Assembly: GCA_041390685.1 (NCBI GenBank)
Contig: JAWKPL010000001.1
Location: 556,141-620,140 of the forward strand
Direction: 5' to 3'
DNA from: Dehalococcoidia bacterium
GTDB lineage: Bacteria; Chloroflexota; Dehalococcoidia; UBA2979
DNA length: 64,000 nucleotides
Shown here: piece by piece, positions 1 to 64,000 of the stretch
Layout: each line of letters begins with the position of its first letter
Position numbering within the stretch: the stretch's first letter is position 1
Program-made: the position numbers and the translations under genes
Notes under the pieces: generated by a model
What the model was told of the DNA's origin: nothing
Databases searched by the model: none
The model's input: the letters and a program-made list of their open reading frames with translations, nothing else

Positions 1-180
1 GGAGGGTGCTGCCTCGACGCCGGCGGGCGACGGCCAGGTAGCTCCTCAGCGAGGAGCCGCCGGGATGTACGAGCGCGGACTCGATGCGGGCGGGTCTGAT
101 GTCGAGGCGCGTCACGAGACAGCCTCGAGTGACGGGACCCCGTGGTCCCGCGCGCGTGGGTCAGGTGGTGACTTCGAGTG

Positions 181-2181
181 CTAGCTCGACGCCGGGAACG
201 TGACCGGGTCGCCGCCGGTGATCGCCGCCACGGCGTGGTTGGCGGAGCGGAGGGCGCCTTCGATGAAGCCCTGGAAGTCTGAGTACGCTTCGCCGCAGAC
301 GTGGACGTTGGGGGTGGTGGAGCCTTCGAGGGGGAAGGCGCGGAGGCGGGCGCGGACCTCGGTGGAGTCGATGCCGGGCTTCCAGCAGTAGGCGGCGCCG
401 CCGAAGGCCTCGTGGGACCAGTCGTGGATGCCGAAGGAGCGCACGTCCGCGAGGGCGTCCTCGAGGCGTTCGGTAAGGACGTCGGCGGGGCCTCGGAGGA
501 GGCGGGGGACCCAGCTGTGGTCGGCGCCAAAGAGGTCCGAGAACAGGTCCTCGAGGATGTCGTGCTCCGCGGGGGAGCAGGCGCGGAGGTGGGCGGCGAT
601 GACGCCGGCGAGGGTCTGGCCGGGCTCGCGGCCGCGGCGGACGAGCTCCTCGCCGAGGCGACCGAGGGCCTCGACGAGGCCTTCCTCGACGCGAGTGCGC
701 TGGGCGTTGATCTTCGCGATGACGTCCGGGTTGGCCTCGACGAGGAGCTGGCGGACGAGGGAGCGGCGGAGCGCGTTGAGGCGCGGGTCGTCCTCGGAGG
801 CGTCGCCGGCGACGTGGGTGACGGCGTTGAAGCCGGGGCCCTCCGGGAGGAGGGGACGCCAGAACTCGATGAAGGGGTGGTCGGTGTAGAGCATGACCAT
901 GCCCGCCTCGACGGGGCAGGCGCAGACGGCCTCGGGGTCGGCGGCGGCGGGGCAGTCGGGGCTCGGCCCGGGGTGGGTGAAGTAGTGGAGCTCGCGGGTG
1001 GGGACGAGCCAGGCGAGCGATTGCGCCTCGGCGTGGGGGCTCCACCACGGATGGTCGACGACGAGGAAGGCCTTGAGGAGCGGGAGCGGCAGCACCGACT
1101 CGACGTCGGCCTGCAGCTGCGGAGTGAACGCGGCGGCGAAGCGGCGCAGTGGGGCCTGTGGGAGGGCGAGTACGGCGTGCTCGACGTTGAGGGGCGGTGC
1201 GCCCTCGACAGCAACATCGAGCGTGCCGTCGGGGCGGCCGGCGAGCCGACGGACGGCGGCGCCGAGCTCGAGCTTCACGCTGGGGAGGGCGGTGAGCTTC
1301 GCGAGGAGGCGGTCGACGAGGGTCTCGACGCCGTTGCCGCTGCTGGGGGCAAAGGTCATGAGGCGGGCGCCGGCGGTGGACGCCTGGCGGAGCCAGAAGA
1401 TGCCCCACTCGGCGGCGTTCGGGTTGTGCTCGATGAAGTGGTAGAAGGTGCCGGTGTCGCGGATGCGGGCGAGCGCGCCGGGGGAGATGGTCTCGGCGAG
1501 GGCGTTCCAGAGGCCGAGGTCGTGGAGCAGCGGACCGTTGGGGTCGGCGTGGAGGCGGCCCTCGCGGCGGAGGGTGTCGAGGTAGGCCTGGACGGCCTCG
1601 TAGTCGGGGTTGTCGAACGCGGCGTCGATGCGGGCGCGAAGGACGGCGAACTCGGCGGGACCTCGGCGACCGGCGTCGTCGCCGGTGGCGGCGGCGAGTG
1701 CGACGGAGACCTCGGACTCGTCGGGGGCGCCGTAGAACATGCGGAGCACGGCCCACATCAGCAGGTGCGAGGAGCGCTCGAAGCTCGCCTCAACATCGGT
1801 CTGGTCGTACTGCGTGGGTGAGACAGGCGCGGTGGTGGGGGAGAAGGGGACGAACTCGATCTCGAGGTGCTGCGCGAGGCGGAGGAGCTCCTGCTGGAGC
1901 TCGGGCTCGAAGCGCATGGGGCCGAACTCCGCGACAAAGGCGTCGCCGTCGCGGGCGGGGAGGTGGACGGTCTCGATGCGTCCGCCCCAGCGGTCGCCTT
2001 GTTCGAGGACGGTGACGGAGCAGCCGGCGAGGCCGAGGCGGTAGGCGGCGTAGAGGCCGCCGATGCCGCCCCCGACGACGGCGACGCGGGTTGGGGTGGC
2101 GGGCGGTGTCCGATCCTCGGAGGTCACGAGGGGTGTATAGACGTGCGGGGGCGACGGGTCAACGGGGTGGGTTGACTCCAT
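181..2181 (-). CDS. Flavin-containing amine oxidase / FAD-dependent oxidoreductase (667 aa)
   Basis: Real portion of ORF 181..2778. N-terminal Rossmann motif 'VAVVGGGIGGLYAAYRL' follows the in-frame ATG 'MESTHPV' (M200 of the track ORF). The rest is typical amine-oxidase-like. Divergent from the XDH-like gene. Confidence 0.7.
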   Translation of the reverse strand: MESTHPVDPSPPHVYTPLVTSEDRTPPATPTRVAVVGGGIGGLYAAYRLGLAGCSVTVLEQGDRWGGRIETVHLPARDGDAFVAEFGPMRFEPELQQELLRLAQHLEIEFVPFSPTTAPVSPTQYDQTDVEASFERSSHLLMWAVLRMFYGAPDESEVSVALAAATGDDAGRRGPAEFAVLRARIDAAFDNPDYEAVQAYLDTLRREGRLHADPNGPLLHDLGLWNALAETISPGALARIRDTGTFYHFIEHNPNAAEWGIFWLRQASTAGARLMTFAPSSGNGVETLVDRLLAKLTALPSVKLELGAAVRRLAGRPDGTLDVAVEGAPPLNVEHAVLALPQAPLRRFAAAFTPQLQADVESVLPLPLLKAFLVVDHPWWSPHAEAQSLAWLVPTRELHYFTHPGPSPDCPAAADPEAVCACPVEAGMVMLYTDHPFIEFWRPLLPEGPGFNAVTHVAGDASEDDPRLNALRRSLVRQLLVEANPDVIAKINAQRTRVEEGLVEALGRLGEELVRRGREPGQTLAGVIAAHLRACSPAEHDILEDLFSDLFGADHSWVPRLLRGPADVLTERLEDALADVRSFGIHDWSHEAFGGAAYCWKPGIDSTEVRARLRAFPLEGSTTPNVHVCGEAYSDFQGFIEGALRSANHAVAAITGGDPVTFPASS

Positions 2182-2263
2182 GGACCAAGCGCGGCGGCTG
2201 GCGATTGTGTTCCTCGAACGGGTGTGGTAACCCCTACGCGAAATCGGGAAGCGGAGGTGCATC

Positions 2264-4540
2264 GTGGTCGCGACAGAGCCGTACAAGGTGGTAGGTACCC
2301 GGCCGGTGCGTCCGGACGGGGTGGACAAGGTGACGGGCCGCGCGATGTACGGCGCGGACGTGAAGATGCCAGGGCTGCTGTACGCGCGGGTGAAGCGGAG
2401 CCCGCACGCGCACGCGGTAATCAAGCGGATTGACACCTCGAAGGCGGAGGCGCTGCCGGGGGTGAAGGCGGTGGTGACGCGGGCGGACTTCCGGACGGCG
2501 CCGGAGGGGCTGGTCGACCTCGGCGAGGGGACGGGCAACCTCAAGTACATGCTCGACAACGTGTGCGCGAGCGACAAGGCGCTGTATCGCGGGCACGCGG
2601 TGGCGGCGGTGGCGGCGACGGACCTGCACATCGCGGAGGACGCGCTCGACCTGATCGAGGTGGAGTACGAGGTGCTGCCGCCGGTGCTGAACGTGCGCGA
2701 CGCGATGACGGAGAGCGCGCCGATCCTGCACGACGACCTGCGTACGGCGGAGATGATCAGCCTGTTCGAGCCGCCCACCCCAGGGGCGGGTCAGGCGACG
2801 AACGTCGCGAGCCACATGCGGCTGGCGCAGGGCGACATGGTGGCGGGGTTCGCGGAGGCGGACATCGTGCTCGAGCGGGAGTTCGAGACCTCGATGGCGC
2901 ACCAGGGGTACATCGAGCCGCACAACGCGACGGTGCTGTGGAACAAGGACGACGACATCACGGTATGGACGAGCACGCAGGGGCCGTTCTCGGTGCGGTC
3001 GGCACTGGCGGGGCTGCTCGACCACCCGGTGTCGAAGATCCGGGTGATGCCGGTGGAGATTGGCGGCGGGTTCGGTGGGAAGATCCCCGTGTACCTCGAG
3101 CCGTTCGCGGCGCTGCTGTCGAAGAAGTCGGGCGCGCCGGTGAAGATGTGGATGACGCGCGAGGAGGTGCTCGAGGCAACGGGGCCGACCTCGGGGACGT
3201 ACATGCGGGCGAAGCTGGGCGCGAAGCGTGACGGCACGATCACGGCGGCGGAGGTGTACCTGGCGTTCGAGGCGGGTGCGTACCCGGGGTCGCCGGTGGG
3301 CGCGGGCGTGATGTGCGCGGTGGCGCCGTACACGATCCCGAACGTGCAGGTGGACGGGTTCGACGTGGTGGTGAACCGGCCGAAGGTGGCAGCGTACCGC
3401 GGGCCGGGCGCGCCGCAGGCGGAGTTCGCGGTGGAGTCGGTCGTCGACGAGATCGCCGAAGAGCTGGGGATGGACCCGATCGACCTGCGGATGAAGAACG
3501 CGGCCGTCGAGGGGACGCGTCGCGCGGATGGGGTCGTCTTCGGACGCATCGGCAACGTGGAGGTACTGCAGGCGATCAAGGACAGCCCGCACTACCGAAG
3601 CGAGCTGGAGGGTGAGAACCGGGGTCGCGGCGTGGCGATCGGGTTCTGGTTCAACGTAGGCTTCGAGTCGGCGGCGTACGCCTCGGTGAACACGGACGGG
3701 ACGGTGGCGTTGACGACGGGGTCACCGGACATCGGAGGGACGCGGGCGGCGCACGCGATGCAACTCGCGGAAGCCCTCGGCATTCCGTACGAGGACGTGA
3801 AGCCGCACGTGGTGGACACGGACTCGATCGGATACACGAACGTGACAGGCGGCAGCCGAACGGCGTTCGCCGGCGGCTGGGCCGCGTACGAGGCAGCGAT
3901 GGACATCGCGCGGCAACTGGAGGCGCGGGCGGCGCACATCTGGGAAGTGGACGCCGGCAGCGTGCGGTACGAGGACGGGAAGCTGTCCGGGCCAGAGGGC
4001 CGGACGATGACGTTCAAGGAGATTGCCGCGCAGCTGCCGCACACCGGCGGCATGGTCCAGGGTCGTGCGAGCGTGAACCCGACGGAGGTTGGGCCCTCGT
4101 TCGCGGGGCACATCTGCGACGTAGAGGTCGACCCGGACACGGGGAAGGTGGAGATCCTGCGCTACACGGCGGTGCAGGACGTAGGGCAGGCGGTGCACCC
4201 CTCGTACGTCGAAGGGCAGATGCAGGGCGGGGCCTCGCAGGGCATCGGGATGGCGCTGAACGAAGAGTACTTCTACGACGAGAACGGCGTGATGCGGAAC
4301 TCGAGCCTGCTCGACTACCGGATGCCGACGGCACTGGACCTGCCGATGATCGACACGATCCTCGTGCAGGTGCCGAGCGAGGGGCACCCGTACGGTCTGC
4401 GCGGGGTGGGCGAGGTGCCGATCGTGCCGCCGATGGCGACCGTGTCGAACGCGATCTACCACGCGACGGGGCTGCGGATGCGGAAGCTTCCCGCCTCGCC
4501 ACGGGTGTTGCTGGACGAGCTGCTGGGGCCGGAGGCGTAA
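2264..4540 (+). CDS. Xanthine dehydrogenase family / aerobic CO-dehydrogenase CoxL-like molybdopterin-binding large subunit (758 aa), orphan
   Basis: Translation 'MVATEPYKVVGTRPVRPDGVDKVTGRAMYGADVK...' has typical Mo-hydroxylase large-subunit signatures throughout. GTG start 6 nt after GGAGG. No FAD or 2Fe-2S subunit genes adjacent. Confidence 0.85.
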   Translation: MVATEPYKVVGTRPVRPDGVDKVTGRAMYGADVKMPGLLYARVKRSPHAHAVIKRIDTSKAEALPGVKAVVTRADFRTAPEGLVDLGEGTGNLKYMLDNVCASDKALYRGHAVAAVAATDLHIAEDALDLIEVEYEVLPPVLNVRDAMTESAPILHDDLRTAEMISLFEPPTPGAGQATNVASHMRLAQGDMVAGFAEADIVLEREFETSMAHQGYIEPHNATVLWNKDDDITVWTSTQGPFSVRSALAGLLDHPVSKIRVMPVEIGGGFGGKIPVYLEPFAALLSKKSGAPVKMWMTREEVLEATGPTSGTYMRAKLGAKRDGTITAAEVYLAFEAGAYPGSPVGAGVMCAVAPYTIPNVQVDGFDVVVNRPKVAAYRGPGAPQAEFAVESVVDEIAEELGMDPIDLRMKNAAVEGTRRADGVVFGRIGNVEVLQAIKDSPHYRSELEGENRGRGVAIGFWFNVGFESAAYASVNTDGTVALTTGSPDIGGTRAAHAMQLAEALGIPYEDVKPHVVDTDSIGYTNVTGGSRTAFAGGWAAYEAAMDIARQLEARAAHIWEVDAGSVRYEDGKLSGPEGRTMTFKEIAAQLPHTGGMVQGRASVNPTEVGPSFAGHICDVEVDPDTGKVEILRYTAVQDVGQAVHPSYVEGQMQGGASQGIGMALNEEYFYDENGVMRNSSLLDYRMPTALDLPMIDTILVQVPSEGHPYGLRGVGEVPIVPPMATVSNAIYHATGLRMRKLPASPRVLLDELLGPEA

Positions 4541-4564
4541 GGCGAGCAGACGGGACGACGGTCC

Positions 4565-5383
4565 TCAACGGGCCCGGGGCAATGCCTCGGGCCCGTTCCT
4601 GTGGCGGGTGACGGCGTAGAGCAGCGCCGCGCCGACCAACGCGACCACGATGGCGCTCAACTGGGCCTGCTTGAGGCCGAGCAGGGTGACGGTGTTGTCG
4701 CGCCAGAAGAAGACGATGAACTGGGTGATGCTGTAACCGACCAGGTAGAGCGCGAAGATCGCTCCAGGCACGGTCTTGCGGCGGAGCAAGACGACGAGGA
4801 AGCCCAGCAGGAGCAGGTTGGCGAGGATGGCATACGCCGCGGCGGGATGGTAGGGGACGCCGAGCTCCGGGACGAAGGCGCGTTCGTGGACGTAGCGCGT
4901 GGCCCAGGGGACGGTGGTCTCGTAACCGATGACGTCGCCATTGATGACGTTCCCGAGGCGGCCAAAGGGCTGGCCGACGAGTGCGGCCACCGCCATGGCA
5001 TCGAGGAGGGGCCAGACGGAGATGTGGCGCCAGCGAGCGAAGGCGATGGTGACCGCGGCGACGGCGATGATGGCGCCGAAGAAGGCCATGCCGCCCTCCC
5101 ACACGGCGAACACCTCGGCGGGATGGTCCAGGTAGTAGCCGGGGCGGTTCTGAGCCACGTAGTAGAGGCGGCCACCGAGGAGGCCGGCGGGGATGGCGAG
5201 CACCGCGAGGTCCCAGAGCTCATCGACGCGGGCGCCGAGGCGCGGGGCGAGGCGGCGCAGGACGAGCACGGCGGCGAGGATGCCGGCGACGTACATGAGG
5301 CCGTACCAGCGCACGGAGAGCGGGCCGAGCGTGAAGGCCACGGGGTCGATGGAGATGGTGATTGCCAGAAGGTCGAGAGCCAT
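4565..5383 (-). CDS. lgt: Prolipoprotein diacylglyceryl transferase
   Basis: 272 aa multi-TM protein with Lgt signature 'GQPFGRLGNVINGDVIGYETTVPW' and an N-terminus like 'RWYGLMYVAGI'. Confidence 0.85.
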   Translation of the reverse strand: MALDLLAITISIDPVAFTLGPLSVRWYGLMYVAGILAAVLVLRRLAPRLGARVDELWDLAVLAIPAGLLGGRLYYVAQNRPGYYLDHPAEVFAVWEGGMAFFGAIIAVAAVTIAFARWRHISVWPLLDAMAVAALVGQPFGRLGNVINGDVIGYETTVPWATRYVHERAFVPELGVPYHPAAAYAILANLLLLGFLVVLLRRKTVPGAIFALYLVGYSITQFIVFFWRDNTVTLLGLKQAQLSAIVVALVGAALLYAVTRHRNGPEALPRAR

Positions 5384-5464
5384 TGGCGCGGTCCGATCGT
5401 TGAAGCGGGCGAGCGTGGCCGAGGCCCGGACGTGGTCCGCCCGAGCCTCGGCCAGCCGTCGGCG

Positions 5465-5875
5465 CTAGGGCGCGACCACCTTCAACCAGAGCGTAAGCGC
5501 TCTCGCGTCGTCCGGCGTGAGGGACGCGGTCTTCGACCACGCCGGCATTGCGGTGCCGGAGCGACCGTTGAGAATCGTGTCCTCGTAGACGGCGTTGTCC
5601 CTGGTGAGTTTCTTCGGCGTCAACTCGGGGCCGACTCCACCCTGACGCTTCGCGCCGTGGCAGGCCGAGCAGTTGGCCTGGAAGAACTCAGCGACCGGCT
5701 GACCTTTGACTTTGCCCTCGGCGGCTGCAGCGGCCTCAGCGCTCGTGACGGTGGTGGTCGCGGCGGCGTCGCCACCCGACTCCTCGTCCGACCCACTGGA
5801 GCATGCGGCTGCGATGAGTGTGAGGAGGGCGAGACTCAGCGCGAGCAGCGATGCGCGCGTCGTTGAAGCACTCAT
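5465..5875 (-). CDS. c-type cytochrome, probable lipoprotein (~136 aa)
   Basis: Signal peptide ending in the lipobox-like 'LIAAAC', heme-binding 'CSACHG', and a Met ligand region. Start taken at the internal M8 ('MSASTTRASLL'). Confidence 0.7.
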   Translation of the reverse strand: MSASTTRASLLALSLALLTLIAAACSSGSDEESGGDAAATTTVTSAEAAAAAEGKVKGQPVAEFFQANCSACHGAKRQGGVGPELTPKKLTRDNAVYEDTILNGRSGTAMPAWSKTASLTPDDARALTLWLKVVAP

Positions 5876-6016
5876 GGTGCTGTTCCTTTCGCTCAAGGTG
5901 TGGAACGAGATCAGGGCGCCGCGCCGCCCTCGTGCCGTCGTTCCAAGGCGGCTCGCGAGGTCGTGCCTCGAGGGCTGGGACCAGAACGGAGCGGCAAGTG
6001 CTCGCGGCGCCGGCGA

Positions 6017-6583
6017 CTACGCCTTCGGCGGCGGGTCAGGGGCGGAGGTGAGCCAGGAAACGAGCGACCGATCGGGGCAGGTGGACGCGGCGATCCACGG
6101 GGATGAGAGCGGGGGCGCGACCGGAGGTTCGGGTACCAGCATGGACACCGAGAGCAGCGTCTGGTCGAACGTGAACACGACATCCTGGCGCGCGGCGGCA
6201 GCGGCTGTGTCGTCCTCGATGGCCGCGCCGGAAGCTTCGCCGGAGGGGGCAGGCACGATGCCATCGGGGTGCAGCTCGCAGAGGTGGAAGACCGGCGCGG
6301 CCGCAGGCGCGGGGCCTGGCGCTTGCTCCCACGGGTGTGTGTGCGGGACCGGCACGCCACCGGCGTAGATGTGGCCGTGCGACGCAGACCAGCCGGCGAG
6401 CCCGGGCGACAGCGGGGTGAGGATGGGGAGGAAGAGCGAGGCCACGGCCGCGAACGCGAGCAAGCGCGCGACCGGAGCGTTTGTGAACCGTGTAACGAAC
6501 CCGTACACGACCGCAGTATGGGCGGGCGGACGGCGGCGTTCAACGGGGCGGCCGCCCCTGGAACGCAGGAGGCCGTGCGTCAC
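6017..6583 (-). CDS. Hypothetical membrane-anchored protein with His motifs (HGH, HTH, HLCELH)
   Basis: ORF with strong GC3 bias. One TM segment 'VARLLAFAAVASLFLPILTPL' followed by a Pro/Ala-rich region. No family recognised and the start is uncertain. Confidence 0.4.
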   Translation of the reverse strand: MTHGLLRSRGGRPVERRRPPAHTAVVYGFVTRFTNAPVARLLAFAAVASLFLPILTPLSPGLAGWSASHGHIYAGGVPVPHTHPWEQAPGPAPAAAPVFHLCELHPDGIVPAPSGEASGAAIEDDTAAAAARQDVVFTFDQTLLSVSMLVPEPPVAPPLSSPWIAASTCPDRSLVSWLTSAPDPPPKA

Positions 6584-6671
6584 GCCGAGGCGGCGATGTG
6601 CGAAACGGATTCACCGCGCTTCCTGCTCGGAGGCAGCGAGCGCGCGCGGGAGGCACCGAGACCGTCGTTCG

Positions 6672-7400
6672 TCAGAGCGGGTCGTCGCCCGCCGCTGCGC
6701 GGAGGCCCGCTACGTCTTGGATCTGAATGGTGTTGCGAGAGAGGGAGAGGAGCCCGCGGTCTCGGAAGTCGCCGAGCGCCCGGGTCACGGTCTCGCGGTG
6801 GGTGCCGACCGTCTCGGCGAGTTCCTGGTGGGTCATCGACAGACGGTCGCCGCGCTGCTCCCAGGCGCGGACGAGGGCGGCGGCGACTCGGGACGGGACA
6901 TCGCGGAGGGTGCTCTCCTCGAGGCGCGCTTCGAGGTCGACGAGGCGTCCGGCGAGGATCTGGACGAGGCGGATGCCGATGACCGGATAGGCGGCGATGA
7001 GGCCCTCGATGTCGCTGGGGCTCATGACGCAGATCGTTGAGTCCTCGGTGGCCTCGGCGTAGCCGCCGAGCATGCGGTTGCCGGTGAAGGACATATTGCC
7101 GAAGGCAGTGCCAGGGAGGACGGTGCCGATGGTGAGCTTGCGGCCGTCGGCGGCGAGCCGGTAGATCTGAATGCGACCCTGTTTCAGCAAAAACAGCGCC
7201 TCTGACGCGATACCGGGCTCATAGACGGTGCGGCCGGCGGGACAGGTGGTCATGACGGTCATCTGGTCGACCTGGCGCATTTGCTCCTCGGAGAGGTCGC
7301 GGAAGAGGTCGGAGGCGCTGAGGAGTCCGAGCTTGCTTTCGAGCGAGCGGGCGGGCCGGGGAGCGGCGGCCGGCGGGGGTTCACGGCGAAACAGCTTCAT
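6672..7400 (-). CDS. Crp/Fnr family transcriptional regulator
   Basis: 242 aa with a cNMP-binding-like beta-roll and C-terminal HTH ('THQELAETVGTHRETVTRALGDF'). Its start overlaps the upstream thioredoxin stop (ATGA). Confidence 0.8.
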   Translation of the reverse strand: MKLFRREPPPAAAPRPARSLESKLGLLSASDLFRDLSEEQMRQVDQMTVMTTCPAGRTVYEPGIASEALFLLKQGRIQIYRLAADGRKLTIGTVLPGTAFGNMSFTGNRMLGGYAEATEDSTICVMSPSDIEGLIAAYPVIGIRLVQILAGRLVDLEARLEESTLRDVPSRVAAALVRAWEQRGDRLSMTHQELAETVGTHRETVTRALGDFRDRGLLSLSRNTIQIQDVAGLRAAAGDDPL

Positions 7401-7657
7401 GCCGGGCCCCCGGCCAGACGGATGGCCGCCTCGAGGTCGGCGAGCCTCGGGTTGCCGAGGGAGACGACGCGGCCGTTGAGGATGTAGGTGGGCACCGCCG
7501 CGACGAGGTGGCGGTGTGCTCCCTGGTCGCCGCGGGCGTACACGAGCGTCACCGTCACCTCCGGGTGCTCCGCTTCCACCTGGCGGGCGAGGGCGGCGGC
7601 CCGCTGGCAGGTGGCGCAGCCTTCGTCCACGTAGACCTCGAGCTCAATGGTATCCAT
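7397..7657 (-). CDS. Small thioredoxin/glutaredoxin-like protein (CATC active site)
   Basis: 86 aa, 'VYVDEGCATCQRA...PTYILNGRVV' fits the thioredoxin fold. Confidence 0.7.
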   Translation of the reverse strand: MDTIELEVYVDEGCATCQRAAALARQVEAEHPEVTVTLVYARGDQGAHRHLVAAVPTYILNGRVVSLGNPRLADLEAAIRLAGGPA

Positions 7658-7663
7658 CGGCGG

Positions 7664-8461
7664 TCAGACCCGGCTTGGCAGCTGGAAGGTGCGGTCGAGG
7701 AAGGGGATGCGGGCGAGGCGGCTCATGTGGAGTCCGAAGACCACGAGCAGCAATCCTCCGGCGCGGGTGAAGGTATCGAGGTGCGGCCCGATGGCAGAGC
7801 CGGCGAGTCCGGAGAGGGCGCCGAGAATGGTGAAGACGAGGGCGAAGCCCGCGACGAAGACGGCGGCATGCCGCAGCATGTGCCGCCTCTGCGCCGCAGT
7901 CTCCTCACCGGGGCGGACGACCTCGCCGGTGAGGGTGGCGAGGTACACGGGGACGAGCGGGAGCACGCAGGGGGAGAGGAAGGAGAGCATGCCGCCGAGG
8001 AAGGCGACGCCGAAGCCGAGCCAGCCCCCGAGGCCGGCGACCGCGCGCTGCTCGGCATCAGCCGCCTGGCCGAAGGCGAAGCCGTAGGCGAGGAAGTATT
8101 CGTTGAGGCGGGCGAATTGCCCGGTGAGAAGGGCGATGCCGACGAGGATGAACAGGACGCCTCCGGCCACCGTGAGCCAGGGCAGGTACGGCTGCGCCTG
8201 ACGCAGGCGAGGCATGAGGGAACCGAACGCGGCTCCGATGGCAAGGAACCACCCCCCGAGCCCGAGTGCGTAGGCGAGCAACAGCACCGCGCCCTGCGCC
8301 GCCGTGCCAGAGGTGGCGGCCAGAGTGAGGATGCCCGCGAGGATGGGGCCGATGCAGGGCGACCATGCGACTGCGAACGTGGCCCCGACCGCGGCAGAGC
8401 GGGGGTAGCCGCCGAGCGCGGACCGCCAGGCCGGACGCTGACCGAGCGCGGGGTCCGTCAT
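7664..8461 (-). CDS. ccdA: Cytochrome c biogenesis / DsbD-family transmembrane electron transporter CcdA, permuted domain order
   Basis: 265 aa. 'WSPCIGPIL' (canonical TM4 motif) lies in the N-terminal half and 'FLSPCVLPLVPVYLA' (canonical TM1 motif) in the C-terminal half. The ATG overlaps the stop of the upstream ResA-like gene (ATGA). Confidence 0.8.
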   Translation of the reverse strand: MTDPALGQRPAWRSALGGYPRSAAVGATFAVAWSPCIGPILAGILTLAATSGTAAQGAVLLLAYALGLGGWFLAIGAAFGSLMPRLRQAQPYLPWLTVAGGVLFILVGIALLTGQFARLNEYFLAYGFAFGQAADAEQRAVAGLGGWLGFGVAFLGGMLSFLSPCVLPLVPVYLATLTGEVVRPGEETAAQRRHMLRHAAVFVAGFALVFTILGALSGLAGSAIGPHLDTFTRAGGLLLVVFGLHMSRLARIPFLDRTFQLPSRV

Positions 8462-8967
8462 GAGGCCTGTTGCAGCGCGGCCTCGATGGCACCGGAGAAC
8501 TGGGCGGCGGAGGGCTGATAGAAGAAGCGCGTCACCTCGCGGCCTGCGCCATCGAGGAGGACGAACGTGGGGGTGCCTCGTACCGCGTACTTCGACGATG
8601 CGCCGCGGTCGCGGTTCGCCTCCTTTTCGACGAAGCGCATGCGGTCTCGGAACCCGGCGGCGGTCTGGTGCGCGAAGGGCTCCATCTGCGCGCAGAACTC
8701 GCAGGAGGTGCCAGAGAACCAGACGAGGGTGGGGCGGCCGTCGGGCGAGGGGGCGTCCGCGCTGGGGAGCGGGTCCGGAGAGTGATAGACGGTGTGGTGC
8801 GAGCCCGAGTAGCGGACGACGGCGCCGCCGGCGTTCGCCTCCGCGGCCTCCTGCGTCGCAGCGCTGGCGGCTCCGCCGCCGCCTTCATCGGAGGAGCCAC
8901 CGAGCGCGTACACGCCGAGCGCGATGACGAGGGCGGCGACAGCGGCCAGCGGGAGCCAGCGGCGCAC
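8458..8967 (-). CDS. Membrane-anchored TlpA/ResA-like thiol:disulfide oxidoreductase (CEFC)
   Basis: Only the C-terminal 169 aa of track ORF 8458..9537 look real: TM anchor, 'WFSGTSCEFCAQ', thioredoxin fold. The upstream part is Arg-rich read-through. GTG start with GGGAG 7 nt upstream. Confidence 0.7.
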   Translation of the reverse strand: MRRWLPLAAVAALVIALGVYALGGSSDEGGGGAASAATQEAAEANAGGAVVRYSGSHHTVYHSPDPLPSADAPSPDGRPTLVWFSGTSCEFCAQMEPFAHQTAAGFRDRMRFVEKEANRDRGASSKYAVRGTPTFVLLDGAGREVTRFFYQPSAAQFSGAIEAALQQAS

Positions 8968-9143
8968 GAGCGGGCTCCCAGTTGACCTTCGTTTCTGCTG
9001 CTGCTTTGCCTGGCGGCGTCGCTCGCTGGGTGTCACCCTGCACCTCCCGTGGCGTATTTCGCTCGATGCTTCCCAACACAGGGCAGCACGCGGCGCGGGC
9101 CGCGGGCTGTGATCTGCGTCACGCAGGTCTCTTATCGGAAGCC

Positions 9144-9644
9144 TCAGCGGCGACGGGCGCCGCCGGTGAGCGCGAGCAGGAGTCCGGCCATCGCACCGAA
9201 CGCGAACGTGTGTGACACAAATTGCAGCGGCCGGTCGGCGTCGGTGAACCAGTCGCGGCCGGCGGCGGGAGCGAGGACGTAGAAGTTGACGAGCCAGATG
9301 ACAGCACCGTAGGCCATGGCCAGTGAGAGCGTGCCGTAGAGGGAGCCCCGAGCGGCGGGAACGACCTCGATGAGCGCGGCGAGCGCCACCCCGAGCATCA
9401 TCGACACCATCATGTGGGTGACGAGGCCGAGGGGGATGGCGGCGGCGAGACCGATGTCTTCGGGCATCCTGCCGAGGGGCAGGGAGGCAATCATGCGCAG
9501 GGGCATCCAGAAGCCCATGCCGACGGCCGCGGACCACGTCATCGCGACCATGGCCATGGCCATCCCGGCTACGGCGCCGACGACGGCACCTCGGACTACG
9601 ACTGTGCTGGACTGTCGGGTGGCGACTTCGCTGACAGCAGACAC
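9144..9644 (-). CDS. Hypothetical integral membrane protein (4 TM)
   Basis: 166 aa hydrophobic ORF with coding-like composition. No family assigned. Confidence 0.45.
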   Translation of the reverse strand: MSAVSEVATRQSSTVVVRGAVVGAVAGMAMAMVAMTWSAAVGMGFWMPLRMIASLPLGRMPEDIGLAAAIPLGLVTHMMVSMMLGVALAALIEVVPAARGSLYGTLSLAMAYGAVIWLVNFYVLAPAAGRDWFTDADRPLQFVSHTFAFGAMAGLLLALTGGARRR

Positions 9645-9755
9645 CGCGGGGCTCCTCTCTCCTCGTCCGTTGGTCTCCCGAAGCTAGGAGCCGCCAGCCG
9701 CGGCGACAGTGACGGCGGTCACCGGCAGCCGTGATCTCGCGGGCATGAGAGCGAC

Positions 9756-10532
9756 TCAGTCGCCGGGCCGCAGCTCCCAGGTGCGGTAGAGGAGGGGCAC
9801 CCGGATCGCGCCCGCGAGGTTCAGCCCGAGCACGATGAGGAGGACGCCGGCGACCTTCTGGATCGTCGCGAGGTTGTCCTGCACGAGGTAGCCGACGACG
9901 CCGACGGAGGCGCCGATGAGCACGAAGACGACGGAGAAGCCGAACACAAAGGCGGCGGCGTGGCGGAGCGTGGCGAGGCGCTGCCGGCGCCCGGCGTCCT
10001 CGGCGGCGGTGACGCCGGCGAGGTGGCCGAGGTAGACGGGGACGAGCGGGAGGCAGCAGGGGGAGATGAAGGCGATGATGCCAGCCAGGAAGGCGGTGGC
10101 GAAGCCGAGCGGACCGCTGAGGCCCAGCCCCTCGATGGAACCTTCGGCCTCGACGACGGTGCGAGCGCCGGGGGCGAAGTACTGGTTGAACACGGTGAAG
10201 CGGTCGATGAAGACGAGGATGCCGACGAGGATCACGAGGACGCCGGCGACGCCCTCGATGGCGGGCAGCAGGGGGCGGACGCGGCGTGTGGCCGCCATCA
10301 GCTCACCGACGCCGAGGCCGGCGAGGAGGAAGGGGAGGCCGAGGCCGGCCGACCAGGCCATGAGCAGCGTGGCGCCATGGAGGACGGTACCCGAGGAGGC
10401 GGCGAGGAGGAGGATCGCGCCGAGGATGGGGCCGATGCACGGCGTCCATGCGACGGCGAAGCCGGCGCCGACGACGAACGAGCGGCCGTAGCGAGCGGGC
10501 GCGGGCAGAGCAGTGGTACGGATCCTCATGTG
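9756..10532 (-). CDS. ccdA: CcdA/DsbD-family transmembrane protein, second paralog, permuted domain order
   Basis: Start taken at the internal Met 'MRIRTTALPAPARYGRSF'. 'WTPCIGPIL' comes first, then 'FISPCCLPLVPVYLGHLAG' and TM2/TM3-like segments. Same permutation as the copy at 7664..8461. Confidence 0.8.
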   Translation of the reverse strand, partial: HMRIRTTALPAPARYGRSFVVGAGFAVAWTPCIGPILGAILLLAASSGTVLHGATLLMAWSAGLGLPFLLAGLGVGELMAATRRVRPLLPAIEGVAGVLVILVGILVFIDRFTVFNQYFAPGARTVVEAEGSIEGLGLSGPLGFATAFLAGIIAFISPCCLPLVPVYLGHLAGVTAAEDAGRRQRLATLRHAAAFVFGFSVVFVLIGASVGVVGYLVQDNLATIQKVAGVLLIVLGLNLAGAIRVPLLYRTWELRPGD

Positions 10533-10727
10533 CGGGGTGCCGGGGCTTCCATGACTCGCGGCCTCGCCTCCGCCTCGTGAGGGTCGCGCGGGCCGCCTAC
10601 GGCGCTCGGTGATCACGGTCACCAACGGCTGCGCGGACGTCCGCTAGCGTCATACGCTACATAGCAGGCGCGCGCATGACACGCGCGCCATTGAGGGACC
10701 CTGAGCGCCGAGGACGAACGGAGTGAC

Positions 10728-11699
10728 GTGGCCGTCGACGTGCGTCGCCTGCTGATCGTGATCGCCCTGGTCGCCGGGGGCGTGGCGGCGATGTGGGTGT
10801 TCGTCCTCGGGGACCCCGCGGACGAGGAGGCGGGCTTCACGGACGCGCAGATCGTGGAGGCGACGGCGGAGCCCTCGCGGGCGGTGCCGGTCGGGCTGCG
10901 GGACGGCGAGCAGGCGCCCGACTTCGAGATCTCGAGGATGGACGGGACGCGGGTCCGGCTGAGTGACTTTCGCGGACAGCCGGTGGTGATCAGCTTCTTC
11001 GCACTGTGGTGCGGGGGCTGCCTCGCGGAGATGCCCATACTCCAGTCCGCGCAGTCGGAGCGTGGCGTGGACCACTTCACGGTACTGGCGGTGAACGCGG
11101 GAGAGACACGGGAGCGGGCGCAGGAGTTCATCGACATCATCGACGCGCCATTCGTGTGGACGCTGGACTTCGACCTGACCGTGAGCGACGCCTACGGGGT
11201 GCACGGGCTGCCGCACACCGTGTTCATCGACGCGGAGGGTATCGTGCGCACGACGTACGCAGGGGCGACGAACCGCGTGCGCCTCGATACGTACCTTGAC
11301 GCCGTGGTGCGCGGGACCGAGCCGGCGCCGCTTCCCAACGAGCTGCGGTTCGTGACGAGGATCCCGCGGGACCACGTGCTGGACGTGGACGTGCGCGACG
11401 CTTCGACGGTCGTGCTGTCCTCGCGGCGGCTGCGGTGCGATGTCGCCTACTGCGCGGATTCGGTCTCCGAGGCGCTGCTGGGTACGGCGGGCGTGCTTGC
11501 CGTGAGCGCGGCGGCCGGACGAACGGCAGACGAATCCTCGCTGGAGGTCCGGTTCGACTCGGAGACCGTGACGGCGGAGGCACTGGTGGAGGCCGTCGTA
11601 GCGCTCCTCGACGGACTGCCGGACCCGCTGTTCCGGGGCGTCCCGCTGGTGGTGCGGACGGGCAGCGGGGACGCGGACGCGGAGCGGGAGACGGAGTGA
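10728..11699 (+). CDS. TlpA-like thioredoxin (WCGGC) with N-terminal TM anchor and an extra ~130 aa C-terminal domain containing CDVAYC
   Basis: 323 aa. Redoxin domain 'VVISFFALWCGGCLAEMP'. The C-terminal extension has no recognised family. GTG start. Confidence 0.7.
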   Translation: MAVDVRRLLIVIALVAGGVAAMWVFVLGDPADEEAGFTDAQIVEATAEPSRAVPVGLRDGEQAPDFEISRMDGTRVRLSDFRGQPVVISFFALWCGGCLAEMPILQSAQSERGVDHFTVLAVNAGETRERAQEFIDIIDAPFVWTLDFDLTVSDAYGVHGLPHTVFIDAEGIVRTTYAGATNRVRLDTYLDAVVRGTEPAPLPNELRFVTRIPRDHVLDVDVRDASTVVLSSRRLRCDVAYCADSVSEALLGTAGVLAVSAAAGRTADESSLEVRFDSETVTAEALVEAVVALLDGLPDPLFRGVPLVVRTGSGDADAERETE

Positions 11700-12298
11700 C
11701 GGCGGCCGAGCGGCGCGGCGGGGAGATCGACGAGCACCCAGGGACCGACCAGCTGCGCCGACGGCTGTCGCGCGCGCTGGCCGGAGGCGCCGGGGCGCTG
11801 CTCCTCGTGCTGGCCGTGCTGGGGCTGGGGGGCGTGTCCAGCGGGGGTACGCCTACGGCGGCACCTCCGTTCGAGCTCGAGTTGCTGGAGGGGGGCCGCG
11901 TGACGAACGCGGACCTCGCGGGTCGGGTGGCGGTGATCAACGTGTGGGCATCGTGGTGCCCGCCGTGCCGGGAGGAAGCGCCGGCGTTGCGGCGGACGGC
12001 GGAGCGCTTTGCCTCGGAGCCGGTGGTGTTCCTCGGGGTGGTCCGCGACGATAGCGCGGAGGAAGCGCTGGCGTTCGCGCGGGAGTGGGGGCTGTCGTAC
12101 GCGCACGCGATGGGGGATGAGGCCTTTCTGTCCGACTTCGGGGCGCGGGGCATCCCCATGACCTACGTCCTCGACGCGAACGGGGGCGTCCTGGTGCGGC
12201 ATTACGGGCCGATCTCCGAATCGAAGCTCACGGCACTGATCGAGGACGCGCTGTCGCGTCCGGCCGGGGTCAACGGTCCCGTTGAGGACGCCTCGTGA
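11696..12298 (+). CDS. TlpA-like thioredoxin (WCPPC), membrane anchored
   Basis: GTG start overlaps the upstream stop (GTGA). TM segment then 'VAVINVWASWCPPCREEAP'. The preceding 87 aa of the track ORF are Gly/Arg-rich read-through. Confidence 0.7.
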   Translation: MTAAERRGGEIDEHPGTDQLRRRLSRALAGGAGALLLVLAVLGLGGVSSGGTPTAAPPFELELLEGGRVTNADLAGRVAVINVWASWCPPCREEAPALRRTAERFASEPVVFLGVVRDDSAEEALAFAREWGLSYAHAMGDEAFLSDFGARGIPMTYVLDANGGVLVRHYGPISESKLTALIEDALSRPAGVNGPVEDAS

Positions 12299-13032
12299 GT
12301 GGGGTTGTGGAGTTCGTGCAGGTGCGGGGGGAGTACGTCTCCTTCTTTCTCGTGCTGGCGATGCTATGGGCCAGCGGCGGGACGATCGCCCGGCTGGTGG
12401 GGCTTCCTCGACGGGCGGTGGGGGACCTGACGTTCAACGGCGCGGTGGCCTTCGTGGCCGTGGGGCGGCTCGGCTACCTCGCGACCGAGGCGCCGCGATC
12501 ACTCCTCGACCCGCTGGTGGTGATCCGGTTCCAGGCGGGCATTGAGCCGCTCGTGGGAGCGGCGGCGGTCGCAGCCGTGGCCGCCTGGCAGACACGAGGC
12601 CAGGATGCCGTCGCGCGGTGGGGGGTCGCGGGGGCGGCCTCGATCGGGCTGGCGGTGGCGACGGTGGGGTACGACGTCACGTGCGTGGTGCGTGACGCCT
12701 GCTACGGGGCGGCGGCTCCCGCGCCATTCGGGTTCGAGATGTCGGGGCTCAGTGAGCCGCGGATCGCGACGCCGCTGGTGGAGGCAACGTTGCTGATGGC
12801 GGCGGGGGCGGTGCTGCTGCGGATCGGAGGGCGGCTCACGGTGGCGACGGCAGCGCTGCTGCTGGGGACGCTGGCGCTCACGCGGGCAGCGCTGACTCCG
12901 GCGTCGGCACTGGGGGTGGAGGCGGTGGGCCTCGAAACGGTGGTGCTCGTCGTGGTGGGGATCCTGGCGGTGGGGTGGGCGATCGTCCTCGGCGGGCGCG
13001 GTACAGCGGCGGTGGATGGGTCGGCAGGGTAG
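12295..13032 (+). CDS. Hypothetical polytopic membrane protein, translationally coupled to the two thioredoxins
   Basis: 245 aa, about 6 TM segments, CxxxxxC ('TCVVRDAC') in a loop. GTG start overlaps the upstream stop (GTGA). Could be a MauE/DoxX-like partner, but I do not recognise the family. Confidence 0.5.
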   Translation: MSGVVEFVQVRGEYVSFFLVLAMLWASGGTIARLVGLPRRAVGDLTFNGAVAFVAVGRLGYLATEAPRSLLDPLVVIRFQAGIEPLVGAAAVAAVAAWQTRGQDAVARWGVAGAASIGLAVATVGYDVTCVVRDACYGAAAPAPFGFEMSGLSEPRIATPLVEATLLMAAGAVLLRIGGRLTVATAALLLGTLALTRAALTPASALGVEAVGLETVVLVVVGILAVGWAIVLGGRGTAAVDGSAG

Positions 13033-13095
13033 CGGGACGGATGCGGGAGCCTGCTCGCGTGTAGGATAGGCGCGCTGTCCTGATGTGAGGTTCCG

Positions 13096-13770
13096 GTGCG
13101 TCTACGGAAGCCGCCACGTTCTGTCCCGAGGGTTGCAGGCGGGACGGCGTCCGCACCGAGCGCGCGTGGCCTGCTGCGGCGCTCGATCGAGCACCGCGTC
13201 CTGGCGGGAGCGCTGTCTACCGTGTTGGCGGCGGCCGTCATCGGGTCATGGGGCCTCGTTGGCGGATGGCTATCGAGGCCGGGGAACGCGGACGAGCTTT
13301 CGCCCACGGCGACGGCGACGCGGATGGCGACGGTCGACTATTCGGCTCTCGTCCGTCGTGCGAGCCTCGATCAGTGCGTCGCGATGACCAGCGCTATCGA
13401 TGGATTGCAGGCAGTGCTCGATGGAGACCCCGACATCGAACGTTCGCTGGAGAACGTGGAGGACGTGATCGGAGCGTTCAGAAGCACGATCGCGGCGCTT
13501 TCCGCGGTCGATCCCCCACCGGACTTCGCGCAGGATCACATCGAGTACGTCCGGTTGATCGACCAAGTGGCGGTGCACCTGTCGAACCTCCTGGCGGGCG
13601 CTCGCAAGGCCACCGCGGGAACACTACAGGCAGAGGCCTTGAACGAGATGATCAAGGCCACGGTGGTGCTCGCGGGGACGATGGAGCAACACGGCAGGCT
13701 CGTATCCGAGGAGTTCTCGCAGATGGCCAATCCGGTATCGGCGGAGGAGTGCCGAGCGCTCACCCAGTAG
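13096..13770 (+). CDS. Hypothetical secreted or membrane-anchored protein
   Basis: 224 aa, N-terminal hydrophobic segment, coding-like codon usage. No family match; the start is uncertain. Confidence 0.4.
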   Translation: MRLRKPPRSVPRVAGGTASAPSARGLLRRSIEHRVLAGALSTVLAAAVIGSWGLVGGWLSRPGNADELSPTATATRMATVDYSALVRRASLDQCVAMTSAIDGLQAVLDGDPDIERSLENVEDVIGAFRSTIAALSAVDPPPDFAQDHIEYVRLIDQVAVHLSNLLAGARKATAGTLQAEALNEMIKATVVLAGTMEQHGRLVSEEFSQMANPVSAEECRALTQ

Positions 13771-13827
13771 GCGCCGAAGGCAGCGGCGGCCCCGGGAGGG
13801 CACGCGCGGGGTCTGCTACAACAGGGG

Positions 13828-15147
13828 TCAGGCCTCGGCGGGGGTCCCCGTCCGCGCCGGGGTGGGCCCGGCGGTGTCCGTGTCGAAGGCGGGGCGGCCG
13901 GGGCCGGGTTTTTGCGCGAGCAGCATGAGCAAGGAGCCGGCGCCGGCGATGACGGCGAGCAGGGTGAACCCGGTCTCGTAATTGCCCGAGCTGTCGTACA
14001 TCAGGCCCGCGAAGACGGGGCCGATGAACATGCCGAGCATCACGATCAGCGACGAGAAGCCCATGATGGTGCCGTATGAAGCGCGGCCGAAGTACTCGGC
14101 GCGCATCGCGAGGATGACGGGGCCACGGACGCCCCAGGCGAGGCCATGGAGGACGGCGAAGCCGAGCACCATCCAGAGCGAGGTGGCGACGGCGAGCATG
14201 ACGAGTGCGACGCCGTGTCCGACCATGCAGGCGGCGATGAGCCAGCGGGAGGACCAGCGGTCGCCCGCCCAGCCACCGGCGAGCTGGCCGATGATGGTCA
14301 TGGCGGTGAGGAAGGCGATGAGTGTGGCGGCCTCGCCGCTAGAGTAGCCGAGGCTCTCTTTGACGTGTGCAACGAAGTGCACCATGACCGCGGAGACGAC
14401 GAGCAGGGCGGCGGCGTGGGCGAGGGAGATGACCCAGAAGGCGCGCACGCGCAGGGCCTCGCGGAGAGTGAAGTTGACCTCGGGCTGGTGGGTGCCGTCG
14501 GCCTCGGCGGCGGCCTGTCGAGCGGCGAGCTGCTCATGGGTGTCACCATCGGGGAGGAGGCCATAGGGCTCGGGGCGGTGCCGGACGAGCTGCGCCATGG
14601 GGAGGCCGACGACGAGGATGATGACGGAGGAGAGGAGCGCCATGCCTCGCCAGCCGTATTCCTCGAGGATGAGCGCCACGAGCGGCTGGAGGAGGCCGCC
14701 GACGGCCGTGCCGATCAGCCCGATGCCCACGGCGAGGGTCCGGCGGCGGATGAACCAGTTCACGATCGAGGTGGTGACGGTGAGGAAGCCTCCAAGCGCG
14801 GCGCCGACGGCCATGATGACGAAGGTGATGTAGAACATCGGCAGGGAGTTGATCTGACTGAACGCGACGAAGCCGCCGGCAAAGATGAGGATGCCGACGC
14901 GCATGACGGCCCGCGGTCCGAAGCGATCCAAGAGCCAGCCCTGCAAGGGACCGAGGAGGCCATCCTCGACACGGGCGAGAGAGAAGGCGATGGCGAGACG
15001 TGTCTTGCTCCACCCGAAGTCGCGTTCGAGTTCGACGACGTAGAGCCCGAAGGAGTGGAACAGCAGCATGCCGACCAGCATCTGTGACGAGAAGCCGGCC
15101 GCGACGATGAGCCATCCGTAGAAGAAGCGGTGTCCAAGGAGGGTGAT
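13828..15147 (-). CDS. MFS transporter (oxalate/formate antiporter-like), start codon uncertain
   Basis: The C-terminal 417-439 aa of read-through ORF 13828..16554 form a 12-TM MFS with an 'RFFYGWLIVAAG' start region. No in-frame ATG/GTG/TTG lies upstream of TM1. An ATC codon at 15145..15147 sits 6 nt after GGAGG. The first ATG is at 15081. Confidence 0.65.
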   Translation of the reverse strand: MTLLGHRFFYGWLIVAAGFSSQMLVGMLLFHSFGLYVVELERDFGWSKTRLAIAFSLARVEDGLLGPLQGWLLDRFGPRAVMRVGILIFAGGFVAFSQINSLPMFYITFVIMAVGAALGGFLTVTTSIVNWFIRRRTLAVGIGLIGTAVGGLLQPLVALILEEYGWRGMALLSSVIILVVGLPMAQLVRHRPEPYGLLPDGDTHEQLAARQAAAEADGTHQPEVNFTLREALRVRAFWVISLAHAAALLVVSAVMVHFVAHVKESLGYSSGEAATLIAFLTAMTIIGQLAGGWAGDRWSSRWLIAACMVGHGVALVMLAVATSLWMVLGFAVLHGLAWGVRGPVILAMRAEYFGRASYGTIMGFSSLIVMLGMFIGPVFAGLMYDSSGNYETGFTLLAVIAGAGSLLMLLAQKPGPGRPAFDTDTAGPTPARTGTPAEA

Positions 15148-15295
15148 GGCGGGCCTCCGGCTGAGGGCACGGTGAGGGTGGGGTGGTCGAACGGGCGGAT
15201 TGTACCTCGGAGTGCTGGTGGCGGCGTCGGGGGCGTCGCAGCGCCGCCTGCCAGGGGCCGTGCGAGGGAGGGGGAGCGGGACTATATTGCCGGCT

Positions 15296-18200
15296 ATGAC
15301 GTCGAGGTTCAGCCGCCCGGTCGTCTGTCCCGATCTGGTGGGGCGGGAGGCAGCGCTGGAGTGGCTGCGGCTGACGTACGCGGGGGCGGCGCGGCGGGGG
15401 TGCGTGGCGCTGGTCTCGGGGGAGGCGGGGATCGGGAAGACGCGGCTTGTCGCGGCGTTCCTCGATGAAGCGGTGGAGGCGGGCCGGTTCACGGCCCGAG
15501 CACGGTTCTTCTCCGATGATGCGGCGCTCCCGTTTTCAGGGATCGCGCGGCTGATCCTCGAGCTGGGGCACACAGAGCCGGAGAGGGGAGGGGTCGTCGG
15601 GCCGGTGGCCGACGAGCTGGCCCGAAACGCGCCGGAGCTGGCGCGTTTGCTCGGCGTGGGCCGCGGGGCGAGCACGGCGCCGGGGGTGGAGGATGCGGAC
15701 CCGGCGCGCCGCCGACGCAACATCGAGCTCGTCGCGCTGCTGCTGGTGGCGAACCTGCCCGCGGGCGGGGCGGTGCTCGCGATCGACGACGTGCACTGGG
15801 CGGACTCGACGAGCCTCGAGACGCTGCTGCACTTCGCGCGAGCGATGCCCGGCGGGTGCCTGCTGGTGCTGACGTACCGCAACGACGAGCAGTCTGGGGC
15901 GTTGCGAGCGCTGCTCGCGGACCTCGACCGGGAGCGGGTCGCCACGGAGATCGAGCTTGGTCCGCTCAGCGCCGGGGAGGTGGAGCGGATGGTGCGCGCG
16001 ACGGTGCAGCTGGATGCGGGCGGGCAACCGTCGCTGATGCGCCTCGTGCACACGCTCAGCGAGGGGAATCCGTTCCTGGTCGAGGAGATCCTGCGGACGG
16101 TGGTCGACGTCGCGGGGGCCGTGCAGCGTGTGCCGTCAGTCGACCTTGCTGCGCTGGACGTGCCGAGGAGCGTCGATGAACTCGTGCGCCGGCGAATGGA
16201 GTCTCTCGCGGATGATGACATCGAGATCGTGCGGCTCGCGGCGATCGCGGGGCAGCGTGTGGACCTGGCGCTGATGGCGGAGCTGACGGGGCACGATGAG
16301 GCGCGTCTGCTCGGAGCGATGCGACGTTGCATCGAAGCGCAGCTCGTGACTGAGGAGGCGTCGGGCGCGTTCGTCTTCCGGCACGCGCTGACGCGCGAGG
16401 CGATCCGATCGCGAGTGCTGCGGCGGGAGCGGCGGGCGATCAGCGCGCGGATCGCCCGCGCGCTGGAGCTCCGGATGTCGGGTGGCGGCGACGACGGTGT
16501 CGAGGAACTAGCGCAGCACTGGTACGAGGCGGAGGAGTGGGAGCAGGCGCACACACACGGTGTACGGGCGGGGCTGCGTGCTCTGGGGCTCGCGGCGCCG
16601 GAGGAAGCGCTCGCGCACTTCGAACGTGCGCTCGCGGCGGGCGAGCAGGCGGCGGTAGGCGACCTCTCGGCCGTGCGTCGTCTGCGAGGAACGGCGTTCG
16701 AGGGCCTGGGGGACTTCGAGGCCGCGCGGCGCGACTACGAGGCGGCAGTGGGCGATGGCGAGCGCGCGGGGAACACGCGCGAAACGTGGCGAGCGCTGCT
16801 GGACCTGGGTCTGCTCTGGGCGGCGCGGGACTACGGGCGGTCGGAGCCGTACTTCCGACGCGCGCTCGCGATCGCGCGTGAGACAGGGGACGCCGAGGCG
16901 ATCGGCCACAGCCTGAACCGGTTGGCGAACTGGTTCTCGAACACCGGGGACGCCGGGAGCGCAGTACGGCTGCACGAGGAGGCGCTCGGAATCTTCCGCC
17001 GCAGGGGAGACCGGGCCGGCGAGGCGCAGACCCTCGACCTGCTCGGCATGGCGTGCACGCAGCAGATGGACTTCGTGGGTGCAGCAAGGCACTACCGGGA
17101 GGCGATCCCGCTGCTGGAGGAGGCGCGAGACCGCGAGACGCTGAGCTCGGCGCTCGCATCGATCCAGATCGGGAGCGGGACGCGCCAGAGCGACATGACG
17201 ACCCCGGCGCTGACGCTCAGGGAGGGGAGCGACTACGGGCGTTACGCGCTGCGCATCGCGCGGGAAGCAGGGCGGCGGCCGTCGGAGGCCTACGCCCTGT
17301 GGCAACTGGCGTTCTCGCTCGGGCCGCAGGGGTTGTACGACGAGGCGCTGGCAGGGGCGGAAGGGGCGCTTCGGATCGCGCAGGAGATCGGCCACACGCA
17401 GTGGGAGATCGCGGCACGTTGCGTCCGCGGAGCGCTGATGACGGACCTCCTCGCGTTCGAGCGCGCTCGGAGATCACTCGAACGGGCAGCGGAGCAGGCG
17501 GCGGCGATGTCCTCGGGACTGTGGCTGGCGCAGGCGCAGGCGTTGCTCATCGACGCGCTGGTGGCGAGCGGGGAGCGCGAGGCCGCGGTCCGCCTGTTCG
17601 AGGCGACCAAGACGGCGGAGCCGGGTGCATTCGGCACGCGTCAGTGTTTCGCGTCCGGTGTGGAGGCGTTGCTGGCGGTCGGAGCGGTCGGACGCGCCTC
17701 GGCCATGCTCGACGCGCTGGAGGCGGCGACGAGCCCAGCGGGGGCCCTGGTGGCATTGCGTCTGGCGTATCTGCGTGGCCGGATCCTGGCCGCATCGGGT
17801 GACGAGACGGCTGCCGTGGGGGAGCTCGAGGCCGCGGCGGCAGCGGCGCGCGTGCAGGGTGACCGTTCGTACGAGTGGCGCCTCGAGTGCGAGCTGGCGG
17901 GGACGCGTGCGGCGGCGGGTGACCCGGAGGGGGCGCGCGCCGCGGGCCGACGGGCGGCAGCCGCGATCGACGAGGTCGCGGCGAAGGTCGGAGACCCGGA
18001 GTTGCAGGCGGGGTTCCTGCGAGGCGCGTACGCGCGTCTTCCAGCTTCGGTGCGACCGAACCGGGCACGTGACGGGTCGGGGCCGCTCACCTCGCGGGAG
18101 AGTGAGATTGCGGAACTGATCGCGGCGGGGCTGACCAACCGCGCCATCGCGGAGCGCCTGGTCCTGAGCCCCCGGACGGTGGAGTCGCACATCGCACACG

Positions 18201-18316
18201 CGATGGGGAAGCTCGGGTTCAGCGCGCGGGCGCAGCTGGCAGGGTGGGTCGTCGAGCGGCGCGGGGCCCAGGCGTCGCGGCGGAGCGGAACGGGCGACGG
18301 CGGGGAAGATCAGTAG
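15296..18316 (+). CDS. LuxR-family transcriptional regulator with N-terminal AAA/STAND ATPase and TPR region (MalT-like, ~1006 aa)
   Basis: Walker A 'GEAGIGKTRL', long helical-repeat middle, C-terminal LuxR HTH 'LTSRESEIAELIAAGLTNRAIAERLVLSPRTVESHI'. ATG at 15296 preceded by a G-rich RBS. Confidence 0.8.
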   Translation: MTSRFSRPVVCPDLVGREAALEWLRLTYAGAARRGCVALVSGEAGIGKTRLVAAFLDEAVEAGRFTARARFFSDDAALPFSGIARLILELGHTEPERGGVVGPVADELARNAPELARLLGVGRGASTAPGVEDADPARRRRNIELVALLLVANLPAGGAVLAIDDVHWADSTSLETLLHFARAMPGGCLLVLTYRNDEQSGALRALLADLDRERVATEIELGPLSAGEVERMVRATVQLDAGGQPSLMRLVHTLSEGNPFLVEEILRTVVDVAGAVQRVPSVDLAALDVPRSVDELVRRRMESLADDDIEIVRLAAIAGQRVDLALMAELTGHDEARLLGAMRRCIEAQLVTEEASGAFVFRHALTREAIRSRVLRRERRAISARIARALELRMSGGGDDGVEELAQHWYEAEEWEQAHTHGVRAGLRALGLAAPEEALAHFERALAAGEQAAVGDLSAVRRLRGTAFEGLGDFEAARRDYEAAVGDGERAGNTRETWRALLDLGLLWAARDYGRSEPYFRRALAIARETGDAEAIGHSLNRLANWFSNTGDAGSAVRLHEEALGIFRRRGDRAGEAQTLDLLGMACTQQMDFVGAARHYREAIPLLEEARDRETLSSALASIQIGSGTRQSDMTTPALTLREGSDYGRYALRIAREAGRRPSEAYALWQLAFSLGPQGLYDEALAGAEGALRIAQEIGHTQWEIAARCVRGALMTDLLAFERARRSLERAAEQAAAMSSGLWLAQAQALLIDALVASGEREAAVRLFEATKTAEPGAFGTRQCFASGVEALLAVGAVGRASAMLDALEAATSPAGALVALRLAYLRGRILAASGDETAAVGELEAAAAAARVQGDRSYEWRLECELAGTRAAAGDPEGARAAGRRAAAAIDEVAAKVGDPELQAGFLRGAYARLPASVRPNRARDGSGPLTSRESEIAELIAAGLTNRAIAERLVLSPRTVESHIAHAMGKLGFSARAQLAGWVVERRGAQASRRSGTGDGGEDQ

Positions 18317-18450
18317 CAGCCGCGCCCGATCTCAGTAATCCGACGGATAGGAAGCTCCTTCACGGGCGGCGAGAGTGGACAGCGGCAGGGACGCGGATCG
18401 AGACGCAGTCCCACTGCCAGCACTCGGGCACTCGCGAAGGAGCGACAACA

Positions 18451-19524
18451 GTGACGACGACATCGACGCCGGCCATCGACGAGGACCGGCTGAACGGGCT
18501 GATCGGACAGGTAGTCAACGACTTCGGAGCAACGATCTCCTCAGCGCTGGTCACGATGGGAGACCGGCTGGGGCTGTACCAAACGCTGCGGAACGTGGGC
18601 CCCGTCACGGCCGAGGGTTTCGCCTCGAAGACGGGGCTGAGTGGGCGGTATCTCCGGCACTGGCTGCTGAACCAGGCGGCCTCCGGATACATCAGCTACG
18701 AGCCGTCGACGGGCGCGTACTCGCTCTCGCCCGAGCAGGCGCTGGTGTTCGCGGATGACGACAGCCCGGCAGCGATGGTGGGTGGGTTCACGCTGATGAC
18801 GGCGGTTGTGCGAGACGAGCCGCGAATCACCGAGGCTATGCGCCGGGGACAGGGGCTCCTGTGGCGGGAGCACGACGCGGGGCTGTTCACGGGCACGGCA
18901 CGGTTCTTCAAGCCGGGGTACGTCGCGAACATCGAGCGGCACTGGCTGCCCGCGTTGGAGGACATCGAGCCGGTGCTGCGAACGGGGGGGACGGTCGCGG
19001 ACATCGGGTGCGGGTATGGGGCCTCGACGATCCTGATGGCACAGGCGTACCCGGCGTCGCGGTTCTTCGGGTTCGACACGCACGCGGAGTCGATCGAATC
19101 GGCGCGGCAGGCGGCGGCCGACGCGGGAGTGGACGACCGAGTCACGTTCGAGGTGGCAGGTGGCCGGGACTTTCCGGGGAGCGGGTACGACCTCGTCACG
19201 TACTTCGACTGCCTGCACGACATGGGGGACCCGGGAGGGGCGGCGAAGCACGCGCTGGCGGCGCTGGCGCCCGGGGGTTCGGTCATGCTGGTGGAGCCGA
19301 TGGCGGGCGCCACGGTGGAGGAGAACCTGAATCCAGTGGGCCGGCTGTTTGCGGCGGCATCCGTGCTGGTATGCACGCCACATGCGATCGCGGAAGGCGG
19401 CGAGCCCCTGGGCACGGTCGCGACCGACGCCGAGCTGCGGGCGGTGTTCGAGTCGGCCGGGTTCAGGAGCTTCGAGCGGGTCGCCGAGTCAGCGACGAAC
19501 CGGGTCTTCCAGGCTCGACGCTGA
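18451..19524 (+). CDS. Class I SAM-dependent methyltransferase with N-terminal winged-helix/dimerisation domain
   Basis: Motif I 'VADIGCGYGAST'. GTG start 8 nt after GAAGGAG. Paralog of 55706..56785. Confidence 0.75.
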   Translation: MTTTSTPAIDEDRLNGLIGQVVNDFGATISSALVTMGDRLGLYQTLRNVGPVTAEGFASKTGLSGRYLRHWLLNQAASGYISYEPSTGAYSLSPEQALVFADDDSPAAMVGGFTLMTAVVRDEPRITEAMRRGQGLLWREHDAGLFTGTARFFKPGYVANIERHWLPALEDIEPVLRTGGTVADIGCGYGASTILMAQAYPASRFFGFDTHAESIESARQAAADAGVDDRVTFEVAGGRDFPGSGYDLVTYFDCLHDMGDPGGAAKHALAALAPGGSVMLVEPMAGATVEENLNPVGRLFAAASVLVCTPHAIAEGGEPLGTVATDAELRAVFESAGFRSFERVAESATNRVFQARR

Positions 19525-19540
19525 GGGACAGCAGATGGTG

Positions 19541-19574
19541 AGCGCCCGGGATGGAGTACTCCATCCCGGGCGCT
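19541..19574. terminator. Perfect 34-bp palindrome (17-bp arms) between convergent genes; bidirectional terminator candidate
   Basis: 'agcgcccgggatggagtactccatcccgggcgct' lies between the methyltransferase stop (19524) and the lipase stop (19587). Confidence 0.55.
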
Positions 19575-19586
19575 TCCCGTATCAGA

Positions 19587-20300
19587 TCAGTCGCGCAGCG
19601 CCTCGAGAACGGCCTGGTGGACCTCGGGCATCGCCAGGAGGTCGCCGTGAGGGCCGGCGACCGAGATTTCGCGAGCATCACTGTAGAGACGACCGAGGTC
19701 GGGGTTGCCTTCCTCGTTGACGAGCGTGGTGTATGTGACGTCTCCGGGCGTCCGGTCACCGCCGTTGAGGTCGTTGAGGAATTCGCTGAAGGGGCACATC
19801 TGGCCTCCAGTGTCGGCGGGGAGGAGGCATGCGGAGAGGTCGCCGAACTGGGGGGTGTCGATGGAGACGTAGCGGCTCACCTCGGCGGTGCCGCCGAGGA
19901 AGCGGATGTAGTGCCGGAGGGAGAGGCCGCCCATCGAGAAACCAACGACGTCCACGGACTCGACGTCGGTCAGCGCCTCGATCTCCGCGACGAAGGAGCG
20001 CAGGTACTCGGCGTTGGCGCGGTTGTCATCGCCGGGGAGGATGGCGATGAAGGCATGGAAGCCATTGGCGTCGAGGAAGCGCTTGAGCGGCAGCATCTCG
20101 CGGGGACTGCCGAGCCAGCCGTGCACGAGTATGACGGGGCGGCGGCCATCCGCGGCGGCGGTGGGGGCGGGGGTGGAGGCGCCCGGCGTGGCAGCCGGTG
20201 CGCCAGCAGAGGGGTCGCCCGCCACGCCGGGGGCGTCCTCGCCGCAGGACGCGGCAAGCACGCTGATGGCCAGTAGCGCGGTGAGGGCGAACCGGAGCAC
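19587..20300 (-). CDS. Secreted alpha/beta-hydrolase lipase/esterase
   Basis: Signal peptide 'VLRFALTALLAISVLAASC', nucleophile elbow 'GFSMGG', lipase-like 'ILVHGW'. GTG start derived by frame arithmetic. Confidence 0.7.
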   Translation of the reverse strand: MLRFALTALLAISVLAASCGEDAPGVAGDPSAGAPAATPGASTPAPTAAADGRRPVILVHGWLGSPREMLPLKRFLDANGFHAFIAILPGDDNRANAEYLRSFVAEIEALTDVESVDVVGFSMGGLSLRHYIRFLGGTAEVSRYVSIDTPQFGDLSACLLPADTGGQMCPFSEFLNDLNGGDRTPGDVTYTTLVNEEGNPDLGRLYSDAREISVAGPHGDLLAMPEVHQAVLEALRD

Positions 20301-20352
20301 GCATCGAGGGTACTGCGCCGGCGCGGGCAGTGCCGATGGGCAGCCAGCGGTG

Positions 20353-20592
20353 TCAGCGGGGGGGCGGGTCTGACCTCGGGGCGAGGGTGAGGTTCCAGCC
20401 GGGGACCTGGACGCGGGCGGCGAGCTTCGCTCCGTTGTCGAAGCGCACCTGGGCAACGCCGCAGCCGACGCAGCCGAGGACATCCCAGTTGGTGCCGCCC
20501 GGCCAATGCCCGAGAACACGACCCACGGCGGTGCCGATGGTGCGCATGAGATCGGGAGGGACGTCAGTCATGTGGTGTTCGTGTTCGGCCAT
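20353..20592 (-). CDS. Small hypothetical protein (79 aa) with His-rich N-terminus (MAEHEHHM) and GCVGCG motif
   Basis: Strong C-ending codon bias indicates real coding. Confidence 0.45.
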   Translation of the reverse strand: MAEHEHHMTDVPPDLMRTIGTAVGRVLGHWPGGTNWDVLGCVGCGVAQVRFDNGAKLAARVQVPGWNLTLAPRSDPPPR

Positions 20593-21061
20593 CGTTGCCT
20601 CGTTTCGTCGGGTGCTGTCGCCCGGTGATTATGGGGGACTAGGGCCGCATGGCGCTTCGCGCCGCCGTTCGTCGCCGCGGGCGGATTGCGGGGGACGTCC
20701 GCCGGCCAGGTGTGCGCTGTGCAAGCGATCCGACATGCGCGAGCGGCTTCGTTACGCGCTTCGCAAGTCGTCAGGGGCAAGACTCGGGACGGTGACGGGA
20801 GAGAGGAGCGCACGGATGGAAACGTTGATTGCCGGAGTCGGAGCCGCGGCGGTCCTTGCAGCGGCGGAGCTGGTGATCCGCGCTCGACGCTTCGAGGCGA
20901 TACTCCCGAGACTGCGAACCCAGGCGCGACGCCCCCGTGCGGCTTCGCGTGCAGCCGCGAACGGCACGGCGAGGGGACTGCGGGCGAGCCGGCAGAGCGG
21001 CTGACGGCGGGAGCAGGGCGGTATCGCGCGGCCGGGGTCCGAGGCCGGCGTCTCAGACGAT

Positions 21062-21613
21062 TCAAGGGACGAGCGCGGCCCATCGCTGGGCGAGGCCTGC
21101 CGGGGGGATCGGCGGCAGCGGGTCGTATCGAACACCAGCTTCAGCGGCGAGCCGCGCGGCGGTGCGCTCCGCTTCGTCCCAGCGGGAGGCGCAGACCTCG
21201 CGCCAGTGTGCGGAGCCGTGACGTGCGACCCATGCCTCGTAGTCCGCGAGCCAGCGGTACGCCTGCGCGAGCCGACCGGGTGCCGGCTCTTCCTCGGGAC
21301 CCTGAAGCGCCGCCCTCGGATCCGGAAACGCACCGCCCAATCGGGCGCCGGGACGCGCATGGGGAAGGCGGCCAGTACGCGGGAGGCTGATGGCGCCTGA
21401 GGCGTCGACGAGGAGCAGTCCGCCGCTCCAGAGCAGCACGGCAAGCCGACCGACCTCGTGCCAGTAGTAGCGGTTGTGTTCACCGGTGTCCCAGTGACCG
21501 CGGTGCAAGCCGTACCTGGTCAAGAGGTTCCCATCCGGGTGGCGGATGTCCTGCCCCCACAGCCAGCACTGCGCGTCCATTAGCTGGGAGCCGGTGAGTT
21601 CATTCGCCACCAC
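21062..21613 (-). CDS. Hypothetical Trp-rich protein
   Basis: ORF 21062..21643. GTG at 'VVANEL' preceded by AGGAGGAG. No family recognised. Confidence 0.4.
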   Translation of the reverse strand: MVANELTGSQLMDAQCWLWGQDIRHPDGNLLTRYGLHRGHWDTGEHNRYYWHEVGRLAVLLWSGGLLLVDASGAISLPRTGRLPHARPGARLGGAFPDPRAALQGPEEEPAPGRLAQAYRWLADYEAWVARHGSAHWREVCASRWDEAERTAARLAAEAGVRYDPLPPIPPAGLAQRWAALVP

Positions 21614-21786
21614 GGCGTGACTCCTCCTGCACATGGATGGCACCGCGCACCGCGCCGTGCAGTGTAGGGTCAGTACGCGCGCGCTGGCGAGGGAACGTGG
21701 TGGCGACGTCCGGCGTCGAAGCGGATGCCCGGGCCCCTCGGGAGCCCGGGCATCCGCTTCTGGTTGGGCGGGAACGTCCGACGCGG

Positions 21787-22563
21787 CTAGACGCGCTTTG
21801 TCATGGCGCGGCCGACTCCCGTGGCAGCGATGGCGATTCCCACACCGATGATCGCGAGTATGCCAGCAGGAGTGCGCGCGATCAGACCCGCGTTGCCGGT
21901 GCGCGGCGGCACGGGCTGCGCAGGCTGGGGTTGCGCAGGCTGAGGCTGCGCGGCCTTCGGCGCTTCGGCGGCCTGCGCTCCACTGTTTTCTGAGTGTGCT
22001 CCGCCTTCGCCGTGGACGAGAGCTTCAATCGCTGTCATGGCGTCCTGGGAAGAGACGCGCTTGTCGCGCCACTCGTGCACGAAATGGTCGATCTCCTCGA
22101 GGAGGCCGGCGCGCTGGGCCGCGGGTACTTCGTGGACGAGGTGGTCGATCTCAGCCATCGCCTCGTCAGCGGGGAGCGTGCCCTCGTCCCATTCGTGGAC
22201 GACGTGGTCAATGGACTGAATCGCCGCCGCCGCCTCGTCATCGTCATGATGTGCTCCGCCCTCGCCGTGGACGAGGGCTTCGATCGCGGTCATCGCGTCT
22301 TCTGATGAGACGCGCCCGTCACGCCATTCGTGCACGAAGTGGTCGATCTCCTCGAGGAGGCCGGCGCGCTGGGCCGCGGGTACTTCGTGGACGAGGTGGT
22401 CGATCTCGGCCATCGCTTCGTCAGCGGGGAGCGTGCCCTCGTCCCATTCGTGGACGACGTGGTCGATGGACTGGATCGCCGCTTCCTGAGCGGACACGGG
22501 GCCACCTGGTGCCAGCCCGAGCAACGCTACCACTGCCGCCGCGACCAGGAGTTGTCGCCTCAA
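21787..22563 (-). CDS. Secreted histidine-motif tandem-repeat protein with PQ-rich linker and C-terminal sorting-signal-like tail
   Basis: TTG start 9 nt after GGAGG gives a textbook signal peptide 'MRRQLLVAAAVVALLGLAPGGPVSA|QE'. Two 85-aa near-identical repeats each carry three 'IDHxVHEW/V' units plus 'VHGEGGAHHDDDE'. Then 'QPQPAQPQPAQP', then 'PPRTG'-hydrophobic-'KRV'. Confidence 0.7.
   Translation of the reverse strand: MRRQLLVAAAVVALLGLAPGGPVSAQEAAIQSIDHVVHEWDEGTLPADEAMAEIDHLVHEVPAAQRAGLLEEIDHFVHEWRDGRVSSEDAMTAIEALVHGEGGAHHDDDEAAAAIQSIDHVVHEWDEGTLPADEAMAEIDHLVHEVPAAQRAGLLEEIDHFVHEWRDKRVSSQDAMTAIEALVHGEGGAHSENSGAQAAEAPKAAQPQPAQPQPAQPVPPRTGNAGLIARTPAGILAIIGVGIAIAATGVGRAMTKRV
21973..22482. 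repeat. Direct tandem duplication, 2 x ~255 bp, inside the His-repeat gene
   Basis: The two protein repeats differ at only a few residues. Off-frame track ORFs 22035..22247 and 22290..22505 give near-identical peptides offset by 255 nt, so the repeat is also near-identical at the DNA level. Confidence 0.7.
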
Positions 22564-22695
22564 GTCTCTTGCCTCCAATACGCCTCTTGGCGCCGGGTGT
22601 TCAGCGGCCCGACGCGTCCGCAACCTCCTTATAAGTGAGTCTTGGTCTCAGTTCAAGGGGATGAGATGCCGTATCACCCGCGGGAAACGACCTCG

Positions 22696-23715
22696 TCAGC
22701 GGAGGTGAGCGACGAGGCTGCGCATGTTGAACCGGATGAGGTCGAGGTAGGTGGGGGCATCCTCGGTGAAGGCGTCGGTCATCAGGACGCCGACGGTGAT
22801 GCCCTGGTCGCGCGCGAGCTGGTCAAGGATCGACGACTCGTACTGGGGTTCTCGGAAGACCGCCGGGACGCCGGCCTGCTCCACGCGGTCGTAGAGGGAC
22901 GCCAGGGCGGCAACGGAGGTCTCGCCTTCCCCATCGGATGGGAGGATGGAGCCGAGGACCTCGAACCCGAAACGCGCGGCCAGGTAGCCGTACGCGTCGT
23001 GCTGGACGACCAGGACGCGGCGAGCGGGCGGGATGGTCTGGATGGCGGCTTCCATCTCCGCGTCGAGGGCGCGGACCTGGGCGGCGTACCGTTCGCCGTT
23101 CGCGCGATAGAGGTCTTCGCCTTCCGGGTCGACCGACGCGAGGCCGGTGGCGATGACGGGGATCAGCTCGATCACGCGTTGAGGATCGAGCCAGAAGTGG
23201 GGATCTCCGCCCCGGTAGTCGTGGGTGTGGTCGCCGTGATCGACGACCAGGTCGCGGATGATGACATCGATGGAGTCGGTGACGACGAGGGTCGGAAGGG
23301 CGGCTTCGCGCGCGGCGCGGCGCCAGGCCGTCCGCTCCGCGAACGCCTCGAAGTGGCCGCCCACGGTGATGAGGTAGTCCGCCTCGACGAGACGCACAAG
23401 ATCCTGCGGCGTGACCTCGTAGTCGTGGGGGTTGCTGCCGGGAGGGGTGACGGACCAGACCTCGATGCGTCCTCGGCCGATGTTCTGGACGATGTCGGCG
23501 AGCACGGCGAATGAGACTGCGACCAGCTTTTGGTCGCCACCGTGAGTCGATGACCCGGCGTCCTGAGCGGCGGCCGGCTGACCGGCGGACGGAGCATCGG
23601 AGGCGGGTGAGGCAGGGCCGGACGAGGCGCCGCCAGAGCCACACGCAGCGAGGACGGACGCGACGCAGAGCATCGCGCAGACGGCACCCCACTGAAGCAG
23701 CCGCCGGACCAACAT
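22696..23715 (-). CDS. ZnuA/AdcA-like metal ABC transporter substrate-binding lipoprotein (339 aa), orphan
   Basis: Lipobox 'VLAACGSG', cluster-9 binding-protein fold, and the His/Asp-rich loop 'DHGDHTHDYRGGDPHFW' typical of zinc-specific ZnuA. The N-terminal 280 aa of the track ORF are Arg-rich read-through. No permease or ATPase adjacent. Confidence 0.75.
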   Translation of the reverse strand: MLVRRLLQWGAVCAMLCVASVLAACGSGGASSGPASPASDAPSAGQPAAAQDAGSSTHGGDQKLVAVSFAVLADIVQNIGRGRIEVWSVTPPGSNPHDYEVTPQDLVRLVEADYLITVGGHFEAFAERTAWRRAAREAALPTLVVTDSIDVIIRDLVVDHGDHTHDYRGGDPHFWLDPQRVIELIPVIATGLASVDPEGEDLYRANGERYAAQVRALDAEMEAAIQTIPPARRVLVVQHDAYGYLAARFGFEVLGSILPSDGEGETSVAALASLYDRVEQAGVPAVFREPQYESSILDQLARDQGITVGVLMTDAFTEDAPTYLDLIRFNMRSLVAHLR

Positions 23716-23822
23716 CTCGCTCCCCCTCGGCGCCAATGATACCGAGTATCGACTTTTTCGGACAAGCGGCGACGCCGGGAGCGACGGCCCGGGAGCCAGG
23801 CGGGTCGACCGGGAGCAGGAGG

Positions 23823-25094
23823 TCAGCGGGCGAGATCGATGGGGCGCGGCAGCCGCAGGGCCACGGCAAAGAGGAGGAGGGACGCGGCGAACGTGCCCAT
23901 GAACATGAGCAGGGCCCAGTCGTAGCTGCCGGTGGCGTCGTAGATGGCGCCGGCCAGCGTCGGACTCAGGATCTGACCGAGGGTCTCCACGACGGCGACG
24001 GCTCCGAGGATGGTCGCGAAGTGGCTCAACCCGAAGGCGCGTGTGAGGAGGAGCGCCTCCATCATCGGACCGCCGGCGGTGCCGACGACCCAGAGGGTCA
24101 GAAAGAGCCCGATTGCTGCCGGGCTGGTGCTGATGGTGAGTGTGGCCATGGCTCCCGCCAGGCAACCTGCCAGCGCCAGCGCCGCGTACTCGAAACGGGG
24201 GATGCGGTCGGCGGCGAGTCCGACGAGCATCCTCGTCGCGATGCTGAGGCCGGCGGTGACCGAGACGATGGTGGCGGCGGTCCGGCGGGAGATGCCGTTG
24301 GCCTCGTAGAAGGGAACCTGGTGCACCAACCAGCCGAAGAGGCCGAAGAAGAAGAGCATCAGCGCGAGCGAGAGCGTCCAGAAGAGGGGTGAGCGGAGCG
24401 CCTCTCGGAGGGTGACGCCTGACAGGGGCTCCTCGGGAAGGCCTCCTGGCGCCGAGGCGCCGCCGGTGTCGACATCGTACCGACCGACGGGCGCGTTGCG
24501 GACGACGAACAGGCCGATGGACGTGAAGACGACGGCGACAGCGACACCGGACCACAGGAGCGCGCCTCGCCAGCCGGCTAGGTCGATCAACGCCCCCATG
24601 ACGGGGAGCACGAGGAAGCCGCCGAGGGAGAAGCCGGTGCCCAAGATACTAACGGCGATGCCACGACGGCGGTCGAACCAGCGTGAGATGAGCGCCATGA
24701 ACGGGATGAAGAACATCAACGTGCGCGCGACGGCGTTGAGCGTGGAGTAGCAGTACCACTGCCAGAGCTCCTGCGTGGTCGCCAGAAGCAGATAGGTCGC
24801 AGCCGTCGCGACACCGCCGACGATGATGGCGGACCGCGCCCCGCGCTGATCCACCCACCGCCCGACGAGGGGGCCGCAGAGGCCGCTGACGAGCAGCGAG
24901 ACGGAGAACGCGAAGGAGACCTCCGAGCGGGACCAGCCGAACTCGGCTTCGAGCGGGCGGACGTAGAGGCCGAAAGCCCACATCGATACGCCGCTGCCGA
25001 GCGCCATCGCGGCGACGGAGGCCGCGAGGATCCACCATCCGTAGTAGACCGAGCGTGGCCGGCGGATGACGCCAGCAGCGGACGCGACACGCAC
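23823..25094 (-). CDS. MFS transporter (OFA-like), paralog of 13828..15147
   Basis: GTG start at 'VRVASAAGVIRRPRSVYYGWW' preceded by GAAGGAG and a 6-nt spacer. 12 TM segments. Confidence 0.75.
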   Translation of the reverse strand: MRVASAAGVIRRPRSVYYGWWILAASVAAMALGSGVSMWAFGLYVRPLEAEFGWSRSEVSFAFSVSLLVSGLCGPLVGRWVDQRGARSAIIVGGVATAATYLLLATTQELWQWYCYSTLNAVARTLMFFIPFMALISRWFDRRRGIAVSILGTGFSLGGFLVLPVMGALIDLAGWRGALLWSGVAVAVVFTSIGLFVVRNAPVGRYDVDTGGASAPGGLPEEPLSGVTLREALRSPLFWTLSLALMLFFFGLFGWLVHQVPFYEANGISRRTAATIVSVTAGLSIATRMLVGLAADRIPRFEYAALALAGCLAGAMATLTISTSPAAIGLFLTLWVVGTAGGPMMEALLLTRAFGLSHFATILGAVAVVETLGQILSPTLAGAIYDATGSYDWALLMFMGTFAASLLLFAVALRLPRPIDLAR

Positions 25095-25349
25095 TGGCGG
25101 CTCCTTCGACGCGGGTGATCCGCGATCGATCGGGAGGACTGCGGAGAAGATAGCATTCGGGCGGAAGGCCAGGCGCAACTCGGGCGTGTCCGAGCGTCTC
25201 GTGCGATCGCAGCCCAGCGATGCGAGGGTGCAGGACCTCAAGCGGCGGTGATCGGCGGCGGCTTCACCGACAACGGGGCGACGGCAGGCCCGCAGGCCGG
25301 GGGCGTACGCAGGCCGAGAACGGCAGGCGGTTACGGCGCGGCCAGGGGA

Positions 25350-25985
25350 TCAGCCGGGAGGGGTAGGACGTTCCAAGACCGTCCAGCGATAGCCACGTTG
25401 CCGCACGGTGCGTATCTCGAGCGAGGGGAGGCGCCGGAGCTTGTGGCGGAGTCGATAGAGATGCGCCTCGATGGCGCGCCGTTCGACTTCGGGGTGCCCG
25501 AGTGCTCGTGCCAGCGTCTGGGGCGTGACCGGCCGGCCCGCTCCCTCCATGAGGCAGCCGAGGAGACGCACCTCCGAGGCCGACAGGGGGACGAACGCGG
25601 ACCCGTGCTGGAGCCCGTCCGGGGTCAGCTCGGGCTGAACAGGCGACTCGGAGCGGCGCATTGCGCGGGCGCGGGTCGCGCGCCACAGGATCTCCTCGCG
25701 CGAGGCGCCGACGAAGACTAGATCGTCAGAGCGCGTTGTTATGTCCTGCATCGGCGTGACAGGATCGAACATGCGCAGGCAGAGATAGCCAGCGTCGGCG
25801 GCCGCTTCCTCGAGGAGACACTGGCCGGGGTGGGCCATGACCAGGACGACGGCGGAGGGTGGAACCCTGGTCAGTTCTCGCGAGGAGATGCCGGAGAGCG
25901 CTTCCGGTACGTTCGCCCGCACGAACTCGGGGACACGCTGTCCGATCGCGAGGGTGATGTCGTTCCGACGGTCGTCCGCCGTCAT
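25350..25985 (-). CDS. Winged-helix (OmpR/PhoB-type) DNA-binding regulator with atypical N-terminal domain
   Basis: C-terminal 'LSASEVRLLGCLMEG...YRLRHKL...RGYRW'. The N-terminal domain lacks clear receiver motifs. Confidence 0.55.
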   Translation of the reverse strand: MTADDRRNDITLAIGQRVPEFVRANVPEALSGISSRELTRVPPSAVVLVMAHPGQCLLEEAAADAGYLCLRMFDPVTPMQDITTRSDDLVFVGASREEILWRATRARAMRRSESPVQPELTPDGLQHGSAFVPLSASEVRLLGCLMEGAGRPVTPQTLARALGHPEVERRAIEAHLYRLRHKLRRLPSLEIRTVRQRGYRWTVLERPTPPG

Positions 25986-26202
25986 GGCGCTCCTCCACCG
26001 CACATGGTGTGCTCACGCCTTTACGACCATGAGTCATCCCGATGAACTTCTCGTTTCACGCGCGGGGGGCGGCGATCCTGTGACCAAAGTGTGTGAATCA
26101 AGTCACAAGCGCTTCACGCCCCGGCCTCCCTGACGTAACAGGGCGTAACTAGCCTGCCTCCATCGCAGCCCCGCGAGACAGCGAGGGCCGAGAGGAGGCG
26201 AG

Positions 26203-27270
26203 ATGGTCACCGCCACTGAAACACCGCGCGTGGGCGAGGCCGATGCGGACGTCACGAGGCCGGAACCGCTGCTCGCTGTGCGGAACCTCGTGACCGAGTT
26301 CAGGACATCGGGCGGGTGGCTGCGCGCGGTCAACGACGTCTCGTTCGAGGTGGAACGCAGCGAGGTGCTGGCGATCCTCGGGGAGTCGGGGTCAGGGAAG
26401 AGCGCGCTGCTCCGCACGATCCTGGGGATTCAACCACGGACCGCGCGCGTCTCGGGACAGGTGCTGATCGAGGGTCGCGACGTGCTCGCGATGGCAGCAG
26501 CGGAGCGCGAGGTGGTCCGGGGATCGCAGGTGTCGATGATCTTCCAGGACCCGCTGACGGCGCTCGACCCTCTGTTCACGGTCGAACAGCAGATCGTGGA
26601 GACCTTGCGCCGGCATACGGCGCTCACGAAGGCGGCGGCGCGCGAGCGCGCACTCGAACTGCTCAACCTCGTGCAGATCCCGTCACCGGAACGACGCCTT
26701 GAGGCGTACCCGTTCGAGCTCAGCGGGGGGATGCGGCAGCGGGTGGTGATCGCGATCGCGCTGGCCTGCAATCCGCGTTTGCTGCTCGCGGACGAACCGA
26801 CCACGGCGCTCGACGTCACGGTGCAGGCGCGAGTGCTCTCGCTGCTGGCGGACCTCCAACGGCGGCTCGGGATGGGCGTGGTGCTCGTCACGCACGACCT
26901 CACGGTGGCCGCGTCCGTGGCGGACCGGGTGGCGGTGATGTACGCGGGGCGGATCGTCGAGCGCGGGCCAATCCGGGAGATCGTCCGGCGGCCGTCTCAC
27001 CCTTATACGCGCGGCCTGCTGGACGCGAACATCCGACCGGGGCAGCGCGAACGGCCGGAGGCGATCGCGGGCGCGCCGCCGAACCTGGCACACCTGTCCG
27101 GGGGGTGCGCCTTCGCTCCTCGATGTCCGGTATCAGTCGACGGCTGCTTCGAAGAGCAGCCCCAGTTCGTGCTGGTCGGCCCGGACCACGCGGCTCGCTG
27201 CCTGATCGCAGAGGCCGACGTGGTCGGGGCCGGTGGCGGAGCAACAGCGAAAGGACTCCAGGGTGGCTGA
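26203..27270 (+). CDS. Peptide/nickel ABC transporter ATP-binding protein (DppD/OppD-like)
   Basis: Walker A 'GESGSGKS', signature 'LSGGMRQR', C-terminal oligopeptide-transporter extension. Confidence 0.85.
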   Translation: MVTATETPRVGEADADVTRPEPLLAVRNLVTEFRTSGGWLRAVNDVSFEVERSEVLAILGESGSGKSALLRTILGIQPRTARVSGQVLIEGRDVLAMAAAEREVVRGSQVSMIFQDPLTALDPLFTVEQQIVETLRRHTALTKAAARERALELLNLVQIPSPERRLEAYPFELSGGMRQRVVIAIALACNPRLLLADEPTTALDVTVQARVLSLLADLQRRLGMGVVLVTHDLTVAASVADRVAVMYAGRIVERGPIREIVRRPSHPYTRGLLDANIRPGQRERPEAIAGAPPNLAHLSGGCAFAPRCPVSVDGCFEEQPQFVLVGPDHAARCLIAEADVVGAGGGATAKGLQGG

Positions 27271-28942
27271 TTTCTTGAAACGGCGGTGGGCGCTCGGGTT
27301 ACAGACGGGAGCGGCGACGGTCATCGGGCTGCTGCTGCTGGCCTGTGGCGCGTCGGACACGGGCGAGGGCGGCGCCGGTGGCGCGGCGCAGTCCGAGAGC
27401 GGCGACGCGACGGCGGCCACTGACCAGTCCGGCAGCGGCGGGACGCTCCGCATCGCGATGTCCGCGGGGAACATCCCGATCCCGGACCAGTTCCCGACCG
27501 AGGGCGGCGAAGGGCGGCGCTTTGTCGGCGTCAACGTGTACGACGCCCTCGTGAACTGGGACACCGACCAGGGTGACGCGCCGCCGGGTGTGGTGCCGGG
27601 ACTGGCGGAGTCGTGGAGCCGCTCCGAGGACAACCTCACGTGGACGTTCAAGCTCCGGCAGGGGGTGACGTTCCACGACGGCACGGCGTTCGATGCGGAC
27701 GCGGTGATGTTCGCGTTCGACCGGCTGATGAAGAAGGACTTCGAGTTCTACTCGGAGACGCAGCGGGGATCCGGGGCGAGCAACATCGCGGCGATCGCGA
27801 GCTACGAGAAGATCGACGCCCAGACGGTGGCGTTCACGACGAACAAGCCGTGGTCGTTCTTCCTATACGACCTGGCGTTGATCAACATTCCCAGCCCGAC
27901 CGCCATACGGACGTACGGCAACAAGGAGTACCCGCGCCACGCGAGCGGGACCGGGCCCTTCAAGATCGACAAGTACGTCGACGGCCAGGTGATGGAACTG
28001 GTCCCGAACACGGCGTACTGGGGCCGCGTCCCGAAGCTCGAGCGGCTGATCTTGCTGCCGATGCCGGAGCCCGCGACTCGCCTCGCCGCACTGCAGTCGG
28101 GGCAGGTCGACTGGGCGGAAGTGCCGCCGCCGGATGCGATCGAGCAGCTTCGGGCGTCCGGCTACAACGTGCTCCTGAAGTCCTACCCGCACGCGATCTA
28201 CTACGGGTTCAACACGTATCGGGCGCCGTTCGACGACCCGAAGGTCCGCCAGGCGGTCGCCTACGGCATCGACCGCGAGGGGATGGTCGCGATCATCCAG
28301 GGCGCGGGCGGGCCGGCGACGCAGCTCATGTACGAGGGCAACCCGTGGCGTGACCCGACGTTCGAGGGCTACAGCTACGACCCGGACAAGGCGCGCGCAC
28401 TGCTGGCCGAGGCGGGCAAGTCGAGCGGCCTGAAGATCACGGTCGCGTACCCGACCGGCGGCTCCGGGAACATGTGGCCCGGCCCGATGAACGAGAAGTT
28501 CCAGCAGGACATGCGTGACATCGGGATCCAGGTGGACCTGGTGCCCCTCGAATGGAACACGGTAATTGCACTGTACCGAGCGGGGCTGGCGTCACCGGAC
28601 TACAGCAAGTACGACGCGTTCTACTTCTCGCCCAACACGCAGGCGCCGCTGCTCGCGTTCGCCTCGTACCTCACGGAGCGCATCCCGCCGGCGGGGTGCT
28701 GCAACGCCACGGGTTGGTCGAGCGCGGACGCGGACGCGCTCTTCAAGCAGGCGGCAAACACGTTCGACGACGCGGCGCGGGACCAGCTACTGGCGCAGTT
28801 CGAGGGACTGATGATGCGCGATGCGCCCATCGCCCCGGTCGTCCATGACCTGAACCTGCGCGTCCTCTCGCCCAAGGTCCGCGGGTGGATCCAGCCGCAG
28901 TCCTGGTGGGGCGACTTCACCAGCGTGTGGATGAAGGACTGA
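27263..28942 (+). CDS. ABC transporter substrate-binding protein, family 5 (DppA/OppA-like), lipoprotein
   Basis: 'LLLLACGASD' lipobox and SBP_bac_5-like sequence. GTG at 27263 after AAGGA is the start chosen; 27233 is an alternative. Confidence 0.8.
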   Translation: MADFLKRRWALGLQTGAATVIGLLLLACGASDTGEGGAGGAAQSESGDATAATDQSGSGGTLRIAMSAGNIPIPDQFPTEGGEGRRFVGVNVYDALVNWDTDQGDAPPGVVPGLAESWSRSEDNLTWTFKLRQGVTFHDGTAFDADAVMFAFDRLMKKDFEFYSETQRGSGASNIAAIASYEKIDAQTVAFTTNKPWSFFLYDLALINIPSPTAIRTYGNKEYPRHASGTGPFKIDKYVDGQVMELVPNTAYWGRVPKLERLILLPMPEPATRLAALQSGQVDWAEVPPPDAIEQLRASGYNVLLKSYPHAIYYGFNTYRAPFDDPKVRQAVAYGIDREGMVAIIQGAGGPATQLMYEGNPWRDPTFEGYSYDPDKARALLAEAGKSSGLKITVAYPTGGSGNMWPGPMNEKFQQDMRDIGIQVDLVPLEWNTVIALYRAGLASPDYSKYDAFYFSPNTQAPLLAFASYLTERIPPAGCCNATGWSSADADALFKQAANTFDDAARDQLLAQFEGLMMRDAPIAPVVHDLNLRVLSPKVRGWIQPQSWWGDFTSVWMKD

Positions 28943-28945
28943 GCG

Positions 28946-29890
28946 ATGCTCGTGATGCTCGTGCGGCGCCTGGCGATGGTCGTACCCACGCTGCTCGGTG
29001 TCTCGATCGTGGTGTTCCTACTGATGAGCGTCCTGCCAGGGGATCCCCTGGCAGGGCTGCTCGCCCAGGACGCGAGCGCGGCGGACCGGGCGGCGCTCGA
29101 GCAGAGCATGGGCCTGGACGACCCGTTGCCGGTGCGTTACGTGCACTGGCTCGGGGATGCGCTGACGGGAGACTTCGGGTACTCCCCGTACCGGCGGCGC
29201 GACGTTGCCGACCTGCTGGGGACGGCCTTTCGGAACACGTTGCAGCTGGCGGTGGCCTCGGCGGCGGTCGGCATCGGACTGGGGGTGGCTCTCGGGACGA
29301 TCGCGGCGGTGCACCGGGGACGTCTCCTCGACCGACTGGTCTCCGTGGTCGCGATGACGGGGATCAGCGTGCCTTCGTACTGGGTGGCGATCCTGCTGAT
29401 CATCGTGTTCTCCGCGAATCTGCACTGGCTGCCCGCCGGAGGCATGAGCAGCGGGGGCGGGGGTCTCCTCGACACGTTGAAGCACCTCGTGATGCCGGCG
29501 TTCGCCAGCGCGTTCGTATCGATCGGCGTCACGGCACGCATGATGCGCGCCAGCCTGCTGGAGACGTACGGGCAGGACTTCGTCGACACGCTGCGGGCGA
29601 AGGGGCTGACGGGCCGGCAGATCCTCTGGCACGTGGCGAAGAACGCGGCGTCGCCGGTGCTGACCGTCGCCGGCCTCCAGGTCGGGTTCCTGCTCGGGGG
29701 ATCCGTGTTGATCGAGACGATCTTCTCGTGGCCGGGCCTTGGTCAGCTCATCTTCCAGGCGATCAGCGCGCGCGACTTCCGAGTGATCCAGGCCGGGATC
29801 CTCGTCGTGGCCGTGACGTTCGTCCTCGTCAACCTCGTCGTGGACCTGCTGCAGCTGGTGATCGACCCGCGGCTGCGGAAGGCCGCCTGA
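28946..29890 (+). CDS. ABC transporter permease (DppB-like)
   Basis: 314 aa, 6 TM segments, BPD-transporter signature region. Confidence 0.85.
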   Translation: MLVMLVRRLAMVVPTLLGVSIVVFLLMSVLPGDPLAGLLAQDASAADRAALEQSMGLDDPLPVRYVHWLGDALTGDFGYSPYRRRDVADLLGTAFRNTLQLAVASAAVGIGLGVALGTIAAVHRGRLLDRLVSVVAMTGISVPSYWVAILLIIVFSANLHWLPAGGMSSGGGGLLDTLKHLVMPAFASAFVSIGVTARMMRASLLETYGQDFVDTLRAKGLTGRQILWHVAKNAASPVLTVAGLQVGFLLGGSVLIETIFSWPGLGQLIFQAISARDFRVIQAGILVVAVTFVLVNLVVDLLQLVIDPRLRKAA

Positions 29891-29922
29891 ACCAGCCGTT
29901 GCTGGACGGAAGGAGTCGCAGC

Positions 29923-30825
29923 ATGGTCGCCATCACCACGCCTACCCGCGCGAAGCGGCCGGCGGACGAGACGCTGGTCGCGCCGCGCTCGTACCTCGGG
30001 GAAGTGCGAGTCCGCTTCATGACGAAGCGGGCGGGCGTCGGGGCGCTGGGCGTGCTCGCGGTCATCGCCGTGACGGCTGTGGCTGCCCCGTTGCTGACGC
30101 CACACGACCCTCTCGCCGGCCGCGCGACGGAGCGGCTGCTCCCGATCGGGGCGGCCGGACACCTCCTCGGGACTGACGAGCAGGGCCGGGACATGCTGAC
30201 GCGTCTGCTGTACGCGGGGCGGCTGTCGCTGGTGACGGGGACGATGCCCGTCCTGATCGCGACGATCCTGGGCACAGCGATCGGCGCCACCGCGGGCTAC
30301 CTGCGGGGGCCGCTGGGCGCGGTGTTGATGCGCTCAATGGACATGCTGTACGCGTTCCCGGCGGTCATGCTCGCAATCGCGGTCGCGGCGTCGCTTGGGC
30401 CAGGGGTGAACAACTCGATCCTCGCGATCAGCATCGTGTTCATCCCGCCGATCGCGCGGGTCGCGGAGGCCGCCACGCGACGCGTTGTGCTCCTCGAATA
30501 CATCGAAGCGGCGCGGCTGAGCGGAGCAAGCACGGCGCGGATCATCGTGTCGCAGGTGCTGGCGAACATCTTCAACCCGATCTTCGTGTACGCGTCTGGG
30601 CTGGTGGGGCTGAGCATCGTGATCGCCTCGGGCCTCAGCTTCCTGGGGCTGGGGGCGGCCCCGCCGACGCCGGAGTGGGGATACATGCTCAACAGCCTGC
30701 GAGGCGCGATTTACACGCAGCCGTGGGTCGCGGTCCTGCCCGGGCTCTTCATCTTCGCCACATCGATGGCCTGCAACGTGGTGAGCGACGCGCTACGCGA
30801 CGCGCTCGACGTGAAGGACGCGTAG
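29923..30825 (+). CDS. ABC transporter permease (DppC-like)
   Basis: C-terminal 300 aa of ORF 28885..30825. ATG 7 nt after AAGGAG. Confidence 0.8.
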   Translation: MVAITTPTRAKRPADETLVAPRSYLGEVRVRFMTKRAGVGALGVLAVIAVTAVAAPLLTPHDPLAGRATERLLPIGAAGHLLGTDEQGRDMLTRLLYAGRLSLVTGTMPVLIATILGTAIGATAGYLRGPLGAVLMRSMDMLYAFPAVMLAIAVAASLGPGVNNSILAISIVFIPPIARVAEAATRRVVLLEYIEAARLSGASTARIIVSQVLANIFNPIFVYASGLVGLSIVIASGLSFLGLGAAPPTPEWGYMLNSLRGAIYTQPWVAVLPGLFIFATSMACNVVSDALRDALDVKDA

Positions 30826-30865
30826 CCGACGGCTGAGCCGAGGTGAGCAACGGAAGGAAGTGGCC

Positions 30866-31972
30866 ATGGCAACGCCGACAGGGACGCCCGTATCGACCTC
30901 GACCACGTGGGGAAGCACCACCGGGTTCAGCACCCAGTCGCCGCGTGAGCTCGTGCATGCGGATGTGCTACTGCGAGTGGCCGGGCTGTCGAAGGACTTC
31001 CCGGTACGCCTCGGGGTGCGCGCGCGGGGAGTGCTCTCGGCCGTCGACAACGTGTCCTTCGCGGTGCGCGCGGGCACGACGGTTGGCATCGTCGGGGAGT
31101 CCGGATGTGGGAAGTCGACGACCGCACGCCTGATCCTCGGCCTGATCGAGCCTGACCGCGGGTCGATCGAGTTCGAGGGGGTGGACATCCGCACCCTGGA
31201 CCGGGTGCAACGGCGAGCGGTGAAACGCAACATGCAGATGGTCTTTCAGGATCCGTACTCGGCGCTCAATCCGCGCATGTCGGTCGGGGCGAGCATCGCC
31301 TTCCCCATGGCCGTGCATGGCATGCCGCGCAAGGAGCAGCGCGAGCGAACGGCGATGCTCCTGCAGCAGGTCGGACTGCATCCGAACCACGCCTCGTACT
31401 ACCCGCACCAGATGAGCGGCGGACAGCGGCAGCGGGTGAACATCGCCCGCGCGCTGGCGCTGGAGCCGCGGCTCGTGATTGCGGACGAGGCGGTGTCCGC
31501 GCTCGACAAGTCGGTGCAGGCACAGGTGCTGAACCTGCTCACCGACCTGCAGGAGCGTCTGGGGCTGACCTATCTGTTCATCAGTCACGACCTGAACGTC
31601 GTGCAGTACGTCGCGGACCGGGTGATCGTCATGTACCTCGGACAGGTGGTCGAAGACTGTCCGTCGGACGAGCTGTACGCCCGTCCGCTGCACCCGTACA
31701 CGCAGGCGCTGCTGGCCTCGATCCCGGACATCGACCCGGACCGTCCGGCGCCCGCCGGCCTCGAGGGGGACGTCCCGAGCCCGCTCAACCCCCCCTCGGG
31801 GTGCCGGTTCCGGACGCGGTGCCCCGCGGCGATGGCGGTGTGCGGCGAGGAGCGGCCGGAGCTGCTCGAGGCGGAGCCGGGCCACCTCGTGGCGTGCCAC
31901 CTGTTCGACCGCGCGTCGCCGGCACGGGCGGCGCCGGAGCCAGCGCAGGGAGTCGCCATGGCCAACGCGTGA
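30866..31972 (+). CDS. Peptide ABC transporter ATP-binding protein (DppF/OppF-like)
   Basis: Walker A 'GESGCGKST', signature 'MSGGQRQR'. ATG after GGAAGGAAG. Confidence 0.85.
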   Translation: MATPTGTPVSTSTTWGSTTGFSTQSPRELVHADVLLRVAGLSKDFPVRLGVRARGVLSAVDNVSFAVRAGTTVGIVGESGCGKSTTARLILGLIEPDRGSIEFEGVDIRTLDRVQRRAVKRNMQMVFQDPYSALNPRMSVGASIAFPMAVHGMPRKEQRERTAMLLQQVGLHPNHASYYPHQMSGGQRQRVNIARALALEPRLVIADEAVSALDKSVQAQVLNLLTDLQERLGLTYLFISHDLNVVQYVADRVIVMYLGQVVEDCPSDELYARPLHPYTQALLASIPDIDPDRPAPAGLEGDVPSPLNPPSGCRFRTRCPAAMAVCGEERPELLEAEPGHLVACHLFDRASPARAAPEPAQGVAMANA

Positions 31973-32027
31973 CAAACGGAGCCAGCGCACATCCTCGCCA
32001 GTGGGTGAGGGGAAAGAAGGGAGCATC

Positions 32028-32219
32028 ATGCCAGCACCCACCGACACCGAAGGAACGGTACGAACGCTGCTCGCGAGCGCGGGCCTGTCGCTGACTGACG
32101 AGCAGGTGGCGATGTACGTCCGCGTGTACCCGCGGCTGCGCGCCTCGGCGGACGCGCTCTTCGCCATGCCCGAGGTCCGCTACGAGCAGCCAGCGGTGAT
32201 CTTCCCGGCGGCGGTCTGA
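32028..32219 (+). CDS. Small AtzG/GatC-like amidase-associated protein (63 aa)
   Basis: ATG 6 nt after GAAGGGAG. 'LSLTDEQVAMYVRVYPRLRASADALFAMPEV' resembles the small partner subunits found next to amidase-signature enzymes. Confidence 0.5.
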   Translation: MPAPTDTEGTVRTLLASAGLSLTDEQVAMYVRVYPRLRASADALFAMPEVRYEQPAVIFPAAV

Positions 32220-32254
32220 ACAACCAGCACGGCCACTCGACAGGAGAACTCACG

Positions 32255-33667
32255 ATGACCTTTCCGCTGACCATCGAAGCCACGGCCGCGGCGCTGCGCG
32301 CGGGCGAATTCACGAGCCTGGAGCTGACGCGGGCGCTGCTCGCGAAGGCGAAGGCGCTCAACCCCACGCTGGGCGCGTTCATCGAGATCACGGAAGAGAC
32401 CGCGCTGTCCGAGGCGGTGGCGGCGGACGCGAAGTTCGCGGCCGGAATCGACCTCGGGCCGCTGCAGGGGATCCCGTACGGCGTGAAGGACATCATCGCG
32501 ACGAAGGACGCGCCCACGACTGCGAACGGGCTGATCCTCGACCGATCGTGGGGGGCGGGGTACGACGCGACTGTCGTGGCGAAGCTGCGGGCGGCGGGCG
32601 CGGTGCTGATGGGCAAGCTGGTCCTGAACGAGTTCGCGATCGGCATGCCGGATGCGAGCAAACCGTTTCCGATGCCGCAGAACCCGTGGGACCTCGAGCG
32701 GAGCGCCTCCGGATCGAGTTCGGGGACGGGGATCGCTGTATCCACGGGCCTGGTGCTCGGCGGTCTGGGGACGGACACCGGCGGATCGACGCGGGGGCCC
32801 TCGTCGTGGAACGGGCACAGCGGGATGAAGCAGACGTTCGGGCGGGTCTCCAAGTACGGGTGCGTCCCACTGGGCTACAGCCTCGACCATATCAACCCAA
32901 TGGCGCGCAGCGCGTATGACTGCGCGCTCATGCTGACCGTGATGGCAGGCTACGACTCACTCGACCCTACGACCGTCGACGTGCCGGTCCCGGACTACGC
33001 GGCGGAGCTCACGGGCAGGATGGACGGACTGCGAGTCGGCGTGCCGATGGCGTACTTCTTCGACGCCCCCGACCTGGAGCCGGAGGTCCGCGCGGCCGTA
33101 CTGGCCGCGGTCCGGACGCTCGAGGAAGCGGGGGCCGTGGTCACGGAGGTGGCGCTGCCGCACGCGGGTGAGGCGAAGGACGCGAACATGATCATCATGT
33201 ACAGCGAGGCCTTCGCGTACCACCGTGACGACCTGGCCGCGCGGTACGACGTCTACGGACGATATACTTCGGAGGTACTCACGCGGGGCGCGCTGCTCGG
33301 GGCCTCGGACTACGTGCAGGCGCAGCGGTTCCGCTCGTACTGGAAGCGGGCGGTGGCCGATGCGATGGCGGACGTGGACGTCCTGATCACGCCGACCTCG
33401 ATCAGCCCGGCGCCGAAGCGGTCGGAGATGAGCCCGGAGAAGCAACTCGGCGGGTCCAGCTTCACGAGCCAGTGGAACCTGACGGGACTGCCGGCGATGG
33501 CGATCCCGTGCGGGTTCAGCGAGGGTGGGCTGCCGCTCTCGATGCAGGTCATCGGGAAGCCGTTCGCCGAGGGCACGGTGTTCCAGGTCGGGCATGCGTA
33601 TCAGCAGCTGACGGAGTATCACCTGCGCGTGCCCGCGATCGCGGTAGAGGCTGCAGCAGCGGCGTAG
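32255..33667 (+). CDS. Amidase-signature family amidase (GatA-like)
   Basis: 'GGSSSGTG' signature and a Ser-cisSer-Lys triad context. Confidence 0.85.
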   Translation: MTFPLTIEATAAALRAGEFTSLELTRALLAKAKALNPTLGAFIEITEETALSEAVAADAKFAAGIDLGPLQGIPYGVKDIIATKDAPTTANGLILDRSWGAGYDATVVAKLRAAGAVLMGKLVLNEFAIGMPDASKPFPMPQNPWDLERSASGSSSGTGIAVSTGLVLGGLGTDTGGSTRGPSSWNGHSGMKQTFGRVSKYGCVPLGYSLDHINPMARSAYDCALMLTVMAGYDSLDPTTVDVPVPDYAAELTGRMDGLRVGVPMAYFFDAPDLEPEVRAAVLAAVRTLEEAGAVVTEVALPHAGEAKDANMIIMYSEAFAYHRDDLAARYDVYGRYTSEVLTRGALLGASDYVQAQRFRSYWKRAVADAMADVDVLITPTSISPAPKRSEMSPEKQLGGSSFTSQWNLTGLPAMAIPCGFSEGGLPLSMQVIGKPFAEGTVFQVGHAYQQLTEYHLRVPAIAVEAAAAA

Positions 33668-33673
33668 CACAGG

Positions 33674-33709
33674 CAGCGGGGGCGGGCGCCGCAGCGGCTG
33701 CCCCCGCTG
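33674..33709 (+). terminator. GC-rich hairpin (10-bp perfect stem with nested stem) directly after the amidase stop
   Basis: 'cagcgggggc'...'gcccccgctg' with an internal 'gccgc'/'gcggc' stem. There is no U-tract, which is common at high GC. Confidence 0.45.
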
Positions 33710-34163
33710 ACCAGCACGGGTCGCTCAGACCCGGTCGATGCCGGACGCGCGCGGCGACGGGCAGAGACAGAGCACGCTCCATCCTCGGATGGGCGGAGCG
33801 GTGCGCATCCCAGCAAGCGCGTAGGCGGGCCGGCTGCTGGAGGGCGTTCGTGGACTGTGGGCGTGACCTGCGGGCGCGCCGCTGCGATGAACGACTGCGT
33901 CCCTTGCCGAGTAACGCGGAACAACGCCACACCCCCTGCGGTTCGGAACGTGCGCCGTCCTCACCAAAGCGGACGTGGTAGGCTCCGCGCGCATGCGGAG
34001 GTAGGCGTCGATGGGCCGCAGCCACGGCGCGCTCCGTCCGAAGGACCTCACCTCGGCGGGGGCGGGGTGTACGCGCGGACGCACGGGGATCTCAGCTGCG
34101 CGGCCGAGACGATCGCTCCGAGGCGTTCGGAGCGAGAGCGGCTCCAGAGTCGAGGGTGACTTC

Positions 34164-35270
34164 GTGGTGAAGACCGTTGCCCGATGGATGGTTGTGCTGC
34201 TGGTCTTCGCGGCCGGGTGCTCCTCGGGCGGGGAGACGCTGGAGGTGCGGCTCGGAGTGGTGCAGTCGCTGACCGGGACCGGTGCGGCGTACGGGCAGAG
34301 CGGCGCGGAGGGGATCAGGCTGGCGATCGATGAAGTGAACGCCTCGGACAGTGGCATTAGCATCGAGTACGCCGTCAGCGACGACGCGAGCAAGCCCGAG
34401 ACCGGCGTCGGGGCTTTCCAGGCGTTCGTCGACGACGGGGTGACGGCGGTGATCGGGCCGTCGCTGTCGAACGTCGCGTTCCAGGCCCTGGCGGTGACGG
34501 AGGGCGGCGGTGTCCCCGCGATCTCACCGATGACCACGGCAAGCGGGATTGGCGAGATCGGCGACTACGTGTTCCGAGTGGCGCTCGCCGAGGATGCGTC
34601 ATTGCCGGCGCTCATCGCGCGCGTCGCGACCATCAGCAGCGTCCGTACGGGCGCGCTCTTCTTTGACAGCAGCGACGCGTACTCGCGATCGAGCGCGGAG
34701 GCGATGCGGGCGGGCCTTGCGGCGTCCGGCGGCGCAGTGACGATCGAGGTCGACATCGCCGCGGGGATGCCGACCGCGGCCATGCTGGCGGGCTCCGCAG
34801 TCACCGAGGCGGATATCTTCTTGCTGCCGATGCTGGTCGATGCGGCGGCGCCGGTGCTGCGCGGGCTGCGCGACGCGGGGCTGACGCAGCCCGCGATCGG
34901 GGGGAGTGCGCTCGCATCGCCAGACCTGGTGAAGCTGGCAGGCGACGCAGCGGACGGGACGTACGTGGCGTCCACATGGCACCCGGACGTGGCCAACGAG
35001 CGAAGCCGGGAGTTCGTCCGGGCATACACCGAGGCGTTCGGTCACGCGCCGGACAACTACGCGGCCGTGAGCTACGCCTCGGTCTACCTGCTCGTCGATG
35101 CTCTGCAGCGCGCCGGCTCGCCCGATCCGGACAAGCTGCGGGACGCGCTGACGGCAACGAGCGCCCTGGACACGGTACTCGGGACGCTGTCGATTGGGCC
35201 AAGCGGTGATGCGACGTTCCAGCCGGTATTCCAGGTGTTCAGCGACGGAACGCTGACGTTGCTCGACTAG
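34164..35270 (+). CDS. Branched-chain amino acid-type ABC substrate-binding protein (LivJ-like), lipoprotein, orphan
   Basis: 'LLVFAAGCSSGG' lipobox and a periplasmic-binding-protein type I-like fold. No permease or ATPase follows. Confidence 0.7.
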   Translation: MVKTVARWMVVLLVFAAGCSSGGETLEVRLGVVQSLTGTGAAYGQSGAEGIRLAIDEVNASDSGISIEYAVSDDASKPETGVGAFQAFVDDGVTAVIGPSLSNVAFQALAVTEGGGVPAISPMTTASGIGEIGDYVFRVALAEDASLPALIARVATISSVRTGALFFDSSDAYSRSSAEAMRAGLAASGGAVTIEVDIAAGMPTAAMLAGSAVTEADIFLLPMLVDAAAPVLRGLRDAGLTQPAIGGSALASPDLVKLAGDAADGTYVASTWHPDVANERSREFVRAYTEAFGHAPDNYAAVSYASVYLLVDALQRAGSPDPDKLRDALTATSALDTVLGTLSIGPSGDATFQPVFQVFSDGTLTLLD

Positions 35271-35384
35271 GCCTCGGTCAGGGTCCATCGATCGCCGGGT
35301 GCCGCGGCGTGCCTCGCGGTGGCGTCGCGCGGAGCGCGGAGGATGCACTCGCATCGTCAGGCAAGATCCCGAAGGAGTGGTCGA

Positions 35385-35668
35385 GTGGAGGACTTCTCGC
35401 TTCAGGAGGCGCGCGAGGTGCTCGCCGCGCTCCGCGCGATCGCGCGATCGCGCGGGACGAGCTTCGCGCACCGCTGAGCGATGCGGACTGCGCGGCGCTG
35501 ATGGAGGCGGGCGTGGAGATCAAGGACCGCACTCGCGGGCTGATCGATTTTCCGACCACCATCGATGGGTCGCCGTCCTACTGGTGCTGGCAGGCGGGCG
35601 AGCCGGACATCTCGTGGTGGCACCGGCAGGACGCCGGCTTCGCCGGCCGGAGGCCCGTGGCCGACTGA
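35385..35668 (+). pseudogene. DUF2203-family gene disrupted by an 8-bp tandem duplication (GCGCGATC x2) causing a frameshift
   Basis: One frame gives GTG (after AAGGAG) then 'VEDFSLQEAREVLAALRAIARSRGTSFAHR*'. The other gives '...ELRAPLSDADCAALMEAGVEIKDRTRGLIDFPTTIDGSPSYWCWQAGEPDISWWHRQDAGFAGRRPVAD'. Deleting one 8-mer fuses the two into a continuous DUF2203-like protein. Confidence 0.55.
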
Positions 35669-35871
35669 TCCAGCCGAGGCGTGCGGACCCAACGCTGGCG
35701 GCGAGGGCGGGCCGGCGGGTCCCTTCGCGCGCGGCCACGCATCCGGCGGATTGGCCTCGGCACGGGTTGCGGGCCGGGGGGATCGATCTCTAGAGTACCG
35801 CTACCACGTTCGTGAAGTCGGTCCGGCCGCGCCGTGCTCTGGAGCGGGCCGTCTGTTGAGAGGAGGCGCCG

Positions 35872-37050
35872 GTGTCCCTTCGAGGAGCAGCTGCCATCGT
35901 CGGAGTATGCGAACTCAAGCCTGAGCGGTCCCGACCGGACCGCGACGTGGCGAGCCTGCTGGCGGAGGCGAGCTTTGGAGCGATCCGCGATGCCGGTCTC
36001 CGCAAGGAGGACATTGACGGGATGCTGATGGAGCCCGACTTCAGCGGTCACGCGGGCGGGCTGAACGCCAAGATGGCGGAGTACATGGGCATCCAGCCGC
36101 AGTTCGGCGCAGGCTTGAATGTGCAGGGCGCTTCCGCCGTCACCGGCGCGGTCCTGGCGGCGGCCATTGTGAACGCCGGCCTGGCGACCTTCGTCCTGGT
36201 GGCGTGCGCGGAGGCACGCGACCCCAACGCCCGGTTCGAGGGCTTCCCGCCGCCGGACCCGACACTCGGCGAGTGGCAGAATCCGTGGGGCCCCGTGGTC
36301 GCGGCGAACGGCCACTACGCGATGATCGCCCACCGCTACGAGTACCTTTATGGGGCGGACGTCGCGAAGCGCGCGAAGATCGCCGTCGACCAACGCACGA
36401 ACGCCTGCGCGAACCCGAACGCGGTCTTCTACGACACGCCGATGACGACCGAGGACGTGGTCAACTCACGACTGGTCGCGGACCCGCTGCACCTGCTCGA
36501 GTGTGTGATGCCGACCTCCGGCGGCTCGGCGTTCATCGTGGGGCCCGCGGACCGCGCACGCAGCATGCCGCACAAACCTGTGTACATCCTCGGCGGCGCG
36601 ACCCACATCCCGCGCCAGCACTTCATGCACATGTCGGACTTCGCGGTGGCGCCGGTCGAGCGGGCGTCAAAACGGGCGATGGCGATGGCGGGCTACGGGC
36701 CGTCGGATATGGACCTGCTGCAGCTGTACGACTCGTACACCATCACCGTCATGCTGGAGCTAGAGGACTCCGGGTTTTGTCCGAAGGGCGAAGCGGGGGA
36801 CTGGATCCAGGAGCAGGACTTCACCTACCGCGGCAACTTGCCGCTGAATACGCACGGCGGCCAGATGTCGTACGGGCAGGCAGGCGACGCCGGCGGCTTT
36901 TCGCAGGTCACCGAGGCGGTGTTCCAGGCGCGGGGCGATGCGGGCGAGCGGCAGGTACAGAAGGACATCAACCTCATCTACGTCACGGGCTCCGGGGGGT
37001 CATTCGCACAGCAGGCCGGCATGGTGCTGAGCACCGACCCAACCGCCTAG
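35872..37050 (+). CDS. Thiolase-like protein (SCP-x/Ltp2-type, non-canonical thiolase)
   Basis: 392 aa with a thiolase fold. GTG 5 nt after AGGAGG. Confidence 0.75.
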   Translation: MSLRGAAAIVGVCELKPERSRPDRDVASLLAEASFGAIRDAGLRKEDIDGMLMEPDFSGHAGGLNAKMAEYMGIQPQFGAGLNVQGASAVTGAVLAAAIVNAGLATFVLVACAEARDPNARFEGFPPPDPTLGEWQNPWGPVVAANGHYAMIAHRYEYLYGADVAKRAKIAVDQRTNACANPNAVFYDTPMTTEDVVNSRLVADPLHLLECVMPTSGGSAFIVGPADRARSMPHKPVYILGGATHIPRQHFMHMSDFAVAPVERASKRAMAMAGYGPSDMDLLQLYDSYTITVMLELEDSGFCPKGEAGDWIQEQDFTYRGNLPLNTHGGQMSYGQAGDAGGFSQVTEAVFQARGDAGERQVQKDINLIYVTGSGGSFAQQAGMVLSTDPTA

Positions 37051-37074
37051 CACCGCGCATCGAGGAGCATCAGC

Positions 37075-37497
37075 ATGCCCGAGTACAACAAGCCGCTCAT
37101 CGACGAGCCGACGTTCAACAGCAAGGAGTGGTGGGCCGCAACGAAGGAGCACCGGCTGCTCTTCCAACGCTGCCGTCTTTGCCAGACACCGGTGTTCTTC
37201 CCTCGGTACGTCTGCCCGGGAGCGGATTGTCTCGGCGTCGGCACGCTGGAGTGGGAGGAGTCGTCCGGGCGCGGCCGCATCTTCTCGTTCACGGTCGTGC
37301 GTCAGCCGATGGACCGGCGCTTCAACGACGACGTCCCGTACGTCTTCGCGTTGATCCAGCTCGACGAGCACTGGCGGATGTGGAGCAATGTCATTGGGAT
37401 CGATCCCGGGGAGGTCCGCGTCGGCCAGCGTGTCGAGGTCGAGTGGGACGATGTGACCGGCGAGGTCGCGCTGCCGAAGTTCCGCGTCGTCGCGTAG
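37075..37497 (+). CDS. DUF35 Zn-ribbon/OB-fold protein (ChsH2-like thiolase partner)
   Basis: 'CRLCQTPVFFPRYVCPGADC' zinc ribbon plus OB fold. Canonical pairing with the upstream thiolase-like gene. Confidence 0.8.
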   Translation: MPEYNKPLIDEPTFNSKEWWAATKEHRLLFQRCRLCQTPVFFPRYVCPGADCLGVGTLEWEESSGRGRIFSFTVVRQPMDRRFNDDVPYVFALIQLDEHWRMWSNVIGIDPGEVRVGQRVEVEWDDVTGEVALPKFRVVA

Positions 37498-37751
37498 CTG
37501 AGCCGCCACCGGGGTCGCCCTGACGTGCAGGGTGGTGATGCGCAGGACCGGAGGGACCTCGTCTCGCGGCGCCCGGTCGCCGAATGGGGGCCACACCTCG
37601 AGGCCGGTGAGCCGGACGGCGGTGCGCCCTTCGCATGGCTTCACCGCCTTGCGGAGGACGCACCGCCGTTGTTCGAGTTCCGCTGACGAGTGTCCGCCCT
37701 GGCCGGTGAGGTCACGGTGCGAGCGGCCGGTCACTCCCCCGGCAGCACCTC

Positions 37752-38552
37752 TCAACCGACGAGGTATGGGGGGTGCTGCGGATCCGCCGTCAGACCGCTT
37801 GCCGACCGCTGGTCTCCAGCCACCAGTGGGTCGCGCCGGCCACCCTTCGTCAGCAACCACAACCCGAGCCACATCTCGCCCAGCACCGAGGGCACAGCGA
37901 CCACGGCGAGGAAGATGTCCGCATAGTCGCCGTAGTCCGGCAGGATCGTGTTGGCGAGCGTGTCGGCGATGTACGCAAGCCCGGCAGCGATGAGCAGGAG
38001 AGACAGCGCCCTCGGCGCCAGATTCGCCCGGCGGGTGAGGAAACCGACGAGCATGAGATGCAGCCCGAAGCTGGCAAGACCGACGAGCCACGTGAAGTTG
38101 AAGGCGTCGAGATAGAGCGTCACCTGCGCGTTCACCTGGCCCGCCTCGAAGGCGTCGAACGCACCGTCTCCGTCGAGCATGCCGAGCACCATGAAGAAGA
38201 AGACGAGGGCGACTCCCAGGAACACCGTGTAGACGAGGCGAGCCCATGCGCTGAGCAATGAGAGGTCATGGTTGGCGGGGCGAAAGACGACATATAGGCC
38301 CCACGCGACGACAACATCGATGAGAAACACGGCGAGGAAGGCTACGGCGCCCGCTCGGAAGAGACCTTCTGACTCGACGATGTTCGCGACCGTCGCCGCA
38401 GCGTCATCCGGGACGACCAGTCCCTCGCGGACCATGAAGTTCGCGAAGATGGCGAGGAAGAAGATCGCGACGTAGCCGACTCCCGCGATGCGAGCCGCCG
38501 CGCGGGTCGAGATGGACGGCGCAGGTATCGTTCCTGCAGATGGTGCATTCAC
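37752..38552 (-). CDS. DUF4386 family membrane protein
   Basis: Start region 'TRAAARIAGVGYVAIFFLAIFANF...VVPDDAAATVANIVESEGLFR' is typical of DUF4386. GTG start after AGGAGAG. Confidence 0.7.
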   Translation of the reverse strand: MNAPSAGTIPAPSISTRAAARIAGVGYVAIFFLAIFANFMVREGLVVPDDAAATVANIVESEGLFRAGAVAFLAVFLIDVVVAWGLYVVFRPANHDLSLLSAWARLVYTVFLGVALVFFFMVLGMLDGDGAFDAFEAGQVNAQVTLYLDAFNFTWLVGLASFGLHLMLVGFLTRRANLAPRALSLLLIAAGLAYIADTLANTILPDYGDYADIFLAVVAVPSVLGEMWLGLWLLTKGGRRDPLVAGDQRSASGLTADPQHPPYLVG

Positions 38553-38609
38553 AGTAGCTCTCCTGTTCGCTGCTGGGTGTGCGTTGCTCCTGGCTGGTTC
38601 GCCTGCGAA

Positions 38610-39824
38610 CTACACGGTGATCACCACCTTTCCTCGGGCGCGGCCGGACTGGACATGTCGAATCGCGTCCTGTGACTCGTGGAGAGGGAAGGTCCGGTCG
38701 ACCGCGGGGGTGATCCGACCATCGCGCGCGAGGGCGGCGAGCACCTCGAGATCCGCAGGGCGGACCGTCGAGATGAGGAAGCCGAGCTTCTGCCGGACGA
38801 ACGCTGAGAGGATGCGCGCGCGCAGTTGTCGGTCGACGCCACCGGCGAACGTACCCCCGCCCTCACCACCGACGATGACGAGTGTCCCGTCCGGCGCGAG
38901 CGCGCGGCGAAGGAGCCGAATGGGGCGGTTCCCGGCAATGTCGAGGATGACGTCGAAGCGCGCGCCCCGTGCGGTGATCTCCTCGCGCGTGTAGTCGACG
39001 ACCTGCGTGGCTCCGAGGGACCGGACGAGGTCGAGCTTCGCGGTACTTGCCACGGCTGTGACTCGGGCACCGAGAGCGACCGCGATTTGCACGGCGAAGG
39101 AGCCCACCCCACCGGACGCGCCGATCACGAGTACGTGCTGGCCCGGCTGGACGGCCGCCGCGTCCCGGAGGGCCTGGAGCGCCGTGACCGCGGACGTACC
39201 GAGGGCGGCGGCCTGCTCCCACGACACGGTCGGTGGCCTGTGAGCGAGCCTGTCTTCCGGTACAGCGGCGTACTCGGCGTAGGCTCCGGCACCGCTGCCG
39301 AACACATCGTCTCCCGGCTGGAAGCGCGTGACGGCCGAGCCGACGGCTTCGACCTGTCCGGCGAGGTCCAGTCCCGGAATGGACTGCTTCGGGCGGCGAA
39401 GCCCGTACACTGCCCGCAGGACATACGGCCGCCCGGTCATGAGGTGCACGACACCGGCGTCCACGGCGCTGGCGCGCACGCGCACAAGCACCTCGCGGTC
39501 ACCGACCGTGGGGATGCTCGCGGTCGCGAGCTGCAACTCGTCGGCGGAGCCGTACTTCGTCTGCAGGACGGCCTGCATCAGTCCGTTGCCGGCCGGAGCG
39601 GCATCGATGGGGCAGACGGAGATGACGGGGATGCCAAGGTCGCGCATCCGCGCGATCACGCCGTGCAGCGCGGCCTGGTCACGTACGGGGATGCGGAGGA
39701 GCGTGGTGCCGTCCGCCTCACGCGTGATCGATGTGACGTCGACGCGGTCGGACCATCCATCGTCGAGGTGGCCTCGGACGCGGATGTCGTAGAGGACCGG
39801 CTTGTTCGTGGCGTGCGCCGACAT
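38610..39824 (-). CDS. MDR-superfamily NAD(P)H quinone oxidoreductase fused to an uncharacterised ~82 aa N-terminal domain
   Basis: ATG 6 nt after AGGGAG. Residues 1-82 ('KPVLYDIRVRGHLDDGWS...GIPVISV') precede a canonical MDR start 'MQAVLQTKYGSADELQL' with 'GASGGVGSFAVQIA'. Confidence 0.7.
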   Translation of the reverse strand: MSAHATNKPVLYDIRVRGHLDDGWSDRVDVTSITREADGTTLLRIPVRDQAALHGVIARMRDLGIPVISVCPIDAAPAGNGLMQAVLQTKYGSADELQLATASIPTVGDREVLVRVRASAVDAGVVHLMTGRPYVLRAVYGLRRPKQSIPGLDLAGQVEAVGSAVTRFQPGDDVFGSGAGAYAEYAAVPEDRLAHRPPTVSWEQAAALGTSAVTALQALRDAAAVQPGQHVLVIGASGGVGSFAVQIAVALGARVTAVASTAKLDLVRSLGATQVVDYTREEITARGARFDVILDIAGNRPIRLLRRALAPDGTLVIVGGEGGGTFAGGVDRQLRARILSAFVRQKLGFLISTVRPADLEVLAALARDGRITPAVDRTFPLHESQDAIRHVQSGRARGKVVITV

Positions 39825-39964
39825 CGTTGACTCCCTTCGCCGCGGAGGGGGCGCTCCCGGCTGCAGACTGTGGTCGATGACTCCAATCTGGATGGATCGG
39901 CGGACGCCGCCCTCGGCCAAAGGGTGTAATCGGGGGGTGCAATTCGGAGCGTGAAGGCGGAGCG

Positions 39965-42688
39965 CTAGATCAAGCGCAGCTCGTTCGCGCGAGCGACTGC
40001 CTCGGTGCGGTGGGTCACGCCGAGCTTGCCGTAGGCGTTCGCGATGTGTCGCTTCACGGTCGCAACGCTGAGGACGAGATGGTCAGCGATCTCCTGGTTT
40101 CGCATACCGGTCGCGATCAGGCGGAGGATCTCCACTTCGCGGGCGGTGAGCGCCTCGGGCAGCGCCATGGGCTCGTGAGCCGCGTGCTTCGTCGATATGC
40201 CGTGTTCGCGGAGCGCGCGCACGAGGTCGCCGGCGTACGCGGTCGCGACGCCATCAGCGACGGCCTGGCGGAGCAGGCCGTGGACCGGCTCGCCCTCGGC
40301 CGCAACGAGGCGCCAGTAGCCCTCTGGTTCGGCCAGCCGGAGCGCTTCGGCGAAGAGCACCGTCGCCGCCTCCGTGTCGCCGAGCGCCTGTGAGGCCAGC
40401 GCCTGCAGGAGGCGGATCTCCAGGACGCTGCCGTCTCGGAGGCCGTCCGCGTCCTCGAAGAGCCGACCGAGCAGTCCGAGCGCGGCCGTCGCATCAGCGG
40501 GACTGCCGTTGATGCGGGAGCGGTAGAGCAACAGCCGCACCAGCGTGAGGTACTCGTACTCGCGTTCGAAGGCTACCTGGCCGTCTGCTGAGAGTCCCTG
40601 CTGTGCCGCCCACGTCTCGACTTCCGAGAGCCGTCCCGCAAACAGCATCACGCGGGCCCGCCTCGCGTGCATCGGGACACTCGGGACCGTGGCGGGGACG
40701 ACGGAGCGCTCAGCCTCGCAGAGGTCCTCGATCGCCGCGGCGAAATCGCCGTTGAGCTCGTGCAGACGGGCGCGTCCCGCGGCGAGTCGCGAGAGCGTTT
40801 CCGGGAGCAGGGCGTCCTGCGCGAGTTCCTCGGCGATGTGCTGATGCCGAGCCGCCGCACCGAGATCGCCCCGCTCGGCCGCGACGGCGCTGAGACCGAG
40901 ATGCGCATCCGCCGCTCCCGGCATGAGCGGGTTTCCGGCGGTGTTCCAGAGGGACAGCGCACGTTCGTAGTGGCGGCACGCTTCAGTGAGTCGCCCGCGC
41001 CACATCGCCAGCTTACCGGCGTCGTAGAGGGCGCTGACCGCCAGGGCAACGTCTCCCGACCGCTCCAGCCCTTCAACCCCTCGGGAGTGCGCCGCAGCCG
41101 CGGCGTTCAGGTCACCCATGCGCCACGGCGCGAGCGCGAGCAGGAGCGCAGCGCCTGACCGCCAGGTGTGCTGGTCCGCGGGCAACACCTCGAGGGCGCG
41201 CTGGGAGTGCTCCACCGTGGCGGTGACATCGCCGGTGGCCATCGCGTGGTATCCACGGGCAACCGCGGTGAGTCCCTGCAGCAACGCGAGCGCCTCGTCG
41301 GGCCGCCCCGGACTCGCGGCGCTCGCTCGTCCGTCAGCGGCCCGCGACGCGACATCGAGCCAGCGGAGCGCGGCCCCCATCTCACCTGCGGGGAATAGTC
41401 CGAAGGCGTAGTACGCGCAGAGGACGGGACGCTGCGCCACGACCTCGTCAGGGAGCTGACGCAACCATTCGAGGAGTTGAAGCGGCTGGTAGGCGCGCAC
41501 CACGTCCGAGGCGATGGACTCGATCAGTTCGGCCGCGCGTTCGACGTGGCCTCCGACCAGGGCTTGGCTGATCGCTTCGTGCGCCTGACCGGCGCGGGTG
41601 TACCAGTCGCTGGCAGCGCGGTGAAGGTTACGGACTTCGTACTTCGCGTCGTTGTTGACGTGCGCCCGGAGGACATCGGAGAAGAGGTGGTGGTAGCGGA
41701 ACCACTGGCGCCGATCGTCGAGTGCCACGACGAAGAGATTCGCGCGCTCGAGGCCCTCGAGCGTTGCCGCGCCATCCGCGCGACCGGTCAGCGCGTCGCA
41801 CAGCGGGCCGTACAGGCGGTCGAGGATCGATGTCTTCAGCAGGAAGTCGCGTACGTGCGCGGGCTGACGATGCAGTACCTCCTCGAGCAGGTAGTCGACG
41901 ATGTACCGGTCGTTGCCGGCGAAGGCCGCAACGAATGCACCGTGGTCATCGCGGCCCTCCATCGAGAGCGCGGCGAGCTGCAGCCCGGCGATCCAGCCCT
42001 CGGTACGCCGTTCCAGCGCGGCGATGTCGTCAGCGGAGACCTGGAGGCCCATTGTGTCCTTGAGGAAGGCGGCGGCCTCGTCCGTGGAGAAGGCCAGATC
42101 CGCAGAGCGGAGTTCCGTCAGGTCGCCGCGCGACCGCAGTCGAGCGATGGGGATCGGCGGGTCGGCCCGGCTGGCCAGCACGAGGTGCATCTGGCGGGGC
42201 ATGTGGTCGATGAGGAAGGCCATTGCCTGGTGGACGGCTTCTGACTCGACGGCGTGATAGTCGTCGAGCACCAGGACGACGGGCGTAGCTTCGGCGGCGG
42301 CATCGTTGAGCACGGCGGTGAGGACCACCTCGGCGGGGTATGGTTGCCGGGTGCGCACCATCGCGAGCGCGCGTCCGCCGACGTGTGGATGTGCACGCCG
42401 CAGCGCTTCGACCACGTACTCAAGGAAGCGTCCGGGATCGCCGTCGCCGCGGTCGAGCGAGAGCCAGGCCACGGTGCGACCGGGCTTCGAGGCGAGCCAT
42501 TCTCCGAGCAGCGTGGTCTTGCCGGCGCCGGCGCGGGCCGAGATTACGGTGACACGGCCCTGTGCGCCTCGTTCGAGGCGCTGCACGAGGCGCGGCCGGC
42601 GGACGAGCCCGCCCCTCCAGGCGGGCGGGAAGAACCTGGTCTCCAGCAGCGCCGGCGCGGGGGCGGCTTCAATGTCCATTCCGTCCAT
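39965..42688 (-). CDS. LuxR-family regulator with STAND/AAA ATPase and TPR region (MalT-like, ~907 aa)
   Basis: 'ISARAGAGKTTLL' P-loop and C-terminal LuxR HTH 'LTAREVEILRLIATGMRNQEIADHLVLSVATVKRHI'. Start taken at the internal 'MDGMDIEAAP' by analogy with MalT N-termini. Confidence 0.75.
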   Translation of the reverse strand: MDGMDIEAAPAPALLETRFFPPAWRGGLVRRPRLVQRLERGAQGRVTVISARAGAGKTTLLGEWLASKPGRTVAWLSLDRGDGDPGRFLEYVVEALRRAHPHVGGRALAMVRTRQPYPAEVVLTAVLNDAAAEATPVVLVLDDYHAVESEAVHQAMAFLIDHMPRQMHLVLASRADPPIPIARLRSRGDLTELRSADLAFSTDEAAAFLKDTMGLQVSADDIAALERRTEGWIAGLQLAALSMEGRDDHGAFVAAFAGNDRYIVDYLLEEVLHRQPAHVRDFLLKTSILDRLYGPLCDALTGRADGAATLEGLERANLFVVALDDRRQWFRYHHLFSDVLRAHVNNDAKYEVRNLHRAASDWYTRAGQAHEAISQALVGGHVERAAELIESIASDVVRAYQPLQLLEWLRQLPDEVVAQRPVLCAYYAFGLFPAGEMGAALRWLDVASRAADGRASAASPGRPDEALALLQGLTAVARGYHAMATGDVTATVEHSQRALEVLPADQHTWRSGAALLLALAPWRMGDLNAAAAAHSRGVEGLERSGDVALAVSALYDAGKLAMWRGRLTEACRHYERALSLWNTAGNPLMPGAADAHLGLSAVAAERGDLGAAARHQHIAEELAQDALLPETLSRLAAGRARLHELNGDFAAAIEDLCEAERSVVPATVPSVPMHARRARVMLFAGRLSEVETWAAQQGLSADGQVAFEREYEYLTLVRLLLYRSRINGSPADATAALGLLGRLFEDADGLRDGSVLEIRLLQALASQALGDTEAATVLFAEALRLAEPEGYWRLVAAEGEPVHGLLRQAVADGVATAYAGDLVRALREHGISTKHAAHEPMALPEALTAREVEILRLIATGMRNQEIADHLVLSVATVKRHIANAYGKLGVTHRTEAVARANELRLI

Positions 42689-42945
42689 CCGACGATTGTA
42701 GGGAATCGACCGCGCGACATCGGGGCGGGACGGCAGGCGTGCCGGAGTCCCGCGGGCCTCCGCGCCCGGAGTCACTGATGCCGGGCTGCGGGTTCCGGGC
42801 GCGACCGCGTGGCGGATGGTCGGGCCGGAAGCACGATCATGCCGCCACCGCCGTACGTTATCGGCGACGATCACAACTCGCTCGTACCGCACAATCCACG
42901 CGGAATGGCGTTCCATTCCGCTGTGTATGAAGGGGTTGGGCCGGA

Positions 42946-44019
42946 GTGAAGATCGAGACTGGCTTCGGGGAGACCTGGCTGGGGGAAGTGCCCGCCCGCG
43001 TGCGCGAGGCGGAGGCGGCCGGCTTCGACTCCATCAGCACGCCGGAGATGCGGCACAACTCCATCCTCGAGCTGACTCTGGCGGCGGAACACTCCGAGCG
43101 GATGGAACTGTGCACCGGCGTCACGATCGCGTTCCCGCGCTCACCGATGGTCATGGCGCAATCGGCGTGGGACCTGCAGCAGTTCAGCAAGGGCCGCATC
43201 AACATCGGGCTGGGCTCGCAGGTGAAGGGTCACAACATCCGGCGGTTCGGCGGCACGTGGTCGCCACCTGCCCGGCGGATGGAAGAGTATGTAACGATGA
43301 TGCGGGCCATCTGGCGGTCGTGGCAGTTCGGAGAACGGCCCGAGTTCGTCGGCGAAGACTATCGGTACCTGCTGATGACGCCCGCATTCAATCCGGGGCC
43401 GATCGACTACCCGTTCCCGAAGATCTCAATCGCCAGCGTCGGGCCGAAGATGGCCGAGGTGGCGGGCGCCGTCGGCGATGGGCTGCGTCCTCATGGGTTC
43501 ATGACCGAGAAGTACATGCGTCAGACGGTCCTGCCGGCGGTCGAGCGGGGCGCGCAACGCGCCGGACGCACGCTCGCGGACATCGAGATCTCGGTGGGCG
43601 GGTTCAGCGCCTTCGGCGAGACGGAGGCTGAGGTCGAGCAGGCCATCGACGCTCTGCGACGTCCGATCTCCTTCTACGGTTCGACGCGCACGTATCACGT
43701 CGTGTTCCAGGCGCACGGTCTGGAAGCGCTCGGGATGCGGCTCCATGAGCTCTCGTTGCGCGGTGAGTGGGACAAGATGCTTGAGGCTGTGACGTTCGAG
43801 CATGCGGCGGAGATGGCGAACGCCTGCACCTACGATGAGCTGCCTCGGTACGCGCGCGAGCACTTCGAGTACGCGACGCGCATGCGGCTGCCGTTTGGAG
43901 ACGAGCACGGCGCGGGACGGTACGGCGGGTCGGAGGAAGCCGACGGCACGCATCCCTCGATGAGCCGGGAGCGCCTCGACTGGCTCATCAAGGAGTTGCA
44001 CCAGGTCGGGGCCGCCTGA
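42946..44019 (+). CDS. LLM-class (luciferase-like) F420-dependent oxidoreductase
   Basis: 357 aa TIM-barrel LLM sequence. Divergent from the LuxR/MalT regulator. Confidence 0.75.
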   Translation: MKIETGFGETWLGEVPARVREAEAAGFDSISTPEMRHNSILELTLAAEHSERMELCTGVTIAFPRSPMVMAQSAWDLQQFSKGRINIGLGSQVKGHNIRRFGGTWSPPARRMEEYVTMMRAIWRSWQFGERPEFVGEDYRYLLMTPAFNPGPIDYPFPKISIASVGPKMAEVAGAVGDGLRPHGFMTEKYMRQTVLPAVERGAQRAGRTLADIEISVGGFSAFGETEAEVEQAIDALRRPISFYGSTRTYHVVFQAHGLEALGMRLHELSLRGEWDKMLEAVTFEHAAEMANACTYDELPRYAREHFEYATRMRLPFGDEHGAGRYGGSEEADGTHPSMSRERLDWLIKELHQVGAA

Positions 44020-44023
44020 CCCA

Positions 44024-44040
44024 GCAGCCGACGAGGCTGC
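44024..44040 (+). terminator. Short hairpin (6-bp stem, 5-nt loop) after the LLM gene
   Basis: 'gcagcc gacga ggctgc' lies between convergent genes. Confidence 0.3.
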
Positions 44041-44090
44041 GTGATGCGGGCCCTCGCGGTCACGCGACCGGAACCCCACGGGGCGGCGGA

Positions 44091-45158
44091 TCATCGCGCT
44101 CCGGCCATCGCTGCCGGCGGGACCAGGCGCACGGTCGTGGTCGGATAGGCGAAGTCGATCCGGCGCTCGGCGAATCGCCGGAAGATCTCGAAGTTGATCT
44201 GCTCGTGGATGTCCATGTAGCGGTTGTAGTCGGGGTCCAGCACGAAGTACACGACCTCGAACTGCACCGCGCTCGATGCGAACCGCGCGAGATGGGCGCG
44301 GTCGAATCGCGTACCGTCCTGTCGCTCCACGGACTCCCGTAGGAGGCGCGGGATGTCCTCGAGCTGCTCGGCGGGAGTCTCGTACGTCACGTCGACCAGG
44401 AACAGCACGCGCCGCTCTTCCATCCGCTGGTAGTTCTGCAGCCGGCTTTGCAGGATGTCTGTGTTCGAGAAGATCAGCTGCTCGCCCGATAGGCTCCTGA
44501 TGCGTGTCGTCTTGAGACCAACGTTCTCGACGACGCCCATGCGATCGCCAACGACGATGAAGTCCCCGACGAGAAACGGCTTATCCATCACGATCGCGAG
44601 CGAGGCGAAGAGGTCTGCCAGCACGCTCTGCGCGGCGAGCGCTACCGCAATACCGCCGATTCCCAGACCGGCGACGATCGCGGTCACTCGAATGCCGACG
44701 TTGTCGAGGATCAGCAGCACGATGATCGACCACATAGCGACGCGGGCGAGCAGTCCAATCGCCCCGAGCGTCGTGACGCTGGCTGAATCGGTGGCGAGGC
44801 GGTCGCGCCGGTAGCGCGCGACCCAGAAGCCGATCGCCTCGTTTCCCCATACGGCCGACTGAGCCAGCAGTCCGATCACGGCACCGGCCTTGGCGATGCG
44901 CCCGAAGTTGGGTGCCACATCGAGGGTAAGGAGCCCCGCGTACGTAGAGAGCAGCAGGATCGGGAGCAGGCGAGTGCTCCCGGCGAGCGCCGCGACGAGC
45001 TGTCCTGCGCTGGCCTCCGCCACGAGCAGCCTCGAGGCGCGTCTTCGTACTGTCCGCCGCACAAGAAGGAGGGCCGCGCACGTCACGAGGACGACGCCAG
45101 CGGCGAGCATCCAGCGAGCGAGCGAGTTTCCTCCGACTGACGTTTCGAGCCACGTCAT
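44091..45158 (-). CDS. Mechanosensitive ion channel family protein (MscS)
   Basis: TM helices followed by a conserved MscS beta domain ('FLVGDFIVVGDRMGVVENVGLKTTRIRSLSGEQLIFSN'). Confidence 0.85.
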   Translation of the reverse strand: MTWLETSVGGNSLARWMLAAGVVLVTCAALLLVRRTVRRRASRLLVAEASAGQLVAALAGSTRLLPILLLSTYAGLLTLDVAPNFGRIAKAGAVIGLLAQSAVWGNEAIGFWVARYRRDRLATDSASVTTLGAIGLLARVAMWSIIVLLILDNVGIRVTAIVAGLGIGGIAVALAAQSVLADLFASLAIVMDKPFLVGDFIVVGDRMGVVENVGLKTTRIRSLSGEQLIFSNTDILQSRLQNYQRMEERRVLFLVDVTYETPAEQLEDIPRLLRESVERQDGTRFDRAHLARFASSAVQFEVVYFVLDPDYNRYMDIHEQINFEIFRRFAERRIDFAYPTTTVRLVPPAAMAGAR

Positions 45159-45454
45159 CGCGCCTCCGTTCCGCCCGCAGGCGCAGCAGGGCCCCTCTGG
45201 GGCCGATCGCTCTCGTCGGACGGACGCGCCCGTCCCTGCGCCGCGCCGAGAGAGGGGGGGCCGCCTCCGACGTTACCCGTGGAAGCCCGTTCGTCAACCC
45301 TGCGATGCGGTGGCGGCCAGTTCGACCAAGAAAACAAGGAGAGGTGAGCAGCGATGCCGGCCTGCGGCCAACGTCCCTCCGTCGGGCTGGATATGCCGTC
45401 GAGACCGCATGTCAGCGCCGCGGGGAAGCCCGGCAGGCGGGGACCCGCCGTCTC

Positions 45455-45829
45455 CTAGTACGCGTTCAACTCGTGCAGGCGGTCATCGCTGATACCGAAG
45501 TGGTGCGCGATCTCGTGATGGACGGTGTGCCGCACCAGGGCGAAGAGGTGGTCCTCGTCGCGCGCGAGGCGCTCGAGGGCGAGCTGGAAGAGGACGATCT
45601 TGTCCGGTGGGATCATCCCGTAGCCGCTGTGGCGTGCGGTCAAGGGGACCCCCCGGTAGAGCCCGAGCAGCATTCCGTTGCTGCCGCCGAGGCGCTCGCG
45701 GTCCTGTGGCGTGGGAGCGTCCTCGATGACGATCGCGAGGTTATCGAGTCGTGTCCGGAATTCGGGCGGGAGTTCGTCGAGTACTCGTTCCACCATCGAC
45801 TCGAGCGTCCCGGCGAGTGTCCTGTGCAT
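45455..45829 (-). CDS. Zn-metallopeptidase-like small protein (HExxH: HHEIAHH)
   Basis: 124 aa of the DUF1025 / metallopeptidase family type. Confidence 0.65.
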   Translation of the reverse strand: MHRTLAGTLESMVERVLDELPPEFRTRLDNLAIVIEDAPTPQDRERLGGSNGMLLGLYRGVPLTARHSGYGMIPPDKIVLFQLALERLARDEDHLFALVRHTVHHEIAHHFGISDDRLHELNAY

Positions 45830-46105
45830 TCGCCAAGTATAGGAGCGGCTGTGGCGCCTCGCCGGAAGCCGATGATGGCGCTGGGGGCGGTATGCACCTC
45901 GGGGGCTTCATGGCCGCGCCGCATGCATGGTGCAGCGATGTGAGCACCGGGGTGCGTCAGGTGGCCGACCTGCAGCCGCCAGGACCAGCGGCGGGCGGTT
46001 CGCCGCAACCGGGAGTCGTCGCTCAGTTGTGGGGCTCACGCTGTGGCTCGTGACCTTGCCGCAACTTCGTCCTCCTATCCTCGGCAAGAACGAAAGGAGC
46101 GAGCC

Positions 46106-46546
46106 GTGAAGTCGCTCTGGAGCGGAATGGCCGGCGCCCTCGCACTCACAGCGGCCCATCAGGCCGTGAATCGCCTGAGGGGGGATGCGCCTCGGATGGA
46201 CCTGCTCGGATCGGAGGTGCTCGCGAAGCTGGCCGCCAAGGCGGGTGTGCGCGTCAGCCCGCGCGGGCGTGGAGTCCGGGTTGTCGCGCTGGTGGGCGAC
46301 CTGCTCGCGAACGGTCTGTTCTACAGCCTGGCGGGCCGCACGAGACATCGATGGCGTGGCGGCCTGCTCCTCGGATCGGCGGCCGGAGCGGGAGCGGTGC
46401 TGCTCCCCGGGCCGCTCGGTCTGACGGCCGCATACGCGACGCGCACCCGTGTCACGTCGTTGACGGCGTTCGGCCTGTACTTCCTCGGCGGCGTGGTGGC
46501 AGCAGGTGCGTCACACGTGTTCTCCGCACCGGGGGAGGCGGACTGA
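46106..46546 (+). CDS. Hypothetical Gly/Ala-rich membrane protein
   Basis: GTG 6 nt after AAGGAG. No family recognised. Confidence 0.4.
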   Translation: MKSLWSGMAGALALTAAHQAVNRLRGDAPRMDLLGSEVLAKLAAKAGVRVSPRGRGVRVVALVGDLLANGLFYSLAGRTRHRWRGGLLLGSAAGAGAVLLPGPLGLTAAYATRTRVTSLTAFGLYFLGGVVAAGASHVFSAPGEAD

Positions 46547-46756
46547 TCGGCTGAGCGATTGCCCGTGGCTCTGACCGCAATAGCCGTCGGAGTCCGCCCG
46601 CCCTCGTCGCGTCCATTCTTCGAGCGGCTGTGCTCAGTCGCGGACTGATGCGCCGCCCATCAGGGGAGGGCGGTCGAAGCGACTGGCGGGGTAGGTAGGT
46701 TGCGGATCCGGACGAGCTTTACCGTTCAGCGGCAAACATGGATGTGGAGAGAGGTC

Positions 46757-46832
<76 letters not shown>

Positions 46833-46845
46833 TCGGGGAGGGACA

Positions 46846-48348
46846 TCATACCTCGGTGGCTGATGTGATGGCGAGGTTGTGGCCGAAGGCGCGCACGAAG
46901 CGCTTGCGGAGGGAGGAGGGGTCCCAACCGGGGGGGAGGTCCGCGTCGAGTGCCACTTCGGCGGTGGCGGCGTCAACGTTGAGGCGGAACTGGAAGGGCG
47001 ACGGCGGGAGGCGCTGTTCGAGCTGGTCGGCGAGGTAGAGGAGCGCGCTTGCACGAGCCAGGGGGGCGCGGTCGTTGTCGGCGAGGAGCGGCGCGTAGGC
47101 GAGCGGGTCGTAGCGCTCGGAGTTCGCGCCGCGCACGAGGGCCCCGAGCAGGGCCTGCTCGCGGTGGGTGAACCCATCGAGGCCGCGGGCGAGGATGATG
47201 CTCTCGGCGTGACGATGGCGGTTGTAGTAGTCGACACCGCGACCGAGATCGAGGAGGGCGGCGGCGACGGGAAGCAGGGGGGTGATGTCGTCGTCGGGCA
47301 GCCTGAGCGCGGTGGCGGCGCGGGTGACGATGACGCCTCGGCGGGCGGCGGCCCCGGCGGTGTCCGGCGCGAAGCGGGCGAGCGCGCGATCGACGGCGGC
47401 GGCGCGCAGTTCGGGGACCGGGACGAGAGCGCCATCGAGGTGGGCGAGCGCGACCCCCTCGCGGAGTCCCTGACCCGAGACGATTACTTCGTCGGCGCGG
47501 AGATGCTCTAGGAGGGCCTGGATGACGAGCGCGCCGGCGACGATGGTGTCCGCGCGATCCTCGTTGAGTCCGGCGACGGCGAGGCGTTCGGCGCGCGGCA
47601 TGGCGGTGAGGTCGCCGGCGATCTCGTCGAGGCGGGCGCGGGTCAGGGCGTAGCCGTGGAGGTGGGGGAGGGGGTAGCCGTAGCGGACGCGCGCGATCTT
47701 GGCGAGGTTGCGGATGGCGCCACCAGTGCCGACGAGACGGGCGGCGCCTTTGAGGCGGCCCAGGCCGACGTGCGCGATCTCGCGGGTGATGTGCTTGCGG
47801 AGGGCCCGTAATTGACTCGAAGGAGGCGGGTCGGCGAATACGAACTCGTCCGTGAGGCGGACAGCGCCGAGCTGCAACGTGGCGAGGCCGTCCGGGGCGC
47901 GGTCGCGGAAGCTGACGAGCTCGGCGCTCCCGCCGCCGAGGTCGACGAGTACGCCCTCAGTGACGGGCAGGCTGTGCAGTGCGCCGAGGAAGGCCAGGCG
48001 CGCCTCCTCCTCGCCCGGGACGATGCGGAGGTCGAGGCCGAGCGTGGTGCGCACGGCGGCGACGACTTCGGCGGCGTTGGCGGCATCGCGGACAGCGGAG
48101 GTGGCGACCACGGCGACGTCAGCGGCGCCCGCCGCACGGGCAATGGCGACGAACTCGCGCAGGACATCGATGACGCGGATGAGAGTGACGGGGCTAAGAC
48201 CGCCGTGCTCACGTACGTCCCGAATCAGGCGCGGAACCGCGCGTGCTTCCTGGACGACCTCGAGGAAGGCGCGTCCGTCCGTGTCGATGACGGCGATGCG
48301 CATGGAGTTGGAGCCGACATCGATGGCGGCGATGCGGGTGTCCAGCAA
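46846..48348 (-). CDS. ppx: Ppx/GppA family exopolyphosphatase / guanosine pentaphosphate phosphohydrolase
   Basis: N-terminal 'AAIDVGSNSMRIAV' actin-like ATPase fold and a C-terminal HD-like region. 500 aa. Confidence 0.85.
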   Translation of the reverse strand: MLDTRIAAIDVGSNSMRIAVIDTDGRAFLEVVQEARAVPRLIRDVREHGGLSPVTLIRVIDVLREFVAIARAAGAADVAVVATSAVRDAANAAEVVAAVRTTLGLDLRIVPGEEEARLAFLGALHSLPVTEGVLVDLGGGSAELVSFRDRAPDGLATLQLGAVRLTDEFVFADPPPSSQLRALRKHITREIAHVGLGRLKGAARLVGTGGAIRNLAKIARVRYGYPLPHLHGYALTRARLDEIAGDLTAMPRAERLAVAGLNEDRADTIVAGALVIQALLEHLRADEVIVSGQGLREGVALAHLDGALVPVPELRAAAVDRALARFAPDTAGAAARRGVIVTRAATALRLPDDDITPLLPVAAALLDLGRGVDYYNRHRHAESIILARGLDGFTHREQALLGALVRGANSERYDPLAYAPLLADNDRAPLARASALLYLADQLEQRLPPSPFQFRLNVDAATAEVALDADLPPGWDPSSLRKRFVRAFGHNLAITSATEV

Positions 48349-48552
48349 CGAGCGGGCTCCGTCCCGGGGAATCTGGTACCTCGATGCTCACGGTAGCGCG
48401 GCCGGCCAGCGGGGGCGAGGGCGGCCGCGCTGCCCCCTCGGCTGGAGGCCGCGCTACACTGGCGGCACATTGACGACGTGGACGGTGCGCGCACGCGGAC
48501 CGTTGTGATCCGGGCCCATCGGGTGGGCCCTCGTGGGACCGGGGCCGCGGAC

Positions 48553-50214
48553 ATGATTCGTGACGAGGTGCAGAGGCTGGTGGCGCAGGCGCTCGCGGCG
48601 GCGCAGGAGGCGGGCGACATTCCGGTGTTCGCCGTGCCGGAGATCCAGGTAGAGCACCCGGCACGCGTGGAGCACGGTGACTACTCGGCGAACCTGCCGT
48701 TGCGGATCCAGGGCCTGGCGCGGATGAAGGCGGTAGACGTCGCGGAGTCGCTGCGGCGGCACGTGCCGGCGCACGTCGCAGTGTCGGACGTGCGAGTGGC
48801 CCCGCCGGGATTCCTCAACTTCTACCTCGACGCCGCGTGGCTGGCCTCGCAAGTCAGGGAGATCGCGGCGGCAGGGTCGGACTACGCCGGGAGCGCGGCC
48901 GGCGCGGGGCGGCGGCTGCAAATCGAATATGTGTCGGCGAACCCGACGGGCCCGGTGCACGTGGGGAACGGGCGCGGGGCGGCAATCGGGTCGACGCTCG
49001 CGCGCGTGCTCCGGGCGGCGGGCTATGACGTCGAAGAGGAGTACTACGTCAACGACGCGGGTACGCAGGTAGCGATCTTCGCGCGGACGCTGTACGCGCG
49101 GTACCAGCAGCTCTTCGGACGGGCGGTCGAGATCCCGGAGAACGGGTATCCGGGCGAGTACATGGTGCAGATCGCGGAACGGATCCGCGAGTTGCACGGC
49201 GACCGCTTCCTCCGGCCGGCCGGCGAGGAGACGGGCGCGGAGCTGGGAGATGTCGGCATCCAGTTGATGGTCGACCAAATCCGGGACGACCTCGAGTTGC
49301 TGCGGGTGCGGTACGACCGCTGGTTCTCCGAGCGGTCGTTGCAGACCGAGGGCGGGCCGTACTCGGAGGTGATGCGGATCCTCGAGGAGCGGGGCCACGT
49401 CGTGCGGCGGGAGGGAGCGGTGTGGTTCGCCTCGTCGCAACTGGGGGAGTCGAAGGACAACGTGCTGATCCGGTCGGACGGGGTGCCGACGTACTTCGCC
49501 TCGGACGTTGCCTATCATTATGACAAGTTCATCCTCCGGGGGTTCGACCGGGTGATCGACATCTGGGGCGCGGACCATCAGGGGCACGTGTCCCGGGTGA
49601 AGGCGGCGGTGACGGCGGTGGGGGGGAACGGTGACGACCTCGACGTGCTGCTGTACCAGCTGGTGACGCTGAAGCGCGGGGCCGAGGTGGTGCCGCTGTC
49701 GAAGCGGGCGGGCGAGATCGTGACGCTGCGCGATGTAGTGTCGGAGGTCGGTGCGGACGCGGCGCGGTTCTTCTTCCTGCAGCCCTCGGCGGGGTCGACG
49801 ATGGACTTCGACCTGGAACTGGCGACGCGGCAGAGTGACGAGAACCCGGTGTACTACGTGCAGTACGCGCACGCGCGGATCTCGAGCATTCTCGCAAGGG
49901 CGGCTTCCGAGGGGGTGAGCTCGGACGGCGCGGACACCTCGTTGCTCACGCACGAGGCGGAGCAGGCGCTGCTGCGGAAGCTGCTGCTGTTGCCGGAGGT
50001 GGTGGAGCAGGTGGTGACGTCGCTGGAGGCGCACCATTTGCCCGCGTACGCGCAATCGCTGGCGCAGTCGTTCCACGTGTTCTACACCCAGTGCCGCGTG
50101 ATCACCGAAGACGTGCCGCTGACGAAGGCGCGACTGGCGCTGGCGGAGGCGACGCGGACGGTACTGGCGCGGACGCTCGAGCTGATGTCGATCAGCGCGC
50201 CGGAGCAGATGTAG
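48553..50214 (+). CDS. argS: Arginine--tRNA ligase
   Basis: 'SANPTGPVHVGNGRGA' (HIGH region) and a KMSKS-equivalent region. Start taken at the internal 'MIRDEVQRLV'. Confidence 0.9.
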   Translation: MIRDEVQRLVAQALAAAQEAGDIPVFAVPEIQVEHPARVEHGDYSANLPLRIQGLARMKAVDVAESLRRHVPAHVAVSDVRVAPPGFLNFYLDAAWLASQVREIAAAGSDYAGSAAGAGRRLQIEYVSANPTGPVHVGNGRGAAIGSTLARVLRAAGYDVEEEYYVNDAGTQVAIFARTLYARYQQLFGRAVEIPENGYPGEYMVQIAERIRELHGDRFLRPAGEETGAELGDVGIQLMVDQIRDDLELLRVRYDRWFSERSLQTEGGPYSEVMRILEERGHVVRREGAVWFASSQLGESKDNVLIRSDGVPTYFASDVAYHYDKFILRGFDRVIDIWGADHQGHVSRVKAAVTAVGGNGDDLDVLLYQLVTLKRGAEVVPLSKRAGEIVTLRDVVSEVGADAARFFFLQPSAGSTMDFDLELATRQSDENPVYYVQYAHARISSILARAASEGVSSDGADTSLLTHEAEQALLRKLLLLPEVVEQVVTSLEAHHLPAYAQSLAQSFHVFYTQCRVITEDVPLTKARLALAEATRTVLARTLELMSISAPEQM

Positions 50215-50269
50215 CGAGCGGGGTTGCGCCTCGGAGATCGGGGCACGTGGGCGCTCAGCCCTCTGTAGG

Positions 50270-50296
50270 GCGGGATCGGCAGCAAGCCTGTCCCGC
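50270..50296. terminator. Weak hairpin (6-bp stem) between convergent argS and the VOC-family gene
   Basis: 'gcggga'...'tcccgc'. It overlaps the VOC-family gene stop. Confidence 0.25.
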
Positions 50297-50706
50297 TACT
50301 CGTCGACCGTCGGGCCGCTGTACAGGATCTCGAACTGCAGGCGATCGGGTGACTCGAAGATGATCTGGTAGTACGTCTCGTCGTCGTCGTTTACGAACTC
50401 GGGACGACGGCGCGGGGTCTCGAAGAGCAGATCAACGCCCTGGCCGCGTAGCCACGCGCCGACGAGGTCGACGTCCGCCGGGGCATCCGTGCCGATGCCG
50501 ATGTGGTTCATCCCCGGGCCGTCGTAGTCGTTGGTCGACGCGCTCGCCTTGTGGAACCAGATGCTGTCTCTGCCGGCCCCGCCGAAGCCGAAGAACCCAT
50601 CCCCCTCGTAGATAACGGGCCAACCCAGGAGCCCGAAGAGTCCTCGATAGAATGCGCTGTTCTGCGGATCGATATTCAGCTGGATGCGGGCGAGATGGGT
50701 CCCCAC
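50296..50706 (-). CDS. VOC / glyoxalase-bleomycin resistance family protein
   Basis: 136 aa, two beta-alpha-beta-beta-beta modules. Confidence 0.7.
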   Translation of the reverse strand: MGTHLARIQLNIDPQNSAFYRGLFGLLGWPVIYEGDGFFGFGGAGRDSIWFHKASASTNDYDGPGMNHIGIGTDAPADVDLVGAWLRGQGVDLLFETPRRRPEFVNDDDETYYQIIFESPDRLQFEILYSGPTVDE

Positions 50707-50841
50707 TGGGGGAGCTCCTTCCGCGGCGGCCCTGCGAGTCAGCGCGCCGGCACAAGCGGTCGCCGACGATCATGGAACATTAGTTCTCTTCCTGCAAGAT
50801 AGCGGCGCCGGAACGTCAACGAATGGCCGCGAGAGCTTCGG

Positions 50842-52113
50842 TCAGGCCGTGGGGAGGCGGAGGGTGAACCTCGATCCCCGGCCTGGGGTGGATTCGACGG
50901 CGGTGGAGCCGGAGTGGGCCTCCGCGATGCCGCGGACGATGGCGAGGCCGAGGCCGGCGCCGTCGGAGCTCTCGCCAGTGCGGGTGCGGGAGCGCTCGGC
51001 GCGGAAGAAGCGGTCCCAGACGCGCGGGAGGTCTTCGGCGGCGATGCCGTGGCCAGTGTCACGGACATGGAGGGCGACTCCCTCGCGGACGGGTTCGACG
51101 ACGACGGTGACGGAGCCCTCGGGTGGGGTGTAGGCGAGGGCGTTACTCACGAGGTTACGGACCGCACGCTCGATGAGGGCGCCATCGAGGAGGGCCGCGG
51201 GAACGGGGCCGCGAACCTGGAGGGTAAGGGTGATGCGGCGAGCGACGGCCTGGGCCTGCATAGCATCGACGACCTCGGCGGCGATCTCGTCGAGGGCGAG
51301 GGGACGGCGGGTCAGCTGCACGGAACCGGCGTCGAGCTGAGAGAGCTGAAAGAGGTCGTCGATCATGGCGCCGAGGCGTTCGGCTTCGCGGCGCATGGCG
51401 TGGTGGTAGCGCTTCACTTCGGCCTCCGCGGTCACGACCTCGTCGTCGAGGGCTTCGGCCATGGCGCGCATGGAGGCGAGGGGCGTGCGGAGGTCGTGGG
51501 AGATGGCGATGGTGAAGTCGCGGCGGTCGCGCTCAAGGGCGGCGCGGGCGACCTCGGCAAACTCAAGGCGATCGGCGAGGACGTTCACGTCATCGGCGAG
51601 GCGGGCGACCTCGTCACGGCCGACTGCGGGGACGCGGGTGTCGTAGCGGCCGAGGGAGAGGACACGCACCGCCTCGGTGACCGAGTGCAGGCGGCGGGTG
51701 ATGGTGGTGGCGACCCAGGTGCTGAAGCCGAGGGAGATGGTGGCGCTCACGGCGATGAGCGCGATCAGCAGGCCGAGGTCGTGATCGGTCGACACGAACA
51801 TGAGCTGGGAGACGATGAAGACGTTGAGGAGGCCGACGAGGGCTCCGATGAGCCCCCCGAGAGCGACCTTCGTGCGCAGGGTGAGGGCGCCCGCGCGGTC
51901 AGCGGCCTGGACGCCGGCGGCGCCGCCGAGGAGCGTCGCGGCGCCGGAGAGCGCGATGTACAGCGCGAGCGCGCGGAGGTCGCCCGCCGGAGGCTGAATC
52001 AGCAACTGGGCGACGAGCAGGCCGACGAGGATGGCGGCGCCCAGCGCGAGCGCGAACGTGGCGAGCCCGGGCGACGGCGTGGATGGGACCCGCAGCGCGA
52101 CGTGATTCCTCAT
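50842..52113 (-). CDS. Sensor histidine kinase (HAMP-HisKA-HATPase)
   Basis: H-box 'ISHDLRTPLASM' plus N, G1 and G2 boxes. Start at the internal 'MRNHVALRV', with GGAG 9 nt upstream; this avoids overlapping the response regulator. Confidence 0.8.
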   Translation of the reverse strand: MRNHVALRVPSTPSPGLATFALALGAAILVGLLVAQLLIQPPAGDLRALALYIALSGAATLLGGAAGVQAADRAGALTLRTKVALGGLIGALVGLLNVFIVSQLMFVSTDHDLGLLIALIAVSATISLGFSTWVATTITRRLHSVTEAVRVLSLGRYDTRVPAVGRDEVARLADDVNVLADRLEFAEVARAALERDRRDFTIAISHDLRTPLASMRAMAEALDDEVVTAEAEVKRYHHAMRREAERLGAMIDDLFQLSQLDAGSVQLTRRPLALDEIAAEVVDAMQAQAVARRITLTLQVRGPVPAALLDGALIERAVRNLVSNALAYTPPEGSVTVVVEPVREGVALHVRDTGHGIAAEDLPRVWDRFFRAERSRTRTGESSDGAGLGLAIVRGIAEAHSGSTAVESTPGRGSRFTLRLPTA

Positions 52114-52138
52114 GAGCGGGCTCCAGTCTGCCGAGGCA

Positions 52139-52840
52139 TCAGCCTTCGAACTTGTAGCCGACGCCCCAGACGGTACGGAGGAACGCTGGGCGCGAAGGAT
52201 CATGCTCGATCTTCGTGCGGAGGCGGCGGACGTGGACGGTCACGGTGCCCGCGTCGCCCTCGAAATCCTCGTCCCAGATGGCGTCCATGAGCTGCTCGCG
52301 GCTGAAGACACGGCCGGGGTGCTCGGCGAGGTAGGCGAGCAAGTCGAACTCGCGAGCGGTGAGGGCGACTGGCTCGCCGCGCAGGAGGACCGTGCGTTTG
52401 ACCGGGTCGACCTCGAGATCGCCGAAGCGGAGGTTGCCGCGCGCGCCAGCGCCACCGGTGCGCACGGGGGCGGCCGCGCGGCGGAGCACGGCCTCTACGC
52501 GGGCCACGAGCTCGCGGGGGCTGAAGGGCTTGGTGACGTAGTCGTCCGCGCCGAGCCCGAGGCCGTTGATCTTGTCGGCCTCGCCGTCGCGGGCGGTGAG
52601 CAGGATCACGGGGGTGGCGCCGTCCTCGCGGATGCGCTGGCAGACCTCAAGGCCGTCGATGCCGGGCAGCATGACGTCGAGGACGACGAGGTCCGGGGCG
52701 GCGCGGCGGTAGGCGGCGAGTCCGGCATTCCCGTCGTGAGCGACCTCGACCTCGTAGCCGTCGCGGCGGAGGTAGCGTTCGACTACGTCGGCGACCATAT
52801 CCTCATCTTCGACGACGAGGATGCGCCTGGCATCGGGCAT
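52139..52840 (-). CDS. OmpR/PhoB-family response regulator
   Basis: Receiver 'ILVVEDEDMV...LVVLDVMLPGIDG' and winged-helix 'VGYKFEG'. Confidence 0.9.
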   Translation of the reverse strand: MPDARRILVVEDEDMVADVVERYLRRDGYEVEVAHDGNAGLAAYRRAAPDLVVLDVMLPGIDGLEVCQRIREDGATPVILLTARDGEADKINGLGLGADDYVTKPFSPRELVARVEAVLRRAAAPVRTGGAGARGNLRFGDLEVDPVKRTVLLRGEPVALTAREFDLLAYLAEHPGRVFSREQLMDAIWDEDFEGDAGTVTVHVRRLRTKIEHDPSRPAFLRTVWGVGYKFEG

Positions 52841-52923
52841 GGTGCGCCTCCGTCCTCTTCTGTGTACTACGACGAACGTACGCGGGAAGACTTACCGAAG
52901 TATGACGGTGGAGTGGTTGCAGA

Positions 52924-53223
52924 TCAGTCGGTAGCGAGGCGGTCCTCGACAGCCCGCACCTTGGCGTCGAGCGCGTTCTCGACACCGGGGCGGAGGTCGG
53001 CCTTGAGGACGAGGCTGGCGCGGCCCGTGCGGGCGGCGACGGCCTGGGTGGCGGCCCGGACGACCGCCATCACCTCGTCCCATTCGCCCTCGACGGTGGT
53101 GAACATGGCATCGGTGCGGTTGGGCAGTCCGGATTCGCGGACGATGCGGACAGCGTCGGCGACGGTGTCGCTGACCGACGTGGAGGCGGTGCCGATGGGG
53201 GTGACTGAGAAGGCGACGAGCAT
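52924..53223 (-). CDS. MTH1187/YkoF-family (thiamine-binding-like) small protein
   Basis: 99 aa, beta-alpha-beta-beta-alpha-beta pattern typical of DUF77. Confidence 0.6.
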   Translation of the reverse strand: MLVAFSVTPIGTASTSVSDTVADAVRIVRESGLPNRTDAMFTTVEGEWDEVMAVVRAATQAVAARTGRASLVLKADLRPGVENALDAKVRAVEDRLATD

Positions 53224-53357
53224 GCAGACTCCTCGATGTGGGCTGAGGCGGGACTATCCCGGCGGGCCTGACCGGGCTAACACGAAGCGAGTAAGATAGC
53301 GACGCCCGGCCGGAGGGGCGGGCGCAGTCACGACGCAATCCTCGGGAGGAATGCACC

Positions 53358-55637
53358 TTGGTCGCTACGGACAAACCATACACGACGATCGGAACGCGGC
53401 CGGTGCGGCCGGACGGCGCGGACAAGGTCACGGGTCGGGCGCAGTACGGCGCGGACATCTCGTTGCCGGGGATGCTGTTCGGGCGCGTGAAGCGCAGCCC
53501 GCACGCGCACGCGCACATCAAGAAGATCGACGTGTCGAGGGCGCTGGCGCTGCCCGGTGTGAAGGCGGTGATCACGAACGCCGACTTCCCGGCGGCGGAG
53601 GACGTGATCGAGGACCTGGGCGAGAGCGCGACGAACCTGAAGTGGCTGCTCGACAACATCCTGGCCTCAGACAAGGCGCTGTATCAGGGGCATGCGATCG
53701 CGGCGGTGGCGGCGACGGACCCGCACGTCGCTGAGGACGCGCTGCAGCTGATCGAGGTTGAGTACGAGTTGCTGCCGCCGGTGATGAACGTGCGCGACGC
53801 CATGCTGGAGTCGGCGCCGCTGCTGCACCCGGACATGCGTACGGTGAAGATGCTGGCGCGCTTCGTGCCGGGCCCGGAGCGGGGCGACCGGCCGACGAAC
53901 ATCGCGAGCACGCTGCAGTTCAAGAACGGGGACGTGGAGCAGGGATTCGCGGAGTCGGACATCATCCTCGAGCGGGAGTTCGAGACGACGATGACGCACC
54001 AGGGATACATCGAGCCGCAGAACGGGACTGCGTTCTGGAATTCGGACGATGAGCTGACCGTGTGGACGAGTACGCAGGGCGCGTTCTCGGTGCGGGACCA
54101 GACGGCCAAGATCGTGAAGCTGCCGGTGTCCAAGGTGCGCGTGGTGCCGATGGAGATCGGCGGCGGGTTCGGGGGGAAGATCCCCGTGTACCTGGAGCCG
54201 CTGGCGGCGATCCTGTCCCGGCAGACGGGGCGTCCCGTGAAGATGAGCATGAACCGCGAGGAGGTGTTCGAGGGGACGGGGCCGACCTCGGGGGCGTACC
54301 TGCGCGTGAAGCTCGGTGCGAAGCGCGACGGGACGTTCATGGCCTCGGAGGCGTTCCTGGCCTACGAAGGCGGGGCGTATCCGGGATCGCCGGCGGGCGG
54401 TGGTGCGGTCTGCATCTGGGGGCCGTACGACATCCCGAACATCCTGGTGGACGCGCTGGACGTGGTGGTGAACAAGCCGAAGGTGGCGGCGTACCGGGCG
54501 CCGGGCGCGCCCGCCTCGGAGTATGCGTTCGAGTCGCTGGTGGACGAGCTCGCGGAGATGCTCGACATGGACCCGATGGACCTGCGTCTGAAGAACGCGG
54601 CCACGGAGGGGACGCGGCGCACGGACGGCACGGTGTTCGGGGTGATCGGCAACATCGAGACGATGGAAGCCGTGAAGAACAGCGACCACTACCGTTCCGA
54701 GATGCAGGGCAAGCACCGCGGGCGCGGCGTGGCCATGGGCTACTGGGGCAACGCGGGGATGGAGTCCTCGGCGTACGCGTCGGTGGTCGCGGACGGCACG
54801 GTGGCGCTGGTGATTGGCGCGACGGACATCGGTGGCAGCCGGGCTTCGCACGCGATGCAGATGGCGGAGACGCTGGGCATCCCGTACGAGGACGTGAAGC
54901 CGAAGGTGGTAGACACGGACTCGGTCGGGTACACGGGCGTGACCGGCGGGAGCCGGACGACGTTCGCGGGCGGCTGGGCCGTCTATGAGGCGGCGATGGA
55001 CATTCGCAGCCAGCTCGAAGAGCGGGCGGCGGCGATCTGGGAGGTCGACCGCAACCTCGTGCGTTACGAGGACGGCGGCGTGAACGGCCCCGACGGGAAG
55101 CGGTTCAGCTTCCGGGAGCTGGCGGGGCAGCTGCCGCACACGGGCGGGATGATCCAGGGCCGGGCGGACATCAACAAGAGCACGCAGGGGCCCTCGTTCG
55201 CGGCGCACATCGCGGACGTGGAGGTCGACCCGGAAACGGGCAAGGTGCAGGTGCTGCGGTACACGGCGATCCAGGACGTCGGGACGGCTGTGCACCCCTC
55301 GTACGTGGAGGGCCAGATCCAGGGCGGCGCGGTGCAGGGCATCGGGATGGCGCTGTCGGAGGAGTACTTCTACGACGAGCAGGGGCAGATGCGCAACGCG
55401 AGCTGGCTCGACTACCGGATGCCGACGACGCTCGACCTGCCGATGATCGAGACCATCCTCGTGGAGGTCCCGAACCCCGGTCACCCCTACGGGGTACGTG
55501 GCGTGGCCGAGGTGCCGATCGTGCCGGCACTGGCGGCCGTAGCGAACGCGATCTACCACGCAACGGGGCTGCGGATGCGGAAGCTGCCGGCGTCGCCGCG
55601 GGCGGTGCTGGAAGAGATGCTGGACAACCCCTCGTAG
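53358..55637 (+). CDS. Xanthine dehydrogenase/CoxL-like molybdopterin-binding large subunit, second orphan paralog (759 aa)
   Basis: TTG start 7 nt after GGGAGGA. 'MVATDKPYTTIGTRPVRPDGADKVTGRAQYGADIS...' is collinear with 2264..4540 along its full length. Confidence 0.85.
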   Translation: MVATDKPYTTIGTRPVRPDGADKVTGRAQYGADISLPGMLFGRVKRSPHAHAHIKKIDVSRALALPGVKAVITNADFPAAEDVIEDLGESATNLKWLLDNILASDKALYQGHAIAAVAATDPHVAEDALQLIEVEYELLPPVMNVRDAMLESAPLLHPDMRTVKMLARFVPGPERGDRPTNIASTLQFKNGDVEQGFAESDIILEREFETTMTHQGYIEPQNGTAFWNSDDELTVWTSTQGAFSVRDQTAKIVKLPVSKVRVVPMEIGGGFGGKIPVYLEPLAAILSRQTGRPVKMSMNREEVFEGTGPTSGAYLRVKLGAKRDGTFMASEAFLAYEGGAYPGSPAGGGAVCIWGPYDIPNILVDALDVVVNKPKVAAYRAPGAPASEYAFESLVDELAEMLDMDPMDLRLKNAATEGTRRTDGTVFGVIGNIETMEAVKNSDHYRSEMQGKHRGRGVAMGYWGNAGMESSAYASVVADGTVALVIGATDIGGSRASHAMQMAETLGIPYEDVKPKVVDTDSVGYTGVTGGSRTTFAGGWAVYEAAMDIRSQLEERAAAIWEVDRNLVRYEDGGVNGPDGKRFSFRELAGQLPHTGGMIQGRADINKSTQGPSFAAHIADVEVDPETGKVQVLRYTAIQDVGTAVHPSYVEGQIQGGAVQGIGMALSEEYFYDEQGQMRNASWLDYRMPTTLDLPMIETILVEVPNPGHPYGVRGVAEVPIVPALAAVANAIYHATGLRMRKLPASPRAVLEEMLDNPS

Positions 55638-55658
55638 GGCCGCGACTGGAGGGTGAAG

Positions 55659-55692
55659 CGAAGGCCGAGGAGGGTGACCTCCTCGGCCTTCG
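55659..55692. terminator. Strong hairpin: 15-bp perfect GC-rich stem, 4-nt loop (gtga), between convergent genes
   Basis: 'cgaaggccgaggagg gtga cctcctcggccttcg'. Confidence 0.6.
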
Positions 55693-55705
55693 TCGTCGCG
55701 AGCGG

Positions 55706-56785
55706 CTACTTCCTGACCTCGAAGATGAGGTTGAAGGGCGTTTCGGCGGCGCGGCGGAAGCGGGTGAAGCCGGCTTCCTCGAAGACAGCGCGGGTGGCCG
55801 CCTCGCCGGCCTGGGCGCCGAGGGCATACAGCCCGCCCTCGCTTACCGCATGCGGAAGGCAGACCAAACTCGATGCCGCGTAGTACAGCCGTCCGACGGG
55901 GTTGAAGTTGTCCTCGACGCGATCCGAAGCGAAGGGCTCGACGAGCAGGACCGCACCGTCGGGCGCGAGCGCCCCGTATGCCTGGCGAGCCGCCGCGAGC
56001 GGATCACCGAGATCGTGCAGGCAGTCGAAGAAGCAGACCAGGCCGTAGTCGCGGCCAGGGATGCCGCCGGCACCGACCACCTCGAAGGACACGTTGTCGA
56101 GGTCCCGCTCGCGGGCGAGGCCGCGGGCCGCCTCGACGGAGCCCGAGTGCGTGTCGAAGCCACGGAACGTGCTCCACGGGAACGCCTCCGCCATGAGGGT
56201 GGTGGAGTGACCGTAGCCGCAGCCGATGTCGGCGACGAGGATTCCGGCCTCGAGCAATGGGACGACGCCGGTCAGCGCCGGCAGCCACTCGGAGACGAGG
56301 CTGGCGCGATAGCCGTTGCGATAGAACGTGGCGACTCCCTCGTGGAGACGATGGTCGTGCTCACTCCACGCGATCCCCTCGTCATTGCGATAGGCCTCGA
56401 CGAAGCGTTCCTGTTCGCGGAACAACGTGGCGGGGACGTGCCAGGCCGACGGGATGAACACGGGGCTGGACTCGTCCGCGAAGACGAGGGCCTGCTCCGG
56501 GTTGAGCTCGAAGCAGCCGGTGGCGGAGTCGAAGTCGACGTAGCCGCCGGCGGCCTGGGCGTACAGCCACTCGCGGACGTAGCGCTCGGGCGCGCCGGCC
56601 CGCCGGGCAACCTCGGCGGGAGGCAGGGGGCCCTGATCCCACATGGCCACGTAGAGCCCGAGGGCATGGCCGACGACGACAGTGGAGCCGCCGTAGGCGG
56701 CGGAGATGTCCGAGACAGCGCGTCCGACGAGCGTCTCGAGGCTGGCCTGGTCGACGGGGCGAGGCCGATGCAGCTGGGTGGTCAT
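55706..56785 (-). CDS. Class I SAM-dependent methyltransferase, paralog of 18451..19524
   Basis: ATG 7 nt after GGAGG. Motif I 'VADIGCGYGHST'. Same architecture as the paralog. Confidence 0.75.
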   Translation of the reverse strand: MTTQLHRPRPVDQASLETLVGRAVSDISAAYGGSTVVVGHALGLYVAMWDQGPLPPAEVARRAGAPERYVREWLYAQAAGGYVDFDSATGCFELNPEQALVFADESSPVFIPSAWHVPATLFREQERFVEAYRNDEGIAWSEHDHRLHEGVATFYRNGYRASLVSEWLPALTGVVPLLEAGILVADIGCGYGHSTTLMAEAFPWSTFRGFDTHSGSVEAARGLARERDLDNVSFEVVGAGGIPGRDYGLVCFFDCLHDLGDPLAAARQAYGALAPDGAVLLVEPFASDRVEDNFNPVGRLYYAASSLVCLPHAVSEGGLYALGAQAGEAATRAVFEEAGFTRFRRAAETPFNLIFEVRK

Positions 56786-56891
56786 AGCAATCCTCCAAGT
56801 ACCGCGCTCCGCCGGTGGGAGCCCTGCACAAGAGGTTCGGGGTTGAGGGGGCCGCCTCGTAAGGGCGAGAATCGCCAAAAGGAGGCCGTTC

Positions 56892-57929
56892 GTGCCATCG
56901 CAGCCGCTGCACGTGAGTCTGATTGCGATTCCGGACGCGATGGCGTCCACGTTGACCGGGATCTACGACGCGCTGAGCAGCGTGGAACGGGTCGCGGAGT
57001 GGGCCGGAGTCGACCTCGGGGGGCCGCAATTCGAGGTGGAGCTCGTGGGCCTGGAGCGGAGCGAGGTGACGCTGGCCTCGGGGTTGCCGCTGCAGCCGCA
57101 TCGCTCGCTGGCGGAGGTGACACGGACCGACCTCGTGGTCGTGCCGTCGCTGCTCGCGCCGAACGGGGAGTGGGAGCCGGGGCGGTACCCGGCGCTGGTC
57201 GAGTGGTGCGTGGAGGCGTACGCGAACGGGGCGGCGCTGTGCTCGGCGTGTTCGGGGTTGCTGGTGCTCGCGGAGACGGGGCTCTTCGACGGGCACTCGT
57301 GCACGGTGCACTTCGGCTACGCGAACGAGTTTCGGCGACGGTTCCCCGCGGTCCCCGTGACACCGGAGCGGGTGCTGCTGGTGAGCGGCGAGGGAGAGCG
57401 GCTGATTACCTCGGGGGCGGCGACATCGTGGCACGACCTGGCGCTGTACCTAGTGGCGCGCTACGTGTCGCCGCTCGTGGCGCAGGCGGTAGCGCGGTTC
57501 TATGCGTTCCAGATGCACCCGGAGGGGCTTGCGCCGTTCGTCGTGTTCGAGGGACGGACGGACCACGGTGACTCGGCGATTGAGACAGCGCAGCGGTGGA
57601 TCGCCGACCATCTGGACGTGCCCGCGCCGGTGGAAGAGATGGCGCAGCGATCGGGACTGACGGAGCGCACGTTCAAGCGACGGTTCACGGAAGCGACGGG
57701 GCTCGCGCCGATCGCGTACGTGCAGCGACTGCGCGTCGAGCAGGCGAAGCGGATGCTGGAAGCCGACGATGCCGCCGTCGACGACATCGGTTGGCGGGTG
57801 GGGTACGAAGATGCGTCGTCGTTTCGGAGACTGTTCCGCAGGACGGTGGGGCTGACGCCGTCGGCGTATCGACGGCGGTTTCGGGTGCCGAGCTTCGAGG
57901 ACGAAACGGGGGCGACCGTGGTGAGGTAG
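56892..57929 (+). CDS. GlxA-family transcriptional regulator (DJ-1/PfpI domain + AraC HTH)
   Basis: N-terminal DJ-1-like domain with 'CSACSG' and C-terminal AraC HTH 'TFKRRFTEATGLAPIAYVQRLRVEQAKRML'. Confidence 0.8.
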   Translation: MPSQPLHVSLIAIPDAMASTLTGIYDALSSVERVAEWAGVDLGGPQFEVELVGLERSEVTLASGLPLQPHRSLAEVTRTDLVVVPSLLAPNGEWEPGRYPALVEWCVEAYANGAALCSACSGLLVLAETGLFDGHSCTVHFGYANEFRRRFPAVPVTPERVLLVSGEGERLITSGAATSWHDLALYLVARYVSPLVAQAVARFYAFQMHPEGLAPFVVFEGRTDHGDSAIETAQRWIADHLDVPAPVEEMAQRSGLTERTFKRRFTEATGLAPIAYVQRLRVEQAKRMLEADDAAVDDIGWRVGYEDASSFRRLFRRTVGLTPSAYRRRFRVPSFEDETGATVVR

Positions 57930-58012
57930 GTCAGCGGCGGATCCACCCGGCGAGCGGATGCGCGCAGCCGTGGAGCGCGTATGCTCGGGGACGGTCGTAC
58001 ACGCCTTGACGG

Positions 58013-59245
58013 GTGGAGGGAACGCGGGTGGGCGGGGCACGTCTGATCTTCGGGATGGCGGTGCTGTCGTTGCCGGCGATCGCGCTCCGGCTGACCGGGA
58101 CACATCTGGGCACGGTAGCTGACACATCGGTGTTCGGACTGGCGATCGTGGCGGCGGCGTTCCTCCTCGCGTGGGGGGCGGAAGCGGCCGAGGTCGACAT
58201 CTCGCAGGCGCTGGCGGTGGCGTTCGTGGCACTGATCGCCGTGCTGCCCGAGTACGCGGTGGACATGACGTTCGCGTGGAAAGCGGGCAACGACCCGGAG
58301 TTCGCGCCGTACGCGGTCGCGAACATGACAGGTGGCAACCGGCTGCTCATCGGCGCGGCGTGGCCGATGGTATTCCTGCTGTTCTGGTGGCGCGCGCGGC
58401 GGCACGTGATGCGCCTGGAGCACGGTCATGCGATCGAGATTGCGACGCTGGCGGTGGCGACGCTGTATTCGTTCACGATCCCGCTGAAAGGCGAGATCGC
58501 GCTGTACGACACGGTGATCCTCGCAGCGCTATTCATCGGGTACGTGTACATCATCGCGCGGGCACCGACTGAGGAGCCGGAGCTGATCGGGCCGGCGCGG
58601 ACGATCGGCACGCTGCCGATGTACCAGCGACGGGCGAGCATCGTGATCATGCTCGTCTACGCGGCGGGCGCGATCTTCGCCTCGGCGGAGCCGTTTGCGG
58701 AGGGTCTGGTGCACAGCGGCGTGCAGCTGGGGATCGACGAGTTCCTGCTGGTGCAGTGGCTGGCGCCGCTGGCATCGGAGGCGCCGGAGTTCCTGTTCGC
58801 GGGGATCCTGGCGAACCGCGGACGAGCCGGGGTGGCGATGGGGGCGCTGCTGTCCTCGAAGGTGAACCAGTGGACGCTGCTCATCGGTGGTCTACCGCTA
58901 GCGTACGCGATCTCGAAGGGGGGCTTCCACGGGCTGCCGCTGGACACGCGGCAGACGGAGGAGGTGTTCATCACCGCGGCACAGTCGGCGTTCGCGGTGG
59001 CGATCCTGGTCAGTCTAAGCATCAACCGGTGGGAGGCGATCCTCCTGTTCACGCTGTTCATGATCCAGTTCGTGATCCCGGTGGAATCGATCCGCATGGT
59101 GATCGCCGGGATCTACATGGTGCTCGCGATCACGATCCTGATCCGCGAGCGCGCGCACGTGGTGCACCTGCTGCGGCAGGCGCGGCGGACCATCGCCGGC
59201 GACCATACGGAGCTGGCGATGGAGGGCGCGACCGCGGAGCGCTAG
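58013..59245 (+). CDS. Ca2+/Na+ antiporter (CaCA family) membrane protein
   Basis: Two alpha-repeat-like regions ('GAEAAEV', 'LAPLASEAPEF') and about 10 TM segments. Confidence 0.65.
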   Translation: MEGTRVGGARLIFGMAVLSLPAIALRLTGTHLGTVADTSVFGLAIVAAAFLLAWGAEAAEVDISQALAVAFVALIAVLPEYAVDMTFAWKAGNDPEFAPYAVANMTGGNRLLIGAAWPMVFLLFWWRARRHVMRLEHGHAIEIATLAVATLYSFTIPLKGEIALYDTVILAALFIGYVYIIARAPTEEPELIGPARTIGTLPMYQRRASIVIMLVYAAGAIFASAEPFAEGLVHSGVQLGIDEFLLVQWLAPLASEAPEFLFAGILANRGRAGVAMGALLSSKVNQWTLLIGGLPLAYAISKGGFHGLPLDTRQTEEVFITAAQSAFAVAILVSLSINRWEAILLFTLFMIQFVIPVESIRMVIAGIYMVLAITILIRERAHVVHLLRQARRTIAGDHTELAMEGATAER

Positions 59246-60753
59246 CGGGGCATCCTGGCCGCCGGGGGGAGCCGGAGCAACTGGCCCGGGATGAGTTGCG
59301 CGTCATTCGCGGCGGCGAGCGCCTCGGCGGTGATGCCATACCTCGAGGCAACCGAGTATAGCGAGTCACCCTGCAGCACGAGGTGTTCCCGAGCGACCTC
59401 GCGAGGCGGGTGGAACTCGCGCGGCTGGCTGGACGGCGGGATACGAAGCACCTGTCCCACCTGGATGAAATCCGGGTTCGCAATGCCATTCGCCGCGATG
59501 ATGGCCTGCATCGAGACACCGAACCGTGCGGCGATACGACTGAGGATGTCCCCCGGCTGGACGGTATACGTTTGCTCCGCGGAGCCGCCGTCCTCCGCCG
59601 GCGCGGCCGGGGGCGTGGGCGGGGACTCGGGCGCGGGGGATTCCTCGAGTCCGGGGATGCGCAGGCGCATGCCGACAGGGACGAAATCCGGGTTGGCGAT
59701 GCCGTTCGCGGCGACGAGCGCGGCGATGGTGGTGCCGAAGCGGGCCGCGATGGCGCCCAGGCTGTCACCGGGCTGGACGACGTAGATCGCTCCGCCGCCG
59801 GATGGAACGGGTGGCGAACCCTGGAGCTGTCCGAAGACGGCGGCGGCTGAACGAATGAGCCCACCATAGAAGGCCGCCTGTCCGTTGCCGTTGTAGCCGG
59901 TCGCGAACGCCTCGTAATTGCGGACACGAAGCGCCTCGAGCATGGGGGACGTGTCGCCGTGACCGCGGATGAAGTCGAACATGCCGAGGATCTGGTAGCG
60001 GATGTCGCTGCTGAAGCGTTCGAACATCTCGTGCACGTTGTCGTAGCCGACGAGTGCATGGTTGAAGCCCATGATCTGGGCGATGCCCATGCTGATGGAG
60101 TAGAGTGCGGCCGCGTCATCGAGGCTACGGGCGAAGTCGAGCACCTCCCACTCGCCGGCCTGGCTGAGGTGGCAGGGCTCCCAGTCGCCGCCGGGTCGGC
60201 AGAAGAGGTGGCCCTGCCAGACGGTGCCGGGATCGAACTGGAAGTGAGCATCGAACTCGGCGGCGCGCTCGTGACCGAGGAAGCCGCGGAAGAGGTGGTT
60301 CTCGAAGCGGATGACCATGCGCCCGTCGGGGCCCGAACCGCGACCGCCGGACTCGGTGTACAGCACCGCGACGATCGCGGCGGGGTCGAGGCCAACGGTG
60401 CGGCAGAGAGCGTCGAGGAGGCCCCCATAGGCGTTCCAGGTCGCGGCGAGCGCGGCGCCGAGCTGGCCGAAGCCCGCGGCGTCGAGCCGGCGATCGGGTG
60501 GAGCCTCGAGGGAGACGGAGCGCAGTTCGTCGTGCTGCCAGAGGTAGTCAGTGACGAGGCCGCGGGAGGTAGCGCCCACGGAACGAGCAGCGACCCAGCC
60601 ACGGCCGAGGTGACATTCGACCTCGTACCAACCGTCGCGGTCGCGAAGGATGTCGACAGCGATGCCGCGATCGAGCGAGGCGGCAGGTCGTGTGTCGGCG
60701 GGTGCGGCGCGCAGCTCGGTAGGGATGATGACGACGGCGGTGCGGGCGGGCAT
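59242..60753 (-). CDS. Peptidoglycan hydrolase: SH3-like + N-acetylmuramidase (DUF3380-like) + 3x LysM
   Basis: Three LysM repeats ('YVVQPGDSLGAIAARFG', 'YTVQPGDILSRIAARFG', 'LVLQGDSLYSVASRYG') follow a muramidase-like core. Confidence 0.7.
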   Translation of the reverse strand: MPARTAVVIIPTELRAAPADTRPAASLDRGIAVDILRDRDGWYEVECHLGRGWVAARSVGATSRGLVTDYLWQHDELRSVSLEAPPDRRLDAAGFGQLGAALAATWNAYGGLLDALCRTVGLDPAAIVAVLYTESGGRGSGPDGRMVIRFENHLFRGFLGHERAAEFDAHFQFDPGTVWQGHLFCRPGGDWEPCHLSQAGEWEVLDFARSLDDAAALYSISMGIAQIMGFNHALVGYDNVHEMFERFSSDIRYQILGMFDFIRGHGDTSPMLEALRVRNYEAFATGYNGNGQAAFYGGLIRSAAAVFGQLQGSPPVPSGGGAIYVVQPGDSLGAIAARFGTTIAALVAANGIANPDFVPVGMRLRIPGLEESPAPESPPTPPAAPAEDGGSAEQTYTVQPGDILSRIAARFGVSMQAIIAANGIANPDFIQVGQVLRIPPSSQPREFHPPREVAREHLVLQGDSLYSVASRYGITAEALAAANDAQLIPGQLLRLPPAARMPR

Positions 60754-60898
60754 GGTGTGCTCCTGGTGCGATCCCGATTCGGGCGGTCGATCGGGCGGAT
60801 ATTAACAGCCGCGGCAGGGATCAGGGACGGCGAACTTGCACCTCGGGCGAGGTGGAACGAGCGGGCAAACGCACAGGGTTTCGTGGGACACTGGTTGC

Positions 60899-61345
60899 AT
60901 GGATACACGGATTCTCTACTGCCCTCGAGACGGCGCACGACTGACGGATGAGCGGTTACGCGGGATTCCGGTGGACCGATGCGAGACCTGCCGGGGATCG
61001 TGGCTCGACCCGCACGAGCTGGACCGGCTGGAGGCGACGGCGGCGAACGACGAAGTGCGACGCGGCATGGTGACGTACGCCGAACGCCCATCGGAGCTTG
61101 CGTGCCCGGTGTGCGCGCGCCCGATGACCGCGTTCAACTATCGGGCGCACAACCTGCAACTCGAGACGTGCGCCGAGCACGGATACTGGCTGGACGAGCA
61201 CGAGGACCGCGCGGTGCTGGACCTGATCCGGGAGCGGCAACGGGGCCTCGGGCGCGTGTCTTCCGCAGAGGCCGCCTGGGAGGCGACGCGTCGAGGTGGA
61301 GGCGGCGGGTTCGGCGACCGGCTGCGGCGGTTCTTCGGCAGATAG
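60899..61345 (+). CDS. TFIIB-type zinc-ribbon protein
   Basis: Two CxxC...CxxC ribbons: 'CPRDGARL...CETCRGSW' and 'CPVCARPM...CAEHGYW'. Confidence 0.6.
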   Translation: MDTRILYCPRDGARLTDERLRGIPVDRCETCRGSWLDPHELDRLEATAANDEVRRGMVTYAERPSELACPVCARPMTAFNYRAHNLQLETCAEHGYWLDEHEDRAVLDLIRERQRGLGRVSSAEAAWEATRRGGGGGFGDRLRRFFGR

Positions 61346-61542
61346 CCGTTACTCGGGCCGCGGCTGTGCGGCACGGTCGTGAGCCTTCACGGCAGAACCT
61401 CTGAGTCGCGGAATCAGGCACGCGAGTGGTGTCCCGACCCACGGGCCTCCTCGTGCGCTTAGCACGCGCATTACAACGACAGGGCCAGTTGTTGACCTCT
61501 CAGCGTCACGATGGAGATCAGTAGCACCGAAAGGCCGTCATT

Positions 61543-62346
61543 GTGACTGAGAGCGGGTCGTTCAAGGGGATGCTGTTCGGGCTGGTCGTGATCGTGTCGC
61601 TGCTAGCCGGCGGCGCACTGACGTTGACCTTCGCGGACAGCAGCGGCGGTGATGGGGGGGCAGGGACATCCGCCTCGACGGTGGAGGCAACGGCGACGGA
61701 CAGCCCCATCGCGATCGCGACGGTCGAGGGGCAAGGACTGCCGGGGCTCGTGGAGCGAGTATCGGACTCGGTCGTCACGATCCGGACGGCGGTTGGGACG
61801 GGGTTCCGGCAGGGAAGCGGGACCGGCACGGGCGTGGTGCTGAACAGGGACGGTCACATCGTGACCAACTACCACGTCGTCGAGAACGCGCGAGAGATCA
61901 CGGTGACCTTCCGGGACGGTACCGTGGCAACAGGCACGGTGGTCGAAAGCGACGAGCGCCAAGACCTGGCGGTGGTGCAAGTGTCGGTGCCGTCCAACGT
62001 GTTGTCACCAGCGACGTTCGCCGATTCGAGCGGCGTGCGTCCGGGCGACCCGGTGTTCGCCATCGGAAACCCGTTCGGATTGAACTTCACCGTGACCGCT
62101 GGGGTAGTGAGCGCGCTCGACCGGTCGTCGCCGTCGGGGACGGGTGGACTGAAGGGGATGATCCAGACAGACGCGGCGGTCAATCCCGGCAACTCCGGCG
62201 GACCGCTGTTCAACAGCGCGGGCGAGGTGATCGGGATCAACACATCGATCGAGAATCCCTCGGGAGCGACGGTCTTCGTCGGTGTCGGGTTCGCAATTGC
62301 CTCCAACACCGTGCGGGACTTCGCTTCGGAGTTCCTCTCGCGATAG
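61543..62346 (+). CDS. Trypsin-like (S1/HtrA-type) serine protease, membrane anchored, no PDZ domain
   Basis: Catalytic 'TNYHVV', 'DLAV', 'GNSGGPL'. Confidence 0.8.
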   Translation: MTESGSFKGMLFGLVVIVSLLAGGALTLTFADSSGGDGGAGTSASTVEATATDSPIAIATVEGQGLPGLVERVSDSVVTIRTAVGTGFRQGSGTGTGVVLNRDGHIVTNYHVVENAREITVTFRDGTVATGTVVESDERQDLAVVQVSVPSNVLSPATFADSSGVRPGDPVFAIGNPFGLNFTVTAGVVSALDRSSPSGTGGLKGMIQTDAAVNPGNSGGPLFNSAGEVIGINTSIENPSGATVFVGVGFAIASNTVRDFASEFLSR

Positions 62347-62429
62347 CTCACGCGTAGCAGGCGAACCAGCGTTCGATCCCGAGGAGCGATGGGTGGGACA
62401 ATCCACTTACTCCTCGGGATCGGATCAGG

Positions 62430-63524
62430 TTGATGCGCGTTATCGCCTCGGTCGTTGTAGTGACGGTTGCGCTGGCTTTGTCGGCGTTGACGGCGACCGC
62501 TCTGAGTCCGTATCCCGCGGGAAGCGTGGGATACGACATTTCGTTCCCGCAGTGCGGCGGGGCGCTGCCGGCGCAGCCGTACGCGTTTGGCATCGTGGGC
62601 GCGACGGGCGGGCGAGCGTTCACGCATAACCCGTGCCTGCGGGCGCAGTATAACTGGGCAGCGGCCAGCGGCCGTCCGCCTTCGGTCTACATCAACACCA
62701 AGTTCCCATCCGGGACGACGATCGGGCAACGAGACACGGGGCCCGCAGGCACGTGCGCGGCCACCGATACGAGATGCCAGGCGTACAACTACGGCTACAA
62801 GACGGCGCAGGACGCGGTCGCCTACGCGAAGACGCAGGGAGTGCTGGACGTCGCGACGTGGTGGCTGGACGTGGAGACCGAAAACACGTGGTCGGACGAC
62901 AAGGCGATGAACGCCGTGGTCCTCGAAGCGGCGATCGACTACCTCAAGACGATGAGCGCCTCGATCGGGATCTACTCGACGACATACCAGTGGTCGACCA
63001 TCGCTGGGACGTACTCGCCCGGGCTGCCGGTGTGGGTCGCCGGCGCCACGGATGTGACGCACGCGCACCAACTGTGCGCGACCGGATCGTTCGGGGGCGG
63101 CGAGGTGCAACTGGTGCAGTACCCGGCACCGCCGTTCTCGAAGAACCTCGTGTGCGGGGCGGCTCCGAGTCCGACAGCGACGCCGACCCCGGCGAGCACG
63201 GCCACCGCCACCACCACGGCCGCGGCGACGCCCGGGGCTACAGCGACCGCAACCGAGACGAGCACGGTGCAGGCGCTCACCGGGGGGACCGTCCCGGCTG
63301 ACGGCGGCTTCGGGCTTGCGGTGTACCGGGGCGGGGCGGTGGACGACCTCGTGACCTCGACCGGCTGCCCGGTGGAGACGATGGTGCTCTACTTCACGGT
63401 CAACGGATCGTTCGTGACGTTTATCCCGGGAACGTCGGTCGCGGCTGTGAACGCGTCGTTCCTGCTGACGTTCCCAGGCGGGTCGCTTCCGGAGCGCACA
63501 GGGTTCCTCGGGAAGTGCGTCTAG
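62430..63524 (+). CDS. Secreted DUF1906 (Rv2525c-like glycoside-hydrolase-like) protein with T/P/A linker and C-terminal domain
   Basis: Signal peptide, then 'GYDISFPQCG...AFGIVGATGG'. Low-complexity linker 'PSPTATPTPASTATATTTAAATPGATATATETS'. Confidence 0.6.
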   Translation: MMRVIASVVVVTVALALSALTATALSPYPAGSVGYDISFPQCGGALPAQPYAFGIVGATGGRAFTHNPCLRAQYNWAAASGRPPSVYINTKFPSGTTIGQRDTGPAGTCAATDTRCQAYNYGYKTAQDAVAYAKTQGVLDVATWWLDVETENTWSDDKAMNAVVLEAAIDYLKTMSASIGIYSTTYQWSTIAGTYSPGLPVWVAGATDVTHAHQLCATGSFGGGEVQLVQYPAPPFSKNLVCGAAPSPTATPTPASTATATTTAAATPGATATATETSTVQALTGGTVPADGGFGLAVYRGGAVDDLVTSTGCPVETMVLYFTVNGSFVTFIPGTSVAAVNASFLLTFPGGSLPERTGFLGKCV

Positions 63525-63605
63525 CCGCCCGCGCAGTAGCCCGACGCACCGCCCGTCCTCGATCAGGTCCGTGTTCGCGTCGGGCCCGGCCGTCCGCGTT
63601 GAGGG

Positions 63606-64000
63606 CTAGAGATCCGCGACCTGGGCGATGACGTCGCTCATGGCCCTGAGGACGCCAGGGTCCTGCACGTTGGCGATGGTGCCGATCGTCGTCTGCACGC
63701 CGGCCTCCGCGAAGCGGCCGATGGTGTCGACGAGTTCGGGGACCCGCTCGCCGGAGGCGCCGGGGTCCATGCGGAGCGTGATCGTGCGATGGATCTCGTC
63801 GTAGTTGCGGCCATCGGCTTCGCAGTGGCCGGCGAGGATCTCGAAGCGGCGGCGTACTTCCTCGGGTGAGTCGCCGCGGACGTTGCAGGCATCGCCGTAG
63901 CGGGCGACCAGGCGAAGGGTCTTCTTCTCGCCGCTGCCGGCGACGAGGATGGGCGGCCGCGGTTGCTGGAGTGGCTGCGGGACGCAGAGGGTCTCTTCGA
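63606..64000 (-). CDS. LLM-class F420-dependent oxidoreductase, 3' part only (gene continues beyond the window)
   Basis: The reverse-complement translation ends '...ILVAGSGEKKTLRLVARYGDACNVRGD...RMDPGASGERVPELVDTIGRFAEAGVQTTIGTIANVQDP...*'. This is not in the ATG-anchored ORF track. Confidence 0.6.
   Translation of the reverse strand, partial: EETLCVPQPLQQPRPPILVAGSGEKKTLRLVARYGDACNVRGDSPEEVRRRFEILAGHCEADGRNYDEIHRTITLRMDPGASGERVPELVDTIGRFAEAGVQTTIGTIANVQDPGVLRAMSDVIAQVADL

Follow-up and report, generated by a model that had tools for sequence, protein, structure and literature searches.

A tandemly duplicated 85-residue helical domain in a putative surface-anchored protein encoded beside a ZnuA-family gene in a Dehalococcoidia bacterium

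Introduction

A gene for a His-rich protein of a Dehalococcoidia bacterium (Chloroflexota) carries two in-frame copies of a 255-bp segment and lies next to a gene for a ZnuA-family metal-binding lipoprotein. The locus raises two connected questions: what the repeated unit may do, and whether its doubling is the recent product of a slippage-prone tract with strain-variable copy number, as the initial annotation had proposed, or an older duplication of a whole domain. How zinc is collected by ZnuA-type importers, and which role their His-rich loops play in this process, is still debated; to our knowledge, the few zinc helpers described so far (ZinT, AztD, and Pht) were all found in model bacteria or in pathogens that have been studied well. 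The analysis covered a contiguous stretch of 64,000 nucleotides (referred to as the window), and all coordinates are positions within it.

Architecture of the gene and its product

The following features were assigned to the repeat-containing gene:

21787..22563, minus strand: gene of the His-module protein (258 aa, stop included), from the ORF list and a reading of ribosome-binding site and start
22486..22563, minus strand: signal peptide MRRQLLVAAAVVALLGLAPGGPVSAQ, predicted by eye to be of the Sec type; an equivalent N-terminal hydrophobic leader is present in all stand-alone homologues
22250..22482, minus strand: repeat copy A, conserved core (unit 1), predicted to fold into a bundle of four helices; DHxVHE occurs three times, and the fourth helix is degenerate (IEALVH); unit HMM 121.8 bits
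22228..22249, minus strand: HDDDEAA, the tail between the units, which closes unit 1 and is rich in His/Asp; tails of this composition occupy the same place in homologues
21995..22227, minus strand: repeat copy B, conserved core (unit 2), 92.3% DNA identity to copy A with two amino acid differences; unit HMM 121.2 bits
21973..21994, minus strand: tail of unit 2, SENSGAQ, diverged from that of unit 1
21910..21972, minus strand: Ala/Pro/Gln-rich linker containing a 15-bp tandem repeat (21913-21951, 2.6 copies) that encodes PQPAQ
21790..21909, minus strand: C-terminal anchor (PPRTGNAGL, hydrophobic helix, basic tail RAMTKRV), from the C-terminal family alignment and the AF2 helix 232-255
21718..21760, minus strand: terminator-like hairpin with a 20-bp perfect stem and no U-tract, 27 nt past the stop (-58 kcal/mol, z = -5.6, 0 of 200 shuffles folding as well)

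The likely true start is the TTG at 22563-22561, which is preceded by GGAGG at 22576-22572 and yields an N-terminus that aligns with the ATG-started orthologue of the closest genome (L001). The TTG at 22623 reported by the ORF finder probably lies too far upstream. A Tat signal was considered on account of an RR pair in the leader and was set aside because this pair is not conserved among the homologues.

At the C-terminus, ten family members share the consensus P-A-x-T-G-N-A-G-L followed by a transmembrane segment and GAR..R, and one of them (P0012) has the canonical LPKTGNAGL. The corresponding region of the window protein consists of PPRTG, which is not a canonical LPXTG, 25 hydrophobic residues, and RAMTKRV; NCBIfam anchor models gave no match to this C-terminus. 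In this the segment is similar to the sorting signals of sortase substrates or to tail anchors, and processing by a sortase may be envisaged. The mature ectodomain (198 aa, pI 4.5) contains 17 His and 42 Asp plus Glu residues and no Cys, and the earlier description of the host as a His-rich repeat protein of surface type was supported.

Fold of the repeated unit

A subrepeat of about 28 aa, present three times per unit, had been proposed from the initial reading. At an offset of 28 aa, however, only three identities and a negative BLOSUM mean were obtained; the autocorrelation within the unit peaked at 40 aa (15 identities; family mean 17.8), with a weak signal at 21 aa. The proposed threefold substructure is wrong. 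The two halves of one unit align with 14 of 30 residues identical (E 9e-10). In the AF2 single-sequence model, pLDDT exceeded 90 over both units, and four helices were placed in each. The 85-aa unit is thus modelled as two 40-aa helical hairpins, i.e., four helices, each with an I-[DE]-x-x-x-H motif. DHxVHE occurs three times per unit and is joined by a degenerate fourth copy (IEALVHGEG); all helices of a unit but one have the fuller form D-H-x-x-H-E.

One His per helix (H12, H33, H52, and H73), together with D8/D48, is invariant or nearly so in an alignment of 13 units, and in the stand-alone members the most highly conserved non-core residues are this His and the Asp/Glu located four residues before it. 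By heptad reasoning, these His and Asp residues would fall at positions b/f, outside the hydrophobic core, and they are predicted to be surface-exposed. Pfam and NCBIfam scans of the window protein and its homologues assigned no family; the only recurring signal, below threshold, came from the small subunit of ExoVII and from further helical hairpins. The PDB sequence search with the window protein gave no match, the best Foldseek hit against the PDB had an E value of only 1.3, and a literature search on the motif returned nothing relevant. Judged by these comparisons, the domain is one that had not been described before.

Relatives and their link to zinc importers

An exhaustive search of 1.84 billion representative proteins returned only 23 relatives. 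Word-indexed protein searches with the protein or with the 13-unit alignment found none, although the exhaustive search did, and two metagenome scans (one by alignment, one by a degenerate DNA pattern for IDHxVHEWxDG) gave no match. The exact window protein was absent from a collection of 15 billion proteins, and no close relative was found in any collection searched. Weak, long matches to Big_2 / Flg_new surface proteins (P0018-P0023, 957-2506 aa, E 5e-6 to 8e-4) were excluded as uncertain.

The relatives are of two kinds: anchored single-unit Chloroflexota proteins encoded beside znuA or znuACB, and proteins in which the module is inserted one to three times into the His-rich loop of a ZnuA-type protein. 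All other stand-alone members have one unit, whereas the ZnuA-embedded forms have between one and three.

Linkage of the module gene to znu genes was found in eight of nine informative loci. In the closest genome (L001) the module gene likewise lies downstream of, and co-directional with, a ZnuA-family gene, just upstream of which there is an ORF for a UreG/HypB-like GTPase. The module gene follows a Fur-family/ZnuA/ABC_tran/ABC-3 series in L084-L086 and L088, an adjacent and co-directional ZnuA gene in L087, and an ABC-3 gene in L090 and L092; in L082, and weakly in L083, it is divergent from ZnuA. The 1.8-kb contig that encodes P0002 (L081) carries no znu gene.

Fusion and fission of the same partners are evident from the embedded copies, which occur one to three times in ZnuA-family substrate-binding proteins (SBPs) with E values of 1e-31 to 3e-7, a Rosetta-stone fusion. 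In P0001, P0006, P0007, P0011, and P0014-P0017 the module occupies the His-rich loop immediately ahead of the DPHxW ligand, with classical His/Asp/Glu-rich loop sequence on either side. The closest solved relatives of the fused SBPs are the zinc-specific AdcA, YcdH, and ZnuA, and one fused member is annotated at source as "zinc transport system substrate-binding protein". In the ZnuA proteins of 490-495 aa from L084 and L087, the embedded copies have kept only a minority of their His residues.

The neighbouring ZnuA gene and the candidate operator

The partner gene and the regulatory elements read from the sequence are as follows:

22696..23715, minus strand: gene of a ZnuA-family metal-binding lipoprotein (lipobox LAAC, start ATG at 23715; Pfam ZnuA, 5.7e-68)
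22628..22656, minus strand: promoter-like element of the module gene, -35 TTGAAC (22656-22651), 17-nt spacer, -10 TATAAG (22633-22628)
22636..22650, no strand assigned: operator-like palindrome B, TGAGACCAAGACTCA (gene strand), within the promoter spacer
22662..22676, no strand assigned: operator-like palindrome A, TGATACGGCATCTCA (gene strand), just upstream of the -35 element
23737..23751, no strand assigned: third operator-like palindrome, CGATACTCGGTATCA (gene strand), overlapping the znuA promoter TTGTCC-18-TATCAT

The ZnuA gene precedes the module gene on the same strand, with 132 nt between them; znuB, znuC, and fur/zur were not found in the 64-kb window. Against NCBIfam, its product gave AztC as the best match (218 bits, below the cutoff), and its ligands follow an AztC-like pattern of three His and one Asp, with a short 3-His loop (VDHGDHTHDY). 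Overall similarity is divided between Mn-type MntC, the best solved match, and Zn-type AztC; in the alignment to MntC the third ligand is His where MntC has Glu, and the Asp is retained. The 3-His loop of the window protein is similar to the D-loop of AztC, a flexible 3-His loop that is essential for taking zinc from its chaperone (PMC7463823).

The promoter of the module gene was missed by a consensus scanner because its -10 element ends in G. L001 retains the promoter block, even though identity between the flanking proteins is only 53-60%. Rfam gave no match in 21000-25500, so the conserved 5' region does not correspond to a known riboswitch. The pattern TGA(G/T)A(C/T)-N3-(A/G)T(A/C)TCA has three matches in 64 kb, all of them in the promoters of the module gene and of znuA. 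By chance 0.49 matches are expected in 64 kb and 0 of 100 shuffles reached three, values to be read with the fact that the half-site consensus was refined after these sites had been seen. The operator is conserved: one or two boxes were located 53-142 nt upstream of the module-gene start codon in ten independent loci, relative to a background of 0.034 per kb in unrelated loci. Boxes also occur upstream of a znuA located next to a Fur-family gene, and Fur-family genes lie near boxes in L084 and L088. The palindrome is read as a likely Zur operator, with Zur as the presumed regulator. Established Zur boxes are AT-rich (PMC3087516), and the palindrome is GC-richer than these; a literature search found no Zur box for Chloroflexi.

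Proposed function and competing readings

The domain adjoins a ZnuA gene here and, in other microbes, sits inside ZnuA itself; from this, we infer that the window protein most likely assists zinc uptake by capturing zinc. It is thought probable that the locus contains a lineage-specific domain duplication in a surface-anchored protein that is induced by zinc limitation and captures zinc for ZnuA or hands it off. The protein would be exported and then tethered to the cell surface by its C-terminal anchor (PxTG, transmembrane segment, basic tail) on a P/Q-rich stalk. Zinc limitation would switch the gene on through a Zur-type operator common to the adjacent znuA promoter. The His/carboxylate patches would bind Zn2+ with moderate affinity and pass it to the neighbouring high-affinity, AztC-like ZnuA lipoprotein, so that the protein would perform in trans what the His-rich loop of ZnuA performs in cis, and doubling of the domain may double capture capacity and reach.

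Because so few His residues remain in the embedded copies of L084 and L087, the module may also, or instead, serve protein-protein contacts. It could then be mainly a docking or regulatory scaffold that holds ZnuA at the surface, gates its loop, or pairs with the embedded modules of the long ZnuA proteins, His being secondary. Those copies keep the fold signature (IDxxVH, and an R in the loop between helices 2 and 3), the operons of such ZnuA proteins also encode a His-rich copy that stands alone, and the ExoVII small subunit, to which the sub-threshold matches recur, is an oligomerising helical hairpin. Such a principal role is nevertheless unlikely: the stand-alone members conserve the His of each helix with its preceding Asp/Glu, His/Asp-rich tails follow the unit in most members, and the fused module lies within, and is flanked by, classical His-rich loop sequence.

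Capture of another metal (Mn, Ni, Co, or Cu), or general buffering or storage of divalent cations at the surface, would be in keeping with the MntC similarity of the window ZnuA, with the UreG/HypB-like GTPase ORF of L001, and with His/Asp/Glu patches that are not metal-specific. It is judged quite unlikely in view of the third ligand of the window ZnuA (His, not Glu), the zinc-specific proteins nearest to the fused relatives, the zinc annotation of one of these at source, and the ZnuA/ABC-3 type of the linked transporters with their Fur-family regulator.

History of the duplication

The repeat has a period of 255 bp. TRF reported an in-frame tandem repeat at 21995-22482 (1.9 copies, 92% matches, 0 indels, score 850); a scan of offsets from 240 to 270 gave 217 matches at 255 in the best 240-nt window and at most 103 at any other offset; and the best ungapped pair, 22250-22482 against 21995-22227, was identical at 215 of 233 nt (92.3%). 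A genuine tandem duplication is confirmed, and its self-alignment lies just above the threshold of 90% identity that had been set beforehand. The copies differ at 18-19 nt, with a synonymous divergence of about 0.39, and are hence not "nearly identical" at the DNA level, as had been stated. The start initially assigned, 21973, takes in the 7-codon tail of unit 2 as well, a stretch without conservation (dN 0.97 between the tails). The protein cores differ at two residues (G to K and E to Q), just as initially noted, and the tails have diverged as well (HDDDEA in unit 1, SENSGA in unit 2).

Among the 17 differing codons, 15 are synonymous and two non-synonymous, giving overall values of dS 0.39, dN 0.017, and omega 0.04. 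Divergence is distributed unevenly: four nucleotide differences fall in the 5' 141 nt and 15 in the 3' 93 nt (Fisher p = 4e-4), and dS is 0.14 in the 5' part and 1.08 in the 3' part. This mosaic fits partial gene conversion, in line with the concerted evolution suggested earlier, and therefore suggests an old domain duplication that was partly homogenised; the values of dS contradict the claim that the duplication is recent. Units 1 and 2 are 91% identical over 85 aa and at most 56% identical to any relative; because they are far closer to each other than to any relative, a duplication specific to the lineage of the window is supported. The 255-bp repeat is thus read, from the alignments, as a real but old duplication of a whole protein domain. 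It probably originated by unequal recombination; both copies are retained under purifying selection, and the 5' two-thirds would have been partly re-homogenised through gene conversion.

A recently expanded, slippage-prone surface-protein repeat, i.e., a contingency locus with a copy number flipping between strains, would agree with the surface type of the protein, with copy numbers of one to three across the family, and with recurrent amplification within it, where several near-identical intra-protein duplications arose independently (units 1 and 2 of P0001, 90% identical; units of P0007, 85-91%; half-units of P0016, 100%). This reading is very unlikely and does not fit the sequence: the 255-bp copies number only two, both in frame, they are 92% identical, and purifying selection on them is strong (omega 0.04); divergence at synonymous sites is high, all other stand-alone members have a single unit, and the short (1-9 nt) hypermutable tract that alters frame or promoter spacing in contingency loci is missing. 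The sequence thus favours a stable domain duplication over a hypermutable simple-sequence tract. False expansion of a single unit during assembly, conceivable for 255-bp repeats, which are in the size range that short-read assemblers can mishandle, is highly improbable, because the copies differ at 18 positions (15 synonymous) in a selection-shaped pattern, whereas such an artefact would yield identical copies, and because the 7-codon tail is fully diverged with the reading frame kept.

Comparison with known systems

The strongest functional link is that to the His-rich loop of ZnuA/AdcA, into which homologous copies of the module are inserted in other taxa and with which the ectodomain shares its richness in His, Asp, and Glu. 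Classical loops, however, are short and disordered, whereas the module is predicted to be a folded 85-aa domain, and in the window it forms a separate, anchored polypeptide, duplicated and not placed before DPHxW within an SBP.

In actinobacteria, the "anchored repeat" ABC system combines a metal-type SBP (TIGR03772) with an LPXTG cell-wall-anchored repeat protein. The window SBP is sub-threshold to TIGR03772 (145 bits; cutoff 350), but the window repeat protein matches none of the models of that system.

According to PMC3842936, PhtD of Streptococcus pneumoniae binds Zn2+ and transfers it to AdcAII. The Pht/AdcAII pair resembles the locus in gene order, cellular location, and repeated-motif logic, a surface protein with a repeated His motif being encoded directly downstream of a ZnuA-family lipoprotein gene. 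There is no relation in sequence or fold: the motif of Pht proteins is the HxxHxH triad, whereas the window protein is predicted to form helical bundles with D-H-x-x-H-E / [DE]xxxH, and a search for Strep_his_triad gave no Pfam match at E <= 1. The hosts also differ (Firmicutes and Chloroflexota), and the anchor of the window protein is C-terminal.

With AztD-AztC the locus shares an accessory extracytoplasmic protein, predicted here to bind zinc, that is encoded with an AztC-type SBP. AztD, however, is a soluble beta-propeller, whereas the window protein is an anchored tandem domain, all-helical in the AF2 model, without an NCBIfam AztD match; the aztABCD operon structure is missing from the window, with neither a permease nor an ATPase nearby. 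ZinT/YodA and PA4063 of P. aeruginosa are described in PMC8561739 as Zur-regulated, zinc-binding periplasmic helpers of ZnuA that are induced by zinc limitation. They, too, are small, His-rich accessory proteins that are exported and serve the ZnuABC pathway, but are lipocalin-like and ferredoxin-like, respectively, soluble, and unanchored, in contrast to the anchored helical bundle predicted here; Pfam, NCBIfam, and PDB sequence searches revealed no similarity of the window protein to either.

Conclusion

Taken alone, the tandem duplication is ordinary. A wider reading is put forward tentatively: the 85-aa unit may define a new family of domains, in which the "His-rich loop" of zinc ABC importers takes a folded, modular form. 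It would work either in cis, inserted into ZnuA and tandemly amplified there, or in trans, as an antenna of Chloroflexota that is anchored at the surface and controlled by Zur. ZinT, AztD, and Pht could then be joined by a fourth, structurally unrelated way of handing off zinc outside the cytoplasm, in which copy number would tune capture capacity, and the palindrome could be a previously unreported Zur box of this Chloroflexota lineage. The locus points to a small folded domain that serves in some cases as the loop and in others as an anchored protein of its own. The family provides natural copy-number variants (one, two, or three units, and half-units), so that the role of the loop in cis and in trans is directly testable in vitro, and the palindromes are candidates for a zinc-responsive operator in a phylum that has been little studied.

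Tandem duplication and product of the module gene

Tandem Repeats Finder returned one array (21995-22482; period 255 bp, 1.9 copies, 92% matches, no indels, score 850). When the sequence was compared with itself, 217 of 240 positions matched at an offset of 255, against at most 103 of 240 at any other offset between 240 and 270, so the match is much too strong to be due to chance. Without gaps, copy A (22250-22482, core of unit 1) and copy B (21995-22227, core of unit 2) aligned best, with 215 of 233 nucleotides identical (92.3%). The in-frame tandem duplication described in the initial annotation is therefore real, and the residue changes quoted there (RDG/RDK and SED/SQD) are correct, being the only two amino acid differences across the 78-residue core. 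The annotated span (21973-22482) is exactly 2 × 255 bp and includes the seven codons at the end of unit 2; the seven-codon tails are unlike between the copies (HDDDEAA in unit 1, SENSGAQ in unit 2). The following features were located:

21718-21760: perfect 20-bp GC-rich hairpin directly after the module gene stop codon (-58 kcal/mol, z -5.6)
21787-22563, minus strand: module gene (His-repeat gene)
21913-21951: 15-bp tandem repeat in the linker or stalk, 2.6 copies, 87% matches, encoding PQPAQ repeats
22696-23715, minus strand: ZnuA-family lipoprotein gene (window ZnuA)

The start codon is likely TTG 22563, which has a GGAGG eight bases upstream and fits the ATG-started orthologue at L001 (the best genome match), so TTG 22623, the start given by the ORF finder, was disfavoured. 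The product (258 aa) comprises, from N to C terminus, a signal peptide, two units, an Ala/Pro/Gln linker and a C-terminal anchor region (PPRTGNAGL, a hydrophobic helix and RAMTKRV). The mature ectodomain contains 17 His, 42 Asp+Glu and no Cys (pI 4.5). The repeat in the linker is the second, shorter one of the gene. The hairpin is terminator-like and lacks a U-tract, and was for that reason missed by the consensus scanner.

Substructure and predicted fold of the unit

Autocorrelation within the unit was highest at an offset of 40 aa (15 identities for the window unit, mean 17.8 over 13 family units), with a second, weak peak at 21 aa and no signal at 28 aa, and the half-units of one unit could be aligned with each other (14/30 identities, E 9e-10). 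With AlphaFold2, run without an alignment, helices were predicted at residues 23-41, 47-59, 69-81 and 87-98 of unit 1 and 107-126, 132-144, 154-166 and 172-183 of unit 2, with pLDDT above 90 across both units. Taken together, the 40-aa period, the half-unit alignment and the predicted helices make the unit a pair of helical hairpins with four helices in all; the three-fold subrepeat of about 28 aa noted earlier is wrong.

The motif D-H-x-V-H-E stands on three helices per unit, and a degenerate I-E-A-L-V-H on the fourth. The most conserved positions over the 13 units are H12, H33, H52 and H73 (one His per helix), together with the Asp/Glu four residues earlier. By heptad reasoning these residues would flank the hydrophobic stripe (I, V, W) rather than lie inside it, so the Asp/Glu-His pairs should be surface-exposed, as putative i/i+4 metal-binding pairs. 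The hairpin (helix-E-D-G-x-h-T/S-helix) gave repeated sub-threshold matches to models of the exodeoxyribonuclease VII small subunit (XseB) in the homologues P0002, P0003, P0005 and P0009 and in the window protein (residues ~46-80, numbering of the 278-aa ORF); the best score (36.7 bits, E 2.9e-9) was still sub-threshold, and the likeness is probably a structural convergence of helical hairpins.

Relatives of the module

No family for the module protein was found in Pfam, NCBIfam and PDB sequence searches; fold searches returned generic four-helix bundles only, and an indexed protein search returned nothing. Exhaustive HMMER searching over 1.84 billion representatives yielded only 23 proteins at E ≤ 1e-3, and no described relative was found in the family, structure and protein collections searched. 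Two architectures were distinguished. Stand-alone homologues (157-220 aa) consist of one unit behind a signal peptide, then a His/Asp-rich tail and an anchor as in the window protein (consensus P-A-x-T-G-N-A-G-L, a TM segment and GAR..R; LPKTGNAGL in P0012), and where named at source are called "hypothetical protein [Chloroflexota bacterium]"; among stand-alone proteins, only that of the window has two units. The module is otherwise inserted in ZnuA-family binding proteins, exactly at the His-rich loop directly before the DPHxW ligand motif. This fusion or fission with the ZnuA loop is the one true homology link of the module, and among solved proteins those closest to the module-bearing substrate-binding proteins (SBPs) are AdcA, YcdH and ZnuA, all zinc-specific. 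One embedded copy is present in P0006, two in P0014, three each in P0001 and P0007, and two half-units each in P0015, P0016 and P0017. Identity within a protein is high (90% between units 1 and 2 of P0001, 85-91% among the units of P0007, 100% between the half-units of P0016), and the module has therefore been tandemly amplified repeatedly and independently.

Long ZnuAs of 490-495 aa (genes at L084, 2562-4049; L087, 4401-5876; L088, 2598-4070) hold two degenerate module copies in the loop, with most His gone, and a His-rich stand-alone module is encoded in the same operon. Embedded and free modules may interact.

Genomic context

The module gene sits 132 nt downstream of the window ZnuA gene, whose product matches ZnuA in Pfam (5.7e-68) and, below threshold, AztC as the best of the NCBIfam models. 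Alignment to MntC placed His at the position of the Mn-type Glu220, with the Asp kept, which gives an AztC/TroA-like ligand set of 3His+Asp; the loop VDHGDHTHDY contains three His. By the genome scan with this SBP, the organism falls within the Chloroflexota: a Dehalococcoidia MAG matched best, at 60% identity, and Sphaerobacteraceae and Thermomicrobiales came next. The 64-kb window (G+C 69%) contains no znuB, znuC or fur.

Table. Neighbours of the module gene at related loci
L001: ZnuA directly upstream; module orthologue with one unit, 53% identity
L084-86 (P0005): upstream Fur-family / ZnuA / ABC_tran / ABC-3
L088 (P0010): upstream Fur-family / ZnuA / ABC_tran / ABC-3
L087 (P0009): upstream ZnuA
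L090 (P0010), L092 (P0013): upstream ABC-3
L082 (P0003): ZnuA divergent
L083 (P0004): ZnuA divergent, weak match
L081 (P0002): znu gene absent from the 1.8-kb contig

Genes of the znu type adjoin the module gene in eight of nine informative loci, the contig of L091 (P0012) being too short to be informative. On the short contigs L082 and L083, the minus-strand upstream gene was identified by Pfam and tblastn as a divergently transcribed ZnuA-family gene.

Upstream of znuA, L001 carries a UreG/HypB-like GTPase-motif ORF, to which an unplaced C-terminal region is fused, and a 93-aa exported Cys-rich ORF (2820-4016 and 4021-4302), for which no counterpart was found in the window. Immediately upstream of its MFS-znuA-module block, the window contains a five-gene Opp/Nik-type ABC transporter (26203-31972, plus strand; ATPase, family-5 SBP, permease(s), ATPase), together with a winged-helix (Trans_reg_C) regulator (25350-26003, minus strand). 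ORFs 21062-21643 (minus), 12295-13032 and 13096-13770 (both plus) show coding-like GC3 and match no family in Pfam; the one that immediately follows the module gene (193 aa) has no NCBIfam match either. The high G+C also gives long antisense shadow ORFs over real genes, such as 22642-23514 (plus) opposite znuA.

Promoter and operator-like palindrome

The intergenic DNA 5′ of the module gene is conserved with L001. In it lie a promoter-like element, TTGAAC-17-TATAAG, and a 15-bp palindrome that occurs twice and across loci reads TGA(G/T)A(C/T)-N3-(A/G)T(A/C)TCA; no known RNA element was found in this region with Rfam. Sites were located as follows:

22636-22650 and 22662-22676: palindrome at the module gene promoter
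23737-23751: palindrome in the znuA promoter TTGTCC-18-TATCAT
L001: 5489-5531
L084: 2512-2550 and 5881-5895
L087: 5883-5918
L088: 2539-2553 and 5902-5937

At each of the ten independent loci, the module gene has one or two boxes 53-142 nt 5′ of its start codon. The element is shared with znuA: boxes also occur 5′ of that gene at L084 and L088, beside the Fur-family gene, and at L001. As background, unrelated loci totalling 1.29 Mb gave 0.034 matches per kb. The window was scanned with the degenerate pattern, allowing at most one mismatch and using a consensus refined after the sites had been seen, and gave only three matches (two at the module gene, one at znuA; 0.49 expected), a count reached in 0 of 100 shuffles. 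We interpret the palindrome as the putative operator recognised by a zinc regulator of the Fur family (Zur), and hence as a candidate Zur box of the Chloroflexota lineage studied. It has a higher G+C content than the AT-rich Zur boxes known from other phyla (PMC3087516), and no description of it was found in the literature searched.

Proposed function

Under zinc limitation the operator would be vacated, and the module gene's own promoter would drive its transcription. Once exported and anchored, the protein would present two acidic four-helix bundles on its stalk, and the exposed Asp/Glu-His pairs, extra His and His/Asp tail would bind Zn2+ reversibly; the ion would then be handed to the adjacent high-affinity ZnuA lipoprotein via its 3-His loop. 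Duplication would double the valency. Of this scheme, the analysis directly shows the fusion or fission with the ZnuA loop, the linkage of the genes and the operator that they have in common; binding of metal, specificity for zinc, control by Zur and the transfer to ZnuA are inferences.

In its working, such a system would be most like PhtD-AdcAII of pneumococci, in which a surface repeat protein with His motifs, its gene following that of the SBP, transfers zinc to the SBP (PMC3842936); the likeness lies in gene order, location at the surface and the repeated motif. The D-loop of AztC, with three His, is essential for zinc receipt from AztD and resembles the window ZnuA loop, and the module protein is also like the AztD-AztC system (PMC7463823) and ZinT or PA4063 (PMC8561739). 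Motif, fold and family-model tests placed it in none of the Pht, AztD and ZinT/PA4063 families.

The main rival to zinc transfer is that the module serves chiefly as a docking element, a reading favoured by the L084/L087-type ZnuAs, whose embedded copies are stripped of most His. On what is established for the family, zinc would be the metal of the 3His+Asp ligand set of the window SBP; a metal other than zinc is a further rival, next to the contingency locus and the assembly artefact considered below.

Age and divergence of the copies

The copies differ in 17 codons, synonymously in 15/17 (Nei-Gojobori dS 0.39, dN 0.017, omega 0.04), and both are under purifying selection. At this divergence they are not nearly identical in DNA and their duplication is not recent, so "near-identical" was an overstatement and a recent origin, also suggested in the initial annotation, does not hold. 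Differences are unevenly distributed (Fisher p = 4e-4), and the longest run without mismatch is 68 nt.

Table. Divergence within the core
5′ part, 141 nt: 4 differences, dS 0.14
3′ part, 93 nt: 15 differences, dS 1.08

Such a mosaic would be the expected trace of partial gene conversion, and concerted evolution, the alternative raised earlier, is likely. A contingency locus subject to slippage, proposed alongside it, is not what two in-frame 255-bp copies represent, since these are no slippage-type tract. An assembly artefact is disfavoured by the mosaic, selection-shaped divergence. Taken alone, the 255-bp duplication is ordinary; the duplicated domain seems to be a zinc-import accessory not described before.
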